Shown here piece after piece: positions 1 to 64,000 of a DNA stretch of 64,000 bases (within the stretch, counting starts at the first letter, position 1; the number at the start of each line of letters is the position of its first letter). This stretch comes from Dehalococcoidia bacterium (GTDB lineage: Bacteria > Chloroflexota > Dehalococcoidia > UBA2979). The DNA is taken from contig OZ253555.1 of the NCBI GenBank assembly GCA_965262725.1, positions 2,304,001 to 2,368,000 on the forward strand, given 5' to 3'. A program made the translations under genes and the position numbers. The notes beneath the pieces were generated by a model. It made no database searches and had not been told where the DNA came from. It worked only from the letters and a program-made list of their open reading frames with translations.

Positions 1-70
1 ACGCGGGAGCGATCGACGACCGGCATCCCGTCCCCCCGGCCGACGCCGTCGGCGACGGGAGGCGAGACGC

Positions 71-108
71 AAAGAGAGAGGCGCGCCGGCCGATGGCCGA
101 CGCGCCTC
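71..108 (-). terminator. Intrinsic terminator of the small minus-strand transcript
   Basis: 14-bp GC stem on the minus strand, GAGGCGCGTCGGCC-ATC-GGCCGGCGCGCCTC (one G-U pair), followed by TCTCTTT. Confidence 0.7.
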
Positions 109-133
109 GCGTATATCGCACCGGACCCGGGAA

Positions 134-205
134 CTAGCCCGGACGCACCTCCTCAGAGATGCCGGGGAAGCGCCCGCGATCCGGGCGACATTGTCTATCA
201 CTCAT
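134..205 (-). CDS. Putative 23-aa small protein MSDRQCRPDRGRFPGISEEVRPG (may instead be an sRNA)
   Basis: ATG at 205 and TAG at 134-136, preceded by AAAGGAGGTGAT, lying between a sigma70-type promoter and a terminator. Confidence 0.45.
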   Translation of the reverse strand: MSDRQCRPDRGRFPGISEEVRPG

Positions 206-234
206 AAGAGGCATCACCTCCTTTCCTGCCGGCG

Positions 235-263
235 AAGATAGCGGCGCGGTCGGGGGTCGTCAA
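235..263 (-). promoter_or_regulatory. Sigma70-type promoter
   Basis: TTGACG (263-258), 17-bp spacer, TATCTT (240-235). Confidence 0.65.
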
Positions 264-344
264 TCCAACGGCGCAGCGTCGTGCGCATGTGCGGCGGCGC
301 GGCCCCACGGCGGGTCTCGCACCCTCTCCGGGCTTGGCGAGCCG

Positions 345-1718
345 CTACCCGAGCGTCGCCCGCACGGCAGCGTCGAGGGCGCCGACCACCTGGTCCACCT
401 CGTCTCCGTTCACCACGAGCGGGGGCGCGAGGACGATCTCATCGCCGACGAAGCGCGTGATCACGGATCCCTCCTCGCGCATGTGGCGCGCGACCCGTCC
501 GCCGACCCCCTCCGAGGCATCGAAGCGCTCGCCGCTCCCCGCGTCCCGCACGAGCGAGAGCCCGGCGATCAGTCCGAGCTGCCGGATGTTGGCGACGTGG
601 GGGTGCGCCCCGAGCGAGGCGCGTAGCCCCTCGCCCAGGCGCTCGCCCATCGCCCGGCCGTTCTCGACCAGGCGCTCCTCCTCGATGATGCGCAGGTTGC
701 GCAGCGCCACCGCGGCCGCGGTCGGGTGCGCGCTGTTCGTGTAGGCGTGCATGAAGCGCGCGTCCGGCGGGAGGTCGTGGAGCGCCTCCGTGATCGGGCC
801 CGAGAGCACGACCGCCCCCAGCGGCACGTAGCCGGAGGTGATCGCCTTCGCGACGGAGAGGATGTCCGGGACGACGCCCCAGCGCTCGAGTGCGAACCAG
901 TGTCCCGTGCGGCCGAATCCGGTGATCACCTCGTCGGAGACGAGGAGCACCTCGTACCGGTCGCAGATCTCGCGGAGCCGCGGAAAGTAGTCGTCCGAGG
1001 GCGTCCAGACGCCCCCCGCCCCCTTCACGGGCTCGGCGATCACGCAGGCGACAGTGTCGGCGCCGGCGCGCTCGATCGCGGACTCGATCCAGTGCGCGCA
1101 TTCGCCGTCCGCGTTCGGCCGGCAGCCGCACTCCAGGTTCTCGGGGCGGGTCGCACGGATGACGTCGTCAGGGAGCGGCCCGAAGTACTTCCAGAATGCC
1201 GGCAGCCCCGTCATGGCCGAGGTGGCGAGCGTGCCGCCGTGGTAGGCGCGCTCGCGCGCCACCACCTTCACCTTCCCGGAGCGCCCCATGAGGTTCCAGT
1301 AGAAGCGCGCCGTCTTGAAGGCGGCCTCGTTGGATTCAGAGCCGGAGTTGGTGAAGTAGACGCCTTCCATCCCGTCGTAGGCGAGGCCGGCCAGGGTGCG
1401 GGCGAGCTCGATGGCGGGAACGTTGGAGAAGCCCGTGTAGTTGTTCGTGAAGGCCAGCCGGCGCATCTGCTCGGAGGCGGCGTCGGCGAGTTCGGCGCGG
1501 CCGTGGCCGACCGCGACGTTCCAGAGCGAGGAGAGCCCGTCGATGTAGCGGCGGCCGCGCACATCGGTCAGCCAGACGCCCTCGCCGGAGGCGAAGATCA
1601 CCGGATCGGCGTGATCGGGCGCGTAGTACTGCGGGTGCAGCAGGTGACCGAGGTCCTCCTCGACGAGGCGCGCGATCGTCGCCTCGTCCAGCCGCGGGCC
1701 CATCCCCGTCGTGCTCAC
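345..1718 (-). CDS. Class-III PLP-dependent aminotransferase
   Basis: IDGLSSLWNVAVGHG, NSGSESNEAAFK, YHGGT, DEVITGFGRTG and PDILSVAKAITSGY (PLP lysine). Confidence 0.93.
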   Translation of the reverse strand: MSTTGMGPRLDEATIARLVEEDLGHLLHPQYYAPDHADPVIFASGEGVWLTDVRGRRYIDGLSSLWNVAVGHGRAELADAASEQMRRLAFTNNYTGFSNVPAIELARTLAGLAYDGMEGVYFTNSGSESNEAAFKTARFYWNLMGRSGKVKVVARERAYHGGTLATSAMTGLPAFWKYFGPLPDDVIRATRPENLECGCRPNADGECAHWIESAIERAGADTVACVIAEPVKGAGGVWTPSDDYFPRLREICDRYEVLLVSDEVITGFGRTGHWFALERWGVVPDILSVAKAITSGYVPLGAVVLSGPITEALHDLPPDARFMHAYTNSAHPTAAAVALRNLRIIEEERLVENGRAMGERLGEGLRASLGAHPHVANIRQLGLIAGLSLVRDAGSGERFDASEGVGGRVARHMREEGSVITRFVGDEIVLAPPLVVNGDEVDQVVGALDAAVRATLG

Positions 1719-1742
1719 GGCATCCCCCTCCTCAGCCGGCTC

Positions 1743-3302
1743 TCACCGCGCCTGCCTCCGGGCGTGCGAACCGAAGCGTGCGGCGACCAGCTCCCCTGCC
1801 ACCGCGCGCTCGTCCCACGGGTGCGCGCCGTCCGCGCGCTCGATGCTGCGCTCGTGCCCCTTGCCGGCGAGCACCACCGCGTCGCCCGGACGGGCGAGCT
1901 CGAGCGCACGCCCGATCGCCTCCCTGCGGTCCGGGACCCGCTCGAAGCTCCGGCCCTCGACGCCGCCAGCATCACGCATCGCCGATGCCAGCGCCTCCAG
2001 TATCGCGTCGGGCTCCTCCGATCGCGGATCCTCCTCGGTCAGGACCGCGTAGTCGGAGAGCTCGGCGGCGGCCCGGCCCATGCCGGCCCGTCGCTCCGTT
2101 CCGCGCTCGCCGGCACAGCCGAAGACCACGATCAGGCGTCCCGGCACTCGTGCGCGGAGCGTCTTCAGGAGCTGGCGCAGAGCCGCCTCCGTGTGCGCGT
2201 AGTCCACGACCACCTCCACCGGTGAGTCGGCGATGAGCTCCATGCGTCCGGGAACGCCGGGAGAGGCCGCGAGCCCGGCCGCGGCGCGTACGGGATCGAG
2301 GTCGAGTGCGTACGCGACCGCCAGGGCGGCCACGGCGTTCGCGAGGTTGGCCCGGCCGGGAAGCGGCGCGTGCGCCTCAATCGCCGCCGTCCGGGAGCCG
2401 TGCCGTCCGAGCGCCAGGAGAAAGCGCGAGTCGCGCTGCCGCCATTCGACGGATTCGGCCCGGACCGAGGCGCCTGGGATTCCCTCCCCGCCCTCCAGCG
2501 CGTAGCGCAACGCGCGAGCCCGCGTGCTCCGCGCGAGGTAGTCCGCCGCGTCGGGCTCGTCGGCGTTCAGCACCGCCCAACCGTCGGGGGGCAGCATCTC
2601 GAACAGCCTGGCCTTCGCGGCGTGGTAGGCCTCCCGCGTGCCGTGGAAGTCGAGATGGTCGGCGCCGAGCGTGGTGGCGACGCCAACATCGAAGCCGGCC
2701 CCGTCGAGCCGGTGCTGCACGAGCCCGTGCGAGCTCGCCTCGATGACGGCGTGGGTGCAGCCGGCGTCGACCATCTCGGCGAGCAGCCGCTGGACGTCGG
2801 GCGCCTCGGGCGTGGTGAGGCGCGAGAGGGGCAGCCGGACATCGCCGGCGACCCGCGACTCGACCGTCGAGAGGAGTCCGCCCGAGAGCCCCGCCCCCTC
2901 GAGGGCGGCAAGCGAGAAGAATGCCGTCGTCGACTTCCCGTCGGTGCCGGTCACACCGACGACGGTGAGACGGCGCGCGGGATGGCCCTCGTGCGCGGCG
3001 GCGACGGAGGCGAGCGCCGCGCGGCCGTCCGGGACCTCGACAAGCGGGACGCCCGTGGAGCGCAGCGGCTCGCCGCGGCCGCTCTCGGCGACGATCGCGG
3101 CGGCTCCGGCCCGCGCCGACTGCGTGGCGTGGTCGTGCCCGTCCGAACGCCGGCCGCTGAGGCAGACGAAGAGGTCCCCCGGCTCGACCAGTCGAGAATC
3201 ATGGCGAACGGCGCCCACGCGCGGGGGAAGCTCGGAGCCGGCGAGGAGGCGCGCCTCGGGGGGAAGTCCCTCTCGCCAATCGCCGCGCGACTCCGGTGCC
3301 AC
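1743..3302 (-). CDS. murE: UDP-N-acetylmuramoyl-L-alanyl-D-glutamate--diamino acid ligase MurE
   Basis: DSRLVEPGDLF, GVTGTDGKSTT, LTTPEA, IEASSHG, DHLDFH, VVDYAHT, VFGCAGER, EDPR, AGKGHE. Confidence 0.92.
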   Translation of the reverse strand: MAPESRGDWREGLPPEARLLAGSELPPRVGAVRHDSRLVEPGDLFVCLSGRRSDGHDHATQSARAGAAAIVAESGRGEPLRSTGVPLVEVPDGRAALASVAAAHEGHPARRLTVVGVTGTDGKSTTAFFSLAALEGAGLSGGLLSTVESRVAGDVRLPLSRLTTPEAPDVQRLLAEMVDAGCTHAVIEASSHGLVQHRLDGAGFDVGVATTLGADHLDFHGTREAYHAAKARLFEMLPPDGWAVLNADEPDAADYLARSTRARALRYALEGGEGIPGASVRAESVEWRQRDSRFLLALGRHGSRTAAIEAHAPLPGRANLANAVAALAVAYALDLDPVRAAAGLAASPGVPGRMELIADSPVEVVVDYAHTEAALRQLLKTLRARVPGRLIVVFGCAGERGTERRAGMGRAAAELSDYAVLTEEDPRSEEPDAILEALASAMRDAGGVEGRSFERVPDRREAIGRALELARPGDAVVLAGKGHERSIERADGAHPWDERAVAGELVAARFGSHARRQAR

Positions 3303-3415
3303 TCGTTCTCCCGCCCTGTGCGGCCGTCATCGTAGCGGAGGCTTCCCGCTGGGGCTTCGGCGTACACTCGCCGCACGCCCGACGAGGGCGAGCGCGAGCG
3401 GGGGACGGGGGCGCG

Positions 3416-3895
3416 ATGATCCGCCTGACGGACGAGATGCAGAGCGCCGTGAACGACGCCCTCACGGAGGGCGTGCCCATCACGATCGCCGCCGTCGACG
3501 CCGCGGGCCAGCCGAACATCACCTTCCGCGGCAGCACGCAGGCGCTCGACGAGGAGCGGCTTGCCCTCTGGGCACGCAACCCGGAGGGGGGCCTCGTGCG
3601 CTCGATCCAGAGCAACCCGCGCGTCGCGCTGCTCTACCGGCACCCGGCGCGGGGCCTCGCACTGCTCTTCCACGGCCGCGCGCACGTGACCGAGGACGCC
3701 GCACTCGCGGCGGCCATCTACGAGCGATCGCCCGAGCCGGAGCGGGCCCGGGACCCGGAGCGCGGCGGCGTCGCGGTGGTGATCGAACTCGACCGCGTGA
3801 TCCAGCGCGGGGCCGCGATCATGGAGCGCGACCAGGCGGTCGCAGCCTCCCCGCGGCTGCCTGCGGCGCCGGAGAGTGGGACAGGGGACCTGTAA
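3416..3895 (+). CDS. Pyridoxamine 5'-phosphate oxidase-like (FMN/F420 split-barrel) protein
   Basis: Start refined to ATG 3416; IAAVDAAGQPNITFRGS and IQSNPRVALLY split-barrel motifs. Confidence 0.75.
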   Translation: MIRLTDEMQSAVNDALTEGVPITIAAVDAAGQPNITFRGSTQALDEERLALWARNPEGGLVRSIQSNPRVALLYRHPARGLALLFHGRAHVTEDAALAAAIYERSPEPERARDPERGGVAVVIELDRVIQRGAAIMERDQAVAASPRLPAAPESGTGDL

Positions 3896-4283
3896 GCGGG
3901 ATTCTGTCCCGCCCGCCGCCCGAGGGGCGGAAGCGGGGACGGTCATCCATCTAGGACGGCGGTTGCCCGCCGCCTCCAGCAGCCTACCCGGGGGCGGGAC
4001 CGGACCTCCCATCGCCCCCCTATGTGGCCTTGCTCCGGGTGGGGTTTGCCCGGCCGCCCCGTCTCCGGGAACGCCGGTGCGCTCTTACCGCACCATTTCA
4101 CCCTTGCCGCCCCGCCGGGCCCGGGGGCTCCGCGGGGAGGCGGTATGTTTCTGTGGCACTTTCCGTCGGCTCGCGCCGCCCGGCCGTTAGCCGGCACCCT
4201 GTCCGGTGGAGTCCCGACTTTCCTCCCGCGGGGGCGCCCACCACGTGGGGCCGTCCGCTGGCGACCGTCCGGTCCCCTGTCCT
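3879..4283 (-). ncRNA. rnpB: RNase P RNA, bacterial type A
   Basis: GAGGAAAGTCGGGACTCC near the 5' end, AGTGCCACAGAAAC, GGTAAGAGCGCACC, GGCAAACCCCACCCGGAGCAAGGCC, and ACAGAATCCCGCTTA near the 3' end; P1 helix GGACAGGGGAC/GTCCCCTGTCC. Confidence 0.97.
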
Positions 4284-4288
4284 CCCCG

Positions 4289-4297
4289 ATTATCACA
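4289..4297 (-). promoter_or_regulatory. Extended -10 promoter of rnpB
   Basis: TGtGATAAT about 6 nt upstream of the P1 5' strand; overlaps the modC stop codon. Confidence 0.55.
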
Positions 4298-5375
4298 CGG
4301 CCGGGGACTCGTCGGGCTGCATGACCTGGAGGTCGGCGGGCGGGAGCTCGACGACCCAGCGCCGGGTCGAGGCGACCCCGAGCACCTCATACGGGCGCGA
4401 GGCCACCTCCACGAGCACGGCGGGGCCGCGTCCCTCCGGCTCGAGCCTGAGCAGGTGCGCGTTGCCGAAGGCGAGATCCTCCACCACGCCCGCGACGAAG
4501 CAGTTCTGGGGGAGCGCCCCGTCGGGATCGAGGCGGCGCAGGATGCAGCGCTCGGCGCGGACCCCGACGTCGACGCGGACGGCCCCGGCCGGGGGCGGGC
4601 GGTCGGCGGGGAGCGCCAGCGCGAGCCCCCGCACGACGACGCGCCCCCCCTCCACGCGGCCGGCTACGATGTTGCGCACGCCCGTCAGCTCCGCGACGCG
4701 GCGGCCGAGCGGGCGCCGGAAAACCTCGTCACGGCGGTCGAACTGCAGCACGCGGCCCCCGTCGAGAACCGCGATGCGATCGCCGAGCAGGTGCGCCTCG
4801 CGGAGATCGTGCGTCACGAAGAGGATCGGGAGTCCCAGCTCTCGCCGCAGCCGCAGGAGCTCCCCGCGCATCTCCTCGCGCAGCGCCTCGTCGAGAGCCG
4901 AGAACGGCTCGTCGAGCAGGAGCGCCTCTGTGGGACGCACCAGTGCTCGCGCGAGCGCGACGCGCTGGCTCTGGCCGCCCGAGAGCTGGTGCGGTCGCCT
5001 CTCGTCCAGCCCGCCGATGTGGAGCATCGCGCAGAGGCGCGCGTAGCGGGCGTGCGCCTCGCGGGAGCGCTCCACGCCGATCAGGACGTTCCGGCGCACG
5101 TCCAGGTGCGGGAAGAGAGCCGGCTCCTGCACGACGTAGCCGACGCGCCGCCGCTGCGGCGGCAGGTGGAGGCCGGCCGCCGCGTCGACCACGACGCGGC
5201 CCCCGATCTCGATGCGCCCGCGCTCGACCGGTTGCAGCCCGGCGAGGGCGCGCAGCGTCACCGTCTTGCCGGAGCCGGAGGGTCCGTAGAGCACGACCAG
5301 CTCGTCGGCGGCCGCGAGGTCGACTTCGAGGTCGAAGTCGCCCACCCGGGTCCCGAAGGCGGCGGTCAGGGTCAC
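4293..5375 (-). CDS. modC: Molybdate ABC transporter ATP-binding protein
   Basis: GTG start overlapping the modB stop (GTGA); GPSGSGKT, LSGGQSQRVALAR, LLLDEPFSALD, VTHD. Confidence 0.85.
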   Translation of the reverse strand: MTLTAAFGTRVGDFDLEVDLAAADELVVLYGPSGSGKTVTLRALAGLQPVERGRIEIGGRVVVDAAAGLHLPPQRRRVGYVVQEPALFPHLDVRRNVLIGVERSREAHARYARLCAMLHIGGLDERRPHQLSGGQSQRVALARALVRPTEALLLDEPFSALDEALREEMRGELLRLRRELGLPILFVTHDLREAHLLGDRIAVLDGGRVLQFDRRDEVFRRPLGRRVAELTGVRNIVAGRVEGGRVVVRGLALALPADRPPPAGAVRVDVGVRAERCILRRLDPDGALPQNCFVAGVVEDLAFGNAHLLRLEPEGRGPAVLVEVASRPYEVLGVASTRRWVVELPPADLQVMQPDESPAV

Positions 5376-6169
5376 CGGTAGGGCCCTCCTGCCGTCGTCA
5401 CGCGGCTCAGCGCGAGCATGACGGCGAGCGCCAGGGCGACGAGCAGGAGCGAGATCGAGACGGCGCCGGCGAGCCCCGCCGAGGACTCGAAGGCGTTGAG
5501 GATGGCGAGGGGCGCCGTGCGGGTGCTCCCCGGGAGCGATCCGGCGAAGAGCAGCGTCGCCCCGAGTTCCCCGAGCGCGCGCGCCCAGCAGAGCACGGCG
5601 CCGGCCGTGAGCGCCGGCCGCACGAGCGGGAGCGTGACGCTGCGGAAGGTGCGCCATCGCGAGAGCCCGAGCGTGTATGCGACGCCCTCGAAGCGGCGGT
5701 CGGCGCCGCGGAAGCCGGCGTAGGCGGAGCGGACGAAGTAGGGCCCCGCCACGAAGAGCTGCGCCAGCACCACCGCCGCCGTCGTGAACGAGAGCGAGAT
5801 GCCGAGCCCCTCCAGGGGCTCACCTAGGTAGCCGCGCCGGCCGAAGACCGTGAGCAACGCGATGCCGGCGGCGGCCGGCGGTAGCACGATGGGCAGGTCG
5901 ATGAGCGCCGCCGCCAGCCGTGCGCCCCCCCGCCCCGACCGCGCGAGCGCGTACGCGAGCGGCGTCCCCAGGATCGCCGCCAGCAGCGTCGCGAGTGTGG
6001 CCGTCGCGAGCGACAGGCGCAGCGCGCGCCAGCTGTCGGCCGAGCGCAGCTCGGAGGCGACGTCGCCGTCGGTCAGCGCGCGCAGCCCGAGCCCGGCGAC
6101 GGGCAGGAGGAAGAAGAGTGCGAAGAGCGCCGCCGCGGCGAGCCAGCCGTGGCGCGCGATCGCGCTCAT
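5372..6169 (-). CDS. modB: Molybdate ABC transporter permease
   Basis: DLPIVLPPAAAGIALL and WARALGELGATLLFAG; operon context. Confidence 0.88.
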   Translation of the reverse strand: MSAIARHGWLAAAALFALFFLLPVAGLGLRALTDGDVASELRSADSWRALRLSLATATLATLLAAILGTPLAYALARSGRGGARLAAALIDLPIVLPPAAAGIALLTVFGRRGYLGEPLEGLGISLSFTTAAVVLAQLFVAGPYFVRSAYAGFRGADRRFEGVAYTLGLSRWRTFRSVTLPLVRPALTAGAVLCWARALGELGATLLFAGSLPGSTRTAPLAILNAFESSAGLAGAVSISLLLVALALAVMLALSRVTTAGGPYR

Positions 6170-6996
6170 CGTGCCGCCGCCGCCCCGGGCGCTCGGAAGC
6201 CGGCGGCCTCGAGCAGCCGCCAGACGCCCTCGGATGCGAGAAAGTCGGCGAATGCCTTCGCGTCGGCGCCGGCCCCGGCGAGGACGACGGCGACGTACTC
6301 GTTGGCGGGGAGCCCGGCCGGTAGGTCGAGCGCGCGCAGCGCCTCGCCGTCGCGCGCGCTGCCGCGTCGGGCGTCCGTCTCATAGACGAAGGCGGCATCG
6401 GCCTCGCCGGTCTCGACGCGGGAGAGCACGAGCCGCACGCTCGGATCCTCCGTCACGATGTTGGCGCGGATCCGGGCGGCGAGTTCGGCGTCGAGCAGCG
6501 CAAGGGCCGAGCGCGTGAGCGCCCCCACCGGAACGTCGGGCGCCCCCACGGCGACGCGGCGTCCCGGCTCCGCCAGCGCCTCGACCGAGGCGATGGGAGA
6601 TCCCTCCCGCACCACGACGGCGAGCGCGTTGGCCGCGAACCCGAGCGACCGCGTCGCGCCCGCTGCAGCGACGAGGCGCTGGGCCTGGAGCCGGTTGGCA
6701 GAGAGCAGCACGTCGGCGGGCGCTCCCTCCTCGATCTGCGTCGCGAGCAGCTGCGAGCCACCGAAGACGACCGCCACCTCGACCCCCGGCCGCTCGGTCT
6801 CGAAGAGCTCGACCACGCGGGGCAGGACGTCGTCGAGCGACGAGGCGGCGAGGACGCGCAGCGTACGCTCACGCGTGCCGCTCTGGCCCTCGCCGCACGC
6901 GGCGATCAGCGCCGCGAGCACCGCGAGCGCCGCGAGCGCCGCGTGCCAGGAGGCGGACCGCGCGGGGCTCTGAGCCGAACTCTCCGGCACGTGCAT
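6166..6996 (-). CDS. modA: Molybdate ABC transporter substrate-binding lipoprotein
   Basis: Lipobox IAAC; VLAASSL, FGGSQLLATQIEEGAPADV, VPVG, ADAAFVY. Confidence 0.88.
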   Translation of the reverse strand: MHVPESSAQSPARSASWHAALAALAVLAALIAACGEGQSGTRERTLRVLAASSLDDVLPRVVELFETERPGVEVAVVFGGSQLLATQIEEGAPADVLLSANRLQAQRLVAAAGATRSLGFAANALAVVVREGSPIASVEALAEPGRRVAVGAPDVPVGALTRSALALLDAELAARIRANIVTEDPSVRLVLSRVETGEADAAFVYETDARRGSARDGEALRALDLPAGLPANEYVAVVLAGAGADAKAFADFLASEGVWRLLEAAGFRAPGAAAAR

Positions 6997-7103
6997 CCTT
7001 CCCTCCGGCGCACCGCCTTCCGGCGGTGACGATAGCAGCGCGGTCGCGCTGCGGAGCCGCGTGCGGTGCTACGATCGCGCTCCGCCCGGGAGGTCGGTCC
7101 CTG

Positions 7104-7652
7104 GTGATCTTCAATGTTTCCACGCTCCTCGGCGAGCCCGTGGGCGCATCGCGCGATCACGCGCTCGCCGACGCCCCGGCGGAGTCCGCCGCCCGCCCCC
7201 GGCCGATTCGGGGCGCCGCGCGTCTGACGCGGACCACGTCGGGCATCCTCGTCTCGGCGCGTCTCACCCTCGAGACGGATCTGGCGTGCGCGCGCTGCCT
7301 GACCCGATTCCGACGACCCCATGAGATCGCCTTCGACGAGGAGTTCGTGCCCGAGCACGACCCGGCGACCGGCCTGCCGCCGACCGTCGACGACCCGGAC
7401 ACGTTCCGCATCGATGCCCGCCAGCATCTCGACCTCAGCGAGGCGATCCGGCAGTATGAGCAGGCGGCGCTTCCGATCTCCCCGCTCTGCCGCGAGGAGT
7501 GCGCGGGCCTCTGCCCGCGCTGCGGTGCCGACCGCAACGAGAGCCCCTGCGGCTGCTCGGGCGACGACGAGGATCCGCGCTGGGGGCCGCTCGCCGCGAT
7601 CGCCAGCGCGTGGAGGCAGAAGGAGAAGCGGCGTGGCAGTCCCCAAGCGTAA
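7104..7652 (+). CDS. yceD: YceD/DUF177 family metal-binding protein
   Basis: GTG 7104 after GGAGGT; CARCL and LCREECAGLCPRCGADRN; directly upstream of rpmF. Confidence 0.88.
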   Translation: MIFNVSTLLGEPVGASRDHALADAPAESAARPRPIRGAARLTRTTSGILVSARLTLETDLACARCLTRFRRPHEIAFDEEFVPEHDPATGLPPTVDDPDTFRIDARQHLDLSEAIRQYEQAALPISPLCREECAGLCPRCGADRNESPCGCSGDDEDPRWGPLAAIASAWRQKEKRRGSPQA

Positions 7653-7821
7653 GACGCCTCGCGCGAAGCGCAATCACCGCCGCAGCCATCACCGCGTCGC
7701 GGTGCCGCAGCTGGTCGCCTGCACGCAGTGCGGCTCCCAGCACATCAACCACCGCGCCTGCACCGTGTGCGGCAACTACAACGGCCGCCGCGTGCTGGGG
7801 TCCGAGCCGGAGCAGGAGTAG
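7633..7821 (+). CDS. rpmF: 50S ribosomal protein L32 (Zn-ribbon form)
   Basis: MAVPKRKTPRAKRNHRRSH...CTQCG...HRACTVCGNYNGR. Confidence 0.95.
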   Translation: MAVPKRKTPRAKRNHRRSHHRVAVPQLVACTQCGSQHINHRACTVCGNYNGRRVLGSEPEQE

Positions 7822-7923
7822 CGCCGGCCGGGGCCGGGGCGTCGCGCCGGAGGCCAGCGCCTGAGCAGGGGGATGGGGCGGCCGAGCCGTCGGCGTTCCT
7901 CCCCCGTCCCGGAGGTGGCACCC

Positions 7924-8889
7924 ATGCTCCAGGACGCGCTCGGCGAGCTCCCGCGTGATCCCACCGTCGCGTGGCTCTTCCCCGGGCAGGGAGCACAGCA
8001 CGCCGGCATGGGCCGCGACCTCTACGAGGAGAGCAGCTGGGCGCGCGCGATCTTCGACGAGGCGGACGACGCCCTCGGCATCGCGCTCTCCCGCCTCTGC
8101 TTCGACGGTCCGGCAGAGGAGCTGACGCGCACCGTCAACGCACAGCCGGCGCTCGTCGCGCACGGACTCGCGGCGCTCGCAGCCGCCGTCGAGGCGGGGA
8201 GCATCACGGCGCGCCCCGGCCTTCTCGCCGGCCACTCCCTGGGCGAATACGCCGCGCTGGTCGCGGCCGGGGCGCTGTCGGTCGGTGCCGGGCTGCGGCT
8301 CGTCCGCGAGCGCGGCCGGCTGATGCAGGAGGCCTGCGACCGGGAGCCGGGCGCGATGGCGGCGCTCGTCGCGCTCGAACGCGATCGGGTCGAGGCGATC
8401 TGCCTGGCGCACGGCGCCACGATCTGCAACGAGAACGCACCCGGCAACGTCACGATCGGCGGTTCACCCGAAGCGGTCGACGCCGCCTCCGAGCAGGCCC
8501 GCTCGGAGGGCGGACGCGTCTTCCCGCTGGCGGTGGCCGGCGCCTTCCACACGCCCCTGATGGAGAGCGCCGCGGCGGGCATGCGATCGGCGCTCGCGTG
8601 CGTTCGCTTCGCCGACCCCGATCCGCCGGTCGTCTCCAACGTCACCGCCCGGCCGCTTGCGCGCGCGGCCGAGCTTCCGGGGGAGCTCGCGGCGCAGATC
8701 ACAAGCCCCGTGAGGTGGGCCGACTCCGTGCGCGCGCTGGCCGAGTCTGGCGTCTCCCGCCTCATCGAGTTCGGGCCGGGGAAGACGCTCACCGGCGCGG
8801 CGAAGCGCACCGTTCGCGGCATCGACGTCCGGAACGTCGAGAGGGCGGCCGACGCCCGCGCCGGGGCCGATGCCCCGGCCGGCCGATGA
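7924..8889 (+). CDS. fabD: Malonyl-CoA:ACP transacylase
   Basis: FPGQGAQ, GHSLGEY, VAGAFHTPLM; ATG 7924 after GGAGGT. Confidence 0.95.
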   Translation: MLQDALGELPRDPTVAWLFPGQGAQHAGMGRDLYEESSWARAIFDEADDALGIALSRLCFDGPAEELTRTVNAQPALVAHGLAALAAAVEAGSITARPGLLAGHSLGEYAALVAAGALSVGAGLRLVRERGRLMQEACDREPGAMAALVALERDRVEAICLAHGATICNENAPGNVTIGGSPEAVDAASEQARSEGGRVFPLAVAGAFHTPLMESAAAGMRSALACVRFADPDPPVVSNVTARPLARAAELPGELAAQITSPVRWADSVRALAESGVSRLIEFGPGKTLTGAAKRTVRGIDVRNVERAADARAGADAPAGR

Positions 8890-8908
8890 CCCCCGAGAGG
8901 AGGGCGGG

Positions 8909-9667
8909 ATGAGCGCGGAGGGGCCCCTGGCGGGCCGCATGGCGGTGGTGACGGGCGGATCCCGCGGAATCGGGCGGGCGATCGCGCTCGAGCTCGCGAG
9001 GCAGGGCGCCGATGTGCTCATCACCTACCGCACGAACTCGGCGCTCGCCGAGGCCGCGGCGAACGAGATCCGGCGGCTTCGCGTCGAGTGCACGGCGAGC
9101 GAGATGGACGTGCGCGACGACAACTCCGTCAGGCGCGTGTTCGAGGCGGCGCGGGCGCGCCACGGCGAGATCGACGTGCTCGTCAACAACGCCGGCGTGA
9201 CGGTCGACGGCCTGCTGATCCGGATGTCGCGGGACGACTGGGACACGGTCGTGGAGACGAATCTCACCGGTACCTTCCTCGCGACGCGTCTCGCCCTCCG
9301 CGGGATGATGCGCCGCCGCCGCGGCCGCATCATCAACATCACCTCGGTGGTGGGGCAGATCGGCAACGCCGGGCAGGCAAACTACGCGGCCGCGAAGGCG
9401 GGGATCATCGGGTTCACGCACGCCGTCGCGCGCGAGGTCGCCTCCCGCAACGTGACCGTGAACGCCGTCGCGCCCGGGTTCGTCGAGACCGACATGACCT
9501 CCGGGCTCTCCGAGCAGGTGAAGGAGACGATCCTCAAGCAGATCCCGATCGGGCGCTACGCCGACCCCGCCGAGGTGGCGGCCGTCGTCGCCTTCCTCGC
9601 CTCCGACCAAGCGTCTTACATCACCGGCCAGACGTTCAACGTCGACGGCGGACTGGTGATGCAGTAG
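8909..9667 (+). CDS. fabG: 3-oxoacyl-ACP reductase
   Basis: TGGSRGIG, VNNAGVT, GNAGQANYAAAKAG, NAVAPGFVETDMT. Confidence 0.95.
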   Translation: MSAEGPLAGRMAVVTGGSRGIGRAIALELARQGADVLITYRTNSALAEAAANEIRRLRVECTASEMDVRDDNSVRRVFEAARARHGEIDVLVNNAGVTVDGLLIRMSRDDWDTVVETNLTGTFLATRLALRGMMRRRRGRIINITSVVGQIGNAGQANYAAAKAGIIGFTHAVAREVASRNVTVNAVAPGFVETDMTSGLSEQVKETILKQIPIGRYADPAEVAAVVAFLASDQASYITGQTFNVDGGLVMQ

Positions 9668-9679
9668 CGGGAGGCGCTC

Positions 9680-10105
9680 GTGGCCACGCGCTCACGTCGC
9701 CGCTCGCGGATCGCCGCGTTCCAGGCGCTCTTCGAGGCGGATCTCTCGGGGCGCCCCACGGAGCAGGTGCTTGGCAGCGGATTGGCGGGCGCGCGCCTCA
9801 CGGAGGAGGCCACGGCGTTCGCGCGGGCGCTCGTCGTCGGCGTCACGGAGCGGCAGGACGAGATCGACGCCGTGATCACCGAGCACGCCCCGGCCTTCCC
9901 GCTCTCGGAGATGGCGCCGGTGGATCGCAGTGTGCTGCGCCTTGCTATCTATGAAGTGCTCTTTGATAATCGCCACGCTCCGCTCCGGGTCGCGATCAAC
10001 GAGGCCGTCGAGATCGCAAAGGGGTACGGGTCGGAATCCTCCGGCCGCTTCGTGAACGGAGTGCTTGGATCCGTCGCCCTGCAGGCGGCGGGCGAAACGC
10101 AATAG
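9680..10105 (+). CDS. nusB: Transcription antitermination factor NusB
   Basis: RRRSRIAAFQALF, VDRSVLRLAIYE, INEAVEIAKGYG, FVNGVLG. Confidence 0.95.
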   Translation: MATRSRRRSRIAAFQALFEADLSGRPTEQVLGSGLAGARLTEEATAFARALVVGVTERQDEIDAVITEHAPAFPLSEMAPVDRSVLRLAIYEVLFDNRHAPLRVAINEAVEIAKGYGSESSGRFVNGVLGSVALQAAGETQ

Positions 10106-10126
10106 GCACGGAGAGGGACTTGACTC

Positions 10127-10387
10127 GTGGCAACCGTTTTTGAACGTGTGCGCCTGCTCATCGTCGAGCAGCTGGGGGTGGAGGAGTCTCAGGTTGCGTC
10201 GAACGCTTCGTTCGTCGACGACCTGAACGCCGACTCGCTCGATCTGGTGGAGCTCATCATGTCGATCGAGGAGGAGTTCGGCGGCGACGACGCCAGCCTC
10301 GAGATCTCCGACGAGGATGCCGAGAAGATCCAGACCGTGCAGGACGCGGTCGACTACCTGCACGATCAAGGCGTCGAGGACGAGTAG
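10127..10387 (+). CDS. acpP: Acyl carrier protein
   Basis: [14 protein letters not shown] phosphopantetheine motif. Confidence 0.96.
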
Positions 10388-10393
10388 CACGCG

Positions 10394-10427
10394 CCCGCGG
10401 CCGCCGCCGCGCGCGGGCGGCCGCGGG
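10394..10427 (+). terminator. GC-rich hairpin downstream of acpP
   Basis: CCCGCGGCCGCC...GGCGGCCGCGGG 12-bp stem; no clear U-tract. Confidence 0.4.
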
Positions 10428-10460
10428 AACGGGCCGGCCCCCGCGGCGTATCATCGCTGA

Positions 10461-10811
10461 ATGGAACTCTTCGGCGTCGGCGCCATGGAGGCGCTGCTCG
10501 TCCTCGTCGTCGCGCTGATCGTCGTCGGACCGCGCCGCTTCCCCGAGATCGCGCGTCAGGGCGGGCGCTGGTACCGCGTCGCTCGCCGCTACGCGAGCGA
10601 GGTCACGCGGGACGTGCGCGGCGCCATGGAAGAGCTCAAGAGCGAGATCGAGGAGGAGAGCGAGGATCTGCGCTCGATCCGCGATCTCGGGGACGAGGTC
10701 GAGGCGGACCTCCGCGCGAGCACGCCTCCACTGGAGGACGCCGGGCCGGCGACAGGCCGAGCGGGCGGCGACGCCGCGCGGGCGCCTGATGAGGGCGGCT
10801 CCACTCGGTGA
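10461..10811 (+). CDS. tatB: Twin-arginine translocase TatA/TatB family subunit (TatB-like)
   Basis: FGVGAMEALLVLVVALIVVGPRRFPE plus amphipathic helix; overlaps tatC. Confidence 0.8.
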   Translation: MELFGVGAMEALLVLVVALIVVGPRRFPEIARQGGRWYRVARRYASEVTRDVRGAMEELKSEIEEESEDLRSIRDLGDEVEADLRASTPPLEDAGPATGRAGGDAARAPDEGGSTR

Positions 10812-11560
10812 CGACCGCGGATCAGGAGGAGCTGGCCGACGGCGGCAGCATGACGCTGCTGGAGCACCTCTCCGAGCTCCGGTCGCGCGTCACCTGGATG
10901 GCCGCGGCCGTCGCCGCCGGCTCCTTCGTCTTCTTCCTCCCGCCTATAGGCTTCCGGCTGATCGAGGTGCTCCTCGAGCCAGCGCGCGTCGCCATCGACG
11001 ACCCCACCTGGCGCCCGCAGTTCGTCGAACCGCTCGAGCTGATCGTCACGTTCTTTCAGGTCGGCCTGCTCGGCGGCGTCTCGGTCGCGATGCCCGTCCT
11101 CGTCTACCACGTGCTGCGCTTCGTGAGCCCCGCGCTCACCCGCAGCGAGCGCGTCTGGACACTGCCGATCGCCATCGGCGCTTCGATCTCGTTCCTGATC
11201 GGCCTCGCCTTCTGCTACTGGGTGGTGCTCCCGCTCACGCTCACCTTCCTCCTCACGTTCGGCGACGAGGTCGCGCAGGCCGACCTGCGGATCGGCAACT
11301 ACATCAACTTCGTCACGCGCCTGCTGCTCGTGCTCGGCCTCGTCTTCGAGACGCCGCTCGTGGTGATGGGTCTGGCGAAACTGCGCGTCGTCAGCGCCGG
11401 TCAGCTGCTCCGGCGCTGGCGCATCGCGGTGGTCGGCTCATTCCTCGTCTCGGCGATCGTGACGCCGACCATCGATCCGGTCACGCAGTCCCTGGTCGCG
11501 GGCCCGATGGTCCTTCTCTACTTCGTTGGTATCGGCCTCGCCTGGGTGGTGCGCCGCTGA
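10808..11560 (+). CDS. tatC: Twin-arginine translocase subunit TatC
   Basis: MTLLEHLSELRSR, FVSPAL, GLVFETP, AIVTPTIDPVTQ. Confidence 0.95.
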   Translation: MTTADQEELADGGSMTLLEHLSELRSRVTWMAAAVAAGSFVFFLPPIGFRLIEVLLEPARVAIDDPTWRPQFVEPLELIVTFFQVGLLGGVSVAMPVLVYHVLRFVSPALTRSERVWTLPIAIGASISFLIGLAFCYWVVLPLTLTFLLTFGDEVAQADLRIGNYINFVTRLLLVLGLVFETPLVVMGLAKLRVVSAGQLLRRWRIAVVGSFLVSAIVTPTIDPVTQSLVAGPMVLLYFVGIGLAWVVRR

Positions 11561-11660
11561 GCCCGGCGATTCTGCTCAGACGCCTACGCGGTTGATTGCC
11601 CGCTGAGGGGCGTCGCGGTAGCATGGCGACGGGGCACCCTCCCCGCGAGCCGAGGACTCC

Positions 11661-12320
11661 ATGGCCCTCCGCGAGTTGACCGTGCTCTACGAGGAGATCG
11701 CCGATTGCCCCAACTGCGCGCTCGCCCGGACACGAACGCAGACCGTACCGGGCACCGGGCCGGCGCCTGCGGACGTGATGTGCATCGGGGAGGCGCCCGG
11801 CGCGCGCGAGGACGAACTCGGCCAGCCCTTCGTCGGCCCGGCCGGTCGCTTCCTCGACGAGCTCCTCGGCGCCGCCGGCCTCACGCGGGAGAGTGTCTAC
11901 ATCGCCAACGTCGTGAAGTGCCGCCCGCCCGGAAACCGCGACCCCCAGCCGGAGGAGATCGCGGCCTGCCGCGGCTACCTGGAGCGGCAGATCACGCTCG
12001 TCGACCCGAAGGTGATCGTCACCCTCGGCCGCTTCTCGATGGCGGCCTGGTTCCCGGGCGAGAGTATCGGCCGTATCCACGGCCGGGCGCGACGCGTCGA
12101 CGGCCGGCTCGTCATCCCGATGTACCACCCCGCGGCGGCGCTTCACCGCGGCGACCTGCGCCCGGCGATCGTCGCCGACTTCCAGAAGCTCCCCGCCCTG
12201 ATCGCCTCCGCCTCGGGCGAGGGCCCGCCCGCGGAGAGCGCCGGAGAGCCCGAGCCGGGCGCGGCGCGAGCGGAGGAGGCAGTGCCGGCGCCTCCTCCTC
12301 CCCAGGCCCCCCTCCTGTGA
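11661..12320 (+). CDS. Uracil-DNA glycosylase, family 4 (Fe-S)
   Basis: [37 protein letters not shown]. Confidence 0.93.
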
Positions 12321-12342
12321 TCGCCCGGCGGGAGGCGGGGCG

Positions 12343-13998
12343 ATGAGCGGCGCGCTGCGCGTGATCCCGCTCGGCGGGCTCGGCGAGATCGGGCGCAACA
12401 TGATGATCTACGAGTACGAGGGCGCGGCGATCGTCGTCGACGTGGGGCTCCTCTTTCCGGACGCGGAGCACCTCGGCGTCGACATCATCATCCCCGAGAT
12501 CAGCTACCTCAGGCGCGACCCGTCGCTGCTGCAGGCCGTCTTCCTCACGCACGGGCACGAGGACCACATCGGCGCGCTGCCCTTCCTCCTGCGGGAGATC
12601 AACGTGCCGGTCTTCTGCTCTGAGCTCACGCGGGGATTGATCGAGGTCAAGCTGCGCGAGCACCGGCTGCTCGACCAGACGCAGATCACCGTCCTCGCGC
12701 CCGGCCAGAGGGTGAACGTGGGGCCCTTCACCGTCGAGCCCTTCACGGTCTCGCACTCGATCCCGGATGCGGTCGGCTTCCTCGTCGAGACCCCGCTGGG
12801 GGACGTCGTGCACACCGGCGACTTCAAGATCGATCACACGCCCGTCATGGGCCAGCACACCGATCTCCCCCGCCTCGCCGAGGCGGGGGCCGACGGCGTT
12901 CTGCTGCTCGCCGCCGACTCCACCTACGCCGAGATCGAGGGGTACACGCCCTCCGAGCAGATCGTCGCCGACGCGCTCGACCGCGCCATCAGCTCCGCCG
13001 CCGGGCGCGTGATCGTGACGACATTCGCCTCGCTGATCTCGCGCGTGCAGATGGTGATCGACGCCGCGGAGCGCCACGATCGGCGAGTCTTCGTGACCGG
13101 GCGCTCCATGATGAACAACGTGAAGATGGCGCGCGACCTCGGCTATCTCCAGTGCAGCCCGGAGACGTTCATGAGCCAGCGCCAGCTGGCCTCCCAGCCC
13201 GACTCCAAGACGATCATCGTCTGCACGGGGTCCCAGGGGGAGCCGACCTCGGCCCTGACGCGCATGGCGCGCGGCACCCATCCCGTCGTCGCCATCGGCG
13301 ACGGCGACACCGTGATCCTCTCCTCCAATCCGGTGCCCGGGAACGAGAAGCAGGTCTACCGCAACATCGACGCGCTCTTCGAGCGCGGCGCCAACGTCAT
13401 CTACAACCGGCTCGCGTCCGTGCACGTCCGCGGCCACGCGGCGCGCGAGGAGCTCAAGATCGTCCACCGCATCGTGCAGCCCCAGTACTTCGTTCCGATC
13501 CACGGCGAGTACCGACACCTCGTGCTGCACCGCGAGCTCGCCATCGAGCTCGGCATGGAACCCGACGCCGCCGTCATCCTCACCGACGGCGACGTGCTGG
13601 AGATCGACGAAGACGGTGCGCGCGTCGTCGAGCGGGTCTCCTCCGACTACGTCTTCGTTGACGGGCTCGGTGTCGGCGACATCGACGAGTTCGTGCTGCG
13701 CGACCGCCAGCACCTCGCCACAGACGGCGTGCTGGTCGTGGTCGCCGCCGTCGACCGCCACACGGGGAGGCTCACACGGCCCCCGGAGGTGATGTCGCAC
13801 GGCTTCGTCGGCCCGGAGGAGGAGCCGGCTCTCCTCCAGGCGGTCGGCGATCTCGTCTCCGACATCATCGGGAGCAATCCCGCCGAGCGGCGTGACTGGG
13901 CCGAGCTCCACGACTCGCTGAAGGACGATGTGCTGATGCTCATGCAGAAGCGAACGCACCGTCGCCCGCTGGTGTTGCCGGTGATGCTGGAGGTGTAA
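12343..13998 (+). CDS. rnj: Ribonuclease J
   Basis: PLGGLGEIGRNM, THGHEDHIG, HTGDFKID, GSQGEP, HVRGHA, PIHGEYRH. Confidence 0.95.
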   Translation: MSGALRVIPLGGLGEIGRNMMIYEYEGAAIVVDVGLLFPDAEHLGVDIIIPEISYLRRDPSLLQAVFLTHGHEDHIGALPFLLREINVPVFCSELTRGLIEVKLREHRLLDQTQITVLAPGQRVNVGPFTVEPFTVSHSIPDAVGFLVETPLGDVVHTGDFKIDHTPVMGQHTDLPRLAEAGADGVLLLAADSTYAEIEGYTPSEQIVADALDRAISSAAGRVIVTTFASLISRVQMVIDAAERHDRRVFVTGRSMMNNVKMARDLGYLQCSPETFMSQRQLASQPDSKTIIVCTGSQGEPTSALTRMARGTHPVVAIGDGDTVILSSNPVPGNEKQVYRNIDALFERGANVIYNRLASVHVRGHAAREELKIVHRIVQPQYFVPIHGEYRHLVLHRELAIELGMEPDAAVILTDGDVLEIDEDGARVVERVSSDYVFVDGLGVGDIDEFVLRDRQHLATDGVLVVVAAVDRHTGRLTRPPEVMSHGFVGPEEEPALLQAVGDLVSDIIGSNPAERRDWAELHDSLKDDVLMLMQKRTHRRPLVLPVMLEV

Positions 13999-14054
13999 CC
14001 TCCCGGAGAGGCCGCCGCGCCCCGGCGGGGAGCGCGACGGCCGGGGGCGTGGAG

Positions 14055-16655
14055 ATGGCCGACACGCGCAAGCCCCGCAGCGGAGCGGCGCCACGCCGCG
14101 CCGTCGGCCGTCATCCGCGGCAGAGAGCAACGCCCGATATCCTGACCGTCGGTCGCCTGCTGGTGCGGCCCGCGGTGGCCGGCGCGGCGATCCTGATCCT
14201 CGCAGCGGTCGCCCTTCCCGGGGTGATCGCCCTTCCCGGCCGGTTGCTCGATGTCCGCGCCGAGGTGCTCGGCGCTCTGGGCGTGCACCAGGCGACGCTC
14301 GCGCTGCTGGCGGGCGGCGCCGGCGTTCTGCTCCTGCTCGGCGACCGCGGCCCGGGCCTGGGCGGCATGCTCTGGCGGCACCGGCGCCACACGCTGGGCG
14401 TTCTCTTGATGCTCGGATTCAGCTGGGGACTGCTCGGCATGTGGCAGCCTTCCCTCACCGTCGACGGCGTCGACCTCCAGGCCGCCTCCGCCGGCGGCGC
14501 GCTGGGCCGATCGCTCACAACCTGGCCGCGCCTGCTTCCGTGGCTCCTCTGCCTGCCGGCGGGATTCGCGCTGCTCTGGCCCAGGACCGCCACCGGCCTC
14601 GCACGGAGGACGCCGGGCGCTGCGGCCGTCGCGGCGCGCTCCGTCTGGCGGTGGAGGCTCGACAGGCGCGCCTGGCGGGGGCTGCGGGTGCTCGCGAGAG
14701 GTATCGGCCGCCTGCCGGCGCTGCTTCGGGCGTTCGTCGTGGCGCTGCAGCCCCGGATGCCGCGCGAGGAGCGCACCCGGATGAGCGGTCCCTCCTCGCT
14801 CACCGAGCTCGCCGGGCCTCCCGAGCCGACGCTGGTCTCCGTGCCGCGCGTCGCGGCGCCGCCCGTCGAGGAGCTGACGCCGACCGAGGACGGGGAGAGC
14901 GGTGGGGCGCCGGTGACGCAAATCGTGATGGATCTCGAACGCCCGGCCGGGGAGTGGAGGCACTCGGGCGACGGCTGGCAGCTCCCGCCCCTCTCCCTGC
15001 TCGAGGACGGAGCGGGTGCCACCAATTCGTCGACCGACAACGCACGGCGCGCGGAGCTCATCGTCCAGACGCTCGCCTCCTTCGGAGTCGACGCCTCGGT
15101 GGTGCAGGTCAACGAGGGCCCCACCGTCACCCAGTTCGGCGTGGAGCCGGGCTGGGACGTCCGCACGCGTTCGGTGCCGGAGCGCGACGCCCAGGGGCAG
15201 TCGGAGCTCGACGAGTCGGGGCAGCCCAGGGTGCGCATCGTCGAGACGGCGCGCACCCGTATCCGCGTCTCGCGCATCACGGCGCTCCAGAACGACCTCG
15301 CGCTGGCGCTCGCCGCGCCCTCGCTCCGCATCGAGGCGCCGGTGCCGGGAAAGCCGATCGTCGGCATCGAGGTGCCGAACCACACGGCAGCGTTGGTCTC
15401 GCTGCGCTCGGTGCTGGAGTCGCCGGTGTTCGCCAAGGCGCGCACGCGCGCCGCCCTCCCCGTCGCGCTCGGCGTCGGCGTCTCGGGCGAGCCCGTCGTC
15501 GCCGATCTCGCGACGATGCCGCACCTACTGATCGCGGGCGCCACCGGCGCCGGCAAGTCAGTGTGCCTCTCGGGGATCATCACGAGCCTCCTCATGAACT
15601 ACTCGCCGCAGGAGCTGCGGCTCGTCCTGATCGACCCCAAGCGTGTCGAGCTGACCCCCTTCGCGGAGGTCCCGCACCTCGCCTTCTCCGAGATCGTGGT
15701 CGACATGGACCGGGTGGTGGGAACGCTCCAGGCCGTCATCAACGAGATGGAGTCTCGCTACCGCCGCTTCGCGCAGGCCGGCGTCCGCAACATCGCCCGC
15801 TACAACGAACAACATGCCGCGCGGGCGCTTCCCTACTGGGTCGTCGTCGTCGACGAGCTCGCTGACCTGATGATGGCGGCGCCCTTCCAGGTGGAGGCAC
15901 AACTCGTGCGACTGGCGCAGCTGGCGCGCGCCACAGGCATCCACCTGGTGGTCGCGACTCAGCGCCCCTCCGTCGACGTGATCACGGGGCTGATCAAGGC
16001 GAACTTCCCCACCCGCATCGCCTTCGCCGTCGCCTCGCAGGTCGACTCGCGCACAGTGCTCGACCACGGCGGCGCCGAGAAGCTGCTCGGCCGCGGGGAC
16101 ATGCTCTTCCAGGCCCCCAACGCGCAGAAGCCGACCAGGCTGCAGGGCGTCTACGTCGCCGACGCCGAGATCGAGGCGGTGGCGGGCTTCTGGACGTCGG
16201 AGCGCTTCGCCTCGCTCGCTCCGGAGAAACACGACGGCCTGCTGCAGGAGGCGGCGCGACAGCTCTCCGAGGAGACGGAGGCCGCCGCAGTCGGGGGCCG
16301 CGGCGAGGAGGATGACCCGCTGCTCCCGCGGGCGACCGAGCTCCTGCGCGACCACCAGCGTGTCTCGATCAGCCTGCTCCAGCGCAAGCTCCGCATCGGC
16401 TACCCGCGTGCCGCCCGGCTGATGGACGAGCTGGAGCAGCGCGGCCTCGTTTCCGCCGCCGATGTCGGCGGCAGCTCGCGTGCCGTCCTTCTCCGCGCGG
16501 AGGCGCAGCCGGATCCCCCCGCCGGTGCCGAGACGGCCTCGCCCCTGCGGTCGGCCTCCCCGCCGTCGCCGGGGCCCGGACCGGCGGAGCCGCCTCCCGG
16601 GCGGGCTCCGGGGGCCGGCTACCCCGCCTTCCCGCGCCCCTTCGACGAGGAGTGA
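14055..16655 (+). CDS. ftsK: DNA translocase FtsK
   Basis: N-terminal TM helices; MPHLLIAGATGAGKS, IDPKRVEL, VDELADLMM, ATQRPSVDVITG; gamma domain LQRKLRIGYPRAARLMD. Start could be GTG 14049. Confidence 0.95.
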   Translation: MADTRKPRSGAAPRRAVGRHPRQRATPDILTVGRLLVRPAVAGAAILILAAVALPGVIALPGRLLDVRAEVLGALGVHQATLALLAGGAGVLLLLGDRGPGLGGMLWRHRRHTLGVLLMLGFSWGLLGMWQPSLTVDGVDLQAASAGGALGRSLTTWPRLLPWLLCLPAGFALLWPRTATGLARRTPGAAAVAARSVWRWRLDRRAWRGLRVLARGIGRLPALLRAFVVALQPRMPREERTRMSGPSSLTELAGPPEPTLVSVPRVAAPPVEELTPTEDGESGGAPVTQIVMDLERPAGEWRHSGDGWQLPPLSLLEDGAGATNSSTDNARRAELIVQTLASFGVDASVVQVNEGPTVTQFGVEPGWDVRTRSVPERDAQGQSELDESGQPRVRIVETARTRIRVSRITALQNDLALALAAPSLRIEAPVPGKPIVGIEVPNHTAALVSLRSVLESPVFAKARTRAALPVALGVGVSGEPVVADLATMPHLLIAGATGAGKSVCLSGIITSLLMNYSPQELRLVLIDPKRVELTPFAEVPHLAFSEIVVDMDRVVGTLQAVINEMESRYRRFAQAGVRNIARYNEQHAARALPYWVVVVDELADLMMAAPFQVEAQLVRLAQLARATGIHLVVATQRPSVDVITGLIKANFPTRIAFAVASQVDSRTVLDHGGAEKLLGRGDMLFQAPNAQKPTRLQGVYVADAEIEAVAGFWTSERFASLAPEKHDGLLQEAARQLSEETEAAAVGGRGEEDDPLLPRATELLRDHQRVSISLLQRKLRIGYPRAARLMDELEQRGLVSAADVGGSSRAVLLRAEAQPDPPAGAETASPLRSASPPSPGPGPAEPPPGRAPGAGYPAFPRPFDEE

Positions 16656-16839
16656 CGGCTCGGGCCGAGCCCGCCACCGCACCCGATCCGAAGCGGCACG
16701 GCGGACGTCCCCGGCCGCCGGAACCCGGCCCCGCTCGTGAGGCGGTGCACATCCGCGAGCGCCGATGCGACGACGCGCGAACGCGCGAGAGCCGACGACG
16801 CCCGCACGCGTGCGCGCCCGTCACGTCCTCTCCCCGATG

Positions 16840-16868
16840 TTGCCCCGCGCGTCCGTCGCTTCGATAAT
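16840..16868 (+). promoter_or_regulatory. Putative sigma70 promoter in the convergent ftsK-uvrB gap
   Basis: TTGCCC, 17-bp spacer, GATAAT. Confidence 0.45.
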
Positions 16869-16874
16869 GGATGT

Positions 16875-17099
16875 ACGCGGAGACGGACGCCGCGAATCGA
16901 CGGTGAGGAGGTGCCCTGCCCTTGGACAAGGAAGATCCGTCAACGGTGTCGCCCCCCGCCCTCTCAAGAACGGCGTAGCGGCACACCACCGGGCATCCGC
17001 CAGCGGGATGGACCGACCGTCACCGTGGCGGAGCCCCCTCGGCACCAGTCGTGGCGACACGGTCGCGCGTCGAGGCGGCACGGGCGACAAGAGATGAGA
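16875..17099 (+). ncRNA. Candidate rod-like structured RNA (6S-like?)
   Basis: Nested pairings 16911-16927/17069-17081, GTGTCGCC(16946)/GGCGACAC(17053) and TCCGCCA(16996)/TGGCGGA(17026), between a promoter and a hairpin. Confidence 0.35.
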
Positions 17100-17127
17100 G
17101 ACGGGCCCCGGACCTCCGGGGCCCGTC
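17100..17127. terminator. Perfect 12-bp hairpin; terminator for uvrB, possibly bidirectional
   Basis: GACGGGCCCCGG-ACCT-CCGGGGCCCGTC; pyrimidine tail TCTCATCTCTT on the minus strand. Confidence 0.65.
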
Positions 17128-17160
17128 GGCGTCCGGGGGGAGGGGCAGGGACGGAGCCGG

Positions 17161-19272
17161 TTAGCGCCGGCGGCGGCCGCGGCGCACGCCCCCCGTCCCC
17201 GACTCCGGCCGCTCGGGCGCAAGCCGCCGCAGCCCGGCCGGGGGCTCGCCCAGGAGCTCCCCCCGCAGCTCCATCACCTGGTCCCTGAGCAGCGCGGCGC
17301 GCTCGAACTCCAGATCGCGGGCGGCGTCGCGCATCTGGCGCTCCAGCTCGCTGATCAGGCGCTCCAGCTCCTCGCGCGGGAGATCTGAGGCGGCCGTGTA
17401 TGGCGCCGCCGACCGGTCGGCCGCGCGCAGCTGGTCGGTGATGTCCCGGATCGTCTTCTCGATCCCCTGGGGCGTGATGCCGTGCTCCTGGTTGTAGCCG
17501 TGCTGGAGTTCGCGCCGACGCTCCGTCTCGTCGAGAGCCCGGCGCATCGAGCCGGTGATTACGTCAGCGTAGAGGATCGCCTTTCCGCGCGGGTGCCGCG
17601 CGGCTCGCCCGATGGTCTGGATCAGCGAGCCGGAGGAGCGCAGGAATCCCTCCTTGTCGGCGTCGAGCACGCAGACGAGCGAGACCTCGGGGAGATCGAG
17701 TCCCTCGCGCAGCAGATTGATGCCGACGAGGACGTCGTACGAGCCGGTCCGCAGCTCCCGCAGGATGTCGACGCGCTCCAGGGTGTCGATCTCGGAGTGG
17801 AGGTACATCGCGCGCACGCCCATCTCCTGGAGGTAGTCGGTGAGGTCCTCGGCCATCTTCTTGGTGAGGGTCGTGACGAGTGTGCGCTCACCGCGCTCCG
17901 CGCGCGCCGTCACCTCGGCGTGGAGGTCGTCGATCTGCGCGCGCGTGGGGCGAACCTCGAGCTCCGGATCGGGCAATCCCGTCGGGCGAATCAACTGCTC
18001 GACGACCTGCGTCGAGCCCGCGAGCTCGTAGGATCCGGGGGTCGCCGAGACGTAGACGACCTGGTTCAGGTGCCCCTCGAACTCCTCGAACGAGAGCGGG
18101 CGGTTGTCGAGCGCCGAGGGGAGGCGGAAGCCGAATTCGACCAGCGTCGACTTGCGGGAGATGTCGCCCTTGTACATCCCCCCGATCTGCGGCACGGACA
18201 CGTGCGACTCGTCGACGAAGAGCAACCAGTCATCCGGGAAGTAGTGGAGCAGCGTCCACGGCGTCGAGCCGGGCGTCCGCGCCTGGAGATGGCGCGAGTA
18301 GTTCTCGATCCCCGAGCAGTACCCGACCTCTTGCAGCGTCTCGAGGTCGTAGCGCGTGCGCTCCTCGAGCCGCTGCGCTTCCAGAAGCTTCCCGCTCGCC
18401 CGCAGCTCGCCCAGTCTCCGCCCGAGCTCATCCCGGATCGTCTCGATCGCCTGCTCGAGTCGCTGCTCAGAGGTGACAAAGTGCTTCGCCGGGTAGACCG
18501 CGGTGCTCTCCACGTCGCCCAGAAGCTCGCCGGTCAGGGGATCGAGCTGGGCGATGCGCTCGATCTCGTCGCCCCAGAAGTCCACGCGCAGGGCCGTGTC
18601 GTCGTAGGCGGGGAAGATCGTCAGCGTGTCGCCGCGGACGCGGAACCGCCCGCGCTCGGGGCTGACGTCGTTGCGCTCGTACTGCATCGCGATCAGCTGG
18701 CGCACGAGCGAGGTGCGGTTCACCCGTCGTCCGCGGTAGAGGCGCATCACGAAGGACTGGTACTCCCCCGGCTCCCCCAGTCCGTAGATGCACGACACGG
18801 AAGCGACGATGATCACGTCCCGCCTCTCGAAGAGCGAGCGAGTGGCCGCGTGCCGCATCTTGTCGATCTCGTCGTTTATGTCCGCGTCCTTCGCGATGTA
18901 GGTGTCGCTGCGCGGGATGTACGCCTCCGGCTGGTAGTAGTCGTAGTAGGAGACGAAGTACTCCACGGCGTTGTGCGGGAAGAAGTCGCGGAACTCCGCG
19001 ACCAGCTGGGCGGCGAGCGTGCGATTGGGAGCGAGCACGAGCGTCGGCTGCTGCCGCTCGGCGATCACGTTCGCCATGGTGAAGGTCTTCCCCGAGCCGG
19101 TGACGCCGAGCAGCGTCTGGGCGCGGTCGCCGCGGTTGAGGCCCGCGAGGAGGCGCGCTATCGCCTCCGGCTGGTCGCCCGTCGGTCGAAAGTCGGAGAC
19201 GAGCTCGAAGGCCCGTCCCTCGCCGCTGGCAAGAGGGGCGGCGGCGGCTGTTTCCCTGGGCGGTGCGGACAC
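17161..19272 (-). CDS. uvrB: Excinuclease ABC subunit B
   Basis: [54 protein letters not shown]-terminal UVR domain; start approximate. Confidence 0.97.
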
Positions 19273-19364
19273 GGATCGTCCCCTGCCCCGGCCTGATCGT
19301 CCCGGCCGCGGCGCGGCCGGCGAGGCCTCCTGCGGTGCCCAGTGTAGCGCGCCGGCGAGCACGC

Positions 19365-20018
19365 TCAGCCGGAGCTCGCGCCCCCTCCGCGCGTTGCCTG
19401 CCGCTCAAGGACCGAGCGCAGCAGTGCCTCGAGCCCGGTCGCGGCGGGGTCGGCGCGGAGCGCCTGGTCGACCAGACGCTCCGCCTCGCGGCGCCCGTAC
19501 TGCAGGGCGATCAGGGCGTCGACCGCGTCCTCGCGGAGCTCGTTCGCCGCGGCCCCGCGCGGGCGGCCGGACGTGTAGGGCTCCTCGGGGCCCAGCGCCG
19601 CCTCGATCAGCCGCCCCCGCAGCCTGGCGACGATGGTCTGCGCCAGCCTGGGGCCGATGCCAGGAAGACGCTGCAGGGCGTGGACGTCCTCGGACTCCAC
19701 CCAGCGCGCGATCTCCGGGACCGGGTGCGTGAGCGCGCGCACCGCCTTCACCGGTCCGACATCGGGGACCTCGATGAAGATCCGGAAGAAGTTGCGGTCG
19801 GCTGCGCGCGGGAAGCCGACGAGGAGCGGCTGGGGACTCCGCTCCGAGACGTGGTAGTAGGTGTGGAGGTGGATCTCCGCGCCCTCGGCATGTCCGGCCA
19901 CCCATTCCGCGGCGAACGCCGGCACGACGACCTCGTAGATGACGCCCGAGACGTCCACCCAGGCGGTCGCCGTCGGCTCGTCCCAGCGCGCGAGAGCGCC
20001 GCGCAGCCCCGCGATCAC
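19365..20018 (-). CDS. ruvA: Holliday junction branch migration protein RuvA
   Basis: [17 protein letters not shown], HhH motifs VPDVGPVKA and [20 protein letters not shown]; GTG overlaps the ruvC stop. Confidence 0.9.
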
Positions 20019-20560
20019 GGTCGGCCGCTCGCCCGAAGTCGGGCGTCGAGCCGCGCCTCCGCGAGCCGCGTCAGAGCGATGGCGATCGCATCCGAGACGT
20101 CGAGAGGCGAGGGCGGCTCGTCCAGGGCGAGCTGCAGAATCACCATCGCACGCACCTGCTCCTTCGGCGCACCGCCGTACCCCGCGACCGCCTCCTTCAC
20201 CTCGGTCGGCGCATAGGTGAACACCGGAAGCCCGGCCGCCGCGGCCGCGATCATCGCGGCCGCTCGCGCCTCTCCGATCGCCATCGCGGAGCGAACGTTC
20301 TCCGCTACGAACTGCTGCTCGATCGCCACCTCCCGGGGCCCGTGCTCCGCGATGCGGGCGGCCAGTCCCTCGGCGATCCGGTGGAGGCGCACCGAGCGCT
20401 CGTCGGCAGCTCGCGTGCGGAGCGCGCCCGACGCCACCAGCCGCGGCTGGTGTGGACCGCCTTCGAGCACCGCCCACCCGGTCACCGCGAGGCCGGGGTC
20501 GACCCCGAGCACGCGGCCGCCGGCCTCCACCCCGGGCGCGACGCCCGCATCCGCGCTCAC
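20015..20560 (-). CDS. ruvC: Crossover junction endodeoxyribonuclease RuvC
   Basis: VLGVDPGLAVTGW, AIEQQF, VKEAVAGYGGAPKEQV, DVSDAIAIA. Confidence 0.95.
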   Translation of the reverse strand: MSADAGVAPGVEAGGRVLGVDPGLAVTGWAVLEGGPHQPRLVASGALRTRAADERSVRLHRIAEGLAARIAEHGPREVAIEQQFVAENVRSAMAIGEARAAAMIAAAAAGLPVFTYAPTEVKEAVAGYGGAPKEQVRAMVILQLALDEPPSPLDVSDAIAIALTRLAEARLDARLRASGRP

Positions 20561-20640
20561 CTCATCGTGCGTGTTCGCCGGGATGGTGCCGGCGGCGCTT
20601 CCCTCCGACTGCGTCCCGCGCGCACGCGCGGTCCCGGGGC

Positions 20641-21390
20641 TCAGCCCGCCGCCTCCAGCACGCCGGCAGGGAAGTCGGCGTTCGAGTAGACGCGCGAGAC
20701 GTCATCGAGCTCGTCGAGCCGATCGAGCAGGCGCAACATCTGCTCCCCCGCCTTCTCGTCGAGCGTCACCGTGCTCTGGGGAACACGCGCGATCTCGGCG
20801 CGCACGACCTCGAAGCCGGCCTCGACGAGCCGATCGCGGATGCCCTCCAGCTCGCCGGGCCCGGTCACGACCTCGACCTCCCCGTCGTCGACCGAGATGT
20901 CGTCGGCTCCCGCCTCGATCGCGGCGAGCTGCACCTCGTCGGGATCGGTGCCGGCCGCGGAGACCGCGAGCAGCCCACGCAGGTCGAACTGCCACGAGAC
21001 GGCGCCCGCGTCCGCGAGGTTGCCGCCGCCGCGCGTGAAGGCGAGGCGCACCTCCGCGACGGTGCGGTTGCGATTGTCGGTGACGGTCTCCACGAGCACC
21101 GCGGTGCCCCCCGGGCCGTAGCCCTCGTACGTGGCCTCCACCAGGTGGGCGCCGTCACCCCCGCCGACTGCGCGCTGGATCGCGCGCTCGATGTTGGCGT
21201 TGGGCATGTTGGCGTCTCTGGCGCGCTGCATCGCGAGCCGAAGCGCCGAGTTCGTCGTCGGATCGGCGCTCGATCCCTTGGTCGCCGCGACCGTGATCTC
21301 TCGCGCGAGCTTGGTGAAGAGCTGGCCGCGCTTCGCGTCGAGCGCGCCCTTCTTGTGCTTGATCGAGGACCACTTGGAGTGTCCGGACAC
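20641..21390 (-). CDS. yebC: YebC/PmpR family protein
   Basis: MSGHSKWSSIKHKK, YEGYGPGG, TDNRNRT, DDVSRVYSN. Confidence 0.95.
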   Translation of the reverse strand: MSGHSKWSSIKHKKGALDAKRGQLFTKLAREITVAATKGSSADPTTNSALRLAMQRARDANMPNANIERAIQRAVGGGDGAHLVEATYEGYGPGGTAVLVETVTDNRNRTVAEVRLAFTRGGGNLADAGAVSWQFDLRGLLAVSAAGTDPDEVQLAAIEAGADDISVDDGEVEVVTGPGELEGIRDRLVEAGFEVVRAEIARVPQSTVTLDEKAGEQMLRLLDRLDELDDVSRVYSNADFPAGVLEAAG

Positions 21391-21461
21391 CGTGCCCCTC
21401 CGGGACGCCGGCCGCCGGATCGCGGCCGCGACCTATGCTAGCGGCGCGGCCGGTCGGGGCG

Positions 21462-22319
21462 CTACGGCCTGAGCCTGACATTGTCGATGAGGCGGGTCCC
21501 GCCGACCCGGGCGGCGAGCGAGAGCACGGCCTCCCCGGGGACCTCGCCGTCTAGCTCCCCGCTCATCCCGGCATCGGCGAGCGAGATGTAGTCGAGGACG
21601 GCGAGCGGCTGCGAGGAGACGCAATCCGCGACGATCCGGCGCAGCTGTGCCGCGTCGCGCACGCCGTCAGCGAAGGCCGCTTCCGCTGCGCGCAGGCCGG
21701 TCGAGAGAGAGCGCGCCTGCCCGCGCTCCTCCGGCGAGAGGTAGACGTTGCGCGACGAGAGCGCGATCCCGTCCGGGTCACGCACCGTGGGGCACGCGAC
21801 CACCTGGACCGGGAGTGCGAGGTCGGAGACGAGCCGGCGGATCACGGCGAGCTGCTGAGCGTCCTTCTCCCCGAAATAGGCGCGATCCGGAGTGATGATC
21901 GAGAGCAGCACCGTCACGACCGTCGCGACGCCCGTGAAGTGTCCCGGGCGGGAGACGCCCTCTGGCCGCTCCTCCGCGCCGGCGACCGTGACCGTCGTGG
22001 CGTGACCCGGCGGGTAGATCTCCTCGAGCGCGGGGGCGAAGAGAAGGTCGACTCCTGCCTCGGCGAAGAGCCGGGCGTCGCGCTCCTCGTCCCGGGGGTA
22101 GTTCGCGAAGTCCTCCTTCGGTCCGAACTGCGCCGGGTTGACGAAGAGGGAGGCGACGACCGAGGCGCACTCTCCGCGCGCGCGACCCACCAGAGAGAGG
22201 TGCCCCTCGTGCAGCCCTCCCATCGTCGGCACCAGACCGACCGGCGGCTCGAGCACTCCCCGCGCGGCACGTACCTCGCCGATGGTGCGGACGAGCTGCA
22301 TCTTCCCGGCGGCGGGCAT
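21462..22319 (-). CDS. panC: Pantoate--beta-alanine ligase
   Basis: VPTMGGLHEGHLSL, FVNPAQF, RPGHFTGV, FGEKDAQQ, SSRNVYL, RLIDN. Confidence 0.96.
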   Translation of the reverse strand: MPAAGKMQLVRTIGEVRAARGVLEPPVGLVPTMGGLHEGHLSLVGRARGECASVVASLFVNPAQFGPKEDFANYPRDEERDARLFAEAGVDLLFAPALEEIYPPGHATTVTVAGAEERPEGVSRPGHFTGVATVVTVLLSIITPDRAYFGEKDAQQLAVIRRLVSDLALPVQVVACPTVRDPDGIALSSRNVYLSPEERGQARSLSTGLRAAEAAFADGVRDAAQLRRIVADCVSSQPLAVLDYISLADAGMSGELDGEVPGEAVLSLAARVGGTRLIDNVRLRP

Positions 22320-22321
22320 GG

Positions 22322-23290
22322 TTAGTCGCGGTCGGCTGATCCGCCGCCCGCCGGATCCGAGCCGCGCGGGCCGTACAGCTCGGCACGCTCCGCCTCGGGT
22401 CCCTCGGCGGCGGCGGGGGGCGCGTCCTCGGGCGGCCCCCCGGCGTTCTGCCGCGTCATCCGCTCGATGAGCGCGAGCGCGCGCTCGTCCATGTAGAAGG
22501 ACTCCGCGGCGGCGGGGAAGGATCCGTCGGCGACCGCCTCCCGGTAGGAGGTGAGCGCCTCGCGTGCCAGGCGGGCCCCCTCCATGAAGCGGCGGGCGTG
22601 CTTCGGCTCGAAGTCCTCGTAGAGGCCAAGCATGTCGTGCAGCACCTGGACCTGGCCGCTGCAGAAGGGCCCCGCGCCGATCCCGATGGTGGGGACGCGC
22701 ACTCGCTCGGTGATCATGTGGGCGAGCGCGGTGGGGATCGTCTCGAGGACGACCGCGTAGGCGCCGGCCTCCTCGAGCGACTTCGCGTCCGAGATCAGGC
22801 GCACGCCGTCACGGGGCGTCTTGCCCTGGACGCGGAATCCGCCGAGCTGGTGGACCGACTGCGGCGTGAGGCCGATGTGCCCCATCACGGGAATCCCGGC
22901 CTCCACGAGCCGCCGTACGGTCTCGGCGATGCGGGTTCCCCCCTCAAGCTTCACGGCGCCGGCGCCCGTCTCGCTCAGGACGCGCGTCGCCGCGCGCATC
23001 GCGTCCTGCCAGCCGGTCTGGTACGTGCCGAACGGGAGGTCGACGACGACGTGCGCGCGCTGCGCTCCCCGCATCACGGCCCGCGCGTGGTGAATCATGT
23101 CGTCGAGCGTGACAGGGAGCGTCGAGTCATAGCCGAGCACGACCATCCCGAGGCTGTCCCCCACGAGGATCGCCGGGATCTCCGCCTCGTCGGCGAGCTT
23201 CGCCGAGGGGTAGTCGTAGGCCGTGACCATCGCGATCGGCTCGCCGCGATCCCGCATGCGCTGGAGATCGACAGTCGTGAGGCGCCTCAC
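22322..23290 (-). CDS. panB: 3-methyl-2-oxobutanoate hydroxymethyltransferase
   Basis: MVTAYD, ILVGDSLGM, VKLEGG, GHIGLTPQS, TIGIGAG. Confidence 0.96.
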   Translation of the reverse strand: MRRLTTVDLQRMRDRGEPIAMVTAYDYPSAKLADEAEIPAILVGDSLGMVVLGYDSTLPVTLDDMIHHARAVMRGAQRAHVVVDLPFGTYQTGWQDAMRAATRVLSETGAGAVKLEGGTRIAETVRRLVEAGIPVMGHIGLTPQSVHQLGGFRVQGKTPRDGVRLISDAKSLEEAGAYAVVLETIPTALAHMITERVRVPTIGIGAGPFCSGQVQVLHDMLGLYEDFEPKHARRFMEGARLAREALTSYREAVADGSFPAAAESFYMDERALALIERMTRQNAGGPPEDAPPAAAEGPEAERAELYGPRGSDPAGGGSADRD

Positions 23291-23352
23291 GACACGCCCT
23301 CGGCACAGCGGCCCCGGTGCCCACCCTCGATACGGCTTCTCGTCATGGCGGC

Positions 23353-23415
23353 TCCGTCTCGGTCTCGTCGATCCAAGCGGATGTGTCCTGCGGCCGGACC
23401 GGTCGTCCCCGGCGA
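23353..23415 (-). promoter_or_regulatory. pan RNA motif (cis-regulatory leader of panBC)
   Basis: Stem CCGCTTGGATC-GACGA-GACCGAGACGG with two bulged A residues, about 60 nt upstream of panB; matches my recollection of the pan motif. Confidence 0.65.
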
Positions 23416-23550
23416 ACGCGGCGCCCGTACGCGCCCCGCCGCACTCCCTCGCCGCCGCTCGCGCGGTCGGCGGGCTCGGACTGCCGCTCCGGCGCGCCGA
23501 GTATCGAAAGCGACGGCCCGACTGTCAACGTGCCGCCCGCCCGGTGCCCG

Positions 23551-24606
23551 TCACGCGGAGGCGGCGGGCACCCCGTGAAGAGCGGTCGCGAGGCGCACGG
23601 CGCGCAGCACGGCCCGCTCCACGGCGCGCGCGGCGAGCGCCTCGAGCGCCACGATGCGTCCCGGCGCCAGCTCCACCGCCCCCGTCGCGAGCCCGAAGAC
23701 GGTATCGCCGTCCCCGCGCGTGTGCGCCGGCAGGATCGTTCGCGCGAGGCCAGCGTGTGCGGCGCTCGCGAGCACGCTTGCCTGCGCCTTGGTGAGCCGC
23801 GCGTCGGTCGCCACGACGGCGAGCGTCGTGTTCTCCGGAGGGGCCGAGGCGACCGGAGGGCGTGCGCCCGAGCGCAGGAGCTCGATCGGATCGGACACGC
23901 CGTCCTCCGCCGGCCGCGGCGCGGCGACGCTCTCGCCGGTGGCGGGGTCGATGATCGCGCCGAGCGCGTTCACGGCGACGAGCGCCGCGACCACGATCTC
24001 CGGGTGCCGGGCGCCCGGTACGGCCTGAAACCGCTCGCTCGCCGTCCCCAGTCCCCCCTTCGCGCAGCGCTCGGCGCCGGCCACCTTCGCCACGGTCGCG
24101 CCCGTCCCGGCGCCGACCGAGCCCTCCGCGACGCGGCCGCCCCGGGCCGCGCGCGCCGCGCGGTATCCCTCCTCCGGGCCGGGTGACCAGGGGCGGCCGA
24201 CCGAGAGGTCGTAGAGGATGGCGCCGGGAACGATCGGTATCCGCCTCGGAGCCTCGCGCGGGCCGACCGGGAAACCCACGTCCCGCTCCTGGAGCAGGCG
24301 TACGACTCCGTCGGCCGCGGCGAGCCCGGGAGCGGAGCCGCCGGCGAGGACGATCGCATGCACCTCTTCCACGAGCGTGCCCGGGCGCAGCAGGTCGGTC
24401 TCGCGCGTGCCGGGCGCCCCGCCGCGCACGTCGACGCCCCCCACCGTCCCGGGCGGGGTGAGCACGACGGTCACGCCGGTCGCGCGGCGCCGGCTGCTCC
24501 AGTGGCCGACGCGAATCCCCGCGACGTCGGTGATGCGCCCCTCGTCCCGGGGCGGCGAGGCGCCGCGCGGGCGCGGGCCCGCGGTGGAGGCGCGGTCCGC
24601 CGGCAT
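23551..24606 (-). CDS. P1/S58 (DmpA-like) peptidase
   Basis: ITDVAGIRVGH, DVRGGAPGTRETDLL, GSVGAGTGA, ENTTLAVVATDA, PAHTRGDGDTVF. Confidence 0.9.
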   Translation of the reverse strand: MPADRASTAGPRPRGASPPRDEGRITDVAGIRVGHWSSRRRATGVTVVLTPPGTVGGVDVRGGAPGTRETDLLRPGTLVEEVHAIVLAGGSAPGLAAADGVVRLLQERDVGFPVGPREAPRRIPIVPGAILYDLSVGRPWSPGPEEGYRAARAARGGRVAEGSVGAGTGATVAKVAGAERCAKGGLGTASERFQAVPGARHPEIVVAALVAVNALGAIIDPATGESVAAPRPAEDGVSDPIELLRSGARPPVASAPPENTTLAVVATDARLTKAQASVLASAAHAGLARTILPAHTRGDGDTVFGLATGAVELAPGRIVALEALAARAVERAVLRAVRLATALHGVPAASA

Positions 24607-24610
24607 GCCC

Positions 24611-25561
24611 CTAGCCCGCGAAGGCGATAGGCAGCCGGGCCGGGACGGCGATGTCGACGAAGGCACCGACGCGCCGGAGGTACTCCTCCGGGTGCTCGAG
24701 GAAGGCGCCGCAATGGCCCGCCTCCGGCGCGACCCACACCTCGTGCCGCCTGCTGAGCGAGGCCGCCGCGATGTTCAGGGTCTGATGCGGCGGGATGTGT
24801 TCGTCCAGTTCCCCGCAGACGAACAGGATCGGGACCGCCTCGGCCCGCGCCACCGCGGCCATCGGATCGAGGGCGTCGACGTCGGCGTCGAAGATCCTGC
24901 GGGCGAGCACGCAGGCGAGCGCGAAGAGGTAGCCCGGCACGCGGGAGTGCTGCCACCGCCGCTGCTCGCGCATGGACGCGATGGGTGAATCCGCGATCAC
25001 CGCCGCGACCGGGCTCTCGGCGACCGCGACGGCTTCGAGCGCGAGCGAGGCGCCGAGCCCAAAGCCGTGGAGCAGCACGGGAATCTCTGGAGCCCGGCGG
25101 GTCGCGTAGGTGATCGCCGCGACCACGTCCACGAGCTCCGGCCCGCCGAGCCGGTCCCGGCCGCCGGGGGATTCTCCGCGCCCGCGCAGGTCGAAGGCGA
25201 GCACGTGGAAGCCGCGACGCACGTACTCGTGCTCGAGCTCGAGCAGCCCATGGCTCTCGTCGGCCCGCGTTCCGTCGCTGTCGTGCACCACGGTGACGGT
25301 CGCCCGCGCGCCCGGCGCCTCGATGAACCAGCCACGCAGCGGCACGCGGTCGGCGGTGTGGAAGCGCACGTCCTGGTAGCGCAGCCCCGCGTCGCCCGGC
25401 GTGCCGCGTACGCGACGGCGCGGCGATCTGGTCAGCACGTTGGCCAGGCACAGCGCGGCTGCAACGTGCGCGAGCACGGCGATCGCAAGAACGACACTGA
25501 CAAGCGCCAGCATCACCATGAACATCCACCCCGCCCGGACGGCCCGGATGCGTACCGCCAA
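24611..25561 (-). CDS. Membrane-anchored alpha/beta-fold hydrolase
   Basis: N-terminal TM; LRGWF, FDLRGRGES, GFGLG at the nucleophile elbow (no Ser, may be inactive), GELDEHIP, EAGH. Confidence 0.75.
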   Translation of the reverse strand: MAVRIRAVRAGWMFMVMLALVSVVLAIAVLAHVAAALCLANVLTRSPRRRVRGTPGDAGLRYQDVRFHTADRVPLRGWFIEAPGARATVTVVHDSDGTRADESHGLLELEHEYVRRGFHVLAFDLRGRGESPGGRDRLGGPELVDVVAAITYATRRAPEIPVLLHGFGLGASLALEAVAVAESPVAAVIADSPIASMREQRRWQHSRVPGYLFALACVLARRIFDADVDALDPMAAVARAEAVPILFVCGELDEHIPPHQTLNIAAASLSRRHEVWVAPEAGHCGAFLEHPEEYLRRVGAFVDIAVPARLPIAFAG

Positions 25562-25631
25562 GCGTCGCGCACACTACTACTGCGGGGCCCCCGCCTCAAG
25601 CCCGGCGGCGCGGCCAGAGAGAAGCGGCGCC

Positions 25632-26258
25632 TCAGCGTACGGCGAGGACGGCGAGCACGAGGCCTGCGACGATGAAGAGCGCCCCCGACAGGCGCTCGAC
25701 GGCCGGCCCGGGGAGCAGGCGCGCGAGGCGCACGCCGGCGACGATCGCGAGCGCGTCGGCCGCCGTCATCCCCGCCGCTGCTCCCAGCCAGACGAGCAGC
25801 CCCCGACCGGGATCGACGCCGGCGAGGGAGATCGTCGCGAGCTGCGTCTTGTCCCCGAGCTCGGCGACGGTGAGCCCGACGACGAGCACCGCTCCCAGGA
25901 CGAGCGGAGCCCACCTCGTGTCGGCGCGGCGCGCCCTGGCGAGGAGCGCCGGCACGCCGTGCTCAGGCTCCCCGGCCCCGTCGTCCTCCCCGCCGGCGAA
26001 CGAGGCGTGCACGGTCCAGGCTCCCACCGCGACGAAGAGGAGGGCCGACCCCGCCTCCGCCAGGCGTCGCGGCAGTATCTCGCCGGCGGTGGCGCCGATC
26101 AGGACGGCCGCTCCCATGATCAGGGCGGCGGAGAGCGCGACCGCGGGGAGCAGCACGGCGATGCGCGCTCGCGCCGCCACCACCAGGACGAGCAGCATCG
26201 ACTTGTCGCCGAGCTCGGCGAGGAAGATGAGGGCGAAGCTCGAGGCGAGCGTTCCCAC
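25632..26258 (-). CDS. TMEM165/GDT1 (UPF0016) family Mn2+/Ca2+ transporter
   Basis: Two copies of the family motif: AELGDKS and AELGDKTQ. Confidence 0.92.
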   Translation of the reverse strand: MGTLASSFALIFLAELGDKSMLLVLVVAARARIAVLLPAVALSAALIMGAAVLIGATAGEILPRRLAEAGSALLFVAVGAWTVHASFAGGEDDGAGEPEHGVPALLARARRADTRWAPLVLGAVLVVGLTVAELGDKTQLATISLAGVDPGRGLLVWLGAAAGMTAADALAIVAGVRLARLLPGPAVERLSGALFIVAGLVLAVLAVR

Positions 26259-26262
26259 GGTG

Positions 26263-27102
26263 CTAGCGCCGCTGGCAGCCGGGGCAGAGATGCGTTCCGC
26301 GGCCTCCGACGCGTCGCTTCACGATGGTCGCGCCGCAGCGCCGGCACGCCTGCCCCTCGCGCCGGAAGACGGCGACCCGCACGGTGTGGAGCCCCTCGGC
26401 GCCCAGGCCGTCGCGGTAGTCGCTGAAGCTCGACCCGCGATCGGCGATCGACGCGTGAAGCGCCTCGCCCACGGCGGCATGGAGCCGTGCGACCCGCCTC
26501 GCGCCGAGCCGGTTCGACGGCGTGCGCGGGTCGATCCGCGCCCGCCAGCAGGCCTCGTCGGCGTAGATGTTGCCGACGCCGGCCGCGACCGCCTGGTCGA
26601 GCAGCGCCGACTTCACCGCCGCCGAACGCCGCGCGAGCGCCCGTCTCAGCCATCCCGCCGTGAACGCCTCCGAGAGCGCGTCGGGTCCCGCGCGCGGGAA
26701 GGCATCACGCGCCTCGTCGACCAGGTGCCACGTGGCGAACTTGCGCACGTCCCGCAGCGAGAGAGCGGCGCCGTCGTCGAACTCGGCTCGGGCCCGCTCG
26801 TAGCGGGCGCCCGACTCTGCCGCACTCGCGTCCACCCCGTCCGGCTCGTGCACCAGCGACCCGGTCATCCGAAGGTGGATCACCCAGTGGCGGCCGTCGT
26901 CAAGTCCCAGGAGCAGGTACTTCCCGTGGCGGCCGACATCGCGGATGAGGCGGCCCTGAAGGGCCTGCTCCATCGCCCGCGGGGCGTGGGTGACGGCGAG
27001 CCGCTCCGCTCCGGGGTGGATGGACACGCACTCGACCCTCCGCCCGGCGATTCGGGGCGCGAGGTCGCGCCGGATCGTCTCGATCTCGGGCAGCTCAGGC
27101 AC
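26263..27102 (-). CDS. mutM: Formamidopyrimidine-DNA glycosylase
   Basis: PELPEIE N-terminus, HLRMTG, AGVGNIYADE, C-terminal CRRC...CPGCQ zinc finger. Confidence 0.96.
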   Translation of the reverse strand: MPELPEIETIRRDLAPRIAGRRVECVSIHPGAERLAVTHAPRAMEQALQGRLIRDVGRHGKYLLLGLDDGRHWVIHLRMTGSLVHEPDGVDASAAESGARYERARAEFDDGAALSLRDVRKFATWHLVDEARDAFPRAGPDALSEAFTAGWLRRALARRSAAVKSALLDQAVAAGVGNIYADEACWRARIDPRTPSNRLGARRVARLHAAVGEALHASIADRGSSFSDYRDGLGAEGLHTVRVAVFRREGQACRRCGATIVKRRVGGRGTHLCPGCQRR

Positions 27103-27144
27103 GGCGCCCATGCCCGCCCCGCGGCACGCCGGCGCTGCGTGGCG

Positions 27145-30012
27145 TCACGGCGAGCGGCCGGGGCGCGAGGGGGCGGGCCCGTGGAGGTCGCCCCAGGAGC
27201 GACCCCATTTCTCCTCGAGCACGAGCGGGACGGCAAGCTCCATGGAGGGCATGAGCCGCGCCGCGGTCTCTCGCACCCAGCCGAGCTCCGCCGCCGGCAG
27301 CTCGAAGATCAGCTCGTCGTGCACCTGGAGCACGAGCCGCGCCCGTGCCCCCGCGGCGCGCCCCTGCTCGAGCTCGTGGTCGATGCGGTTCGTCGCGATT
27401 TTGATGATGTCGGCCGCCGTCCCCTGCGCCGGCATGTTGATCGCGATCCTCTCCGCCGCCATGCGCCGGTTGCGGTCGTGCGCCCGGAGCGCCGGCACGG
27501 GTCGCCGCCGCCCCGTCAGCGTCTCCGCGTACCCCTTCTCCCGCGCCTCCTCGACCACGCGCTCGCGCCACTCCGCGACCCCCGGGTAGGCCTCGAAGTA
27601 GGCGCGGATGAACTCCTCCGCCTGCTCGTGCGGGATGCCCTCGCGCTGGGTCAGGCCGAACGCCGTGAGCCCGTAGAGCACGCCGAAGTTGAAGACCTTG
27701 GCGCGCCGCCTCTGCTCGCGATCGACCTCCCCGGGGTCGACGCCGAAGACGCGGGCGGCCGTCGCCGCGTGCACGTCGAGGCCCTCCAGGAACGCCTGCC
27801 GGAGCTCCTCGTCGCCCGAGAGATGTGCCAGGATCCGGAGCTCGATCTGCGAGTAGTCGACCGAGAGGAGAATCGGATCCTCGCCGCAGTCGCGCGCCAC
27901 GAAGGCGCGGCGGATGTCGTTTCCCATCTCGGTGCGCACAGGGATGTTCTGGAGATTGGGGTCGTTGGAGGAGAGCCGTCCCGTCGCCGCCGTCACCTGC
28001 GAGTAGACGGTGTGCACGCGACCGGTGCGCGGATTGACCTGCGAGGGAAGCGTTGCGACGTAGGTGGACCTGAGCTTGGTGAGCTCGCGCCACCTGAGCA
28101 CCGCCTCCACGACCGGGTGGACGCCGCGGAGCGCCTCCAGCGCATTCGCATCCGTGGTCCAGCCCGTGCGGGTCTTCCGCGTCTTGGGCAGGCCCAGATC
28201 CACGAAGAGGACCTGCGAGAGCTGCTGCGGCGATCCGATCTGGAACTCGTGGCCGATGGAGCGGTAGACCTCCGCTTCGGCGTCGGCGATCTCCTCGTCG
28301 AGCTGCCCCGAGAGCTCGGTGAGCACGGCCACGTCGAGGGCCATACCGGCCCGCTCCATCCGCGCCAGCACGGCGATATGCGGGCGGTCGAGATCGCGGT
28401 AGAGGCCGTCGAGCCCGCTCGCCCGCAGTTCCGGCTCGAGGACGGCCGCGAGCCGGAGGACCGCGTCCGCCCGCGGCGCCGCGTAGTCGCAGGTCTCCTG
28501 GAGCGGGGCCTCGGAGAAGGCGATCGCCGTGCGCCCGCTCCCGAGCAGTTCCCGGGGGTCCATCAGCTCGAGCCCCAGCCGGTCGAAGGCGAGCCTCGAC
28601 AGCGTTATGTTGACGTCACCGAGCACGTAGGCGGCGAGCATCGTGTCGACGTCGATGTCGGCGGCCTCGACGCGCTCCGGGGACTCGGCGAGGGCGACGA
28701 GCCACATCTTCCCGTTGTGTGCGACGCGCGTAATCGCGGCGTCGGCGAGAAGCGGCCCCAGCGCCCCCAGCAGCTCGCGCGCCGCGAGTGAGACCGGCGC
28801 GCCGGTCGCCTCCTCCATCTTGCCGTCGTCGCCGGGCTCGAGAGCGAGCGCCGCCTGGCCGCCCGGGGCGGCCGGAGCGGGCTCGCGGGCGAGGGGCGCG
28901 TACCAGCCGCTTCCCTCGGCGGTCGAGAGGGCGAGGCCGACGAGCGTCTCGGCGGCGCGCATCGGGTGCTCCTCGTCGGCGATGAGTTCCACCGCGACGC
29001 GGCCGGCGGTGCGTATCTCGCGGACCAGCTCCCGAAGCTCGGCGGTCGTCGTGAGGAGCCGGTACCGACCCTCGACCCTCGTGCTGGGCGGCTCGCCGCC
29101 CGCGGCGCCGTCATCCTCCGCGGGCTCTGGGAGGCGCGCGAGCAACGAGCGGAACTCGAGCTCACGGAAGAGCGCGATCACCCGGCTGCGGTCGTAGCCG
29201 CCCCAGCGGGCCCGCTCCCAGTCGAGCGTGACGCCGGGGACGTCCTCCACGATCGTCGCGAGGCGCCGGGAGAGATCGGCCTCCTCCCGACCGGCGGCGA
29301 GCGCGGCGCGCGCGCGCGGCGGGGTCACCTCATCGAGGTGCGCGTAGATCTCCTCCACCGTCCCCCAGCGCGTGATGAGCGCCTTTGCGCCCTTCTCGCC
29401 GATCCCGCGCACGCCGGGGATGTTGTCGGATGTGTCGCCGACCAGCGACTTGTAGTCGACGACGCGTCTGGGATCGAACCCGAAGCGCTCGCGCACCTTC
29501 GCCTCGTCGTAGAGCACGTAGTCACGCTGGTAGGGGCGATACATGTAGACGCGGACGCCGGGTCGGACAAGCTGCAGGAGGTCGTTGTCGAGGGTGACCA
29601 GCACGGTCTCGATCCCGGCCTCGACGGCCTGCGCGGCGAGCGTGCCGAGCACGTCGTCCGCCTCGTAGCCCACGGCCTCGATGCGCGGGACCGCGATCGC
29701 CTCCAGGAGCTCCCGCACGCGGTCGACCTGCGGGCGCAAGTCGTCGGGCATCGGCTCCCGGTGGGCCTTGTAGCGTTCGTCCTCCTGCTTCCGGAAGGTC
29801 TCCTCGGAGGCATCCCACGCGGCGATCACGTGGGTCGGGCGCAGCTCGTTGAACACCGTGAGGAGAGAGTTCGCGTAGCCGTAGACGGCCCAGACCGGTT
29901 CTCCCGAGTGCCCGACCGTGAGCGTGTCGCGCATGGCGAAATAGGAGCGGAAAATGATCCCGTGCGAGTCGAGGATGACGAGCAGAGGCGAGCGGATGGC
30001 GGGCTCCGACAC
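27145..30012 (-). CDS. polA: DNA polymerase I
   Basis: 5' nuclease (EADDVLGTL, GDTSDNIPGVRGIGEK); polymerase motifs TGRLSSNDPNLQNIP, DYSQIELR, RAKVFNFGVLYG, QVHDEL. Confidence 0.97.
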   Translation of the reverse strand: MSEPAIRSPLLVILDSHGIIFRSYFAMRDTLTVGHSGEPVWAVYGYANSLLTVFNELRPTHVIAAWDASEETFRKQEDERYKAHREPMPDDLRPQVDRVRELLEAIAVPRIEAVGYEADDVLGTLAAQAVEAGIETVLVTLDNDLLQLVRPGVRVYMYRPYQRDYVLYDEAKVRERFGFDPRRVVDYKSLVGDTSDNIPGVRGIGEKGAKALITRWGTVEEIYAHLDEVTPPRARAALAAGREEADLSRRLATIVEDVPGVTLDWERARWGGYDRSRVIALFRELEFRSLLARLPEPAEDDGAAGGEPPSTRVEGRYRLLTTTAELRELVREIRTAGRVAVELIADEEHPMRAAETLVGLALSTAEGSGWYAPLAREPAPAAPGGQAALALEPGDDGKMEEATGAPVSLAARELLGALGPLLADAAITRVAHNGKMWLVALAESPERVEAADIDVDTMLAAYVLGDVNITLSRLAFDRLGLELMDPRELLGSGRTAIAFSEAPLQETCDYAAPRADAVLRLAAVLEPELRASGLDGLYRDLDRPHIAVLARMERAGMALDVAVLTELSGQLDEEIADAEAEVYRSIGHEFQIGSPQQLSQVLFVDLGLPKTRKTRTGWTTDANALEALRGVHPVVEAVLRWRELTKLRSTYVATLPSQVNPRTGRVHTVYSQVTAATGRLSSNDPNLQNIPVRTEMGNDIRRAFVARDCGEDPILLSVDYSQIELRILAHLSGDEELRQAFLEGLDVHAATAARVFGVDPGEVDREQRRRAKVFNFGVLYGLTAFGLTQREGIPHEQAEEFIRAYFEAYPGVAEWRERVVEEAREKGYAETLTGRRRPVPALRAHDRNRRMAAERIAINMPAQGTAADIIKIATNRIDHELEQGRAAGARARLVLQVHDELIFELPAAELGWVRETAARLMPSMELAVPLVLEEKWGRSWGDLHGPAPSRPGRSP

Positions 30013-30140
30013 GAGCGCCAGTATATCGAGGGCGACGCACCTGGGTTCGACCGCGCCGTGCCGCTGACCGATCCCCCGACCGGGCAGCGGTCGCGGCGCC
30101 TTCAGGCCGCCTCCCGCGCCGATCGCGCGGAGACGCCACC

Positions 30141-30737
30141 GTGCCCGTGAGCCGGGTGTTGCACCTCATCGCGGGGCGCCTCCCGACCGGCGCAGCCGGA
30201 GCTCCGCGCCTCCAGGCGGCGATCGAGCTCGGCGGCGAGCTCGCCAGTGCCCCCGGCGTGCGGGCGGCGCTCATCGGGAGCTCCGAGCAGCACATCGTCT
30301 CGGCCTGCTGGCTCGACGACCGCGCCGCCATCGAGCCATTCGCCGCCTCCCGCCCGCACATGGCCTTCGTGATGCGTGGCCTTGCACCCCTCGTGAGCGG
30401 CATGTGGAGCGCCTCCGTCGAGACCGCGTCTTCCCCGCACGCCGGCGGCGACGCCGCCGCGATGTGGGCGATGGCGATCCCGGAGCGCGCCGGCATCTTC
30501 GAGTGGGAGGTTCGAGCGCTGCTCGAGGCCATGACGGCGCTCCCGGGCGCTGCCGCCTCCGGCCCGACCGTGGAGGAGCGCGATCGCTTCCGCGCCGGCG
30601 GCGTCATCCTTCTCCGCGGGTCGGAGCAGGAGCACTTCGACGAGGCACTTCGCGCCGCTCGGAGTACCTGGCCCTCCTTCGCCTCCGGCATCGAGGAGGC
30701 TTTCGTCCGGGTGCTCCCTCCGCGGGATGGGGCATAG
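30141..30737 (+). CDS. Hypothetical protein, possibly dimeric alpha/beta barrel (Dabb-like)
   Basis: Fills the gap between divergent and convergent genes with coding-like composition; LDDRAAIEPFAASRPHMAFV...LAP resembles a Dabb C-terminal motif. Confidence 0.55.
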   Translation: MPVSRVLHLIAGRLPTGAAGAPRLQAAIELGGELASAPGVRAALIGSSEQHIVSACWLDDRAAIEPFAASRPHMAFVMRGLAPLVSGMWSASVETASSPHAGGDAAAMWAMAIPERAGIFEWEVRALLEAMTALPGAAASGPTVEERDRFRAGGVILLRGSEQEHFDEALRAARSTWPSFASGIEEAFVRVLPPRDGA

Positions 30738-30774
30738 CGGCGTCGGCCCACGGCGTGCCCCGGCGCGGCGCCCC

Positions 30775-31545
30775 CTACGGGCGCGAGCCGGGCTGGTAGG
30801 AGAGAAGCCGGAAGATCTCGGAGCCGTTATCCCACTGGACGAGCTGATGCGGCGGGTCGACCGCGATCCAGGCAACCCGCGTCGCGCGACCGCTGCGAAC
30901 GTGGAGCCGCCACGCGTCGAAGGCGCCGGCCGGCACCTCGACGCGCTCGCGGCGCACGACCGTCAGGCGCACCGTGATCTGGCTCTGGTTCACGGCGCTC
31001 ACCGAGACGTACTGCCCGTCGTACTCCCCGGTGAGGTCGAGCGCCCGCCAGAGCCACAGGGCGCTCTCGTTGTCGTACGCGCCCCGGCGTAGCCGCAGTT
31101 CGCGCTCCTCCGTCTCCCCCGCCGGCGTCTCGTGCGTGAACGCCACGGCGGAGAGATCCGGGGCGTAGGCGGCGGACCAGCGCTCCTGCTCGTCCTCGCG
31201 CGTCGCCTCGCGGCTGCTCGAGACGGGGAGCAGGGTCCCCGAGTCCGCGACCACGTGCGAGAGGTCCTGGGCGCCGTGTCCGCCGTCTCCGGTCCGCGGT
31301 TCCGCCGCCCGGAGGCTCTGCTCAAGGAGCAGCGTGTCACCCTCGCAGAGCACGTCAAAGGACGCTTCGGCGACAAGCGTGCCGTCAAGCTCCTGGAGGT
31401 CGTAGCGCGCGCTCTCCCCGCAGGCGAACGGGATGCGGGCCACGACGATTCCGGCCTCCGTGCCCCCGCCGGTCGCCTGACACCCCGCCGCGAGCACAGC
31501 GAACAGCAGCGCGCCGAGCACGCGGAGGCGAAGGGGCGCCCTCAC
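30775..31545 (-). CDS. DUF3108-like lipoprotein
   Basis: GTG overlapping the ltaE stop; lipobox LAAGC; ERVEVPAGAFDAWRL motif. Confidence 0.7.
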   Translation of the reverse strand: MRAPLRLRVLGALLFAVLAAGCQATGGGTEAGIVVARIPFACGESARYDLQELDGTLVAEASFDVLCEGDTLLLEQSLRAAEPRTGDGGHGAQDLSHVVADSGTLLPVSSSREATREDEQERWSAAYAPDLSAVAFTHETPAGETEERELRLRRGAYDNESALWLWRALDLTGEYDGQYVSVSAVNQSQITVRLTVVRRERVEVPAGAFDAWRLHVRSGRATRVAWIAVDPPHQLVQWDNGSEIFRLLSYQPGSRP

Positions 31546-32576
31546 TGCGCGGGGACCGCCGGGAGGCTCTCCACAGCCCGCCTGGTGCGCGCGAGCGCCT
31601 CCTCCACGTCGGCCGCCGAGATACCGAGGTGCGTCGCCATGCGCACACGGTGGGGGGCGGTGCCGGAGGCGCGCACGCCCTGCGCCGAGAGCGCCGCGCG
31701 GAACGCCCACGGATCCGGCCCGTCGATCTCGAAGAAGACGAGGTTCGTCTCGACCGCCTCCGGGTCGATCCGGATCCCGGGCAGCGTAGCGAGGCCCTCG
31801 GCCAGGAGGCGCGCATGCGCGTGATCCTCGGCCAGGCGGTCGCGGTGGTGCTCCAGCGCGTAGAGCGCGCCGGCCGCGATCACGCCCGCCTGCCGCATCC
31901 CACCGCCGAGCTGGCGGCGCAGTGCGCGCGCCCCTCCGATCAGATCGGCGGGACCGCAGAGCACGGAGCCGACCGGGGCGCCGAGCCCCTTCGAGAAGCA
32001 GAACGAGGCGGTGTCCGCGTCGGCGACGAGCGTGGCCGCGTCGGTCTTAAGCGCTACCGCGGCGTTGAAGATGCGCGCTCCGTCGACGTGCACGGTCGCG
32101 CCGGTCGACCGCGCCCGTCCCGCCACCTCGCGGGTGTGGCTGAGGCTGACGGCCCGGCCACCCGAGCGGTTGTGGGTGTTCTCCAGACAGACCAGCGCGG
32201 GGCCGGCTGCGAGCGCCGCTTCGAGCGCGTCCAGATCGAGCCGACCCCGCGTGTCGTTGGGGACCACGGAGAGGTGAATCCCCCCGAGCGCCGGCGCTCC
32301 GAGTCCCTCGTGGTGGAGGATGTGCGACTCCGAGCCGACCACGGCCTGCCCCCCGCGGCCGCAGGCGAGAAGCAGGGCGATGAGGTTCGCCATCGTTCCG
32401 CTCGGGACGTAGAGGGCGGCCTCCTTCCCGACGCAATCGGCAGCGGCGGCCTCCAGTGACTGGACCGTGGGGTCGTCGCCGAGGACGTCGTCGCCGACAC
32501 GTGCCTCCGCCATGGCGCGGCGCATCTCGGGCGTGGGCTGGGTGACGGTATCGGAGCGCAGATCCATGACCCGCAC
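31542..32576 (-). CDS. ltaE: Low-specificity L-threonine aldolase
   Basis: [49 protein letters not shown]. Confidence 0.93.
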
Positions 32577-32691
32577 GGGCGACCCTCCGGGAGCATACGG
32601 CGGCATCGCCGAGCGTAGCAGAGCCTCCCCACACGATCGCGCCCGCGCACGCCGACTCTCACCTCGCGGGCATGCGGCGGGTACGGAGCGG

Positions 32692-33141
32692 CTACGAGGA
32701 GTCGGCGACCCGCTCCCAGAGCGTCTCGTAGCCCTCGCCGCCGCGGATCGCAGCGACAAGATCGATGCGCTCGGCGCGGAGTGCACTCTGGAAGGCGCGC
32801 TCGCACTCCTCGGCCAGCTCGGGACCTCCCTCGGACACGAGCCGCTGCTCGATGTGCTCCCAGAGGCCCATGTCGCGCATGACCTGGATACGCCGAGGCC
32901 ACTCGAAGACGGTGATCTGCTCGGGGAGCCCGAGCGTTGGTCGCTCGCGGCGGAGGTAGCGGTAGCGCTCCTCAGCGGAGTGGACGCGTGGAACCAGGCG
33001 GATAATCGGGCGATCTGTCGGGCCCGGCCGCGCATCGACGAGGAGCCGCTGGTCGATCAGGCCGAAGCGGACGATGAAGACGTCGGCCTCTCGGATGACA
33101 CCGACGATCGCGTCCAGATCGATGCCGAACTCGCGGTCCAT
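32692..33141 (-). CDS. Conserved hypothetical protein (149 aa)
   Basis: Globular-looking [29 protein letters not shown]...YETLWER, co-oriented with its neighbours. Confidence 0.7.
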
Positions 33142-33251
33142 CCGGCCCACCGTCCCGCGCCGATCCCCGGTGCCCGACTCCCGGAGAATCCTGCAAACGA
33201 TTGTAGGACCCGGCTCTCGGGCACCGCAACGGCGCCGGCCCGCCCCGGCGG

Positions 33252-34061
33252 CTACGCGGGCTCCACCGGGAGCTGGTAGGTGCGATCGAGGTACGGGATG
33301 CGGACGAGCCCGGTCATCTGCAGCCCGAGGGCGATCAGCACGACGCCGCCGATCCGCGTGAGGGTGTCGAGCGAGTCCTGCACGAGCGTCCCAACGAAGC
33401 CGAAGGAGGCCCCGACCACGGTGAAGACGGCCGTGAAGCCAAGCACGAAGGCCAGCGCGTGCCCGAGCACGCGCCGGCGGTCGATCCGCGCGCGGCCCGT
33501 GCCGAAGAGGGCCTCCCCGGCGAGGTTCGCGAGATAGGCCGGCACCAGCGGAAGCACGCAGGGGGAGAGGAAGGACACCATGCCCCCGAAGAAAGCGAAC
33601 ACAGGTCCCGCGACGCCGTCGACTCCGCCCGCGAGGTCGCGCTCGGCGCTCTCGGTCGAGCCGAGGAGGAAGCCGAACTTCTGGAAGTAGATGTTCAGCC
33701 GGGCGAACTCGCCCAGCACCATCAGCGCCCCCACGGCGATGAAGAGCACGCCGGAGACGATCATGATCCTCCCCAGGTACGGGTAGAGCGCGCGGATGCG
33801 CGGAGCGATCCAGCCGAAGAGGAGTCCGAAGGCGAGGAACCACACGCCCAGCCCGAGCGAGTAGCAGGCGAGCAGCAGCGCCCCCTGTGCGGCGGTGCCG
33901 CTGGTCGCCGCGAGCGTGAGTACGACGCCCAGGATCGGTCCGATGCAGGGCGACCACGCCACGGCGAAGGCGGAACCGATCAGGACGGAGCGCCGGTAGC
34001 CCGTGGTCGGCCCCGGCGGCGGCGCGGCCGGGGCCGATTCGACCGACAGATCGGTGCTCAC
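33252..34061 (-). CDS. ccdA: CcdA/DsbD-TM thiol:disulfide transporter, circularly permuted
   Basis: Both redox-Cys motifs present ([11 protein letters not shown] and [14 protein letters not shown]) in reverse of the canonical order; about 6 TM. Confidence 0.88.
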
Positions 34062-34085
34062 TCGCCCCTCCGTCCGCGCCGGGCG

Positions 34086-34292
34086 CTACTCGCCCAGACC
34101 GAGCAGGCGGCGGCGCGCCCGCTCGTAACGATCCTTGGCGCGCGCCTCGCGGTTCAGCAGACCCTTCAACTGGTCGGGAGCCCGCCTCTCACCGTCCAGG
34201 AGAACGGCGTGGAGCCGCGTGAGCTGCGCCTGCCAGTCCTCGTAGGCGGCACGGTAGGACGCCCTGGGATCGCCGCTCGCCTCGTCCGCCAT
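34086..34292 (-). CDS. Small hypothetical helical protein (68 aa)
   Basis: ATG 6 nt after a TAGGAT -10 box; 24 bp upstream of ccdA. Confidence 0.65.
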   Translation of the reverse strand: MADEASGDPRASYRAAYEDWQAQLTRLHAVLLDGERRAPDQLKGLLNREARAKDRYERARRRLLGLGE

Positions 34293-34482
34293 CCATCGAT
34301 CCTAGCGCCTCCCGCCCCTGCAGGCGCGCCCGCCGTCGCACGCGGACTGCGGTCGGCGTAGCCTTGCCCGGTGCTCGCCACGCGGGATACCGCGGGGCCG
34401 GCGCACCTCGGGGCGGCTCTCCCGGGCCCATGCCGGCGCGCCGGCGCCGAACCGGCCGCGGGTAAGGGGAACGGAGTGCACG

Positions 34483-35436
34483 ATGAAATACCGGAAGCTT
34501 GGACGGTCGGGGCTCGACGTCTCGGTGATCGGGCTCGGCGGGAACACTTTCGGGCGCCGCTGCGACGCTGTGCAGACGGCGAGCATCCTCGACGCGGCCC
34601 TCGACGCGGGGATACAGACCGTCGACACCGCCGACATCTACGGCGGCGGCGGCACCTCCGAGGAGTACATCGGCCGCGCGCTCGGTGGGGGCAAGCGCGA
34701 TCGCTGGGTCGTGATGACCAAGTTCGGCGGGCGCACACAGGACGGCCCGAACGGATCCGGCTCCTCGCGTCGCTACATCCGCCAGCAGGTCACCGCGTCG
34801 CTTCAGCGGCTGGACACCGACTACATCGACGTCTACCAGGTGCACTTCGCCGACCGCCGCACGCCGCTCGGCGAGACGATGACCGTGCTCGACGAACTCG
34901 TCCGCGAGGGACTCGTCCGCTACATCGGCTGCTCCAACTACTCCTCGTGGCAGATAGCGGAATCACAGTGGCAGGCACGGAGTCGCGGCGGCGCGGAGTT
35001 CGTCTCCTCGCAGCCGCCCTACAGCCTGCTCAACCGCGACGTCGAGAGCGATCACATCCCGGCCTGCCTCCACTACGGGCTCGGGCTCATCCCCTACTCG
35101 CCGCTCGCCGGCGGGTTCCTGACCGGCAAGTACCGCCCCGGGGAGGAGCCGCCTGCCAACAGCCGCTACGGCGATCCCGCCGTCGCCCGCTTCGCGTCGC
35201 GCGTGCTGAACGAGAAGAACTTCCAGCAGCTCGCCGCACTCGACCGCTTCGCCTCCGAACGGGGCATCTCGCTCCCTGAGCTGGCGCTGGGATGGCTGGC
35301 CGCGCAGCCGGTCGTCTCCACGGTGATCGTCGGAGCGACCTCGCCCGAGCAGGTGCTCGAGAACGCGGCGAGCGCGGAGGTGACGCTCTCCGCCGAGGAC
35401 CTCTCCGCCCTCGACGAGATCACGAGCGGCGGCTAG
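34483..35436 (+). CDS. Aldo/keto reductase
   Basis: YRKLGRSGLDVSVIGLG, DTADIYG, SLQRLDTDYIDVYQVH, YIGCSN, YSPLAGGFLTGKY. Confidence 0.95.
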   Translation: MKYRKLGRSGLDVSVIGLGGNTFGRRCDAVQTASILDAALDAGIQTVDTADIYGGGGTSEEYIGRALGGGKRDRWVVMTKFGGRTQDGPNGSGSSRRYIRQQVTASLQRLDTDYIDVYQVHFADRRTPLGETMTVLDELVREGLVRYIGCSNYSSWQIAESQWQARSRGGAEFVSSQPPYSLLNRDVESDHIPACLHYGLGLIPYSPLAGGFLTGKYRPGEEPPANSRYGDPAVARFASRVLNEKNFQQLAALDRFASERGISLPELALGWLAAQPVVSTVIVGATSPEQVLENAASAEVTLSAEDLSALDEITSGG

Positions 35437-35467
35437 CCAGCACCGCTCGCGGAGAGGCGGGGACAAC

Positions 35468-36418
35468 GTGCGCATCGGGATCCAGCTCGAGTGCCAGGAG
35501 GCGATCGACTGGGAGACGGCGCGCCGCGTCGCCCGCGCCGCCGACGATCTCGGCTACGACTCTCTCTGGTGCTCCGATCACGTCTACTCGCAGCGCGCCG
35601 ACCCCGACCGCACGTCGGTCGACCCGTTCCTCCTGCTCGCCGTGCTGGCGGCCGAGACGACACGGATCGGGATCGGGACGCTCGTCACGGCCGTCTGCTT
35701 CCGGCCGCCGTCGATCGTGGGCCGCATGGCGGCGCACCTCGACGCCCTCTCGGGTGGGCGATTCACGCTCGGCATCGGTGCCGGCTGGGGCGAGGGCGAG
35801 CACCGCGCCTACGGCCTCCCGTTCCCCTCGCCCCGCGAGCGGCTCTCCCGGCTCGATGAGGCGGTGCGACTGCTGCGGGCCCTGTGGCAGGGCGGACCGG
35901 TCGATTTCGACGGGGAGCACTACCGCCTCGAGCAGGCCTATTGCCACCCGCGGCCCCTGCGCGGAGACGTGCCGCTGCTCGTCGGCGGCTCCGGCCGCCG
36001 CACGATGGGGATCGCGGCGCGCCACGCCGAGGAGTGGAACGTCGTCGCGCTCACCCTCGAGGCCTGGACCGAGCAGGACGCCGCCTTCCGCGAGCGCTGC
36101 GAGGAGGTAGGCCGCGACCCGCGCTCCGTCCGTCGCTCCCAGGTTTCGGGCGTGCTCATCGGCCGCGACGAGCGCGAGTTGCGCGCACACCTGGAGCGGA
36201 TCGCCGAGCGCATCCCGGCGCTCGCCGGGCGCGACCCCGAGCGCGCAGTGGGCTCGCTCAGGCGCCACGGCTGGCTCGTCGGTGCGCCCGGCGAGATCGT
36301 CGACGAGCTCGGCCGGCGCGCCGAGGCGGGGCAGGATCGCATGATGCTCGAGCACCACACCGGTGGGGACCTGCGCGCCCTGGAGTTGCTCGCAGCGGAG
36401 GTCCTGCCCGAGCTCTGA
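35468..36418 (+). CDS. LLM-class (probably F420-dependent) oxidoreductase
   Basis: GYDSLWCSDH, GTLVT, LSGGRFTLGIGAGW, EHRAYG, LLVGGSG. Confidence 0.9.
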   Translation: MRIGIQLECQEAIDWETARRVARAADDLGYDSLWCSDHVYSQRADPDRTSVDPFLLLAVLAAETTRIGIGTLVTAVCFRPPSIVGRMAAHLDALSGGRFTLGIGAGWGEGEHRAYGLPFPSPRERLSRLDEAVRLLRALWQGGPVDFDGEHYRLEQAYCHPRPLRGDVPLLVGGSGRRTMGIAARHAEEWNVVALTLEAWTEQDAAFRERCEEVGRDPRSVRRSQVSGVLIGRDERELRAHLERIAERIPALAGRDPERAVGSLRRHGWLVGAPGEIVDELGRRAEAGQDRMMLEHHTGGDLRALELLAAEVLPEL

Positions 36419-36448
36419 TCGCTCCGCCCCGCCGGTCGGGCGGCGGCG

Positions 36449-37492
36449 CTACCCTCCACCCGGAGCGCAGGCCTCCATCACCGATCGGACGGCGTCGAGG
36501 CCGGGACGCGAGGCCACGACCCGCACGAGCGCGACGTCGAGCCCCTGGGCCAGCCTCTCGACGTGCTCGCGGGCTCCGGCCGGCGCTCCGAAATAGCCCA
36601 CGCTCAGCAGCAGCTCGTCGGAGGCCGCGTCCGCGACCTCGTCGTCCGAGGCCCCACCGCTGCGCCGGTCGTCGAGCGCCGCCAGCTCGTCGGCGAATCC
36701 CATGCGCTCGAAGTGGGGACGGTACCCGAAGCGGCGATCGCGGGCGGCGGTTCGGGGCCCGAGCGCGTAGCCCAAGGTGGCCCGGCCCAGCGCCCGCCGC
36801 GCCGCGCCCACGTCCTCGTCGACGGAGACGCGGATGTACTCGACGAGCGGGACGCTGCCCGCGCGGCGGCCCGCCTTCGCCGCCCCGGCGTCGACGATGC
36901 GTCGCGCCGCCGCGACCTGCTCCGTCGAGCACCAGTTCAGGCAAATCCCGTCGGCGATCTCGCCGCCCAGCTCAAGCATCCGCGGACCCAGTGCTCCCAG
37001 ATAGACGGCCGTCCGGGGCGGGGGCTCGATCGCGAGCCGCTGGCCATGGACGGAGAGAGCCATGCCCTCACGTTCAACCGTCTCGCCGGCAAGCAGCGCT
37101 CGGGTAGTCGCCAGGTAGTCGCGCATGATCTCAAGCGTCGAGCCGGTTCGAAAGCCCATCGCCCGCCGGAACTCCGGACGGTAGAGCCCGCCGCTCCCGA
37201 TCCCGAGCACGAAGCGGCCGCCGGTGTGGGCCCCGAGCGTCCCGGCGCTCATCGCGAACGCCATCGGCGTCCGGTACGCGACCGGCGATACCGCGATGCC
37301 GGTCGCAAGACCCCCCGGAGTCACCTCGGCGCTCGCGCGCCAGCGCATCGCGCACAGCTGGAAGGAGTCGATGCCGGCCCCCTCGGGGGTCCAGATCTCG
37401 GCATAGCCGAGCTCCGCGGCCTCGCGTGCCAGGACCGCCTGATCGTCGAAGTCGAGGCCGAGCGTGAAGTCGAGTCCGAGCCCGACCCGCAC
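36449..37492 (-). CDS. LLM-class flavin/F420-dependent oxidoreductase
   Basis: GYAEIWTPE, TGGRFVLGIG, YLGALGPRMLELGGEIADG. Confidence 0.88.
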   Translation of the reverse strand: MRVGLGLDFTLGLDFDDQAVLAREAAELGYAEIWTPEGAGIDSFQLCAMRWRASAEVTPGGLATGIAVSPVAYRTPMAFAMSAGTLGAHTGGRFVLGIGSGGLYRPEFRRAMGFRTGSTLEIMRDYLATTRALLAGETVEREGMALSVHGQRLAIEPPPRTAVYLGALGPRMLELGGEIADGICLNWCSTEQVAAARRIVDAGAAKAGRRAGSVPLVEYIRVSVDEDVGAARRALGRATLGYALGPRTAARDRRFGYRPHFERMGFADELAALDDRRSGGASDDEVADAASDELLLSVGYFGAPAGAREHVERLAQGLDVALVRVVASRPGLDAVRSVMEACAPGGG

Positions 37493-37496
37493 CGCC

Positions 37497-38831
37497 CTAG
37501 CTCGTCGCCAGGAGGCGCAGGGCGGTCGCCTCCGCAAGGATCGCCCGCTTCAGCTCCCCGAGATCCTGGCTCTCATCGGGCCCGTGGACGGCGCTTCCCG
37601 GATCCCCGACCCCGGTAAGGAGAATCTCGGCATGCGGGTGGGAGGCCGCGAGCCCGGCCACGAGCGGGATGGAGCCTCCGATGCCGACCTCGACCGCCGG
37701 CCGGCCCCAGGCCTCGGCAAGCCCTCGCCGGAAGGCGGCATACGCCGGCCCGGTCGCATCGAGGCGGAATGGGGCACCGCGCGCACCCTCCGTGACCACC
37801 ACCTCCACGCCCCACGGCGCGTTGGACTCCAGGTGCCTCCTGAGCGCCCGCATCGCCCTCCCGGGCTCGTCGCCCGGCGCGAGGCGGACGCTCACCTTCG
37901 CCGCCGCCGCTGGCACGAGCTGGTTGATGGCGCCCGCGGTGCGCGGGGCGTCCACCGCCAGCACGGAGACGGCCGGGCTCATCCAGAGACGCTGCGTCAC
38001 GCTGCCCGTCCCCAGCAGCTCGACGCCGGCGCCCACGCCGGCCTGGAGGCGGAGCTCCGCCTCCTCCACATCCATCGACGGCGCCGGGCCCGTGATCAGC
38101 CCCTCCACCGCGGGAGAGCCGTCTCCGTGGTGCAGCGTCGCGAGCAGGCGCGCCAGGGCCGTGAGTGCGTCGGGCACGGGTCCGCCGAAGAGTCCGCTGT
38201 GGACCCCGGCCGCGAGCACCCGCACCTCGACCAGGCAGTCGACGATGCCCCGCAGCGAGGTGGTGAGGGCCGGCTCGCCGACCCGCCAGTTCAGGGAATC
38301 GGCGACCACGACCACGTCGGCCTCGAGGCGGTCCCCGTATCTCTGGAGAAACGCCTCGAGGTGGGGCGAGCCGATCTCTTCCTCCCCCTCGACGAGAACC
38401 TTCAGGCTCACCGGGGGCCGGCGTCCGATGGCGCGGATCGCCCCGAGGTGCGTCGCGAGGCCCGCCTTGTCGTCCGATGCGCCACGCCCGTAGAGGCGGC
38501 CGGCGCGCTCCTCGGGGCTGAAGGGCGGGCTCGTCCATGAACCCTCGTCCCCCGGGGGCTGCACGTCGTAGTGGGCGTACAGCAGAACCACCGGGGCGTC
38601 GTCCGGCCCCGCAAGCTCTCCGAAGACGGCGGGCGGGGCGTCAGCGAACTCCCAGAGTTCGACGGTGTCGAGCCCGGCCTCGCCGAGGAGCACCGCCGTC
38701 AGCTCCGCGCCGTCACGCAGGGGGGCTTGATCGAACCCCGCGCCGCTCACCGAGGGAATCTGAACGAGCCGGGCGAGCGCCTCCTGGATCAGTCCGAAGT
38801 CGCGATCGACGGTGCGGGAGAGGTCGCTCAT
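37497..38831 (-). CDS. M20/M25/M40 family dipeptidase
   Basis: YAHYDVQP, LYGRGASDDK, EGEEEIGS, HSGLFGG, GGSIP, HGPDES. Confidence 0.93.
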   Translation of the reverse strand: MSDLSRTVDRDFGLIQEALARLVQIPSVSGAGFDQAPLRDGAELTAVLLGEAGLDTVELWEFADAPPAVFGELAGPDDAPVVLLYAHYDVQPPGDEGSWTSPPFSPEERAGRLYGRGASDDKAGLATHLGAIRAIGRRPPVSLKVLVEGEEEIGSPHLEAFLQRYGDRLEADVVVVADSLNWRVGEPALTTSLRGIVDCLVEVRVLAAGVHSGLFGGPVPDALTALARLLATLHHGDGSPAVEGLITGPAPSMDVEEAELRLQAGVGAGVELLGTGSVTQRLWMSPAVSVLAVDAPRTAGAINQLVPAAAAKVSVRLAPGDEPGRAMRALRRHLESNAPWGVEVVVTEGARGAPFRLDATGPAYAAFRRGLAEAWGRPAVEVGIGGSIPLVAGLAASHPHAEILLTGVGDPGSAVHGPDESQDLGELKRAILAEATALRLLATS

Positions 38832-38952
38832 GGCATGGATTCTCGCAGCGTCGGCGACGCGGGCCCCACCGTCACGCGACCGCCCAAGGGTGGCCGGCCG
38901 CAACCGGAGCGGACGGGTCGACGCGGGCGCGTGGCCCGTCACCCGGCGATGC

Positions 38953-38999
38953 TGGTGCCCCCAGGGGGACTCGAACCCCCGTTTCCACCTTGAGAGGGT
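38953..38999 (-). other. 3' half of tRNA-Glu(CTC), the att site of an integrated element
   Basis: ACC-CTCTCAA-GGTGGAAAC-GGGGGTTCGAGTCCCCC-TGGGGGCACCA: anticodon loop, T arm, 3' acceptor strand and CCA are present; D arm and 5' acceptor strand are absent. Confidence 0.85.
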
Positions 39000-39123
39000 A
39001 CCCAGGCCGGTCCCGGCCTGTCGCTTCTGGTCCCTTCGCGAGCCATTTCGTACCTAGCAATAAGAGATTATGACAAGTTATGTCATCGTTCGTGACCCCC
39101 CGTCCCATGCCGTACCACCGAAC

Positions 39124-39148
39124 ATGTCCCCAAGATGTCCCCAAGATG
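39124..39148. repeat. Tandem 11-bp direct repeat, candidate integrase arm site
   Basis: ATGTCCCCAAG ATGTCCCCAAG ATG, about 125 bp inside the att core. Confidence 0.5.
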
Positions 39149-39464
39149 GACGACGCGGGCGCCGGTGAGATCTGGATGATCACCCGCTCTGTCCTGGTGC
39201 GCGATGCCGAGGGCGTTGTCCTCATCATCACCACCGACCTGCCCGTGGTCTCGCGAACGGGGTTCGGTCAGTACGCATACGCACGGACGCGCAGGTGTGC
39301 GCACCGGCGAAGGGGACCATGAGCGACGCGAGAGCCCGGGATCACGTGGCGAGGTCACCATCTGCCACTGGACGGCGATCGGCATGAATGTTCAGCTGTG
39401 CGCAACGATGGGTTGTCCATCGAGAAGCTGCGCCCCCAGCGGCGGTTATTGCGCGCCAACTGCT

Positions 39465-39684
39465 GCACACCCGACGCTACCGACCGCAGACGAACGGCAA
39501 GGCCGAGCGCTTCATCCAGATCCTGCAGAACGAGTGGGCCTACGCCCGCCCATACCGCTCCAACGCGGAACGGATCCACGAACTCCCGCGCTGGCTCTAC
39601 CGCTACGATCACCGCCGACCGCACGGCGGCGTCGGCGGGGCTGTCCCCGCCTTACGCCTGTACACAACGCCCCTGGGAACTACA
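39465..39684 (+). mobile_element. IS481-family transposase remnant (3' end with right terminus)
   Basis: RYRPQTNGKAERFIQILQNEWAYARPY...RRPHGG; ends ...AACTACA followed by GCTAG. Confidence 0.8.
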
Positions 39685-39685
39685 G

Positions 39686-40225
39686 CTAGCCGCGCTGGAT
39701 GACGCCGCAGGCGACGCGGTCGCCGGCCCCGGCGGCCTCGCCGTAGCTATCGGGGTTGGCGTGGACGATGATCGCGGATCCGTCGTCGTCGAACAGGGAG
39801 TGGTCGGCGCCCTCGTCCAGGGTGACGGCATCGCTGAAGTAGTCGGCGCGGGCGGCGCCGTCGGCGCCGCCGTGGATGTTCGGCAGGTCGCCGGCGTGCG
39901 CGCCGTCCTCGTGCAGGAAGCCGTGGCCAGAGCTGCCGGGGTTGAAGTGGTCGCCGGCCGCCGCGAAGTCCGGGGTGCAGGCGCCGACGGCGTGGATGTG
40001 GAAGCCGTGCGCGCCGGGCGAGAGCCCGCTCACGTCAGCCGAGACCAGCACGCCGTGGGGGGCCTGCGTGAGCGTCACCGTGCCCATCGATGCGCCGTCT
40101 GGTCCGGTCAGGGTCGCCGAGGCGGTCGCGCCTATGCCTTCCGGCGCCGCATCGCCGCCGCAAGCCGCCAGCGCCAGTGCCGCAAACAGTGCCGCTGCAG
40201 CGAGGGATGCCAGGCGCAACTTCAT
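39686..40225 (-). CDS. sodC: Cu/Zn superoxide dismutase, lipoprotein
   Basis: Lipobox LAAC; HGFHIH, AGDHFNP, HAGDLPN, IIVHANPD, AGDRVACGVI. Confidence 0.93.
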   Translation of the reverse strand: MKLRLASLAAAALFAALALAACGGDAAPEGIGATASATLTGPDGASMGTVTLTQAPHGVLVSADVSGLSPGAHGFHIHAVGACTPDFAAAGDHFNPGSSGHGFLHEDGAHAGDLPNIHGGADGAARADYFSDAVTLDEGADHSLFDDDGSAIIVHANPDSYGEAAGAGDRVACGVIQRG

Positions 40226-40398
40226 GATCGGAAACCCCCATCCGCACGCGAACTATCGCGGCGATCCTCGGCTGGGGGCGGCCTACCAGCAAACGCCGGC
40301 ACACCCACCCTCCAGATGTCGACGGCCCCGGGCGAACCCCGGGGCGGTCGACAGTGACAGTGCGCCGCTGCAGCGGGAGGACAGCCGCCCGGGCGGAG

Positions 40399-43300
40399 CT
40401 AGCCGCCCGCCGCGTCGTCCCGCCCCGGCCCGGCTGCGGGCGGCCGGTCGCTCCTCGCCACCAGGGGGGTCATCGGGCTCAGGCCGCCGGCGTGGAGCGC
40501 GACGAACGACCGGTTCACGAACTCGGGGGCACCGATGATGTAGGGGAGCCAGGCGCCGTCCTCGAGGGCGTAGAGCGTCGCGACGCCGAGGCTTCGGGCG
40601 CAGTCATCGAGCTCCTCCACGCCGCCCCCGCTGTAGACGACGATGCTGAAGCCTGAGGCGACCTCGCCGCGCAGGCAGCCGGTCGAGCCCTGCGCGAGGG
40701 GAGCCTCCGGGGCCGGGTCCCCGCTGGCAGGTCCGCTGCTGCCGGCGATCAGCGCGGTGACGGAGGGGACTCCGTCGGCGAACAGCTCGCCGAAGGCGCG
40801 GTTGACGAACGCGGGGGCCCCGATGATGTAGGGGACCCAGGCGCCGTTGTCGAGGGCATAGAACCTCGCGACGTGGCGGCTCTTAGCGCACTCCTCCAGC
40901 TCCTCGATGCTGCCGCCCTCGAAGAAGACGAGGCTGAAGCCGACGGCGACCGCGCCGCTCAGGCAGTGCGCCCACCCTTCATCGGTCTCGCCCACTCGCA
41001 CCAGGTAGACCGTCGTGCGGCTGCCGTCCTCAGATGTCACCGTGACCGTGATCTCGGGACCGCCCTCGACGGAGACCTGGTGGCCCGCGGCCTCGGGGTC
41101 GGCGTCCGGGGGGTCGACGGCGACCCTCGCGCGTCGCTGCGCGGCCCCGGCCTCCACGGTGGCCTGCGTGACGCCCTCTGCGACCGTCCCCTCGTACTCC
41201 ACCCGCCCCGGCTCGAAGTCGCCGATCTCCACGCCGCTGAGGCTCAGGGAGGCGAGGCGGGCGTCGATCGCGTCGGGCATGTTGTAGGTGTAGACCTTGT
41301 CGTCGCTCTCGTCGGCGACGTACATGACGTCGCCGTCCGACCAGAGGCCGCGCGGGCTGTTGTTGCTGGCGCGGCTCAGCAGCGTGAAGTCCTCGTCCGA
41401 GATGCGTTCGAGCGGGGTCGGCTCGGCGTCCTCCGCCGCGGGCGCGGCCGGCCGCGCCGGCAGGCGGTAGGCGATGAGCCGCTTCAGGCGGTCGTCCGAC
41501 ACCCAGACCGTGGTCCGGTCGGACCAGATGCCGTGGGGAACGTCGTTGGCGGGGTCGAGCCCGTACTCGGCGAGCAACTCGCCAGTGGCGAGGTCGTAGG
41601 CGAAGAGGCCGTCCTTCCCGCCGTCGAGCACCCACATCGTCTCGTCGTCGGACCAGATGCCGCGGGCGTCGCTGTTGCGGGCGGCGAGCGCGAGCTCACG
41701 CTCCTCCTGGCGCTCGCCCGTCATGAGGTGGTAGGCGAAGAGGCGCTCCTGGCCGCTGTCCGACACCCACGCGGTCACCTCGTCCGACCAGACGCCGCGC
41801 GGGGCGCGGTTTGTCTCATGCAGCGCGAACTCGCGCTCCTCGACGCGCTCGCCCGTCGCGAGCTCGTAGGCGTAGACGGCGTCGTCTGAGCCGGAACCGT
41901 TCTCCAGGATCCAGAGCGTCGTGGCGTCGGACCAGAGGCCGGAGGGGGTGTTGTGGCCGCCGTCGAGCTCCTCGATGTCCCGCGTGACCGTCCACTCGAA
42001 GTCCTCGTCACTGGGGGTGGGGCCGGACGACCCGCCTCCGCCTCCGCCTCCGCCTCCGCCGAAGCTGGGGCCCCCTCCTCCGCCCGGCGGGGTTGGCGCA
42101 GCGCTGGTGACCCTGATCGTCACGTCGATCGTCGCCGTGCCGCCGTTGCCGTCGTTCGCGTCGACAATCACCGCGTAGCTCTCCTGGAACGCCGGATCGA
42201 GCACGGCGTTCGGAGCCACCGTGATCTGGCCGGTGTGCTCGGCGATCGCGAACTCCGGCGGGCCGAATACCTGGTACGTGAGCATATCGGCGTCGACGTC
42301 CGTTGCCGCGACGCGGGCGCCGACCCTGGTACCGGCTGACGCGCCCGGCGCGACGGTGCGGGTGGTGGTCGCCGACGGGAACGTCGGGGCGTCGTTCACC
42401 GCTCCGATGTCGACATCGACGGCCGCCCTGGCGGTCAAACCCTTGGAATCTCTCACCTCGTACATCAAGCTGTCTCCGCCCACGTAGTCCTTCCTGGGCG
42501 TGTACGCGACTCTTTGATCACTCTCGACTGTCGCCGTGCCGCTGGGAGGTCTGACAATGTGCACCGTCATGGCGTCGCCATCGTCCGGGTCGAAGTCGTT
42601 ACTCAGGACGTCGATCATGACCCGCTTGTCCTCGAGCGTGCTGACCTGGTCGGTGTCGGCCCTCGGCTGCTCGTTGACGTCGTTCACGGTGACGGTGACC
42701 ATGATCGTGGCGTCGACCGCCGTGCTGATGTCGCCCCGCGCATTCTTCCCGTCGCTGACCTGGACGGTGACCGTGCGGCTCTCCGCGGCTTCGTGGTCGA
42801 GCGCGTCCTTCGTGCGCAGCTGGCCCGTCCCGGCATCAACGCTGAAGGCGGCGCCGCTCTCAGCGATGGAGTAGGTCAGGGTGTCGCCCTCTTCGTCAGT
42901 TGCCGCGACGGGCGCGCCGACTGCCCGGCCCGGCGGCGTGTTCTCGTCGACCGAGCGCAGGCCGGTCTCCGTCGAGGGGAACCGGGGGCGCTGGTTGCGC
43001 CGCAGCACGGCCGTGCCCGACCACGCGCCCGCGCCCTCGCTGTTGGCGGCCCGCACCTCGATGTCGTAGTCGAACTCGTTGTCGATCGAGGAGACGGTGT
43101 GCTCCAGGGCGCCGTCGCCGGTGTTCCAGGCAGTCTCGACATCCCAGTTCGAGTCGGCCCGGTCGGTCTCATCCGCCTCAATGTAGCGTACGTCGTACCT
43201 GGTGATCTCGGCGCCGCCGTTGCGGGCCGGAGCGCTCCACGAGACCGTGAACTCCCCATCTCCGGCAACGACGCTGTCGATGGCGGGAGCGCCGGGCTCG

Positions 43301-46143
43301 ACGGTCATGGTTTGCCCCTGTGCGACCTCGGACCATGGTCCCGCGCCGGCGCTGTTGACCGCGCGGACCTGCACGTCGTAGCCGACATCCAGGGTCAGGC
43401 CGGACAGCTCGTAGACGAGGTCGCCGGCGCTCCAGATCCGCATCTTCGGCGTCCAGTGCTCGTCCTCCCTGTCCGTTGCGTCGGTGCGGATGTAGCGCAG
43501 GTCGTAGCTCGTGATCGCGGAGGCGCCGATGTCCTCGGGCGCCTCCCAGCCGATGGTGAGGTAGGTGTCGCCCGGCCCGACGGAGGCGATCGCGGGATGG
43601 CGGGGCTTCAGGCCATGGCCGCGGATCGTCAGGCTCCAGCCCGCCAGCGTTCCGTCGTCTGGCAGGCTCGGATCCTTCACCGTCAGCGTCCATGTACCCT
43701 CGGGGTCCTCACCGAGATGACGCGCGGAGCCGAGGTCGATCGGGCTTCGCAGTTCCTGCGGAAGCAGCAACTGCCAGATGTCCCCGGCTGTCCCGGCCAG
43801 GAGCCTGGAGCTGGCTCCCGATGGCGCGATCAGGTCGATCGTCAGTTCCCTGAACTTGTCGTGGTCGATGTCGAGGTTGACGGTGACGTACTCGATGAAC
43901 TCGATGTGGTCACCCGCGATAGCGAGAGTCGTCGTGAAGGTGTTGTTGTCGAGCGACTGGCTCATGGGTGCAGACGTGATCGTCAGCGTTCGGAGGGCGG
44001 GCAGTCCGGGCCATGTCTGCGCCAGCGCTACGGCGGCGCCGGCATCGATCACCCCGAAGCCGTAGGTGTGGTTGTAGTTGTACCGTGCGCTGGTCGAGCC
44101 GTACCGCAGCGCTCCCACTTCCCAGCCACTGTGCGAGGTGTGGTTCTTGCGCGCCGTGGCCGCGATGATGAGCCTGGCGTCGCGCCAGGTCAGCTCAAGG
44201 TTGGCGGCCCGCATGAGCGCTACGACTCCGGACACTAGGGGAGCCGATGCCGAGGTGCCCCCGAACGCATCGGTGTAACCGCCGTTCGTGGTCGTCGCGA
44301 TCTGCGGCAAGTCGCTGTATCGCTCATTCGACGGGGCACAAACCCAGAGGTTGGGTCCCCTCACGGAGCGCGGGCTGCGCACATCCCTGTAGTTGACGGC
44401 GCAGACCGTGACCACGCCGTAGTGGCTGTTGATTTCGCTGAGGTTGGAATAGTCGTTGTCGCCGCCGTTGCCGGCACCGAAGACGTACACCGTCCCCTTT
44501 CCGCCGAAGCCCTCGGAGAGCCCGCGCTCGATTGCGCTGGGCCAGGCTGCCCCGGTCAGCTTCGGAGCCCCGTCGCCCCCGAACCCCCAGCTGTTGTTGC
44601 TCACGGCAGTCTGCGCCAGATGCAGCAGCGCGGCCTCGGCCGCCAGCGCCTGGTTGCGCGCCACGTCACTCGAGAACGCTTCGACCACGTTGGAGCCGTA
44701 GATGGAGGATCGAGGCGCGACCCCGACCATGCCGAAGCCGTTGTCCCGCGCCGCGATCAGACCTGCCACGCTCGTACCGTGGCTCTGGCGTTGTCGGAAA
44801 AAGGTTCGGGCAGGCGTGTGGTTCTGGTCTGGCAGGATGTTGTCCCGCAGGTCCGGGTGATCGAGCTGGAACCCGCCGTCGATGACCGCGACCGTCACCC
44901 CCGCGCCCTTGGTGATTTCCCAGGCCGCCTCCACGTTGATGTCCTGGCGCGCGCCCCCGGCTTGCAGGTTCCCCGTGTTCTTGAGGTGCCACTGGCAGCC
45001 CGAGAGCGGCTCGCCCAGGAGCGAGGGCAGCTTTGTGCAGCGATCCTGCAGATCCTGGTTGCCGGCCGAGAAGCCCACCTTCAGGGTGTACCGGCCGCCT
45101 GAGCGCGCCGCCGCCTCCGCCACGTGAACCACGTACGTCCCGGGTGTCAGGAACGCGGTCGCTTCGAAGGCGACATGATCCTTGTTGATCTCCGACCAGT
45201 AGGATTGCGGGAGGACGTACGTGTCGACCTCCTGGTCGCTGCTGTTGCGGATGGTCGGCGTCAGGGCGAGCAACGCGCCCTGGATCGCGATCGCGCGGAG
45301 CTTCACCCACGAATCCCCCGCCACGGTGAGCTGGAAGTAGTCGTCCGCGCTGGTCGCGTCCACGCGGCCCCCGTATACGCCACCGAGACTGACAGGCGTC
45401 GCCGTGGCGGCCGTGCTGCCCGGATCGTGCACAGCCCGAATGTGGAGGGAGTACGAGCCGGTGGGCCGGCCGTTGCGGGTGCTGCTCGCAACCCTGAGGT
45501 AATAGGTCCCTGCGTTCACCGACCGACGGATGGCGAAGTCCAGCCCCACCTGCGGCTCGGCGTAGCTGTTCGATGTGATCGTTCGGCCGTTGCTGTCCTG
45601 CAGCGAGCCCTCCGTATCGACGCCCCCGGTGGTGTAGAACCAGAGATCGACCGCCTCCGTCAGCACGAGTTTGAACAGGTCCACATCCCCCTCGATATGG
45701 ATCTGAGACGGGATGGTCGAATTGAGCTGCACCGGCGTCGCCTCGGTGCGCCCGGAACTGTGGTCGTGGGGCTGTTCCGTGACGGTCCGGGAGCCGCTCG
45801 CGCCGTCGGTGTTGACCGCCCGCACCTGCACGTCGTACCGGGCGTTGTCGCCCAGGCCTGGGATGACGTGCTGGAGCGTGCCCGACGGTGAGATGCGGCT
45901 CACCACGGTCCAGCTGCCGTCCGACTTGTCGCTGGCGCTGCTCAGGATGTAACGCACGTCGTAGGAGGTGATGGCGGAGCCGCCGGTGTTGGCGGGTGCG
46001 GCCCACGAGACGGTGAGGGAGCCGCCGCCGGCGGTCAGCGAGGTGGCGGTCGGCGCGCCCGGCGCCGTCTGCGCAGCCGCGCGTTCAGCGGGGGCCGTGA
46101 CGCAGAGCGCGACAACGATCGCCAGCAGCGCCGCCCACCTCAC
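40399..46143 (-). CDS. Giant secreted kexin/furin-like S8 protease (1914 aa): FN3, PPC-like domains, S8, P domain, FN3 x2, cadherin/Ig x3, poly-Gly, beta-propeller, beta-sandwich, two C-terminal repeats
   Basis: Signal peptide; catalytic triad VAVIDGG, SHGTSVAG, FGGTSASAP; oxyanion GAGNG; LTWRD and YGFGVIDA; P domain GEDPEGTWTLTVKD; FN3 YDVQVRAVN. Confidence 0.9.
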   Translation of the reverse strand: MRWAALLAIVVALCVTAPAERAAAQTAPGAPTATSLTAGGGSLTVSWAAPANTGGSAITSYDVRYILSSASDKSDGSWTVVSRISPSGTLQHVIPGLGDNARYDVQVRAVNTDGASGSRTVTEQPHDHSSGRTEATPVQLNSTIPSQIHIEGDVDLFKLVLTEAVDLWFYTTGGVDTEGSLQDSNGRTITSNSYAEPQVGLDFAIRRSVNAGTYYLRVASSTRNGRPTGSYSLHIRAVHDPGSTAATATPVSLGGVYGGRVDATSADDYFQLTVAGDSWVKLRAIAIQGALLALTPTIRNSSDQEVDTYVLPQSYWSEINKDHVAFEATAFLTPGTYVVHVAEAAARSGGRYTLKVGFSAGNQDLQDRCTKLPSLLGEPLSGCQWHLKNTGNLQAGGARQDINVEAAWEITKGAGVTVAVIDGGFQLDHPDLRDNILPDQNHTPARTFFRQRQSHGTSVAGLIAARDNGFGMVGVAPRSSIYGSNVVEAFSSDVARNQALAAEAALLHLAQTAVSNNSWGFGGDGAPKLTGAAWPSAIERGLSEGFGGKGTVYVFGAGNGGDNDYSNLSEINSHYGVVTVCAVNYRDVRSPRSVRGPNLWVCAPSNERYSDLPQIATTTNGGYTDAFGGTSASAPLVSGVVALMRAANLELTWRDARLIIAATARKNHTSHSGWEVGALRYGSTSARYNYNHTYGFGVIDAGAAVALAQTWPGLPALRTLTITSAPMSQSLDNNTFTTTLAIAGDHIEFIEYVTVNLDIDHDKFRELTIDLIAPSGASSRLLAGTAGDIWQLLLPQELRSPIDLGSARHLGEDPEGTWTLTVKDPSLPDDGTLAGWSLTIRGHGLKPRHPAIASVGPGDTYLTIGWEAPEDIGASAITSYDLRYIRTDATDREDEHWTPKMRIWSAGDLVYELSGLTLDVGYDVQVRAVNSAGAGPWSEVAQGQTMTVEPGAPAIDSVVAGDGEFTVSWSAPARNGGAEITRYDVRYIEADETDRADSNWDVETAWNTGDGALEHTVSSIDNEFDYDIEVRAANSEGAGAWSGTAVLRRNQRPRFPSTETGLRSVDENTPPGRAVGAPVAATDEEGDTLTYSIAESGAAFSVDAGTGQLRTKDALDHEAAESRTVTVQVSDGKNARGDISTAVDATIMVTVTVNDVNEQPRADTDQVSTLEDKRVMIDVLSNDFDPDDGDAMTVHIVRPPSGTATVESDQRVAYTPRKDYVGGDSLMYEVRDSKGLTARAAVDVDIGAVNDAPTFPSATTTRTVAPGASAGTRVGARVAATDVDADMLTYQVFGPPEFAIAEHTGQITVAPNAVLDPAFQESYAVIVDANDGNGGTATIDVTIRVTSAAPTPPGGGGGPSFGGGGGGGGGGSSGPTPSDEDFEWTVTRDIEELDGGHNTPSGLWSDATTLWILENGSGSDDAVYAYELATGERVEEREFALHETNRAPRGVWSDEVTAWVSDSGQERLFAYHLMTGERQEERELALAARNSDARGIWSDDETMWVLDGGKDGLFAYDLATGELLAEYGLDPANDVPHGIWSDRTTVWVSDDRLKRLIAYRLPARPAAPAAEDAEPTPLERISDEDFTLLSRASNNSPRGLWSDGDVMYVADESDDKVYTYNMPDAIDARLASLSLSGVEIGDFEPGRVEYEGTVAEGVTQATVEAGAAQRRARVAVDPPDADPEAAGHQVSVEGGPEITVTVTSEDGSRTTVYLVRVGETDEGWAHCLSGAVAVGFSLVFFEGGSIEELEECAKSRHVARFYALDNGAWVPYIIGAPAFVNRAFGELFADGVPSVTALIAGSSGPASGDPAPEAPLAQGSTGCLRGEVASGFSIVVYSGGGVEELDDCARSLGVATLYALEDGAWLPYIIGAPEFVNRSFVALHAGGLSPMTPLVARSDRPPAAGPGRDDAAGG

Positions 46144-46373
46144 CGGGCAGGGACATCCGCGCGCTCACACGGGCCGCGATGCAGGCGCCGCCGCCCCGCG
46201 CGGGCGGTCTCAAGACCGCCCACCTGATCACCACCGACCACGTCATTGAGTTCGGAGTCGAGGTCGAACGCGGGCGGGCTCGGCGTCCCAGCCAGGGGCT
46301 CGACCTGCTCGTTGCCGCTGACGTCGCCGTCGGGTGCCAAGACAGGGGCCTTCAACTAGTGGCTGCGCCACTC

Positions 46374-46573
46374 GATTCTGCCATTCCCCTACGGTGATGA
46401 GATAGGTGAAAACGATTAGTCTGGACTAGGCGTAGTGCTCGCTTAGGAATCGGCACTTGGCCTATTGTGGTTGGTACTTTGTGCTCTCGTATCTCATGAG
46501 CAGTCGATGTAAGTTGTCACTGGTAAGAGTCGCGAGATTGCACGGCTCTCGGTGCGGTATTCGATCTGTCATG
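46374..46573. repeat. Conserved ~200-bp low-GC noncoding element, copy A
   Basis: Colinear with 55384-55582: 125/177 identities ungapped by hand count, then 12/13 after a 1-nt gap. Confidence 0.85.
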
Positions 46574-46632
46574 TCAAGGCGCATCCAAGCAGGTAACTCG
46601 GGACCGGGAGACGTGGCTTGCTGAAGACTGGC

Positions 46633-47838
46633 ATGGAAGCCATAGAGAAGTGGGTGACGCCAGGCACTTTGACCGACCCGGACGTCGTTCTGCATGCGGC
46701 AAGGATCTCTGTCTGGGGTCGCTGGTTCGTCTGGCTGGTCGGTGTCTTCCTGCTGGCCTACCGGCCGGGCTTCTGGTACCCCGACGACATCGGATTCCTG
46801 TCCATACCTGTGCTGCTGGGGATCTTCAACGGCCTTGTGCACCATCGGCTCCTGACGAACAGGCCGGTGACGTGGCGCTGGATGCTCTTCCTCAGCGCCA
46901 CGGAGATCGCCCTGATCACCGCCGGCATCGTCATCGGCGGCGGATTCAGGAGCTTCATCTTCCTGGCCTACTATCCGTCCCTCGCCGTCTTTGCCGTGGT
47001 CTTCTCGTCCCATTCGCTCAGTCTCGCTTGGACGACGGCGGTCGCCGTTGCTTACGCTGCCGTGTGCGTGCGGGTGGGCTCCGGTCTCGACCTCGATGCC
47101 GGCAACGAGAAGGTGCTGATCGCCAGGCTGGCGATGATGTACACCATCGTGCTGGGCATCAGTCTCATCATCCGGTTCGAACGCATCAGGTGGCAGACGT
47201 CGGTGGCAAGGGAGCGGGGGCTGCGGCGGGAACGCATCGAGCTCTCGCAGACGATTCACGACACGACCGCGCAGACCGCCTACATGGTTGACCTGGGGAT
47301 TCACAGGGCCCGGGAACTGGCCGGCGAGTCGAACGAGGCCCTGGTGGCCGCCCTGGATGCAACGTCCGCGCTGACACGGTCGGCCATGTGGGAGGTGAGG
47401 GGCCCCATCGACGCGGGCCACATCCTGGAGGGCAGGGAACTGGGACGGGTCTTGTGGTCGCACTGTGCGACCTTTGAAAAGATCACGGGCGTCCCTGCCG
47501 AGATGTCGCAGTCGGGAACCGAGCCCCCTCTGACCACGGAGACCCGAACCCGTCTCTTCTCCATCGCGCACAACGCGCTGACCAACGCCTTCCTGCACGC
47601 CCGGCCCGGGAGAGTCGAGGTCAGGTTGGGCTTCGAGGCCGACCAGATCAGGCTCTCCGTCTCCGACGATGGAGTGGGTCTTCCCGACGGCTACGCCGAA
47701 CGCGGGCGGGGCTTCAGCGGGATGAGGTCGGACGCCGAGCAGGTGGGTGGAGTGCTCAGCGTGGAGAGCGGCGAGGGGGCAGGAGGAACGACCATCTCCT
47801 GCGTGGTCCCACATGTCGCGGATCAAAGAGGAGGCTGA
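46633..47838 (+). CDS. Membrane sensor histidine kinase (HisKA_3, NarX/DesK-like)
   Basis: 5-6 N-terminal TMs; H-box ERIELSQTIHDTTAQ; NALTNAFLHA, DDGVG, GRGFSGMR. Confidence 0.88.
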   Translation: MEAIEKWVTPGTLTDPDVVLHAARISVWGRWFVWLVGVFLLAYRPGFWYPDDIGFLSIPVLLGIFNGLVHHRLLTNRPVTWRWMLFLSATEIALITAGIVIGGGFRSFIFLAYYPSLAVFAVVFSSHSLSLAWTTAVAVAYAAVCVRVGSGLDLDAGNEKVLIARLAMMYTIVLGISLIIRFERIRWQTSVARERGLRRERIELSQTIHDTTAQTAYMVDLGIHRARELAGESNEALVAALDATSALTRSAMWEVRGPIDAGHILEGRELGRVLWSHCATFEKITGVPAEMSQSGTEPPLTTETRTRLFSIAHNALTNAFLHARPGRVEVRLGFEADQIRLSVSDDGVGLPDGYAERGRGFSGMRSDAEQVGGVLSVESGEGAGGTTISCVVPHVADQRGG

Positions 47839-47839
47839 G

Positions 47840-48541
47840 ATGTCTACAGCAGATCGGACACGGGTGATGGTGGTGGACGACCATCCGCTCATGCGGAACG
47901 CCTTGCGGGACGTGCTGGAAGCATCGGGCCGCTTCGAGGTGGTGGGAGAGGCTGGAGATGGAGAGGAGGCGGTGAGGGCCGCCGACGAGCTGGAACCGGA
48001 GGTCATCGTCATGGATGTGATCATGCCGGGCAAGGACGGCATCGATGCCTGCCGGGAGATCATGGAGCTCTTGCCCGGCACGCGGGTCATGATGCTGACG
48101 GCTTCGACCGAAGAGGATGCGGTGGTAGAGGCGGTTGCCGCCGGCGCGACGGGCTACCTTCAGAAGCATTCACGACCGGAGGAGTTGGTGGCAATCCTTC
48201 TGGATGTGGCCGAGGGTCGGCTACGCTTTCCTGACATCGCAGTGAGGCGGGTCTTCGCGATGATCCGCGGCGAGCGCAGGCTCGTGGCCCCTCAGCCTTC
48301 GGTCAAGCTGACGGCGCTGGAACTGGAGACCCTGACGCTGTTCGCCCGCGGCACGTCTTACACCGCAATCGCCGCGGCGAGGGAGAAGAGCAAGGTGACC
48401 GTCCGCAATACCCTCTACCGCATCCAGGACAAGCTGGGCATCGGGACGAAACAGGAACTCGTGATCTGGGCTGTGCGGCACGGCCTGGTGGACGACGTCG
48501 TGGTGGGTGTTGACTCCGAGCCAGTGCCGGAGGGGCAGTGA
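47840..48541 (+). CDS. NarL/LuxR family response regulator
   Basis: VVDDHPLMR, MDVIMPGKDG, GATGYLQK; C-terminal HTH LTALELETL...TVRNTLYRIQDKL. Confidence 0.92.
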   Translation: MSTADRTRVMVVDDHPLMRNALRDVLEASGRFEVVGEAGDGEEAVRAADELEPEVIVMDVIMPGKDGIDACREIMELLPGTRVMMLTASTEEDAVVEAVAAGATGYLQKHSRPEELVAILLDVAEGRLRFPDIAVRRVFAMIRGERRLVAPQPSVKLTALELETLTLFARGTSYTAIAAAREKSKVTVRNTLYRIQDKLGIGTKQELVIWAVRHGLVDDVVVGVDSEPVPEGQ

Positions 48542-48709
48542 ACCAGCCGGCGTCCAGCGGGGCAGATCCCTCGTGTGCGGTTCCGCAGCGGCCTCTCGTG
48601 AGCGTGAGCGTGCGGGGTCTGAGGAGGCCATGCCGCTGAGCCTGAGGACGCTGGCCGAGACCCGCGGCCGGCCGGCGCTGTGCGCTGCTGTCAGCGCTGG
48701 CCGACGCGC

Positions 48710-49162
48710 CTACCGGCCACTCTCCTTCATCGACCCCTCCATGTGCAGGTCCTCGAGGTCGAAGAGCGTGCAGACCACCTCGCGATCGCCAGCGTCCTCC
48801 CACGAGTCACGGCTGGGGAAGAGCGTGTGAATGTCAAGCAGCGGGTTGGCGTAGGTTTCCCCCACGTACTCGTCGAAGTCGTCGAGGCACGGGCTGAACG
48901 CGACGGACTCGAGCTGTGTGGACCCTGGGAACCGCGCATCGTTGGGCGCCTCGACATCGATAGCCGCGAATACCTCGTACCGGTGCGGCTCGTCGCAGTC
49001 GACGAGTCCGACGTTCTCGACCTCGTCCCCGCCCCCTGGTTGAAGCAGTCTCCCACCCTTCAACGAGAACACGTGTCCCTCGCCGGAGCACGCGACAATC
49101 AAGACGGTGAGCACCGCCAGAGCCGCGATCGGTCCGCCAGGAGCACGGATCGCGACCACCAC
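48710..49162 (-). CDS. Septum-formation-family lipoprotein containing a compensated frameshift segment
   Basis: Lipobox IVAC; VDCDEPHRYEVF, C..FDEYVG, PSRDSW..GDREVVC; the family motif VGDCFN lies in the neighbouring frame at 49039-49056. Confidence 0.75.
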   Translation of the reverse strand: MVVAIRAPGGPIAALAVLTVLIVACSGEGHVFSLKGGRLLQPGGGDEVENVGLVDCDEPHRYEVFAAIDVEAPNDARFPGSTQLESVAFSPCLDDFDEYVGETYANPLLDIHTLFPSRDSWEDAGDREVVCTLFDLEDLHMEGSMKESGR

Positions 49163-49343
49163 CAGCGGGCCTCGCTGGCCTCGTCGCGCGGGGTGTCGGA
49201 TTCGTACTGGACTGAGTGGTACGTCATCGGCAGTTCCGCTGCGGTAAGCGGTCCCTCAGCGTCACACCGCGCGGGGGCGCCGGCATCGCGGCCCACCTCA
49301 CCGTGGAAGGACATCCGTCCGCTCCGGTCCGGTCCGGGCGGCT

Positions 49344-50606
49344 CTACTCGAGGCTGATGGGCACGATCGCCTGCTCGACGATCGCGCCGCCGACATACGC
49401 CCAGATGCCCACGTGACCGTTCGTCACGTCCCCGTCGGCGTTCCAGTCGAGGGTCGTCGCCGCGCCCTCGTAGTTGACGTCGTTCCCGTCGCGCACGGCC
49501 TCGAGGCCCCCCTCGATGCCCGCGGCTCCGGGGAGCACGGCGAGGCCGGGAGGCGAGGCCACGCTCACCAGCGCATCGCGGAGGGCGGCTCCCTCGAGGG
49601 AGCCGGCGGCCTCCGCGGCGAGCGCGATCGCGATCGTGGCGTCGTAGGCCTCCCGCACGAACGGGAGGGACGGCAGGTCGCCGAAGGCGGCGATGTAGGC
49701 CTGGTTCCACGCCTGCGAGGCCTCTGTGTCGGGGGAGGCGGGAGCGGTGCCGGGCGAGCCCTCGAGGAACTCCGCTCCGATCGCCTCGACGAGATCCTCG
49801 CTCTTCGTGCCGTCGACGAAGACGAACCTCTCGAAGAGACCGCTCTCGAGCGCCTCGCGGATGTAGACCTTCGCCTGCGCGGGGAAGCTGATCGCGACCA
49901 GGTGCTGGGCGCCTCCGCGGGCCGCCTGCTGCAGCTCGGCGAGGTAGGAAGGCTGTCCGTCCTCGTGCGACACCAACGTCGCCGTGCCGGTGAAGCTCGC
50001 CGCGAATCCGTCGGCGAGGCCCTGCCCGTAGGCGTCGTTGAGGTAGAGCACGGCGACGTTGTCGATGCCGATCGTGCTCACCATCTGGGCAAGCACGGGC
50101 GCCTGTGCCGCGTCGGAGATCGTGCTCCGGAAGAGGAAGCCGTCGTCCTCGGCCACCGTCACGGAGGGAGAGGTGGCCGACGGCGAGATCGTGGGCACGC
50201 CGGCCGCGCCCGTCACGCTCTCCGCGACGGCGATCGTCACCGAACTCGAGAGCGGCCCGACGATCGCGTGCACGCCCTCGACCTCCACGAGGCGCCGCGC
50301 CTCTTCGACGCCGATGTTCGTATCGACCTGCGTGTCGCCGGTGACGAGGACGACGTTGCGGCCGTTCACGCCGCCGGCGTCGTTGACGTGCTGGATCGCG
50401 AGCTCGACGGCCATCTGGAGCGCGGGCCCGAACTCGGCCAGCGGACCGGTGAAATCGCCGAGGAAGCCGATCTTCAGCTCTTCGCCTTCCTGCTCGTCGC
50501 TTTCCTCGCCGCAGGCCGGGGCCAGCGCCATGGCCATCGCGGCCGCGGCAACGAGCAGGACGGCCGCGATCCGCGCGAGTCCGCGCCGGCTGCGAATGTC
50601 GAGCAT
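49344..50606 (-). CDS. ABC transporter substrate-binding lipoprotein (branched-chain amino acid/LivJ type)
   Basis: Lipobox LAPAC; KIGFLGDFTGPLA, NDAGGVNG, ISPSATSP, FRSTISD, NDAYGQGL. Confidence 0.88.
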   Translation of the reverse strand: MLDIRSRRGLARIAAVLLVAAAAMAMALAPACGEESDEQEGEELKIGFLGDFTGPLAEFGPALQMAVELAIQHVNDAGGVNGRNVVLVTGDTQVDTNIGVEEARRLVEVEGVHAIVGPLSSSVTIAVAESVTGAAGVPTISPSATSPSVTVAEDDGFLFRSTISDAAQAPVLAQMVSTIGIDNVAVLYLNDAYGQGLADGFAASFTGTATLVSHEDGQPSYLAELQQAARGGAQHLVAISFPAQAKVYIREALESGLFERFVFVDGTKSEDLVEAIGAEFLEGSPGTAPASPDTEASQAWNQAYIAAFGDLPSLPFVREAYDATIAIALAAEAAGSLEGAALRDALVSVASPPGLAVLPGAAGIEGGLEAVRDGNDVNYEGAATTLDWNADGDVTNGHVGIWAYVGGAIVEQAIVPISLE

Positions 50607-50893
50607 CGAAGGCTCCCCCCTGATAGACCGGGAAGCGACTCGGGAACGCTCCCGCAGTCTTCGACCGTTCTGATGCTACGTGCGCCGCGAGGGCACCGGC
50701 AGGTCGCATCACACCAATCTGCCATGGCGGAAGTGATCGGCGATGTGGGTACAGGTGAACGCTGCCAGGTCTTGCGGATGGCCCAGTGCTCCGCATGGCG
50801 CTCGAGCGACCCAGCCGTCGTGCTGGCCGGGCAGCAGCTCCGGCGGTCAGGCGCGAGCGGCCGATGCAGGCGCCGCACCCCGCACCCGGGGAG

Positions 50894-54829
<3,936 letters not shown>

Positions 54830-55383
54830 CCCATAGCCTCCGCGGTCGCGATGATTGATGGATGGGGCGCGAGCCCGGCCGGACGGGGAATCCGCCCGTG
54901 ACGCTCGACCGGCCTCAATCGCCAAGCGGGATCGCCAGATGCCAGCGAGGGATAGAGCTCGAGAGAACCTGCCCCCTCGTTACTGGGGCGCGCAGCTCAG
55001 ATGGACCGCTTCTGGGAAGTGGCGGGAACCGCGGAGCGTGCCGTGCCTCTGTCCTCGGGGACACCGACGTACGCGGCAATCTCCCACGGCGGATGAGGTC
55101 ATGCTCGAGCCCTTCACGTCCATCTACCAGCAAGGCTCCGGCGAACTCATCAGCCCCCCGTTCGACGCGGCCCCCGAACATGGTGTGCTCCGGCATCAGG
55201 AGGTGTTCTCCGCGTGCAGGAACGTGCGTCCGATGGCGTGCGCGATCATCCACCGCCACCTCGGCAGGCCGAGGCGTTGCCCCGTTCGGCCACATAGCTG
55301 GTCCGCATCTGCTCCCGTTTCACCCACGGCGCGCGGCCCGACGCACCCCGGTAGGTTGTCCGCCATCGCAGCTGTCGACGTGT

Positions 55384-55582
55384 GATTCTGACACTCCCCT
55401 GCTGTGATGAAATAGGTGCTAGTGACTACTCTGGGCGTGAACCTTTGCTCGCCCATGAGTCCACACTCGGCCTATTTGTCTTGATACAATGTGCTCGCGT
55501 CTCACATGAACAAGTGATGCAAGTGTTCAGTGGTAAACGCCGCGGGATTGCGCGGCTATACAGGGGGTGTCGGTCTGTCATG
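55384..55582. repeat. Conserved ~200-bp low-GC noncoding element, copy B
   Basis: Homologous to 46374-46573 (offset 9010); contains TGaTACAAT extended -10 at 55482-55490. Confidence 0.85.
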
Positions 55583-55917
55583 GTCGCGGCGTCGATGCTC
55601 TCACATGAAGGGCGCGGTCACGGGAGGACTGGCGTGTTCAGGGCAGAACGCCGTCACGCTGCGGGCTCGGTTTCCGACCGGAGACTGCGACGCAGTGGAG
55701 GGTGGGTGTGCGGGCGGAGGTGGCACGCAGGGCCCCGCAGCCGACTGCCGCAGGTCCTCGCACAGAGTGGAAGGTGCCTCGCTGACTCTGGGATAATGGT
55801 GTCTGACGGCCTTCCGCCCCTGACGCCGCTGACCGCCAGGAGCGGCGCTCCGCCGGCCACACCGGGGCGGGAGCGCCGCAGGACCGCATTCCGGGATTCA
55901 CGGAGAGGGAGGATGTG

Positions 55918-56175
55918 ATGCCTACATTCACGAAGATGGACCCTGCTGATGTCGCCGTCGGGCGCGGGCGCGCCGCCGCGAAGATGCGGCAGCCATACAT
56001 CGAGGCGCTGAACGCGGGCGACGCAGGGAGCGTGGAGCTTGAGCGCGGCGAGAAGCCGGCGACCGTGAAGCGGCTGCTTCAGGAAGCGGCACGTCATGCG
56101 AACGTCCGCATCCGCTCCTCGTGGGCTGACAGCCAGCAGCGCATGCTGGTGTGGAAGAAGGTTGGCACGCGCTAG
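55918..56175 (+). CDS. Small basic hypothetical protein, possibly nucleic-acid binding (85 aa)
   Basis: Strong RBS GGAGGA; GATAAT -10 about 120 bp upstream; basic amphipathic helix KPATVKRLLQEAARH. Confidence 0.7.
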   Translation: MPTFTKMDPADVAVGRGRAAAKMRQPYIEALNAGDAGSVELERGEKPATVKRLLQEAARHANVRIRSSWADSQQRMLVWKKVGTR

Positions 56176-56182
56176 GCCCGTG

Positions 56183-56314
56183 CATCTCGCGGTGGGTCGC
56201 GCCTTCTGGAACCGGTTCAGCGACATTCGGATGGTGGCGGTGAACCTCCATCTGAAGTTTCCGGTCTCGGTGGTCGGCGGGCTCCTGAGCGTACCGACGG
56301 TGGAGTTCCCGGGG
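56183..56314 (+). pseudogene. Possible fragment of a PD-(D/E)XK restriction endonuclease
   Basis: RAFWNRFSDIRMVAVNLHLKFPVSVVGGLL resembles the NR...NxHxxxP segment of type II REase-like proteins; no start codon. Confidence 0.3.
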
Positions 56315-56539
56315 CTGCGCCGAAGTCAACGCTTCCGTTGGTCACCAGGGGGCATCGAGCGCCTCCCCGAGCAGGCGAGCGGCGCACGGAGCATCTCCTG
56401 GAATCCGTGGCATCGTCTTCGATCCGTATGCCGGCCGGCTTGATCCGGGGATACCTCCGGTCGGCAGCGGTGTGCGCTGGGACGAGTAGTGACGGGGCCC
56501 CGCGCTCGAAGCCGGGGCGAGTGCTCAAGGGGATCGGTC

Positions 56540-57256
56540 ATGAACGCGCGCGTTGCCGACACCGCCCGGTTCTACGACCTTCTCGACCGCCTGGCAGTCC
56601 GCGTCGGCGGCCTCCGCGTGCTGGCCGACTGCACCGGCAGGATGAGATGGCCGCAGCGGGGGGTCTACTTCTTCTACGAGGCCGGCGAAACGCGCTCCGG
56701 CTCGGGCAGCGGACGCCGGGTCGTGCGTGTCGGGACGCACGCGCTGGTGAGCGGCTCCCGGGCCACCCTCTGGCGCCGTCTGTCGTAGCACCGGGGGTCG
56801 GCCCGGTCCCGGGGCGGCAACCACCGTGGATCGATCTTCCGCCTGCTCGTGGGCGCCGCCCTGGCCCGGCAGGGGGATCTCCCCCTCCCGCCCTCCTGGG
56901 GCCGTCGCGGACGGCGGCCCGGCCTGGACCGGGCCGCGCTCAAGCGGGACGAGTCGGGCCTTGAGGCGCTGGTCAGTCGCAGGATCGGGGCCATGCCGTT
57001 CCTCTGGCTGGGCGTGGACGACGCGCCGGGGCCCGGCAGCCAACGCACCCTGATCGAACGCAACGCGATCGCACTGCTCAGCGGCGACGCGGAGTCGGCA
57101 CTCGACCCACCGTCGCCGGGCTGGCTCGGACTCCACAGCGATCGCGAGCCCGTGCGCCGCTCCGGCCTCTGGAACAACCGCCATACGGACGAAAGCTACG
57201 ACCCGGCGTTCCTCGACGTGCTCGAGGAGCGGGTCGAGGAGATTCAACCGCCGTAG
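56540..57256 (+). pseudogene. GIY-YIG-like nuclease interrupted by an in-frame TAG
   Basis: RGVYFFYE...VVRVGTH...LWRRLS*HRG...NHRGSIFRLLVG...IERNAIALL...SGLWN; both halves in the same frame, stop at 56786-56788. Confidence 0.7.
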
Positions 57257-57482
57257 CAAGCGGTAACACCGACCGACTGCCCACTATCCGGTCACAAGCG
57301 TCCCGGGCGCCCGACCAGCATGGGACGTAGCGCCACGCAGGAGGACGACGGACGACCACTGACTCCCGCTCGACTTCGGCAAGCTGACCAGCGACGGATG
57401 CTGCGTGTCGCTAGTAGCTGTGCCAGTAGAGGTCCAGGTGTCCCTGCGGGTCATATCCAGTGTCTCCCCAGCACACCGCCTA

Positions 57483-57687
57483 GTAGCGTCCCAAGAAGTG
57501 GTGTCACAGGCTGGGAGACGGTCTCCGCAGGGGATCTACAACCCACCATGCCGCCGTGCAGGTGGAGGTAAGAGACCACCGCGCCATCCTTCACGGAGGA
57601 CGACGGTGGTCACAGAAGGCGTGGACGTGTTGGAGCTGCTCCGCAAGCAGGCATCGGGAGCTGACCTCGATTGCCTGCGCGAAGCGG
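57483..57687 (+). mobile_element. IS256-family remnant (left end plus about 27 transposase codons)
   Basis: End-like GCGTCCCAAGAAGTGGTGT; GGAGGA RBS then MVTEGVDVLELLRKQASGADLDCLREA. Confidence 0.55.
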
Positions 57688-57800
57688 CCGTGCTCGCCAC
57701 CAGTTGGGAAACGCTGGCTGGCGACGGCCGGACCTGGGTCTTCAACCTGCGCGAGGCCAGTGGTCGAACGGCGGGAAGTTCACGGCCGAGGACGGGAGCG
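57688..57800 (+). pseudogene. Fragment of a family-5 (OppA/DppA) solute-binding protein
   Basis: LATSWETLAGDGRTWVFNLRE then, frameshifted, QWSNGGKFTAED; matches LAxSW...DGxTWxFxLR...WSDGxxFTAED. Confidence 0.6.
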
Positions 57801-58208
57801 AACTTCCCGTTCACGCTGGAGTTCCAGGCACCTACGCGATCTCCGACAGCTCATGACCGGCGACGGTAGCACCGGGGTGCACCGGCAACGTTCCAGTGCC
57901 GGAGCGTTTCGGGGCGGGCGCCTGTCCGGCCAGCCGACGACCTCGTCGCCGTCTGCCGCAGCGTGTTCGTCGACTACGCGCGGGTTCCGTCATCGGGTCT
58001 CCGCGCCCGGAGGAGTCGCTGTCCCAGCGATGTGTGGCGTGGCCCGCAGGTTCCCGATCGCGACCTCGGCCCGCTGCCCCAGCGGTGACCCAGCCCGGCG
58101 TGGCGCGCCGGAAGCGAGTCTCGTCCCAAGCACATCCCCAGGGCATGGAGACACCCGAAGCCAGCCTGAACGCCGAGCCGAGAGCTACTCGATCGGTGCG
58201 GGCCCGAA

Positions 58209-59525
58209 GTGACGACTCTGCGGCCGCTCGGCGAGGTGCTCGCAAACGACAGCTTCCGGCGGCTCTGTGTTGTCGGCTCCGTGACCTCGACACTGCGGAC
58301 CCTCTGGGTCATCTGGCTGGTGCTATGGGTGTGCAACGCGTCGCACTTCCCCGAGACCTTCCCCGTGGGGCCCTTCCTCGCCGGCGAGATGATCCTGCTC
58401 GTTCTATCCGGGTTCGTGCTCGGGACGATCGCCGACCGCGTGTCGAGACAGAAGCTTCTCGTCGCCAGCCTTCTCACTCTCGCGGCCGTGTGGACGGCGT
58501 TCGGCCTGCTGTGCATCACGGACCGCCTCGAGCTGTGGCACGTGGTCGTCGGCGCGCTTGTCGTACCGATCGCCTGGGCAGGCGAGTTTGTCGCCAGGCG
58601 CGCCATGATCGGCGATGTCGTACGGCCCCACGTCGTCGGGCGCGCGGTGGCCCTCGACACCGGTGCGATCGTCCTTTCCCAGATGCTTGGGCTGCTCATC
58701 CACCATCGGGTCGTGTTCCACTGGGAGGTGGCGTTCTTCGTTGTATCAGCCGTCTTCGCGGCCGCAGCCCTCGTCGTCGTCTCGATGCGCTACACGCCGC
58801 CCGCCCGCGACAGGGCGCGCGCCTCGCCCCTCCGCGACGTGGCGGATGCCTTCGGCTGCGTCCGTGCCAGCCCACTGCTGATGGGCGTTCTCGCGGTGAG
58901 CGTCGCGATGACCCTCGGCTTCCCGTTCCTGCGCGTGGCCTTCCCTTACCTCTCCATGGCCAGCAGCGACTACATCCTTTCACAGCTCGATCCGTACCCA
59001 CACTTCTATTACTTCGAGCCCATGTGGGTGCCGGGTCTGGGCGCCTTCACCAAGGTGTGGGGGCTGAGCGCGGCGGTGGGGGCGGTGGTGGTAGCGGTGC
59101 TCGCACCACCGCACTCTTACTCCCGCATCTACTATTTCGGCGCGATCTTGTTCGTCATCTGCCTGCAGCTGCTCGGCCGCTCGGAGTCGTACGCGATCTC
59201 AGTGGCCTTGCTCTGTCTCGCCGGGGTCGGGATCGCGAGCTTCGAGACGATGCAGACGACGCTGGTCGTCGCGGCGGTGCCGCCGCAGATGCGCGGGCGA
59301 GCGATGGGAGCGCTCTTGCTCACGTTCGCCCCGTACGAGCTGGTGGCCGTCGGCGTCGGTGGCGGCGCCGTACTCCTCCAACCGATGGCCATGACGCTAT
59401 CGGCGACCGGGGGACTCATCGTGCTCGCGCTTGTCGGCCTCGCGTGGCCGCTTGTGCGGCGTCGGGGCGGCGTAGGACTGGGTAGGGACACAAGCGCCGC
59501 GAACCCGCATGACTCGCATGAGTAG
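58209..59525 (+). CDS. MFS transporter
   Basis: GTIADRVSRQKLL motif A; about 12 hydrophobic helices; VPPQMRGRAMG. Confidence 0.82.
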   Translation: MTTLRPLGEVLANDSFRRLCVVGSVTSTLRTLWVIWLVLWVCNASHFPETFPVGPFLAGEMILLVLSGFVLGTIADRVSRQKLLVASLLTLAAVWTAFGLLCITDRLELWHVVVGALVVPIAWAGEFVARRAMIGDVVRPHVVGRAVALDTGAIVLSQMLGLLIHHRVVFHWEVAFFVVSAVFAAAALVVVSMRYTPPARDRARASPLRDVADAFGCVRASPLLMGVLAVSVAMTLGFPFLRVAFPYLSMASSDYILSQLDPYPHFYYFEPMWVPGLGAFTKVWGLSAAVGAVVVAVLAPPHSYSRIYYFGAILFVICLQLLGRSESYAISVALLCLAGVGIASFETMQTTLVVAAVPPQMRGRAMGALLLTFAPYELVAVGVGGGAVLLQPMAMTLSATGGLIVLALVGLAWPLVRRRGGVGLGRDTSAANPHDSHE

Positions 59526-59549
59526 TGGCACCGGGAGGATCCATCGCCG

Positions 59550-59719
59550 ATGCGCGCCGGCAGGTACGTAGCGGGGGCCACGGCAGCCCTGGCGGTCATC
59601 GCGGCGCTGGTCGTACTCGCCTGCGCCCCGCTACCGACGTACCAGTATCAGTACGTGTGGCATGACGCTCCCCTGGACCCCGTGTCCGGGGACTGGTGCC
59701 TGGTGGGTGGTCACCATGG
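59550..59719 (+). pseudogene. Truncated lipoprotein 5' fragment
   Basis: GGAGG RBS, signal peptide and lipobox VLAC; sequence switches abruptly to hsdM at about 59720. Confidence 0.45.
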
Positions 59720-60379
59720 AGCAGGGTGTTCGCCAACGAGGACTTCGGCTACCGCAAAGTGACCGTCGAGCGACCGCTGCGCCTCAACTTCGCGGCCACC
59801 GAGGAGCGCATCGCTCGCATCGAGGACGAGCGCGCGTTCCAGAACCTCGCGAAGAGCAAGAAGCGCCCTGGCCCCGCACACGATGCCGAGGTCGCCGAGG
59901 GTCAGGCGCGACAGGAGGCGATCCGCGACCTGCTGCGGTCGCTCGCCGGCCAGACGGGCGGCGCGGTGGTGCGCGACCGCGAGACGTTCGTCGAGGTGCT
60001 GCGCGGCGCCGAGGCGGCCGCGCGCGTGAAATTAGCAGCACCGGAGCGCAAGGCGGTGCTCGCCGCACTCGGCGAGCGCGACCCGGCCGCCGACGTCTGC
60101 CGTGACCGCCGCGGCAACCCCGAGCCGGACACCGAGCTGCGCGACACGGAAACCGTACCGCTGGCCGAGGAAGTAGACGCCTACATCGCGCGCGAGGTGC
60201 TGCCGCACGTGCCGGACGGGTGGGTCGACGAGAGCAAGACGAAGGTCGGCTACGAGATCCCGCTCAACCGTCACTTCTACGTGTACGAGCCGCCTCGCCC
60301 GCTCGAGGAGATCGAGGCGGACCTGCAGGCGCTGGAGCAGGAGATAGCGGGCCTGCTCTCCGATGTCGTGAGAAGCTGA
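59720..60379 (+). pseudogene. hsdM: C-terminal fragment of a type I restriction-modification M subunit
   Basis: SRVFANEDFGYRKVTVERPLRL, ELRDTETVPL, REVLPHVPDGW, KVGYEIPLNRHFYVYEPPRPLEEI; methyltransferase core absent. Confidence 0.85.
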
Positions 60380-60643
60380 TGCACTACCGGTTCCTGCCGG
60401 GATGCGTCCGATAGACTAGGTGGGGAGAGGCGCTACCGCTTCTTCTTCTACGCGAGCGATCGGGAGGAACCGCCGCACGTCCACGTTGAGCGCGACCGGC
60501 AGACGGCCAAGTTCTGGCTGCGGCCGGTCAGGCTCCAACGCAGCGGAGGGCTGAGGCCGTCCGAGATACGGCGCATCACGAGGACCGTCGTCGACAACGA
60601 GACGCTGTTCATGGAGGCGTGGAATGAGCGTTTCAATGCTTGA
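60379..60643 (+). pseudogene. DUF4160 (DhiT-like) putative toxin with damaged 5' end
   Basis: YRFFFYASDREEPPHVHV...AKFWL...AWNERF in frame 60431-60643; no in-frame start codon upstream. Confidence 0.75.
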
Positions 60644-60968
60644 GGTGAGCGTCCCCGAAGCGGAAACTGTCAAGGTCTCGGGCGACACGCTGACCGCCGA
60701 GCTTTCCGACGGGCGCACCATCTCCGTGCCACTCGACTGGTACCCGCGGCTGACCCACGCCACGCCGGAGGAGCGCGACAACTGGCGGCTCATCGGGGGA
60801 GGCGAGGGCATCCACTGGCCCGACCTGGACGAGGACATCAGCGTCGAGGGCCTGATTGCTGGTCGTCCGTCCGCCGAGAGCCAGAAGTCCTTCCAGCGCT
60901 GGCTGGAGGCCAAGCGCGCCGGCCGACCGCTGACGCTGGATGCCTTGCTTCGTCACGACCGTGAGTGA
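60624..60968 (+). CDS. DUF2442 (DhiA-like) putative antitoxin
   Basis: LSDGRTISVPLDWYPRLTHATPEER, GIHWPDLDEDISVEGL. Confidence 0.9.
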   Translation: MSVSMLEVSVPEAETVKVSGDTLTAELSDGRTISVPLDWYPRLTHATPEERDNWRLIGGGEGIHWPDLDEDISVEGLIAGRPSAESQKSFQRWLEAKRAGRPLTLDALLRHDRE

Positions 60969-60988
60969 CTGGCGAGAAGAGAGGGGCG

Positions 60989-61330
60989 ATGAAGTTGACG
61001 TATGCCGTCGTCATGGAGCAGACGCCCAACAACTACGGCGCCTACGCGCCAGACGTACCGGGCTGCATCAGCACGGCCGACACCTGGGATGAGATGCTGG
61101 CGATGATCCGCGGAGCGCTCACCTTCCACATCGAACTCCTGATCGAGGACCGCGATCCGGTGCCGTCGCCGACGGTGTCCATCGACGACGCCATCGCGCA
61201 CCACAGCCGGGCGCTCTCCGAGGCCGACGAGGAGTTGCTGGCCGAATGCGGTGACGCCCCTCCGACGATCTCGACCCGCTTCGAACTGGTCGAGATCGAG
61301 GTTCCGGCGCTGCAACCCGAGGCCGTGTAG
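60989..61330 (+). CDS. HicB-family antitoxin (no adjacent hicA)
   Basis: YAVVMEQTPNNYGAYAPDVPGCISTADT...ALTFHIE...DRDPVPSP. Confidence 0.85.
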   Translation: MKLTYAVVMEQTPNNYGAYAPDVPGCISTADTWDEMLAMIRGALTFHIELLIEDRDPVPSPTVSIDDAIAHHSRALSEADEELLAECGDAPPTISTRFELVEIEVPALQPEAV

Positions 61331-61353
61331 GTCTCGCCCGCTTCGCCGACGAC

Positions 61354-61600
61354 ATGGCTCAGCAGCCCGATCCCGCAGACGCCCCGCCTGCCCTACCGGC
61401 CCTCAAGATCGTCGAGCCCGAGGTCGACGCCGAGGACCCGTGGGGCGACGATGTGCTCAAGCGCAGGGAGATCGCCGATCGCCTGACGAGCATCGTCCGA
61501 AGGCAGGAGGCACCGTTCGTCATCAGCCTCGACGGTCGCTGGGGGACGGGGAAGACGTTCCTGCTCAAGCGCTGGCGGCAGGATCTCGAGAACCAGGGCT
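61354..61600 (+). pseudogene. KAP-family P-loop NTPase, N-terminal fragment
   Basis: DDVLKRREIA...VISLDGRWGTGKTFLL; homology stops right after Walker A. Confidence 0.8.
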
Positions 61601-62231
61601 TGGGAATGACAATCCGTTCTGGCCCCACCGTGATGATCCAGTTGGCCCCACCCGGTCGGCGTGATCAGTTTCCGCTGGCGCCTCCCTCCGCGAACCTGGT
61701 GAGACGCAGGCGATAGGATTCCTGCCGCGCGAGAGCACGACTCCGTGCGTGATCACTCCCCCCTCATCACGTCGGCCGGAAACGTGCCGTTGCCCCATGG
61801 GGCGGGTCGGGCGGGCAGCTCCGGGTTGTCGAGCGGCGATGTCTCCGGCTCCGGCACGGACATGATGTGCTCGTCCGCGGGCTAGACCGCCGCCGCCTCC
61901 AGCGGGACGACCCGGAGCGTGCCGAGCTCGGAGACGACGACGTGCCGCAGCTGCTGCCGGAGCGTCGCCACGGAGCGACGCATTCGATCACTGGTCCCGC
62001 ACTCGCCGAGGACGTCTCGGGGCCGCCCTTGGCGTCCCCGAATCATTGACCACGCGGACCGATTCCCCGTCGCGCCGGCGCGAGCCAGCCTGACCTCCGG
62101 TCTCGTGCTCTGCCCGGCCGTCGCCGGGGCATCGCATCCCCATGCAGTTCGTCGCTCAGGGGAGTGCGCCAGCGCTTCCCGGCTCCATCATCTCCCGCGC
62201 CTCACGGAATGCCGCGCAATGCGGAATCCAC

Positions 62232-63416
62232 TCACTCGCCGGCCTCGATCCCCACGATCAGGTCGAGCAGGCCGGCAGCCTCCCAGCTGCGATTCCGCGC
62301 CGAGCGGCTGAGCGGGATGAGGACACCGCACGACTCCAGCTGGCTGATCGCATGAGCGACCGCCGGGCGTGTCCGCCCGGTAGCCGCCTGAGCCACGCTG
62401 GTCGTGATCACGGGGTGCGCAGGCAAGGCGTCGACGATCGGCCACGCGGCGGCATCCGAACGCGGGCGGACGTCCCGGGCCAGCTGCTCGCGCCACATCT
62501 CCTGCAGCCCGGCGACGCGTTCGGCGTACCGCGCAGCGAGCAGCGCCGCGGCTGCGGTTGCCTCGGCGAAGATCGCCACCCACCCGGCGGACCGATCTGC
62601 CCGAAACTGCGCCAGTCCCTCGATGTAGCGTTCACGATGGCGGGCAAGCACGACGCTGATCGGTGGTACGTAGGACGGCGCCAGTTGACGCCGCCGGAGG
62701 ATCACCTGGACGAGGGCGCGCCCTGTGCGTCCGTTGCCATCCTCAAATGGATGGATCGTCTCGAACTGCGCGTGCGCGATCGCCGCCTGGACGAGCGGCG
62801 ACAGGGTGTCGTCATTGCAGAAGGTGGAGAGATCCGCAAGCAGCGGCCCGACCTCTTCCGGCGGCGGTGGGACGAAGTCAGCCCCACACGGGTTGTAGCT
62901 GTTGCCGCCGATCCAGTTCTGGACAGTCCGGACGCGGCCGACGGTGCCTGCGCGGGCGTCGGGAGCCATCAGCACGCGATGGATCGACGCAAGCCCGGCG
63001 GTATCGATCGCCTGCTCTCCGGCGGCATGCTCGACGGCGAGCTCCATCGCGTCGATGTTCGCAAGAATGCCCATGGCGTCCGGGCCGACCCGCTGCCCGG
63101 CATCCTGCTTTACCTCGGCTCGGGCGAGGTCCCGGGCGTCGACCTGCATCCCCTCGATCCTCGACGAGCCGATCGCCTCGGTCCGCAGCAGGAGCCGGGC
63201 GAGCGGCGCCAGCCGGGCGGCGGAACCCCGGTTCAGGTCCGAGATCGCTTTCTCCGCCTCGGAGACGAGCCCGACGACGTCGCCGGGGAGGCTGAGCTTG
63301 AGAGTCGCCAGCATGTCCGGGACAAAGGCATCGTACGAGCACGCCCGCCGATAGCTCGCCGGGGCGTACAGCGTGGGGTCATGCTTCCATGTTCGTCGAA
63401 GCAGGCGGCTGCGCAC
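62232..63416 (-). CDS. Fic family protein with C-terminal HTH
   Basis: EAIGSSRIEG, RTVQNWIGG, HAQFETIHPFEDGNGRTGR. Confidence 0.93.
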   Translation of the reverse strand: MRSRLLRRTWKHDPTLYAPASYRRACSYDAFVPDMLATLKLSLPGDVVGLVSEAEKAISDLNRGSAARLAPLARLLLRTEAIGSSRIEGMQVDARDLARAEVKQDAGQRVGPDAMGILANIDAMELAVEHAAGEQAIDTAGLASIHRVLMAPDARAGTVGRVRTVQNWIGGNSYNPCGADFVPPPPEEVGPLLADLSTFCNDDTLSPLVQAAIAHAQFETIHPFEDGNGRTGRALVQVILRRRQLAPSYVPPISVVLARHRERYIEGLAQFRADRSAGWVAIFAEATAAAALLAARYAERVAGLQEMWREQLARDVRPRSDAAAWPIVDALPAHPVITTSVAQAATGRTRPAVAHAISQLESCGVLIPLSRSARNRSWEAAGLLDLIVGIEAGE

Positions 63417-63822
63417 CGGGCATCCTTTCGCGTTCGGACGCGATAGGAAAGGCTAGCATACTAAACTTTCTCATGGGCAAGCGAAGGGCAAGGTTATCGC
63501 GCTGCTGCTTCTCGTTGAGCGCAGCGACGCCGGCCCTGCGTCCCGCCAGTCGGCCTGGCAACTCCACCCCGCACCCGATCTCCGTCACCTGCCAGTCGAT
63601 CCGCTCGGCGACCACGCTGCGACACCGTTCGTTCCGCAGGCCACGCCGTGACGCTCGCGGTAGCGTGGCCCGTGCCGACGGCGCGGCGCCCGGGCGTCGA
63701 GCGGATCCTCCTTGATCGGGGGAGCGGGTGGGCACGGACTCGTTCGAACGTTACGGCGCCGCGAGCTGTCGCGACCGGTCGCGGTCAGCATGCACGGCCG
63801 CTCGCGTGTGAGCTATCACACG

Positions 63823-64000
63823 AAACGCCGATCGCCAGCAGGATCAGCGGCAGCACGACCCGCGAGTCGCGATCGCTCGCCTCCTGCGTGTCGGCCCCCG
63901 CGGCGGTGTCGCCGCCGACCAGCACGCCGGCCGGCTCGAGGCCTGCCGAGGCCGCGCTCGCACGGGCAAGCCCGCGCGGCTCGGGGCACGACATCGAGCC
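63823..64000 (-). pseudogene. MMPL/RND-family membrane protein fragment (truncated at 3'; 5' part outside the window)
   Basis: VLVGGDTAAGADTQEASDRDSRVVLPLILLAI matches the MMPL pre-TM segment; homology breaks about 12 codons before the stop. Confidence 0.55.

Follow-up and report, generated by a model that had tools for sequence, protein, structure and literature searches.

The window, that is, the whole stretch of 64,000 nucleotides analysed here, derives from a Dehalococcoidia bacterium of the Chloroflexota. Near its beginning, a short unit on the minus strand is flanked by an aminotransferase class III gene (345-1718) on one side and by birA, just outside the window, on the other. The promoter, Shine-Dalgarno sequence (SD), small open reading frame (ORF) and terminator hairpin listed in a preliminary description were all found in place (Table 1). 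The transcription start, formerly put near 228, is still a prediction, and the spacing from the promoter suits 227-229. Promoter and terminator are each the sole one in positions 1-1200 (0.0 and 0.2 respectively in shuffled sequences). The 163-nt RNA folds with a z-score of -5.5 against shuffles, and of -4.5 without the terminator. At the level of sequence, the proposal that this is a genuine transcription unit of its own, able to engage ribosomes, is supported. No significant Rfam match was found in positions 1-3000, and in positions 1-12000 only an RNase P class A RNA (3877-4280, minus strand, 249 bits) reached gathering level.

Table 1. Features of the minus-strand unit, in window coordinates
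Feature	Position	Strand	Basis
-35 hexamer TTGACG	258..263	minus	promoter scan
-10 hexamer TATCTT	235..240	minus	17 bp from -35
Predicted transcript, about 160 nt, single copy	70..228	minus	scan, copy search, fold
SD1, extended Shine-Dalgarno (AAAGGAGGTGAT = 224-213)	213..225	minus	13-nt complement of own 16S 3' region
Local 7-bp hairpin, SD1 paired with spacer	206..222	minus	predicted fold
23-codon ORF, ATG 205, TAG 136-134	134..205	minus	frame and length class conserved
Codons 2-6 AGT GAT AGA CAA TGT, rare or U-ending	188..202	minus	family bias; genome codon use
P1 5' arm, begins +15 from AUG	172..191	minus	predicted fold
Internal anti-SD element GGCATCTCT	155..163	minus	fold and covariation
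SD2 GGAGGTG, 11 nt ahead of stop	146..152	minus	family comparison
C directly 5' of TAG stop	134..137	minus	family comparison
P1 3' arm, past stop	113..133	minus	cognate versus swapped duplexes
Intrinsic terminator, 14-bp stem (hairpin 108-78) and weak U tail TCTCTTT	71..108	minus	scan

SD1 had been described as a 12-nt complement of the 16S rRNA 3' end; the match is real, and its length is actually 13 nt. The 13-mer occurs twice in the 3.67-Mb genome, here and in the antisense of the 16S rRNA 3' end. Its 9-nt core AAAGGAGGT is likewise found only here and antisense to the 16S gene, and the Markov expectation for the SD 12-mer is about 0.1 in the genome. SD1 was also said to be stronger than the ribosome binding sites of the neighbouring genes, and it is even the strongest perfect match genome-wide. 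It is near-invariant in alignment A2. In the window copy, SD1 is predicted to be closed by a genus-specific local hairpin, in which no compensatory change was seen.

The unit is carried by all four genomes of the same genus that were compared, at 83-88% identity. A profile (R1) was built from 30 loci from sequence only, because RNAalifold gave no consensus pair on the 30-sequence MAFFT alignment, in which stems were misregistered between families; R1 is not blind to SD2. For the same reason, covariation was tested by comparing cognate with swapped duplexes. R1 matched in 50 of 150 genomes of the class and 33 of 150 genomes of the phylum, almost always in single copy; these tallies were made with strict filters, both include the genome of the window, and their weakest matches were partly inspected. 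From 96 loci examined, 76 members were left after removal of duplicates and of three loci without SD1. An ORF of 14-24 codons is present in 75 of the 76, with ATG (48), TTG (14) or GTG (13) as start codon and all three stops in use. The remaining member, L103, has lost its stop and reads through for 92 codons, as a natural variant or an assembly error. The same two explanations apply to L169, with an early stop ahead of SD2, which was dropped.

The order of elements is constant: promoter, SD1, ORF, a long stem beginning around +12 to +17, and terminator. A TTG-N3-N16..18-TAnnnT promoter lies upstream in 57 of 85 Chloroflexota members vs 0 of 300 control windows, and in 46 of these 57 the -10 ends 12-14 nt ahead of GGAGG. 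A terminator stem of 10 bp or more follows in 81 of 85, and compensatory pairs occur in it. Directly downstream, on the same strand, birA was found at 25 of 36 Chloroflexota loci, the window's own genome included. Records titled Tepidiforma and Dehalococcoidia/Chloroflexota carry the same subtypes as the class of the window. Blastn against plasmids gave no match to the unit, a pattern search of Escherichia coli K-12 gave none either, and the five matches of the Chloroflexota-type pattern in viral contigs included no family member. On this comparison the unit is a conserved, single-copy gene, and its SD, ORF and hairpin arrangement is kept phylum-wide in the Chloroflexota.

Within the ORF, a second SD (SD2) was found in 67 of 75 members, 11 nt ahead of the stop in 48 and 8 nt ahead in 12; it is absent or degenerate in the other 8. 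SD2 stands 8 or 5 nt ahead of the last sense codon, the same distances that separate an initiation SD from the P-site codon. Glu within SD2 is encoded by GAG in 50 cases and by GAA in none; in 14 further cases GGG (Gly) stands in its place, which keeps the pairing. Counted over 15 collapsed lineages, the exclusive use of GAG has modest support (P about 0.01). The base directly ahead of the stop is C in 64 of 75 members vs 961 of 2282 (42%) ordinary long ORFs of the window's own genome. Codons 2-5 end in T in 67% of cases (54 dereplicated lineages) vs 8% in 716 ordinary genes of the own genome. At codon positions 1 and 2 the T share is 19% and 6% respectively. AGT is used 47 times and AGC 5 times, TGT 12 times and TGC never, and the early AGT is in frame in 53 of 53 cases. 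Simple AU-richness accounts poorly for this bias, because it is frame-specific. The U-ending codons concerned are read by G34:U wobble. Among its tRNA genes, the own genome includes tRNA-Arg(GCG) but none with an ACG anticodon was found, so CGU is also wobble-read; a tRNA-Sec and several tRNA-Ser(TGA) calls, all of one length and possibly repeats, were noted too. As far as comparison can tell, start, frame and stop are under selection and the ORF is therefore probably translated.

The peptide itself drifts. In each of five groups, the first, second and third codon positions hold similar numbers of variable sites (e.g. 3/4/3, 7/9/8 and 11/13/11), whereas neighbouring genes show a third-position excess. 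The pN/pS of the small ORF is 0.61-0.83 in five groups, to be read against weak neighbouring-gene controls (0.38-0.76), and its synonymous sites vary less than those of the neighbouring gene. Family peptides have a median GRAVY of -0.27, with values above 0.5 in 14 of 157. An exact look-up of the window peptide in a protein collection gave no match. The comparison indicates that codon identity, SD2 and RNA helices are conserved and that the amino-acid sequence is not.

Two helices were examined across lineages. The P1 arms form a duplex of -25.9 kcal/mol when cognate vs -15.1 kcal/mol when swapped (29 lineages), and in 23 of these 29 lineages P1 has its first pair between +12 and +17, in a search that began at +10. 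At +15 from the AUG, the 5' arm of the window copy would lie close to the front of an initiating ribosome. The reading of P1 against the ribosome edge also used the 16-nt protection reported in the legend of Fig. S2 of PMC10117765. The inner helices differ between lineages. The second helix involves an anti-SD element just 5' of SD2, which is complementary to SD1 together with its lineage-specific spacer and pairs with SD2 in the predicted full-length fold of the window copy. Comparison of cognate with swapped SD1:anti-SD duplexes gave z -6.2 in 33 Chloroflexota lineages and z -3.2 in 14 alphaproteobacterial lineages. Four control regions were near null, one of them, the reversed element in Chloroflexota, being marginal (p 0.0496). 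In one family, RNAalifold returned the SD1:anti-SD helix as consensus, though its pairs are invariant there.

From the folding model, closure of SD1 by the anti-SD element is predicted in two situations, in the nascent RNA and when the stop codon is occupied by a ribosome. Among the 29 lineages modelled, spacer and element pair in 27 when the RNA is nascent, in 24 when the stop is occupied, and in 8 when the full-length RNA is free. The window copy is exceptional, since its SD1 would be closed, also co-transcriptionally, by the local hairpin rather than by the element; its spacer:element probability is 0.03 when nascent and 0.09 with a ribosome on the stop (range 0.0-0.09), and the model gives no switch for it.

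The same layout is, by sequence comparison, present beyond the Chloroflexota, in Alphaproteobacteria (CC2171) and in genomes of Actinomycetota, Acidobacteriota and Myxococcota type. A frame-blind pattern, in which SD1, SD2 and the C-stop were fixed and the reading frame was free, matched at least 120 stretches. In 76 of the 80 matches listed, many of them related Roseobacter-type records, the pattern's stop is also that of an ORF beginning immediately 3' of SD1. By title, the matches listed belong mostly to Alphaproteobacteria and Chloroflexota, with one or a few each from Acidimicrobiia, Bradymonadia/Myxococcales, Bryobacterales, Entotheonella and Saccharimonadia and none titled Bacillota. 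A looser pattern, which matches in controls as well, picked out 53 of 151 Actinomycetota genomes, and about 24 published genomes hold true members by eye, some with TTG, CTG or ATA-type starts. Four genomes flagged as unpublished (G260, G459, G506 and G578) enter this tally and one other, and no further claim. The strict pattern matched in 4 of 101 genomes of Alphaproteobacteria, in 8 of 61 of Acidobacteriota, where inspection by eye left 4 clear members, and in 2 of 81 of Patescibacteria, where the seed genome alone is plausible. Either the distribution is patchy or the strict pattern is too strict. L161 (titled Parcubacteria) and L170 (titled Luminiphilus) are alphaproteobacterial-type copies from genomes that look mislabelled or misbinned, and were dropped, as were three Bacteroidota background matches. 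The CC2171-type pattern gave seven matches in viral contigs.

The Rfam family CC2171 (RF01867) is alphaproteobacterial, whereas the window copy is chloroflexotal. With its model, the window locus is the best match of the genome (14.1 bits, E 1.84). The gathering score of 75 bits is reached neither by this copy nor by its relatives (19.8-28.7 bits); Caulobacter and Rhizobium loci exceed it (120 and 92 bits respectively). Conversely, a Chloroflexota-only profile recovered 7 of 16 non-Chloroflexota loci (best E 1.2e-5). Both RNAs have an extended 5' SD followed by a start codon, an ORF of 14-25 codons, SD2 8 or 11 nt ahead of a C-stop, a long stem across the stop that closes over the body, a 3' terminator hairpin, U-ending early codons and a covarying anti-SD element. 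They differ in that the body sequence cannot be aligned, spacer and peptide are different, and the birA neighbourhood is specific to Chloroflexota. The cross-score is probably largely due to SD1, so that common ancestry, to judge from sequence comparison, is likely but not proven. The window RNA would best be filed as a new, distant variant of CC2171 outside formal Rfam membership. In a control genome, Thermus thermophilus, the CC2171 model matches at E 0.01 or less, a possible family member in a ribosome model organism.

The Caulobacter RNA has been published as abundant and translated. Dataset S1 of PMC4117421 lists CCNA_R0051 with a mapped transcription start and an RPKM of 902-1479, and this RNA contains the new ORF CCNA_03965. 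Ribosome profiling in the same source gives CCNA_03965 an RPKM of 2049 in minimal vs 0 in rich medium at similar RNA levels; the zero, a single table value from chloramphenicol-arrested cells, could be technical. According to the legend of Fig. S11, a YFP fusion to CCNA_03965 gave a band; therefore ribosomes finish the Caulobacter ORF and the peptide exists. The 87-nt length of CCNA_03965 agrees with a start at a CTG that lies six codons ahead of the GTG predicted in a related Caulobacter and shares its frame. The legend of Fig. S4 names AGU as the only strongly paused codon, with the pause gone in rich medium; the ORF of the related Caulobacter contains UCU, CAU and UGU, and AGU is absent. 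CC2171 has also been seen on a Northern blot in Methylorubrum (10.1101/2022.01.24.477521), and the Caulobacter RNA is listed as G1-enriched (PMC5988900). No function is given for CC2171 in the accessible portions of the literature found.

Nothing on the family appeared in the available text of PMC11701678, PMC2864571, PMC10117765, PMC5521070, PMC11109978, PMC5082802, PMC13009471 or 10.64898/2026.10.21.760802. The Rhodopirellula-1 motif, from the supplement of PMC2864571, is a different motif without an SD, and S. meliloti SEP1, as far as it is described in the text seen of PMC10117765, is acidic, unlike the rhizobial members. The Chloroflexota RNA, SD2, the codon bias and the switch were undescribed in the open literature searched; a description may exist in the original CC2171 paper, in subscription journals, or in supplements of motif-discovery papers and preprints. 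SD2, the U-ending early codons and the covarying anti-SD element are new here.

Several known systems share part of this design. E. coli ribosomes pause or abort at codons 3-5, the same part of the reading frame as the family's selected codons; that effect, in the sections of PMC6920384 available, concerns amino-acid and nucleotide motifs of ordinary genes, as opposed to U-ending codons in a dedicated RNA. The presence of CCNA_03965 product also touches the reading in which the peptide is bioactive with loose sequence needs, the RNA switch merely gating its synthesis. The type I toxin mRNAs hok, aapA1 and timP have metastable anti-SD hairpins that gate toxin synthesis, and the family resembles them in a strong SD predicted to be closed when nascent and opened by 3' refolding. 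The difference is that the family has no hydrophobic conserved peptide and a single chromosomal copy. The preliminary description had already set the peptide apart from type I toxins; this holds, as the GRAVY of the window peptide is -1.38. A consensus scan at the locus found no plus-strand promoter or terminator for an antisense RNA. A gated micropeptide would have a small polar N-terminus rich in Ser, Asp, His and Cys and a C-terminal EVxxx. Its frame, start and stop are all conserved, most members have EV in frame, the data cited show translation of the Caulobacter ORF, and the avoidance of T at the second position of codons 2-5 could reflect selection for amino-acid class. Against a selected peptide stand variation without third-position excess, replacement of Glu by Gly where the synonymous GAA never occurs, SD2 outside the EV frame in 4 of 67 members, lengths from 14 to 25 codons, the lack of hydrophobicity and a synonymous preference of U over C for which a peptide gives no account. 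We regard this reading as rather doubtful.

A trans-acting role, in which the CU-rich anti-SD element would bind the SDs of target mRNAs and translation of the ORF would merely expose the element or protect the RNA, as in dual-function sRNAs, appears unlikely. It suits an RNA that is present once, is bounded by a promoter and a terminator of its own, has variable neighbours outside the Chloroflexota and contains an element complementary to generic SDs, and the Caulobacter RNA rises 4.4-fold after mitomycin C, a non-specific response (PMC6237742, Table 1). However, the element covaries with the spacer of the RNA's own SD1, which points to intramolecular pairing, and it is buried in stems of the modelled free RNA. 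Leader-peptide attenuators such as trpL and hisL likewise combine a short ORF, selected codons overlapping alternative helices and a terminator; the family differs in having no run of a single amino acid, no antiterminator in the folding model and, at the loci tested, a downstream gene that varies between phyla. An attenuator of birA, with the early codons as sensors of amino-acid supply, would fit those loci where birA follows directly on the same strand. In an equilibrium folding model, though, the terminator stays formed (P at least 0.88) at all four ribosome positions in 29 lineages, birA is absent from 11 of 36 Chloroflexota and all 12 other-phylum loci, and the neighbour is often convergent, which leaves this explanation very improbable. 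The probability of chance motifs, or of an antisense 16S fragment, is negligible: SD1 is identical to the reverse complement of the 16S end, but the likeness ends after 13 nt, and the idea is already refuted by conservation of the unit across the phylum with covarying stems.

The choice between a micropeptide and an sRNA, as originally posed, was too simple, because the frame is probably translated while the amino-acid sequence drifts. The label of a highly expressed peptide is doubtful, since SD1 is predicted to be partly sequestered. The idea of an sRNA that binds 30S subunits was the closer of the two, by way of real translation and not as a passive SD decoy. The reading we favour, in a judgement evenly balanced for and against, is a translated switch RNA for ribosome handling, in which passage of the ribosome is selected and the peptide is not, and whose output we infer. 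It would build on features that comparison supports, namely the unit, its translated frame, the selected codons, the SD2 geometry and two covarying helices. SD1 would capture a ribosome very tightly. U-ending wobble codons 2-5, together with P1 at the mRNA entry site, would then delay the first elongation steps, whose rate would thereby depend on the supply of aminoacyl-tRNA. SD2, 5 or 8 nt before the P-site codon, would re-anchor the terminating ribosome. Unwinding would release the anti-SD element to pair back onto SD1, so that the RNA is predicted to reopen only once the ribosome has gone. The net effect would be one ribosome at a time and an RNA occupancy that follows the rate of translation. 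Most likely, the RNA would hold ribosomes or report slow translation under nutrient limitation, which is the weakest link of the scheme. Against this reading, the Caulobacter RNA levels of about 900-1500 RPKM in the tables of PMC4117421 may be too low for bulk ribosome storage.

A bolder extension, which we offer as tentative and consider rather unlikely, is a multi-phylum RNA that parks ribosomes as a mimic mRNA, with CC2171 as its alphaproteobacterial branch. Such an RNA would be for the ribosome the counterpart of what 6S RNA is for RNA polymerase. Whenever elongation or recycling slows down, two anti-SD contacts would retain one ribosome and its 16S 3' end would be shielded; translation would release the ribosome once aminoacyl-tRNA supply recovers. 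An uncharacterised Caulobacter sRNA becomes a family with members in several phyla and gains a testable design, in which two SDs are combined with selected wobble codons and a switch based on the covarying anti-SD element. If U-ending codons after the start and an SD in initiation register to the stop are indeed selected, this would be a natural example of an RNA that controls how long a ribosome dwells on it. The design can be tested in C. crescentus, for which the locus, the transcription start and a YFP fusion strain are published.

A few related arrangements were noted in passing. The Acidobacteriota genome G455 contains two family paralogues (L262 and L267). In G604, a variant with SD1, SD2 and TAG (L290) is present in seven copies, mostly near contig ends and with no clear start codon, and is possibly part of a mobile repeat. 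Deep Actinomycetota (L278, L279, L280 and L281) carry SD-short ORF-SD-ATGA leaders in up to four copies per genome; these are natural bicistronic coupling leaders, separate from the double-SD family. Lastly, a 27-codon ORF with two His codons lies outside the window (L001, 10947-11030, minus strand), between birA and histidine-biosynthesis genes, and may be a leader.

Follow-up and report, generated by a model that had tools for sequence, protein, structure and literature searches.

The window analysed here, a stretch of 64,000 nucleotides with 72% GC, encodes a naturally circularly permuted CcdA. Each half of the protein is homologous to the opposite half of canonical CcdA, and the helices are arranged in the order TM4-TM5-TM6, linker, TM1-TM2-TM3. 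The fold is probably the known one of CcdA and DsbD; what is new is the permuted variant, which is real. We propose, with a probability of roughly 0.8, that this protein (the ‘P1’ form) is a functional six-helix thiol-disulfide electron transporter of the DsbD/CcdA family, a function that we infer, in which a 24-residue linker joins TM4-TM5-TM6 to TM1-TM2-TM3. The gene, its parts and its flanking open reading frames (ORFs) are located as follows; A1 and A2 denote alignments of 24 and 125 sequences, respectively.

33252..34061, minus strand: permuted ccdA (P1 form), 269 aa, GTG start, TAG stop (ORF list)
34008..34061, minus strand: N-terminal tail, aa 1-18, variable in A1 and A2, predicted cytoplasmic
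33675..34007, minus strand: equivalent of the canonical C-terminal repeat (TM4, TM5, TM6), aa 19-129, placed first (HMM, 5VKV, half-profiles)
33936..33956, minus strand: WSPCIGP, aa 36-42, with redox Cys39 (codon 33945-33947), the canonical TM4 motif; coordinates verified
33603..33674, minus strand: linker, aa 130-153, connecting what was the C-terminus, behind TM6, with what was the N-terminus, ahead of TM1; outside the coverage of the canonical HMM
33264..33602, minus strand: equivalent of the canonical N-terminal repeat (TM1, TM2, TM3) and the start of the TM3-TM4 loop, aa 154-266, placed second (HMM, 5VKV, half-profiles)
33549..33575, minus strand: SFLSPCVLP, aa 163-171, with redox Cys168 (codon 33558-33560), the canonical TM1 motif; coordinates verified
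34086..34292, minus strand: upstream ORF of 68 aa, its end 24 nt ahead of the ccdA start, no Pfam family (ORF list)
32692..33150, minus strand: downstream ORF of 152 aa, about 100 nt past the ccdA stop, no Pfam family (ORF list)

The two halves stand in swapped order

The reading frame of ccdA is preceded by a Shine-Dalgarno-like GGAGGGG located 5 nt upstream of the GTG, and its GC3 of 0.94 is typical of real genes in the window. The first-pass annotation had described an intact ORF with both cysteines, and the full 269-aa frame was found to contain Cys39 and Cys168, with both motifs at the positions that it had given.

Homology places the protein in the DsbD/CcdA superfamily. The Pfam profile DsbD_TM (PF02683) scored 60 bits, above its curated cut-off of 27.1 (E 2.7e-16), and matched in two stretches, the best of which aligned residues 154-255 with profile positions 5-103 of 219. 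Chain A of PDB entry 5VKV, the solved CcdA of Thermus thermophilus (‘membrane electron transporter CcdA’), was matched by phmmer with a whole-sequence E of 1.2e-25, residues 155-252 aligning with chain positions 7-93 (i-E 7e-14) and residues 20-128 with positions 108-212 (i-E 1e-10). With a canonical CcdA HMM, custom-built on 59 sequences of canonical type from the fetched loci, residues 19-129 corresponded to HMM positions 128-238 (i-E 5e-32) and residues 154-266 to positions 10-124 (i-E 2e-38). HMM positions 10-238 were each covered once, save 125-127, so that the canonical chain is cut cleanly within the TM3-TM4 loop. The end of the chain (aa 253-266) aligned with that same canonical loop (HMM positions ~108-124), just where the protein had been suggested to end, and the linker was delimited to aa 130-153.

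The same picture was obtained with half-profiles: residues 1-140 scored 106.6 bits on the canonical C-half versus 8.4 on the N-half, and residues 141-269 scored 127.3 bits on the canonical N-half versus 4.5 on the C-half. Canonical architecture would give one colinear match, N-half and then C-half. Pfam, 5VKV and the custom HMM each gave two matches in swapped order instead, and on this ground we class the protein as a family variant, distinct from canonical CcdA. Other hallmarks of the superfamily were present, namely two membrane redox cysteines in proline-rich motifs, one per three-helix repeat, and, by prediction, six transmembrane helices from two three-helix repeats, visible as six uncharged hydrophobic segments. 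The natural circular permutation proposed by the first-pass annotation is thereby borne out by the HMM, PDB-sequence and half-profile tests, and also by its recurrence in other genomes.

Recurrence, membrane topology and predicted structure

P1 is a rearranged form of CcdA conserved in many Chloroflexota. Every one of the 120 relatives listed (244-299 aa, 62-100% identity) had its C-half ahead of its N-half and matched 86-100% of the query in a single alignment. Full-length P1 was present in 6 of the best 150 representatives (50% identity clustering; 11,954 matches in all), and a protein encoded at a further locus, L001, in a Dehalococcoidia metagenome-assembled genome (MAG) was colinear with the window's P1 at 48% identity. 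Both Cys39 and Cys168 were invariant in all 125 aligned sequences of A2, where they are among 30 invariant columns, and so were W36, P38, G41 and P42 around the first cysteine and S166, P167 and P171 around the second. The redox cysteines and the proline-rich motifs were invariant across the P1 family down to 36% identity. As the same form is conserved in so many Chloroflexota, it represents a real re-threading of a known fold and not an error. In the sources, P1 proteins are named ‘hypothetical’, ‘CcdA’ or ‘TauE/SafE’. A search of the ESM Atlas returned CcdA clusters only, which were commonest in Chloroflexota.

The distribution of positive charges alternates along the protein. Mean numbers of K+R per sequence were 3.9 in the N-tail (aa 1-24), 3.0 in the 85-99 loop, 3.5 in the 183-200 loop and 1.6 in the C-tail, versus 0.0, 0.6 and 1.0 in the remaining three loops. 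The linker region (aa 123-154) is acidic, with mean D+E of 3.5 and mean K+R of 0.6. This alternation predicts a six-helix N-in/C-in topology with the acidic linker outside, the Arg pair at aa 23-24, just past the N-tail, belonging to the same predicted inside-facing segment. Canonical CcdA is N-out/C-out with both termini on the outer side, whereas the positive-inside count predicts both termini of P1 inside; the earlier suggestion that the termini had moved to the opposite membrane side agrees with this prediction from the loop counts. Each helix has probably kept its membrane orientation, with the threading alone altered, and the new termini would accordingly be cytoplasmic, with the linker outside at the place of the old termini.

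Within the linker, E140 and L143 were invariant in A1 and at least 90% conserved in A2, G152 was invariant in both alignments, and P153 was also conserved. The linker resembles the C-tail plus the N-leader of the most closely related canonical proteins. Five of the six P1 clusters have one motif in the linker and another at the C-terminus in common; both are missing from the sixth, P0137.

AlphaFold2 modelling on 125 sequences gave a prediction of medium confidence (pLDDT 75.2, pTM 0.70), with pLDDT below 50 at residues 1-7. The predicted helices fit a six-TM arrangement, with helix breaks at residues 37-40 and 164-171, exactly at both cysteines, and helices at 119-132 and 134-143 in or near the linker. 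Foldseek, an order-dependent aligner, gave no PDB match at E ≤ 0.001 for either AF2 model, 5VKV being an NMR model. With these medium-confidence models and this order-dependence, 5VKV appeared at rank 3 (E 0.31, TM 0.41/0.47) and rank 12 (E 0.77, TM 0.35/0.39).

Could the swapped order be only apparent? An artefact of assembly or gene calling, be it a contig that is chimeric or a tandem pair of broken ccdA copies called as a single ORF, has a negligible probability in our judgement. A mis-join within a tandem repeat would yield a permuted order, and metagenome-derived protein sets hold many frameshifted fragments of the CcdA family, but the listed relatives with the same order come from several sources and are joined by five further 50% clusters and by L001. 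Moreover, the ORF is intact with a gene-like GC3, its conserved columns include both cysteines, and the window holds no second ccdA-like ORF in any frame. Misassembly, for which the first-pass annotation had pointed to other genomes as the check, is excluded because the order recurs there and conservation is strong. It is also very improbable, if slightly less so, that P1 is an upside-down protein of canonical order whose homologous repeats exchanged motifs by convergence, with no permutation. The repeats are anciently homologous, there are weak cross-matches (8.4 and 4.5 bits), and Foldseek aligned the model with 5VKV end to end at low TM, as pseudo-symmetry permits. The preference of ~100 bits for the opposite canonical half, however, spans the full length and extends beyond the motifs, and the two chain ends match either side of the canonical TM3-TM4 loop with only the three HMM positions missing. 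The likeness of the linker to canonical tails, and a charge pattern that fits canonical helix orientations, likewise argue for a permutation.

Gene neighbourhood, function and origin

A genome scan, in which the architecture of loci was assigned by BLAST and HMM mapping, kept 80 ccdA loci among at least 601 stretches. These were mostly canonical and included one P1 locus, so the synteny of P1 comprises two loci, the window and L001. Pfam scans of the 41 other ORFs revealed no thioredoxin-fold gene in the 64-kb window, and a six-frame search of 806 window ORFs with the redoxin profile gave a best E of 0.59. No cytochrome c maturation gene was found in the window, and neither type of gene lies beside L001. 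The statement of the first-pass annotation that no partner gene is adjacent therefore holds across the entire window, but the feature is not distinctive: a redoxin-like ORF was found within 3 kb of canonical ccdA at 32 of 73 loci, and none was nearby at the other 41. Many ccdA genes, though not all, are linked to genes for cytochrome c maturation or for thioredoxin-fold proteins; the two P1 loci show no such link, and a trait seen in only 32 of 73 canonical loci does not define a CcdA. The 68-aa upstream ORF is possibly co-transcribed with ccdA; a Pfam-based survey of the neighbours of L001 identified no counterpart.

A second permutant, P2, has the order TM2-3-4-5-6-linker-TM1. It was found in six loci (L002, L003, L004, L013, L054 and L057) and in eight representative clusters among the best 150, with hosts in Anaerolineae, a Trueperaceae MAG and a Woesearchaeota MAG. 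A single origin of P2 was rejected (AU p = 1.4e-6). P2 is thus clearly polyphyletic, and re-threading recurs in the CcdA family.

According to the mechanism that we propose, P1 would form an ordinary CcdA bundle in which Cys39 and Cys168 face each other in two broken helices. P1 would take reducing equivalents from cytoplasmic thioredoxin and hand them on, outside the cytoplasm, to at least one thioredoxin-fold protein whose gene lies at another place in the genome. The invariance of the redox cysteines and their flanking prolines argues for thiol-disulfide chemistry. By analogy with P2, which lies directly beside redoxin genes at three of its six loci, and with the redoxin-linked canonical loci, P1 may function like canonical CcdA.

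It is distinctly unlikely that P1 is a true permutant with a different job, for instance with a new extracytoplasmic partner on the acidic linker, a non-thioredoxin acceptor or a role in non-redox transport, the last being suggested by the label ‘TauE/SafE’ from one source. The conserved linker residues (E140, L143, G152, P153) would suit such a role, P1 lies beside a redoxin gene at neither of its two loci, and Chloroflexota also have canonical CcdA-redoxin fusions that could do the standard job. No NCBIfam model reached its cut-off either (TsoB NF045694, 39.6 bits versus 805; DsbD NF001419, 25.1 versus 330), and P1 belongs to neither of these two families. Against this stand the invariant cysteines and prolines, the 41 canonical loci that also lack an adjacent redoxin gene, and the fact that the P1 neighbourhoods covered are those of only two loci.

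As for its origin, P1 may have arisen from a canonical ccdA that was duplicated in tandem, the copies being fused head to tail and their outer halves then lost by trimming. A linker resembling a canonical C-tail plus N-leader fits such a sequence of duplication, fusion and trimming. Free trees put P1 in three positions, and their strongly supported (starred) branches force at least two changes, but the AU test did not reject one P1 clade (p = 0.14), so that the data permit a single origin without demonstrating it. Two ccdA ORFs at one locus were seen at 0 of 80 loci, and none of the 120 listed of 214 longer relatives was tandem or permuted, which is weak evidence. Among the shorter relatives (120 listed of 189), 13 were inspected, chosen mainly for their longer contigs, and no convincing stand-alone half was found; several of them end out of frame or start at an internal Met and look like frameshift pieces.

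We consider it unlikely, though less so than a different job for the protein, that P1 came from the fusion of separate three-helix half-genes (C-half and N-half) or arose more than once. Such an origin would accord with the lack of a tandem or 12-helix intermediate among the 80 loci and the 120 listed longer relatives, with the scattered positions in the free trees and the changes forced there, with P0137, which does not share the linker and tail motifs, and with the clear polyphyly of P2. Duplication and trimming are favoured by the likeness of the linker to canonical tails, by the motifs common to five of six P1 clusters and by the single clade that the AU test did not reject, and the short relatives look like products of frameshift or truncation.

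More tentatively, and with rather more doubt than confidence, we suggest that CcdA has been re-threaded repeatedly, giving at least two non-canonical connectivities (TM4-5-6-1-2-3, and TM2-3-4-5-6-1, which arose or reverted at least twice), all with breaks on the predicted cytoplasmic side, and that the acidic linker of P1 is perhaps a new docking element for a partner encoded elsewhere. Every new break lies in a predicted cytoplasmic loop, and both termini would therefore move inside. If true, this would point to selection on membrane insertion, since an N-in first helix avoids export of the N-tail, or alternatively to selection for access by cytoplasmic partners. CcdA would then be a natural test bed for helix connectivity in an elevator-type membrane oxidoreductase.

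To our knowledge, natural circular permutations of polytopic membrane proteins have rarely been documented. P1 and P2 constitute a natural experiment on whether CcdA can perform its proposed alternating-access or elevator movement when its two inverted repeats are connected otherwise than in the native chain. They also bear on what determines topology once the first helix has gone from N-out to N-in, and on the way in which duplication and trimming generate novel architectures of membrane proteins. In permuted CcdAs, annotation pipelines and family models pick up half-matches only. The permutation of P1 reveals by itself no new biochemical activity. No report of a permuted CcdA or DsbD was found in the searchable literature, to which subscription-journal papers on CcdA structure do not belong; in PMC11205269, ‘permutation’ concerns GFP.

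Comparison with known systems

Thermus CcdA (5VKV) is like P1 in that both halves are homologous, with the same cysteine motifs, a similar length and six hydrophobic helices in two three-helix repeats. It differs in that the halves of P1 are reversed, a 24-residue linker takes the place of the free termini, and the chain now begins and ends within what was the TM3-TM4 loop, with both ends predicted cytoplasmic; an order-dependent structure search did not recover it significantly. The transmembrane (beta) domain of DsbD shares with P1 the Pfam DsbD_TM match and the same two-cysteine membrane core. DsbD has eight helices, whereas P1 has a predicted six, is permuted, and is without periplasmic alpha or gamma domains.

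Elsewhere in the LysE superfamily, the 3+3-helix families transport ions or amino acids and lack the pair of redox cysteines. Tsu and Saier (2015, PMC4608589) count DsbD as a member of this superfamily and describe two tandem 3-TMS elements in all families of 6-TMS members examined, an arrangement of 3+3 helices that P1 shares. A term search of PMC4608589 gave no mention of permutation, rearrangement or swap.

The closest longer relatives of P1 are canonical CcdA-redoxin fusions of ~540-670 aa, assigned to Chloroflexota by their source names. Among the 120 listed, most match the P1 query with 35-52% identity over ~33-50% of its length, up to 70% in one. Unlike P1, all 120 have the canonical order, the membrane domain being N-terminal in 105 of the 110 that are cleanly colinear, and Redoxin and thioredoxin families are among the precomputed Pfam assignments for most of them. 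With the termini of P1 predicted inside, a redoxin could not be fused to an outside terminus in the canonical way, and permuted forms would be unable to carry outside-facing redoxin domains as canonical fusions appear to.

P2 differs from P1 in that its chain is opened in the loop between TM1 and TM2, and not in the one between TM3 and TM4, its linker sequence is not conserved with that of P1, and it often adjoins redoxin genes, which P1, across its two loci, never does. Like P1, it is a circular permutation of the same ring, in which a linker (~15-30 residues in P2) joins TM6 to TM1 and the break falls in a loop predicted to be cytoplasmic.

Swapped order of the CcdA halves

The permuted ccdA gene is preceded by GGAGGGG, 5 nt 5' of its start codon, and its GC3 of 0.94 resembles that of real genes of the window (~72% GC). 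The gene and its two motifs are located as follows.

33252-34061, minus strand: permuted ccdA, intact open reading frame of 269 aa, GTG start, TAG stop
aa 36-42: WSPCIGP, with Cys39 inside the motif
aa 163-171: SFLSPCVLP, with Cys168 inside the motif

The first-pass annotation had described an intact reading frame that retains both cysteines, with WSPCIGP first and SFLSPCVLP second, and the reading frame and both motif positions were verified. Canonical CcdA has the opposite order, in which an N-half (TM1-3, SFLSPCVLP) is followed by a C-half (TM4-6, WxPCxGP).

Three independent comparisons agreed on the swapped order. The Pfam family profile DsbD_TM matched the protein in two stretches with 60 bits (cut-off 27.1), the best of which placed residues 154-255 on profile positions 5-103 of 219. 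In a sequence comparison with 5VKV_A, a chain of the solved Thermus CcdA, residues 155-252 aligned with chain positions 7-93 (i-E 7e-14) and residues 20-128 with positions 108-212 (i-E 1e-10). Finally, a 245-position HMM made from the 59 canonical CcdA ORFs of the fetched loci placed residues 19-129 on positions 128-238 and residues 154-266 on positions 10-124. Alignment of each half thus gave two matches in swapped order and no single colinear match, as the first-pass annotation had anticipated. HMM positions 10-238 are each present once in the protein, except for 125-127, indicating that the circular permutation is clean and interrupts the canonical chain within the TM3-TM4 loop.

Since the two CcdA repeats are anciently homologous, the same motif order could in principle be produced by convergence of the motifs or by a canonical protein inserted upside down, and the halves were therefore scored against separate profiles. 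Residues 141-269 gave 127.3 bits on the canonical N-half and 4.5 on the C-half, and residues 1-140 gave 106.6 bits on the C-half and 8.4 on the N-half. These margins make both explanations very unlikely, and the swap therefore reflects real homology, neither chance nor motif convergence. At the level of sequence, they show that the window protein is homologous to the two CcdA repeats, with their order exchanged. The other alternative, an assembly artefact, is ruled out by the recurrence of the order across relatives and by its conservation. The order, which the first-pass annotation had proposed to look for in other genomes, was found in all 120 listed relatives, in six clusters at 50% identity and in L001, a reference locus from a Dehalococcoidia MAG whose protein is colinear with that of the window at 48% identity.

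Conservation and predicted topology

Of 8,000 entries scored in a search of 5.8 billion clustered proteins, 5,828 matched at E ≤ 0.001. The 120 relatives listed, one of which is the window's own protein, are 244-299 aa long and align in a single alignment with 62-100% identity and 86-100% query cover; the canonical HMM placed the C-half before the N-half in every one. An organism is named for nine of these 120 entries, in each case a Chloroflexi or Dehalococcoidia MAG. When 1.84 billion representatives (50% identity) were searched with a profile, 11,954 matched at E ≤ 0.001, and the best 150 comprised 131 canonical proteins, five fragments, six full-length proteins of the window type, hereafter P1 (P0112, P0122, P0125, P0129, P0133 and P0137), and eight of a second permuted form, P2. 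When 125 P1 sequences were aligned (identity down to 36%), 30 columns were invariant, including W36, P38, C39, G41, P42, S166, P167, C168, P171 and P174. The alignments show P1 to be a conserved family with invariant redox cysteines.

Mean number of lysines and arginines (K+R) per segment over 24 P1 family members, and inferred side of the membrane
N-tail: 3.9, inside
Loop 53-60: 0.0, outside
Loop 85-99: 3.0, inside
Linker 123-154: 0.6 (D+E 3.5), outside
Loop 183-200: 3.5, inside
Loop 225-237: 1.0, outside
C-tail: 1.6, inside

According to the positive-inside rule, segments rich in K+R lie on the cytoplasmic side. The alternating charges therefore predict six helices, with both termini cytoplasmic and the linker outside, and this agrees with the earlier proposal that the termini lie on the opposite side to those of canonical CcdA. 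We infer that each P1 helix keeps its canonical orientation and that the threading alone differs. AlphaFold2 gave a pLDDT of 68.2 with 24 sequences, and 75.2 with a pTM of 0.70 with 125 sequences. In the latter model, the helices break exactly at both cysteines (20-36/41-53; 151-163/172-184) and the linker region holds two short helices. Foldseek, an order-dependent aligner, returned no significant match in the PDB for either model. The P1 chain would fold as an ordinary six-helix CcdA bundle, in which the first helix, corresponding to TM4, carries Cys39 and the fourth, corresponding to TM1, carries Cys168. It may relay reducing power from thioredoxin in the cytoplasm to extracytoplasmic proteins of the thioredoxin fold whose genes lie elsewhere.

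Gene surroundings

The same-strand flanking genes are unrelated housekeeping genes or have no assigned family. Two short ORFs lie closest.

34086-34292, minus strand: 68-aa ORF, no Pfam family, ending 24 nt upstream of the ccdA start
32692-33150, minus strand: 152-aa ORF, no Pfam family, ~100 nt downstream of ccdA

The first may be co-transcribed with ccdA, given the 24-nt gap and shared strand; no counterpart of either was identified among the L001 neighbours scanned by Pfam alone. Farther downstream are genes for a threonine-aldolase-like lyase, a DUF3108 protein, PolA, Fpg and a GDT1-family protein, and on the other side an aldo/keto reductase and two luciferase-like oxidoreductases. None of the window's reading frames holds a further DsbD-family ORF. 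A Pfam scan of 41 other window ORFs revealed neither a thioredoxin-fold gene nor one for cytochrome c maturation, and a redoxin profile run against 806 six-frame ORFs gave no significant match (best E 0.59), bearing out the initial view that no thioredoxin-like partner is adjacent. Nor was a redoxin-like ORF seen within 3 kb of the ccdA gene of L001. This absence is less telling because just 32 of 73 canonical loci have such an ORF within 3 kb; three of the 73 yielded one alignment piece each, and one of these three is cut by a contig end.

Other features of the window were also recorded.

10461-11560, plus strand: tatA/tatC pair in ordinary housekeeping context, flanked by acpP-like, nusB and fatty-acid synthesis genes and, on its opposite side, by a uracil-DNA glycosylase gene
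25632-26318, minus strand: GDT1/UPF0016 (CaCA2) protein, like DsbD a 3+3-helix LysE superfamily member, with two repeat matches in ordinary order
39686-40252, minus strand: Cu/Zn superoxide dismutase (Sod_Cu, E 2.4e-38)
40399-46164, minus strand: very large predicted protein (1,921 aa) with subtilase S8, P-domain, fn3, cadherin-like and Big_9 domains
50894-54979, minus strand: very large predicted protein (1,361 aa) with He_PIG, Big_9 and cadherin-like repeats
60965-61330, plus strand: HicB-like antitoxin ORF, near the window end
62232-63452, minus strand: Fic/DOC family protein, near the window end

GC dips to 0.65-0.68 near 42-48 kb, against ~0.72 elsewhere. Cu/Zn superoxide dismutases are usually exported and disulfide-bonded, and the one found here is a reminder of the need for envelope thiol-redox chemistry, not a demonstrated link to ccdA.

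A second permutant and the origin of both forms

P2 has the order TM2-3-4-5-6, linker, TM1, and was located in six reference-genome loci, each time with TM1 at the C-terminus.

L002, 6412-7197, plus strand: P2 ccdA
L003, 2046-2924, plus strand: P2 ccdA
L004, 1227-2201, plus strand: P2 ccdA
L013, 7920-8699, plus strand: P2 ccdA
L054, 7911-8741, plus strand: P2 ccdA
L057, 7950-8840, plus strand: P2 ccdA

The P2 clusters among the best 150 are P0126, P0134, P0150, P0193, P0199, P0209, P0221 and P0233. On the canonical HMM, residues ~15-204 match positions ~46-238 and the last ~40 residues match ~6-46; Pfam concurs, placing residues 251-282 of the L057 protein on profile positions 4-35. The P2 chain is thus broken in the TM1-TM2 loop, whereas P1 is broken in the TM3-TM4 loop; the P2 break loop is predicted to be cytoplasmic because the equivalent loop has a K+R of 3.5. 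Hosts include Anaerolineae and other Chloroflexota MAGs, a Trueperaceae MAG and a Woesearchaeota MAG. Redoxin/AhpC-TSA or Thioredoxin_8/_10 genes directly adjoin P2 in three of the six loci, two of which also have an adjoining lgt; this proximity suggests that CcdAs continue to serve thioredoxin-fold partners after re-threading. Some CcdA relatives, 330-360 aa long, carry a ~45-95-residue insert in the TM3-TM4 loop that has no match in the canonical model, both canonical proteins (P0195, P0201, P0253, P0217, P0143) and P2 proteins (P0193, P0134).

For phylogeny, domain pieces were aligned to the canonical HMM and merged by match column (231 columns). The full set of 216 rows (12 P1, 14 P2, 190 canonical) omitted P0112 (the cluster to which the window protein belongs), five fragments, 115 of the 120 proteins in the near-identical main cluster and, because of a length filter, 14 of the 73 canonical loci. 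IQ-TREE (LG+C20) was run on 99 rows, namely the 87 of the mixed clade and 12 drawn randomly from the 129-row purely canonical clade. Permuted forms were interspersed among canonical CcdAs in both the FastTree and IQ-TREE trees, and the 47 canonical rows re-examined from the mixed clade proved genuinely colinear. The IQ-TREE tree needs three changes for P1 and 13 for P2, and its strongly supported branches by themselves force at least two for each. A single P2 clade was rejected by the AU test (delta lnL 238, p-AU 1.4e-6), which means more than one gain or reversion of P2. A single P1 clade was not rejected (delta lnL 43, p-AU 0.14), and P1 may have originated once.

Five of the six P1 clusters (the outlier being P0137) have in common a linker motif, with an invariant Glu, Leu/Phe three residues on and then V-[DT]-G, and a C-terminal motif, R-T-[YF]-[QRK]. 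These common motifs support a single or near-single P1 origin. The nearest canonical relatives end in a conserved F-N-x-Y-F followed by a short Gly-rich tail, and their short N-terminal leader closes with G-P directly ahead of TM1. The P1 linker resembles this tail and leader with ~9 additional residues in between, which fits a birth of P1 by tandem duplication of ccdA, after which the copies were joined head to tail and shed their outer halves. No locus of 80 had two ccdA ORFs. The 120 longer relatives listed were all canonical, none being tandem or permuted, and most have Redoxin or thioredoxin families in their precomputed Pfam lists; short relatives resemble frameshift pieces, not stand-alone halves.

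No report of a naturally permuted CcdA/DsbD was found in the main texts of the openly searchable literature. A LysE-superfamily survey that includes DsbD does not mention permutation, rearrangement or swap (Tsu and Saier 2015, PMC4608589). The permuted CcdA is of real interest to specialists in membrane-protein evolution and thiol redox and does not reveal a new activity. As far as the searchable literature goes, it is an unreported variant within the known DsbD/CcdA superfamily. By sequence homology the window protein is a member of this superfamily; it scores far under both the DsbD and the TsoB cut-off of NCBIfam, and departs from the canonical CcdA architecture in its helix order and, by prediction, in the side of its termini.

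Follow-up and report, generated by a model that had tools for sequence, protein, structure and literature searches.

Two giant genes in the window (the whole stretch of 64,000 nucleotides of DNA that was analysed) encode members of a large family of giant exported proteins that is restricted to one lineage. In the reading we prefer, at a probability of roughly 55%, each member of this family joins a variable passenger, through a Gly hinge, to a constant tail whose Cys domains bind the cell wall, and the family is recombining. The genes, P0001 and P0002, both lie on the reverse strand, as do all of their features described below.

Two giant genes with a common tail

P0001 (40399..46143) encodes a protein of 1914 residues and is supported by its open reading frame, its Pfam matches and its third-codon-position GC (GC3) of 0.90. 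P0002 has the same GC3, as real genes here should have. The open reading frame of P0002 is listed from a TTG codon at 54925, but a GTG codon at 54829 is the likelier start because a GGAGG box lies 7 nt ahead of it and a signal-peptide-like stretch follows it; the gene then occupies 50894..54829.

The P0001 protein is composed of a signal peptide, an fn3 domain, a PPC domain, an S8 subtilase with its P-domain, two further fn3 domains, a cadherin/Big_9 segment, a Gly hinge and the constant tail (Pfam: fn3, PPC, Peptidase_S8, P_proprotein, fn3, Cadherin, Big_9). Its protease is a kexin-like subtilase, with Peptidase_S8 (residues 413-677, 44113..44907, 125.7 bits) and P_proprotein (43624-43893, 54.6 bits) both above their Pfam cut-offs and the Asp, His and Ser motifs VAVIDGG, SHGTSVAG and GGTSASAP readable in the translation. 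The NCBIfam mycosin equivalog scores 121.5 bits against P0001, below its cut-off of 278.75. In P0002 the signal peptide is followed by a choice-of-anchor R domain (choice_anch_R, NF041539; residues 81-235, 54221..54685; 66.1 bits, cut-off 30), a name from NCBIfam which we take to mark domains that occur with one or another C-terminal anchor. A Pfam-defined repeat array of three He_PIG domains with Big_9 and Cadherin_5 comes next (52568..54199) and coincides with a family of DNA repeats (D2); the Gly hinge and the constant tail complete the protein.

The first-pass annotation had described two proteins with unrelated N-terminal parts that become homologous right after a poly-Gly tract, and this description holds along the entire tail. 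The two tails (P0003, 40402-42027, and P0004, 50897-52510) are 61% identical over their whole length, and high identity begins at GPTPSD, immediately past the Gly runs. The hinge of P0001 (42031..42084) reads G5-PSF-G10 and is partly encoded by (GGCGGA)4; that of P0002 (52502..52567) is a run of 22 Gly residues encoded by (GGC)13 and then by mixed GGN codons.

The tail is approximately 540 residues long and comprises a five-bladed propeller, a cadherin-like beta-sandwich and two 89-residue alpha/beta domains with two Cys residues each. In P0001 the propeller, with NxxPxGxWSD blades, spans 41272..42006 and the sandwich 40993..41256. The sandwich matches PF12733 at 36.8 bits in the whole protein and 41.3 bits in the tail alone, above the gathering cut-off of 24.2. 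The two Cys domains follow at 40714..40980 and 40426..40692. The P0002 propeller lies at 51746..52486, approximate bounds taken from the alignment to P0001, and its sandwich at 51470..51724, where PF12733 scores 23.7 bits, slightly below the cut-off, and the alignment with the P0001 domain is column for column. Its Cys domains are at 51161..51427 and 50897..51142, the second leading to the C-terminus ...PLVGKSN.

An AlphaFold2 model of the tail (66 sequences, pLDDT 79.4) contains the five blades, the sandwich and two beta-alpha-beta-beta-alpha-beta domains, with a pTM of 0.57 that leaves the geometry between domains uncertain. Foldseek matched the propeller to the five-bladed glutaminyl cyclases 3mbr, 2iwa and 3nol with TM-scores by target of 0.66-0.70, and a profile search matched it to Pizza6 (E = 7.6e-11). 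Model, fold matches and profile agree on an NHL-type five-bladed propeller; at E ≤ 0.01 neither P0001 nor P0002 has a Pfam match to PF01436 (NHL repeat). The tail had been presented as an unrecognised module, a label that now applies to the Cys domain, which has no known match, and no longer to the NHL-like propeller or the PF12733 sandwich.

A family with variable passengers

The tail is not confined to these two genes. The 3.67-Mb genome that carries them yields 36 matches to it and 37 stop-to-stop frames with parts of the module, which resolve into 13 genes with passengers, four tail-only frames and fragments. Four of the 13 have an S8 subtilase with a P-domain as passenger; other passengers are Spond_N/Calx-beta/arylsulfotransferase, GSDH, PKD arrays and choice-of-anchor R. 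In public data the tail is found in 4653 representative clusters at E ≤ 1e-3, 3065 at 1e-10 and 1425 at 1e-30, and 1292 proteins reach E ≤ 1e-3 when 8000 candidates are scored against it.

The position of the tail is similarly constant. The arrangement propeller-sandwich-Cys-Cys ends 165 of 258 database proteins fetched, and in 167 of the 177 that bear Cys domains the last of these lies within 30 residues of the C-terminus; the other 10 continue for 31-408 residues. The distance from tail start to stop codon is 500-560 residues at 69 of 79 genome loci. One locus (L047) has four Cys domains and then fn3 repeats. A run of at least five Gly residues is found closely upstream of the tail in 140 of 162 database proteins, at 64 of the 79 genome loci and in 11 of the 13 genes of the own genome. 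The proposal that passengers are swapped onto a constant C-terminal module is thus borne out by the genes of this genome, the public clusters and the position of the last Cys domain.

The remaining architecture of note is an array of propellers and sandwiches with no Cys domain, found in 81 of the 258 proteins, from which it follows that the propeller-sandwich unit exists independently. Many-fold repetition of this kind is also seen in adhesins, and NHL-like and five-bladed propellers, the folds matched by Foldseek, commonly bind ligands. Both observations would fit a tail that is the outward working end of the protein, a head binding a ligand or the host matrix, with the variable part as stalk or second function. 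We hold this arrangement to be unlikely, as the N-termini of P0001 and P0002 have no visible membrane or wall anchor beyond a cleavable-looking signal peptide, the adhesion-type or enzymatic parts are the passengers themselves, and homologues of the Cys domain occur in peptidoglycan enzymes.

The great abundance of the family in each genome could also be explained if the tails assembled with one another through their propeller-sandwich-Cys units, forming an S-layer-like lattice or a multimer that bears the passengers. The archaeal surface-layer structure 1l0q, a YVTN propeller with a PKD domain, is indeed the seventh-ranked Foldseek match, but the likeness is slight (TM-score 0.24 by query, 0.32 by target) and many different generic propellers score equally well. 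Self-assembly therefore appears quite improbable, and we retain the reading of a constant tail that carries exchangeable passengers.

Exchange has been recent in at least one relative. Overall, the database protein P0019 shares 84% identity with the P0001 tail, rising to approximately 98% over the last ~305 residues. Homology between the two begins at SGPTPSD, past the hinge, and their passengers are unrelated. A near-identical tail end joined to an unrelated passenger demonstrates recent recombination, and the mosaic tail of P0019 shows that reshuffling of the repertoire is still under way.

Neighbourhood of the two genes

A NarL-type two-component system lies between P0001 and P0002, as the first-pass annotation had read it. 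It is encoded on the forward strand by a histidine kinase gene (46618..47838; Pfam HisKA_3 and HATPase_c) and a response regulator gene (47840..48541; Response_reg and GerE), whose product starts MSTADR. Two further genes on the reverse strand, encoding a Septum_form-family lipoprotein-like protein that stands outside the module (48710..49162) and a Peripla_BP_6 solute-binding protein (49344..50606), complete the neighbourhood. A 47-nt likeness between the start region of P0001 and 49278-49324 was a single weak match on re-testing (E = 0.064) and was dropped.

Such kinases also accompany tail genes elsewhere. All three kinase paralogues of the own genome are within 5 kb of tail genes, and at each of four loci retrieved from other genomes 0.6-5.2 kb separate the kinase-regulator pair from sequence of the tail-protein family. 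A tail gene is near the pair at three of these, and fn3/cadherin passenger-like sequence at the fourth (G082). Since tail genes are clustered, this proximity may be due to chance.

Both giant genes are preceded, in the same orientation, by the noncoding element of about 200 bp that had been reported upstream of them. Its first copy (46365..46560, GC 51.5%) sits between the divergently oriented P0001 and kinase genes, and its second (55378..55590, GC 54%) lies approximately 550 nt ahead of the P0002 start. The copies are 70.5% identical over 200 nt, and a search of the whole 3.67-Mb genome aligns them at 71.3% over 174 nt (E = 2e-19 and 7e-19). The further idea that the element is part of the system and co-occurs with the module did not hold, since the genome has only two copies, at P0001 and P0002, and the element is consequently not a feature of the family. 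Its 35-nt core, with up to three mismatches allowed, does not occur in 98 further genomes of the family, and nhmmer and blastn found no copy at 18 kinase-homologue loci. A DNA search of the same 98 genomes gave no true match at a low sensitivity that also missed the 71% copy in the own genome.

The element is most likely a shared promoter or operator region retained from a local duplication and specific to this pair. A version of the first-pass annotation's co-regulation idea narrowed to this pair, in which the element is a working cis-regulatory region and the adjacent NarL-type regulator acts through it on P0001 and P0002 together, is a serious contender, one that stops somewhat short of probable. 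The element has sharp edges with unalignable flanks on either side, is AT-rich in a genome of ~72% GC, lies 58 nt upstream of the kinase gene in its first copy, and belongs to a neighbourhood type repeated at the other kinase loci. Joint control is made less probable by the presence of only two copies across everything searched and by their unequal distances to the start codons (~220 nt for P0001 and ~550 nt for P0002). P0001 and P0002 have tail DNA that is itself 64-84% identical, so an identity of ~70% in the element could reflect plain common ancestry. Searches for recognizable signals also count against it: scans of both upstream regions found no sigma-70 consensus and no terminator, an Rfam scan of 38000-58000 returned three matches (E = 0.33-0.95) that are far below gathering and none of which is on the element, and consensus folds of the element, drawn from two sequences and so too few to decide on a structure, are weak on both strands (-20 and -18 kcal/mol per ~200 nt).

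The Cys domain, the cell wall and known systems

The Cys domain, 89 residues long, contains a pair of Cys residues and the motif GAPxFVN, and is modelled by AlphaFold2 with a pLDDT of 93. No Pfam family, SLH, LysM, SH3b and CWB2 included, matched the four tail copies at E ≤ 10, and none matched 22 divergent copies at the same threshold; NCBIfam and the PDB sequences likewise gave no match. Structural searches returned no clear match either, with a best E of 0.38 for Foldseek against the PDB and a best Z of 4.0 for VIA-align against 48,161 chains, a result that does not in itself prove a new fold. The best look-alike of the region in the ESM Atlas (0.90) is an unnamed 70-residue Chloroflexota cluster, and named clusters score 0.80 or less.

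The 22 divergent copies were recovered with a profile of the domain from smaller exported proteins encoded in genomes of the same family, and tail-type and divergent domains align with a probability of 99.8% (hhalign A4 versus A7, E = 2e-28). Among 20 such proteins scanned, four combine SH3_3, the domain and a Peptidase_S11 DD-carboxypeptidase; one protein of this composition is encoded in the own genome. SH3_3 is present in eight of the 20, and other partners are Polysacc_deac_1 (one), an AMIN-like domain (one), CAP (two) and matrixin (one). A search of 5.8 billion proteins gave 41 matches, including 13 with PF00768, 10 with SH3_3 only, one with PF01522 and five tail proteins. By these comparisons the Cys domain appears to have no described family or fold, and it is homologous to a domain of wall enzymes.

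Envelope anchoring, which had been proposed for the tail from the outset, draws its support from these homologues in peptidoglycan enzymes. Since the carriers of these homologues in the same lineage include DD-carboxypeptidases, SH3b proteins and a polysaccharide deacetylase, we infer that the tandem Cys domains may be a non-covalent cell-wall anchor. A choice-of-anchor R domain as the passenger of P0002 also fits such an anchor. Four matches to the PF00905 transpeptidase family in the genome indicate that a wall exists, as does a Mur ligase encoded in the window. The CAP and matrixin partners speak against this reading in that they do not indicate a wall. The two types also place their Cys residues differently: the tail type has them ahead of strand 1 and within helix 1, the enzyme type following helix 1 and at the end. 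Their ligands may accordingly differ.

Hallmarks of the systems to which the tail was first compared, those of autotransporter, SLH and sortase logic, are missing from it. A search for SLH domains found none, the tail model has no beta-barrel and Pfam no autotransporter match, and the C-termini ...RDDAAGG of P0001 and ...PLVGKSN of P0002 lack the LPXTG motif and hydrophobic segment of sortase substrates. No transmembrane segment is present in the translated tails or in the model. The own genome does encode one sortase and hence has anchoring routes of other kinds.

These features also bear on whether the tail could be an export or sorting signal for a dedicated machine, in the way of a sortase signal or of the C-terminal domain used in type IX secretion. 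Its strict C-terminal position would suit such a role, as would the C-terminal Asn that follows a short Pro/Gly/Ala-rich tail at 43 of 69 loci. A signal of this kind is nonetheless very improbable. With 540 residues and four folded domains the tail is far above known signals in size, it lacks a transmembrane segment, LPXTG or beta-barrel, NCBIfam sorting-signal models do not match it, and tail proteins already have N-terminal signal peptides. Furthermore, the divergent Cys domain is N-terminal, internal or C-terminal in the small exported proteins, including enzymes, a variability that fits a binding module and not a terminal sorting signal.

Under the anchoring reading, a passenger consisting of a protease, another enzyme or adhesion-type repeats would follow the signal peptide, and the tandem Cys domains would bind the cell's own wall non-covalently, through peptidoglycan itself or a polymer linked to it. 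The propeller and sandwich would serve as an invariant base or spacer, while the Gly hinge would leave the passenger free to move outside the cell. Recombination and gene conversion, within the tail and at its edge, would give rise to new combinations. More tentatively, and less likely than not, the two-Cys GAPxFVN domain might be a new wall-binding fold that, with the propeller-sandwich base and the hinge, makes the main surface-display platform of a Dehalococcoidia lineage of sponge-symbiont type. The tail and the (GGC)n tract at its edge would then supply the homology for exchanging passengers between genes, and a dedicated NarL-type two-component family would switch nearby members on and off.

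The lineage of these genomes is uncultured and, judging from bin names, presumably of the sponge-symbiont type. Tens of kilobases per genome are devoted to tail proteins, whose front ends are cadherin, fibronectin, spondin, Calx-beta and kexin-like parts thought to mediate host contact. The constant tail provides a profile for finding every such protein and cataloguing its passenger, and a testable idea of how proteins are retained on the cell. The Cys domain, confidently modelled and with no described relative, could be developed as a wall-labelling probe or display handle.

Our search of full-text literature, excluding subscription journals, returned general papers on sponge-symbiont adhesion domains and none on the constant tail. 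In the available sections of Robbins et al. 2021 (PMC8163846), cadherin/Fn3 'attachment' genes are enriched in sponge-symbiont MAGs, with fibronectin III genes especially abundant in Actinobacteriota and Chloroflexota. The passengers of the tail proteins are of the same kind as these genes; neither the constant tail nor the Cys domain is mentioned in those sections.

Several known systems share parts of this design. The propeller has its fold in common with the NHL-derived Pizza6 and with the plant and bacterial glutaminyl cyclases 3mbr, 2iwa and 3nol; its identity to the cyclases is 10-16%. Autotransporters (type V secretion) likewise join a variable passenger to a constant C-terminal module, but theirs is a beta-barrel of the kind missing from the tail model. 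The P0002 passenger belongs to the choice-of-anchor proteins (NF041539 and kin), which follow the same logic of one passenger with alternative anchors. The C-terminal partners of choice-of-anchor domains are short sorting signals (PEP-CTERM, LPXTG, type IX domain), whereas the partner in P0002 is a folded tail of 540 residues. There is also a likeness to SLH, CWB2, LysM, SH3b and GW repeats, where, as in the tail, a small domain in tandem stands at one end of unrelated exported proteins. These non-covalent wall-anchoring modules of monoderms are, like the Cys domain, common to surface proteins and wall-modifying enzymes. The Cys domain differs from them in having no sequence match or clear fold match to any of them and a binding function that is putative, and its repeats, unlike theirs, are accompanied by a fixed propeller and sandwich and a Gly hinge.

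Two giant genes with a common tail

The window (positions 2,304,001–2,368,000) lies within one 3.67-Mb contig and has a high GC content of ~0.65–0.76 per 2 kb. Two minus-strand frames, P0001 (40399–46143) and P0002 (50894–54925), each show gene-type codon-position GC with a GC3 of 0.90. P0001 encodes 1914 residues. Its N-terminus carries a signal-peptide-like stretch and Pfam identifies fn3, PPC, Peptidase_S8 (125.7 bits), a proprotein-convertase P-domain (54.6 bits), two more fn3 domains, and cadherin/Big_9 repeats; the subtilase Asp/His/Ser motifs are readable in the translation. P0002 most likely starts at the GTG at 54829, judging from a GGAGG box 7 nt upstream, and contains a choice-of-anchor R domain (66.1 bits against a cut-off of 30) and three He_PIG/Big_9 units. 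From a glycine run onward the proteins are 61% identical across ~540 residues. The first-pass annotation, which had described two giants with unrelated fronts and a common tail, was right, and that observation is confirmed.

The glycine run takes the form G5+G10 in P0001, where it is encoded by (GGCGGA)4 at 42031–42060, and G22 in P0002, where (GGC)13 at 52527–52567 is joined by mixed codons. In both genes pure short tandem repeats fall exactly at the boundary between the variable passenger and the tail. Repeats of this kind should change length by slippage.

We modelled the tail with AlphaFold2 from 66 aligned sequences (mean pLDDT 79.4, pTM 0.57). The model predicts a five-bladed propeller (approximately tail residues 28–249), a beta-sandwich (258–345), and two C-terminal beta-alpha-beta-beta-alpha-beta domains, here called Cys domains. 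The propeller resembles five-bladed glutaminyl cyclases (3mbr, 2iwa, and 3nol; TM by target 0.66–0.70, identity 10–14%) and NHL-derived Pizza6 proteins, the latter also by sequence profile (E 7.6e-11). The sandwich is Pfam PF12733 (41.3 bits with the P0001 tail alone as query). Modelled by itself from 132 copies, the Cys domain reaches a pLDDT of 93. Two Cys, one Gly, and one Phe are invariant in these copies, and a GAPxFVN motif is almost so. Foldseek against the PDB (best E 0.38) and VIA-align (top Z 4.0 among 48,161 chains) found no convincing relative of this domain, and there is no Pfam family at E ≤ 10 and no NCBIfam match. The domain is undescribed in the copies of Pfam, NCBIfam, and the PDB that we searched. 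An earlier description of the tail as an unrecognised module holds for the Cys domain, and falls away for the NHL-like, five-bladed propeller and for the PF12733 sandwich.

A modular family with exchanged passengers

The tail matches 36 places in the same genome, and six-frame profile searches recover 37 frames with at least one tail part. Of these frames, thirteen are passenger-bearing genes and four (496–568 aa) consist of the tail alone; the remainder are fragments, several of which insertions appear to have split. Four passengers are S8 subtilases with a P-domain and two are Spond_N/Calx-beta proteins, one of which also has an arylsulfotransferase-like domain. The others occur once each: a GSDH propeller with cadherins, a PKD array, a PPDK_N-like domain, an fn3_6/LapA/Calx-beta giant of 7300 residues, a cadherin/Big_9 protein, a passenger without a Pfam match, and the choice-of-anchor R protein P0002. 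The open frame of the 7300-residue giant (G000:C1:1925848–1947747, on the contig of the window's own genome) encodes cadherin, fn3_6, LapA, GBS104-like Ig, and Calx-beta domains and closes with parts of the propeller and a pair of Cys domains, with no glycine run ahead of them. Three tail genes look split within the propeller (2404549–2410251, 2454554–2459412, and 1819753–1825264 of the same contig; loci L013 and L016), their halves ~0.8–1.2 kb apart, in what looks like insertions at similar places.

Beyond this genome, 1292 of 8000 scored public candidates match the tail at E ≤ 1e-3, and searching 1.84 billion representatives exhaustively brings up 4653 clusters at that threshold and 1425 at E ≤ 1e-30. 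The Cys domain is present in 177 of 258 fetched proteins, and 165 finish as propeller-sandwich-Cys-Cys; the other 81 carry propeller and sandwich arrays without it. The final Cys domain lies within 30 residues of the C-terminus in 167 of the 177, and ten exceptions extend 31–408 residues further. A one-genome-per-species scan by peptide pattern returned 311 stretches, 290 coding for a tail relative, and its best 80 matches represent 79 distinct loci. Tail start and stop are 500–560 residues apart in 69 of these; nine are longer (609–853 residues, or with no stop in the stretch examined), and a single one falls short, at 425. Just one of the 79 tails is clearly internal: the one at L047, which has four Cys domains in a frame that continues without a stop into fn3 repeats. 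Directly ahead of the tail, 140 of 162 proteins and 64 of 79 loci have a glycine run of at least five residues. The proposal of a modular family, to be checked by counting paralogues and cataloguing their passengers, is supported by the 13 varied passenger genes among the 37 frames and by the recurrent terminal architecture.

All 79 loci are in MAGs named Dehalococcoidia, Tepidiformaceae, Chloroflexi, or Dehalococcoidaceae, often with many per genome. The Cys-domain profile matches 20 of 301 sampled genomes of the class, including 15/16 in the window's own family and 3/17 and 1/17 in two others, with none in the remaining families sampled. Tails tend to end in Asn: it is the last residue (...AN, ...GN, ...EN) in 43 of the 69 normal-length loci, after a short Pro/Gly/Ala-rich stretch, and the most frequent one in the database set (56/156). 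P0002 ends in ...KSN (50894–50899).

The tail of P0019, a protein from a public metagenome assembly, is 84% identical to that of P0001; no paralogue in the window's own genome comes nearer to the P0001 tail than 68%. On inspection of the alignment, identity is ~70% in the first four blades and near 98% in approximately the last 305 residues, and homology starts at SGPTPSD, directly past the glycine run. The P0019 passenger comprises Spond_N, Calx-beta, and cadherin domains (precomputed Pfam), with only a weak cadherin-repeat likeness to P0001. This mosaic is direct evidence that recombination or gene conversion took place recently, inside the tail as well as at its front boundary. Placing the crossover in the (GGC)n tract itself would be a guess.

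Possible local regulation and neighbouring DNA

A conserved element of ~200 nt lies upstream of both genes (46365–46560 and 55378–55590). The two copies are 70.5% identical with sharp edges and have GC contents of 51.5% and 54%. The element had been put forward as a family-wide feature co-occurring with the tail, which was not borne out: it is local and private to this pair. It is absent from every other tail gene compared, blastn finds no further copy in the genome, and its best-conserved 35 nt, at up to 3 mismatches, were not found in 98 other genomes of the family. Nor does it turn up at the loci of 18 kinase homologues. No Rfam family or sigma-70 consensus matches it, and its predicted fold is weak. 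Some constraint is plausible because the element aligns while its flanks do not. Copy 1 lies 58 nt ahead of the kinase gene. A working promoter or operator region is a tentative reading, somewhat short of even odds; otherwise the element would be a relic of local duplication.

The NarL-type kinase-regulator pair between the giants (46618–48541) is better connected to the tail family than the element is. Each of its three paralogues in this genome is less than 5 kb from tail genes. At four of four loci from other genomes the pair is 0.6–5.2 kb from tail-family sequence, a tail gene in three and, in genome G082, only matched fn3/cadherin passenger-like sequence. Because tail genes are clustered, this nearness is a hint of a link, not proof. 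The kinase family was found in only 2 of 21 genera, the window's own and g19; in a smaller genome sample, strong Cys-domain matches occur in 4/4 g19 genomes and likewise in members of other genera. Contigs from four public runs show the kinase-regulator (window 46468–48523) and tail stretches at 10–40 times the summed depth of passenger stretches, and no species representative has a kinase above 62% identity. Many near-identical copies seem to be present in those communities.

Past the second giant gene, 60624–63416 encodes a DUF2442 protein, a HicB-like antitoxin, a short KAP-NTPase-like frame, and a Fic/DOC protein, and GC is lower from ~42 kb onward. This gene content and GC suggest accessory DNA across the right third of the window, beside a housekeeping block at 1–39 kb. 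Two adjacent plus-strand frames (99 and 135 aa, 56489–57256) and an 86-aa frame (55915–56175) have gene-like GC3 and no Pfam match.

A candidate wall anchor and its known counterparts

Weaker Cys-profile matches in small frames of the class were examined at 18 places and one in the window's own genome, yielding 22 divergent copies. These align with the tail type by profile-profile comparison (probability 99.8%, E 2e-28, 83 columns), with the Cys at different positions. A profile of the divergent copies has no match in a further 300 genomes sampled from the phylum. By Pfam, SH3_3 accompanies the divergent domain in 8 of 20 proteins, and in four the order is SH3_3, divergent domain, and Peptidase_S11 DD-carboxypeptidase. 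One such enzyme, with a single divergent domain, is encoded in the window's own genome (G000:C1:3178644–3180206; L115:2145–3707), and the architecture is kept in at least three other genera. One of the 20 has a polysaccharide deacetylase domain, and a second deacetylase-like carrier, outside the 20, shows the same ITFDDGP motif by eye. The other partners are AMIN-like (one), CAP (two), and matrixin (one); CAP and matrixin are uninformative about the wall. When 5.8 billion proteins were searched for longer carriers, 41 matches came back, including 13 with PF00768, ten with SH3_3 only, one with PF01522, two with PF00413, and five tail proteins.

A domain common to surface proteins and wall enzymes is the pattern by which LysM, SH3b, SLH, and similar modules were recognised. 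A wall-targeting module is favoured here because the Cys domain is common to giant surface proteins and peptidoglycan-acting enzymes, often adjoins bacterial SH3, and varies in position, at either end or mid-protein. Given this co-occurrence and the capacity to make peptidoglycan (four transpeptidase matches in the genome and a Mur ligase in the window), we interpret the terminal pair of Cys domains as probably anchoring the protein non-covalently to the wall, a reasoned reading to which we assign a probability of roughly 0.55. The propeller and sandwich would then form a constant base and the glycine run a hinge.

The genome has one sortase and no SLH domain. The two giants are neither autotransporters nor sortase substrates. 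Choice-of-anchor proteins and SLH-, LysM-, or SH3b-anchored surface proteins follow the same logic, but the tail belongs to none of these families. Robbins et al. (2021, PMC8163846) report that sponge-associated MAGs are enriched in cadherin and fibronectin III genes, and that Actinobacteriota and Chloroflexota have especially many of the latter; the passages of that paper on attachment domains do not mention the tail. A full-text literature search found no description of it.
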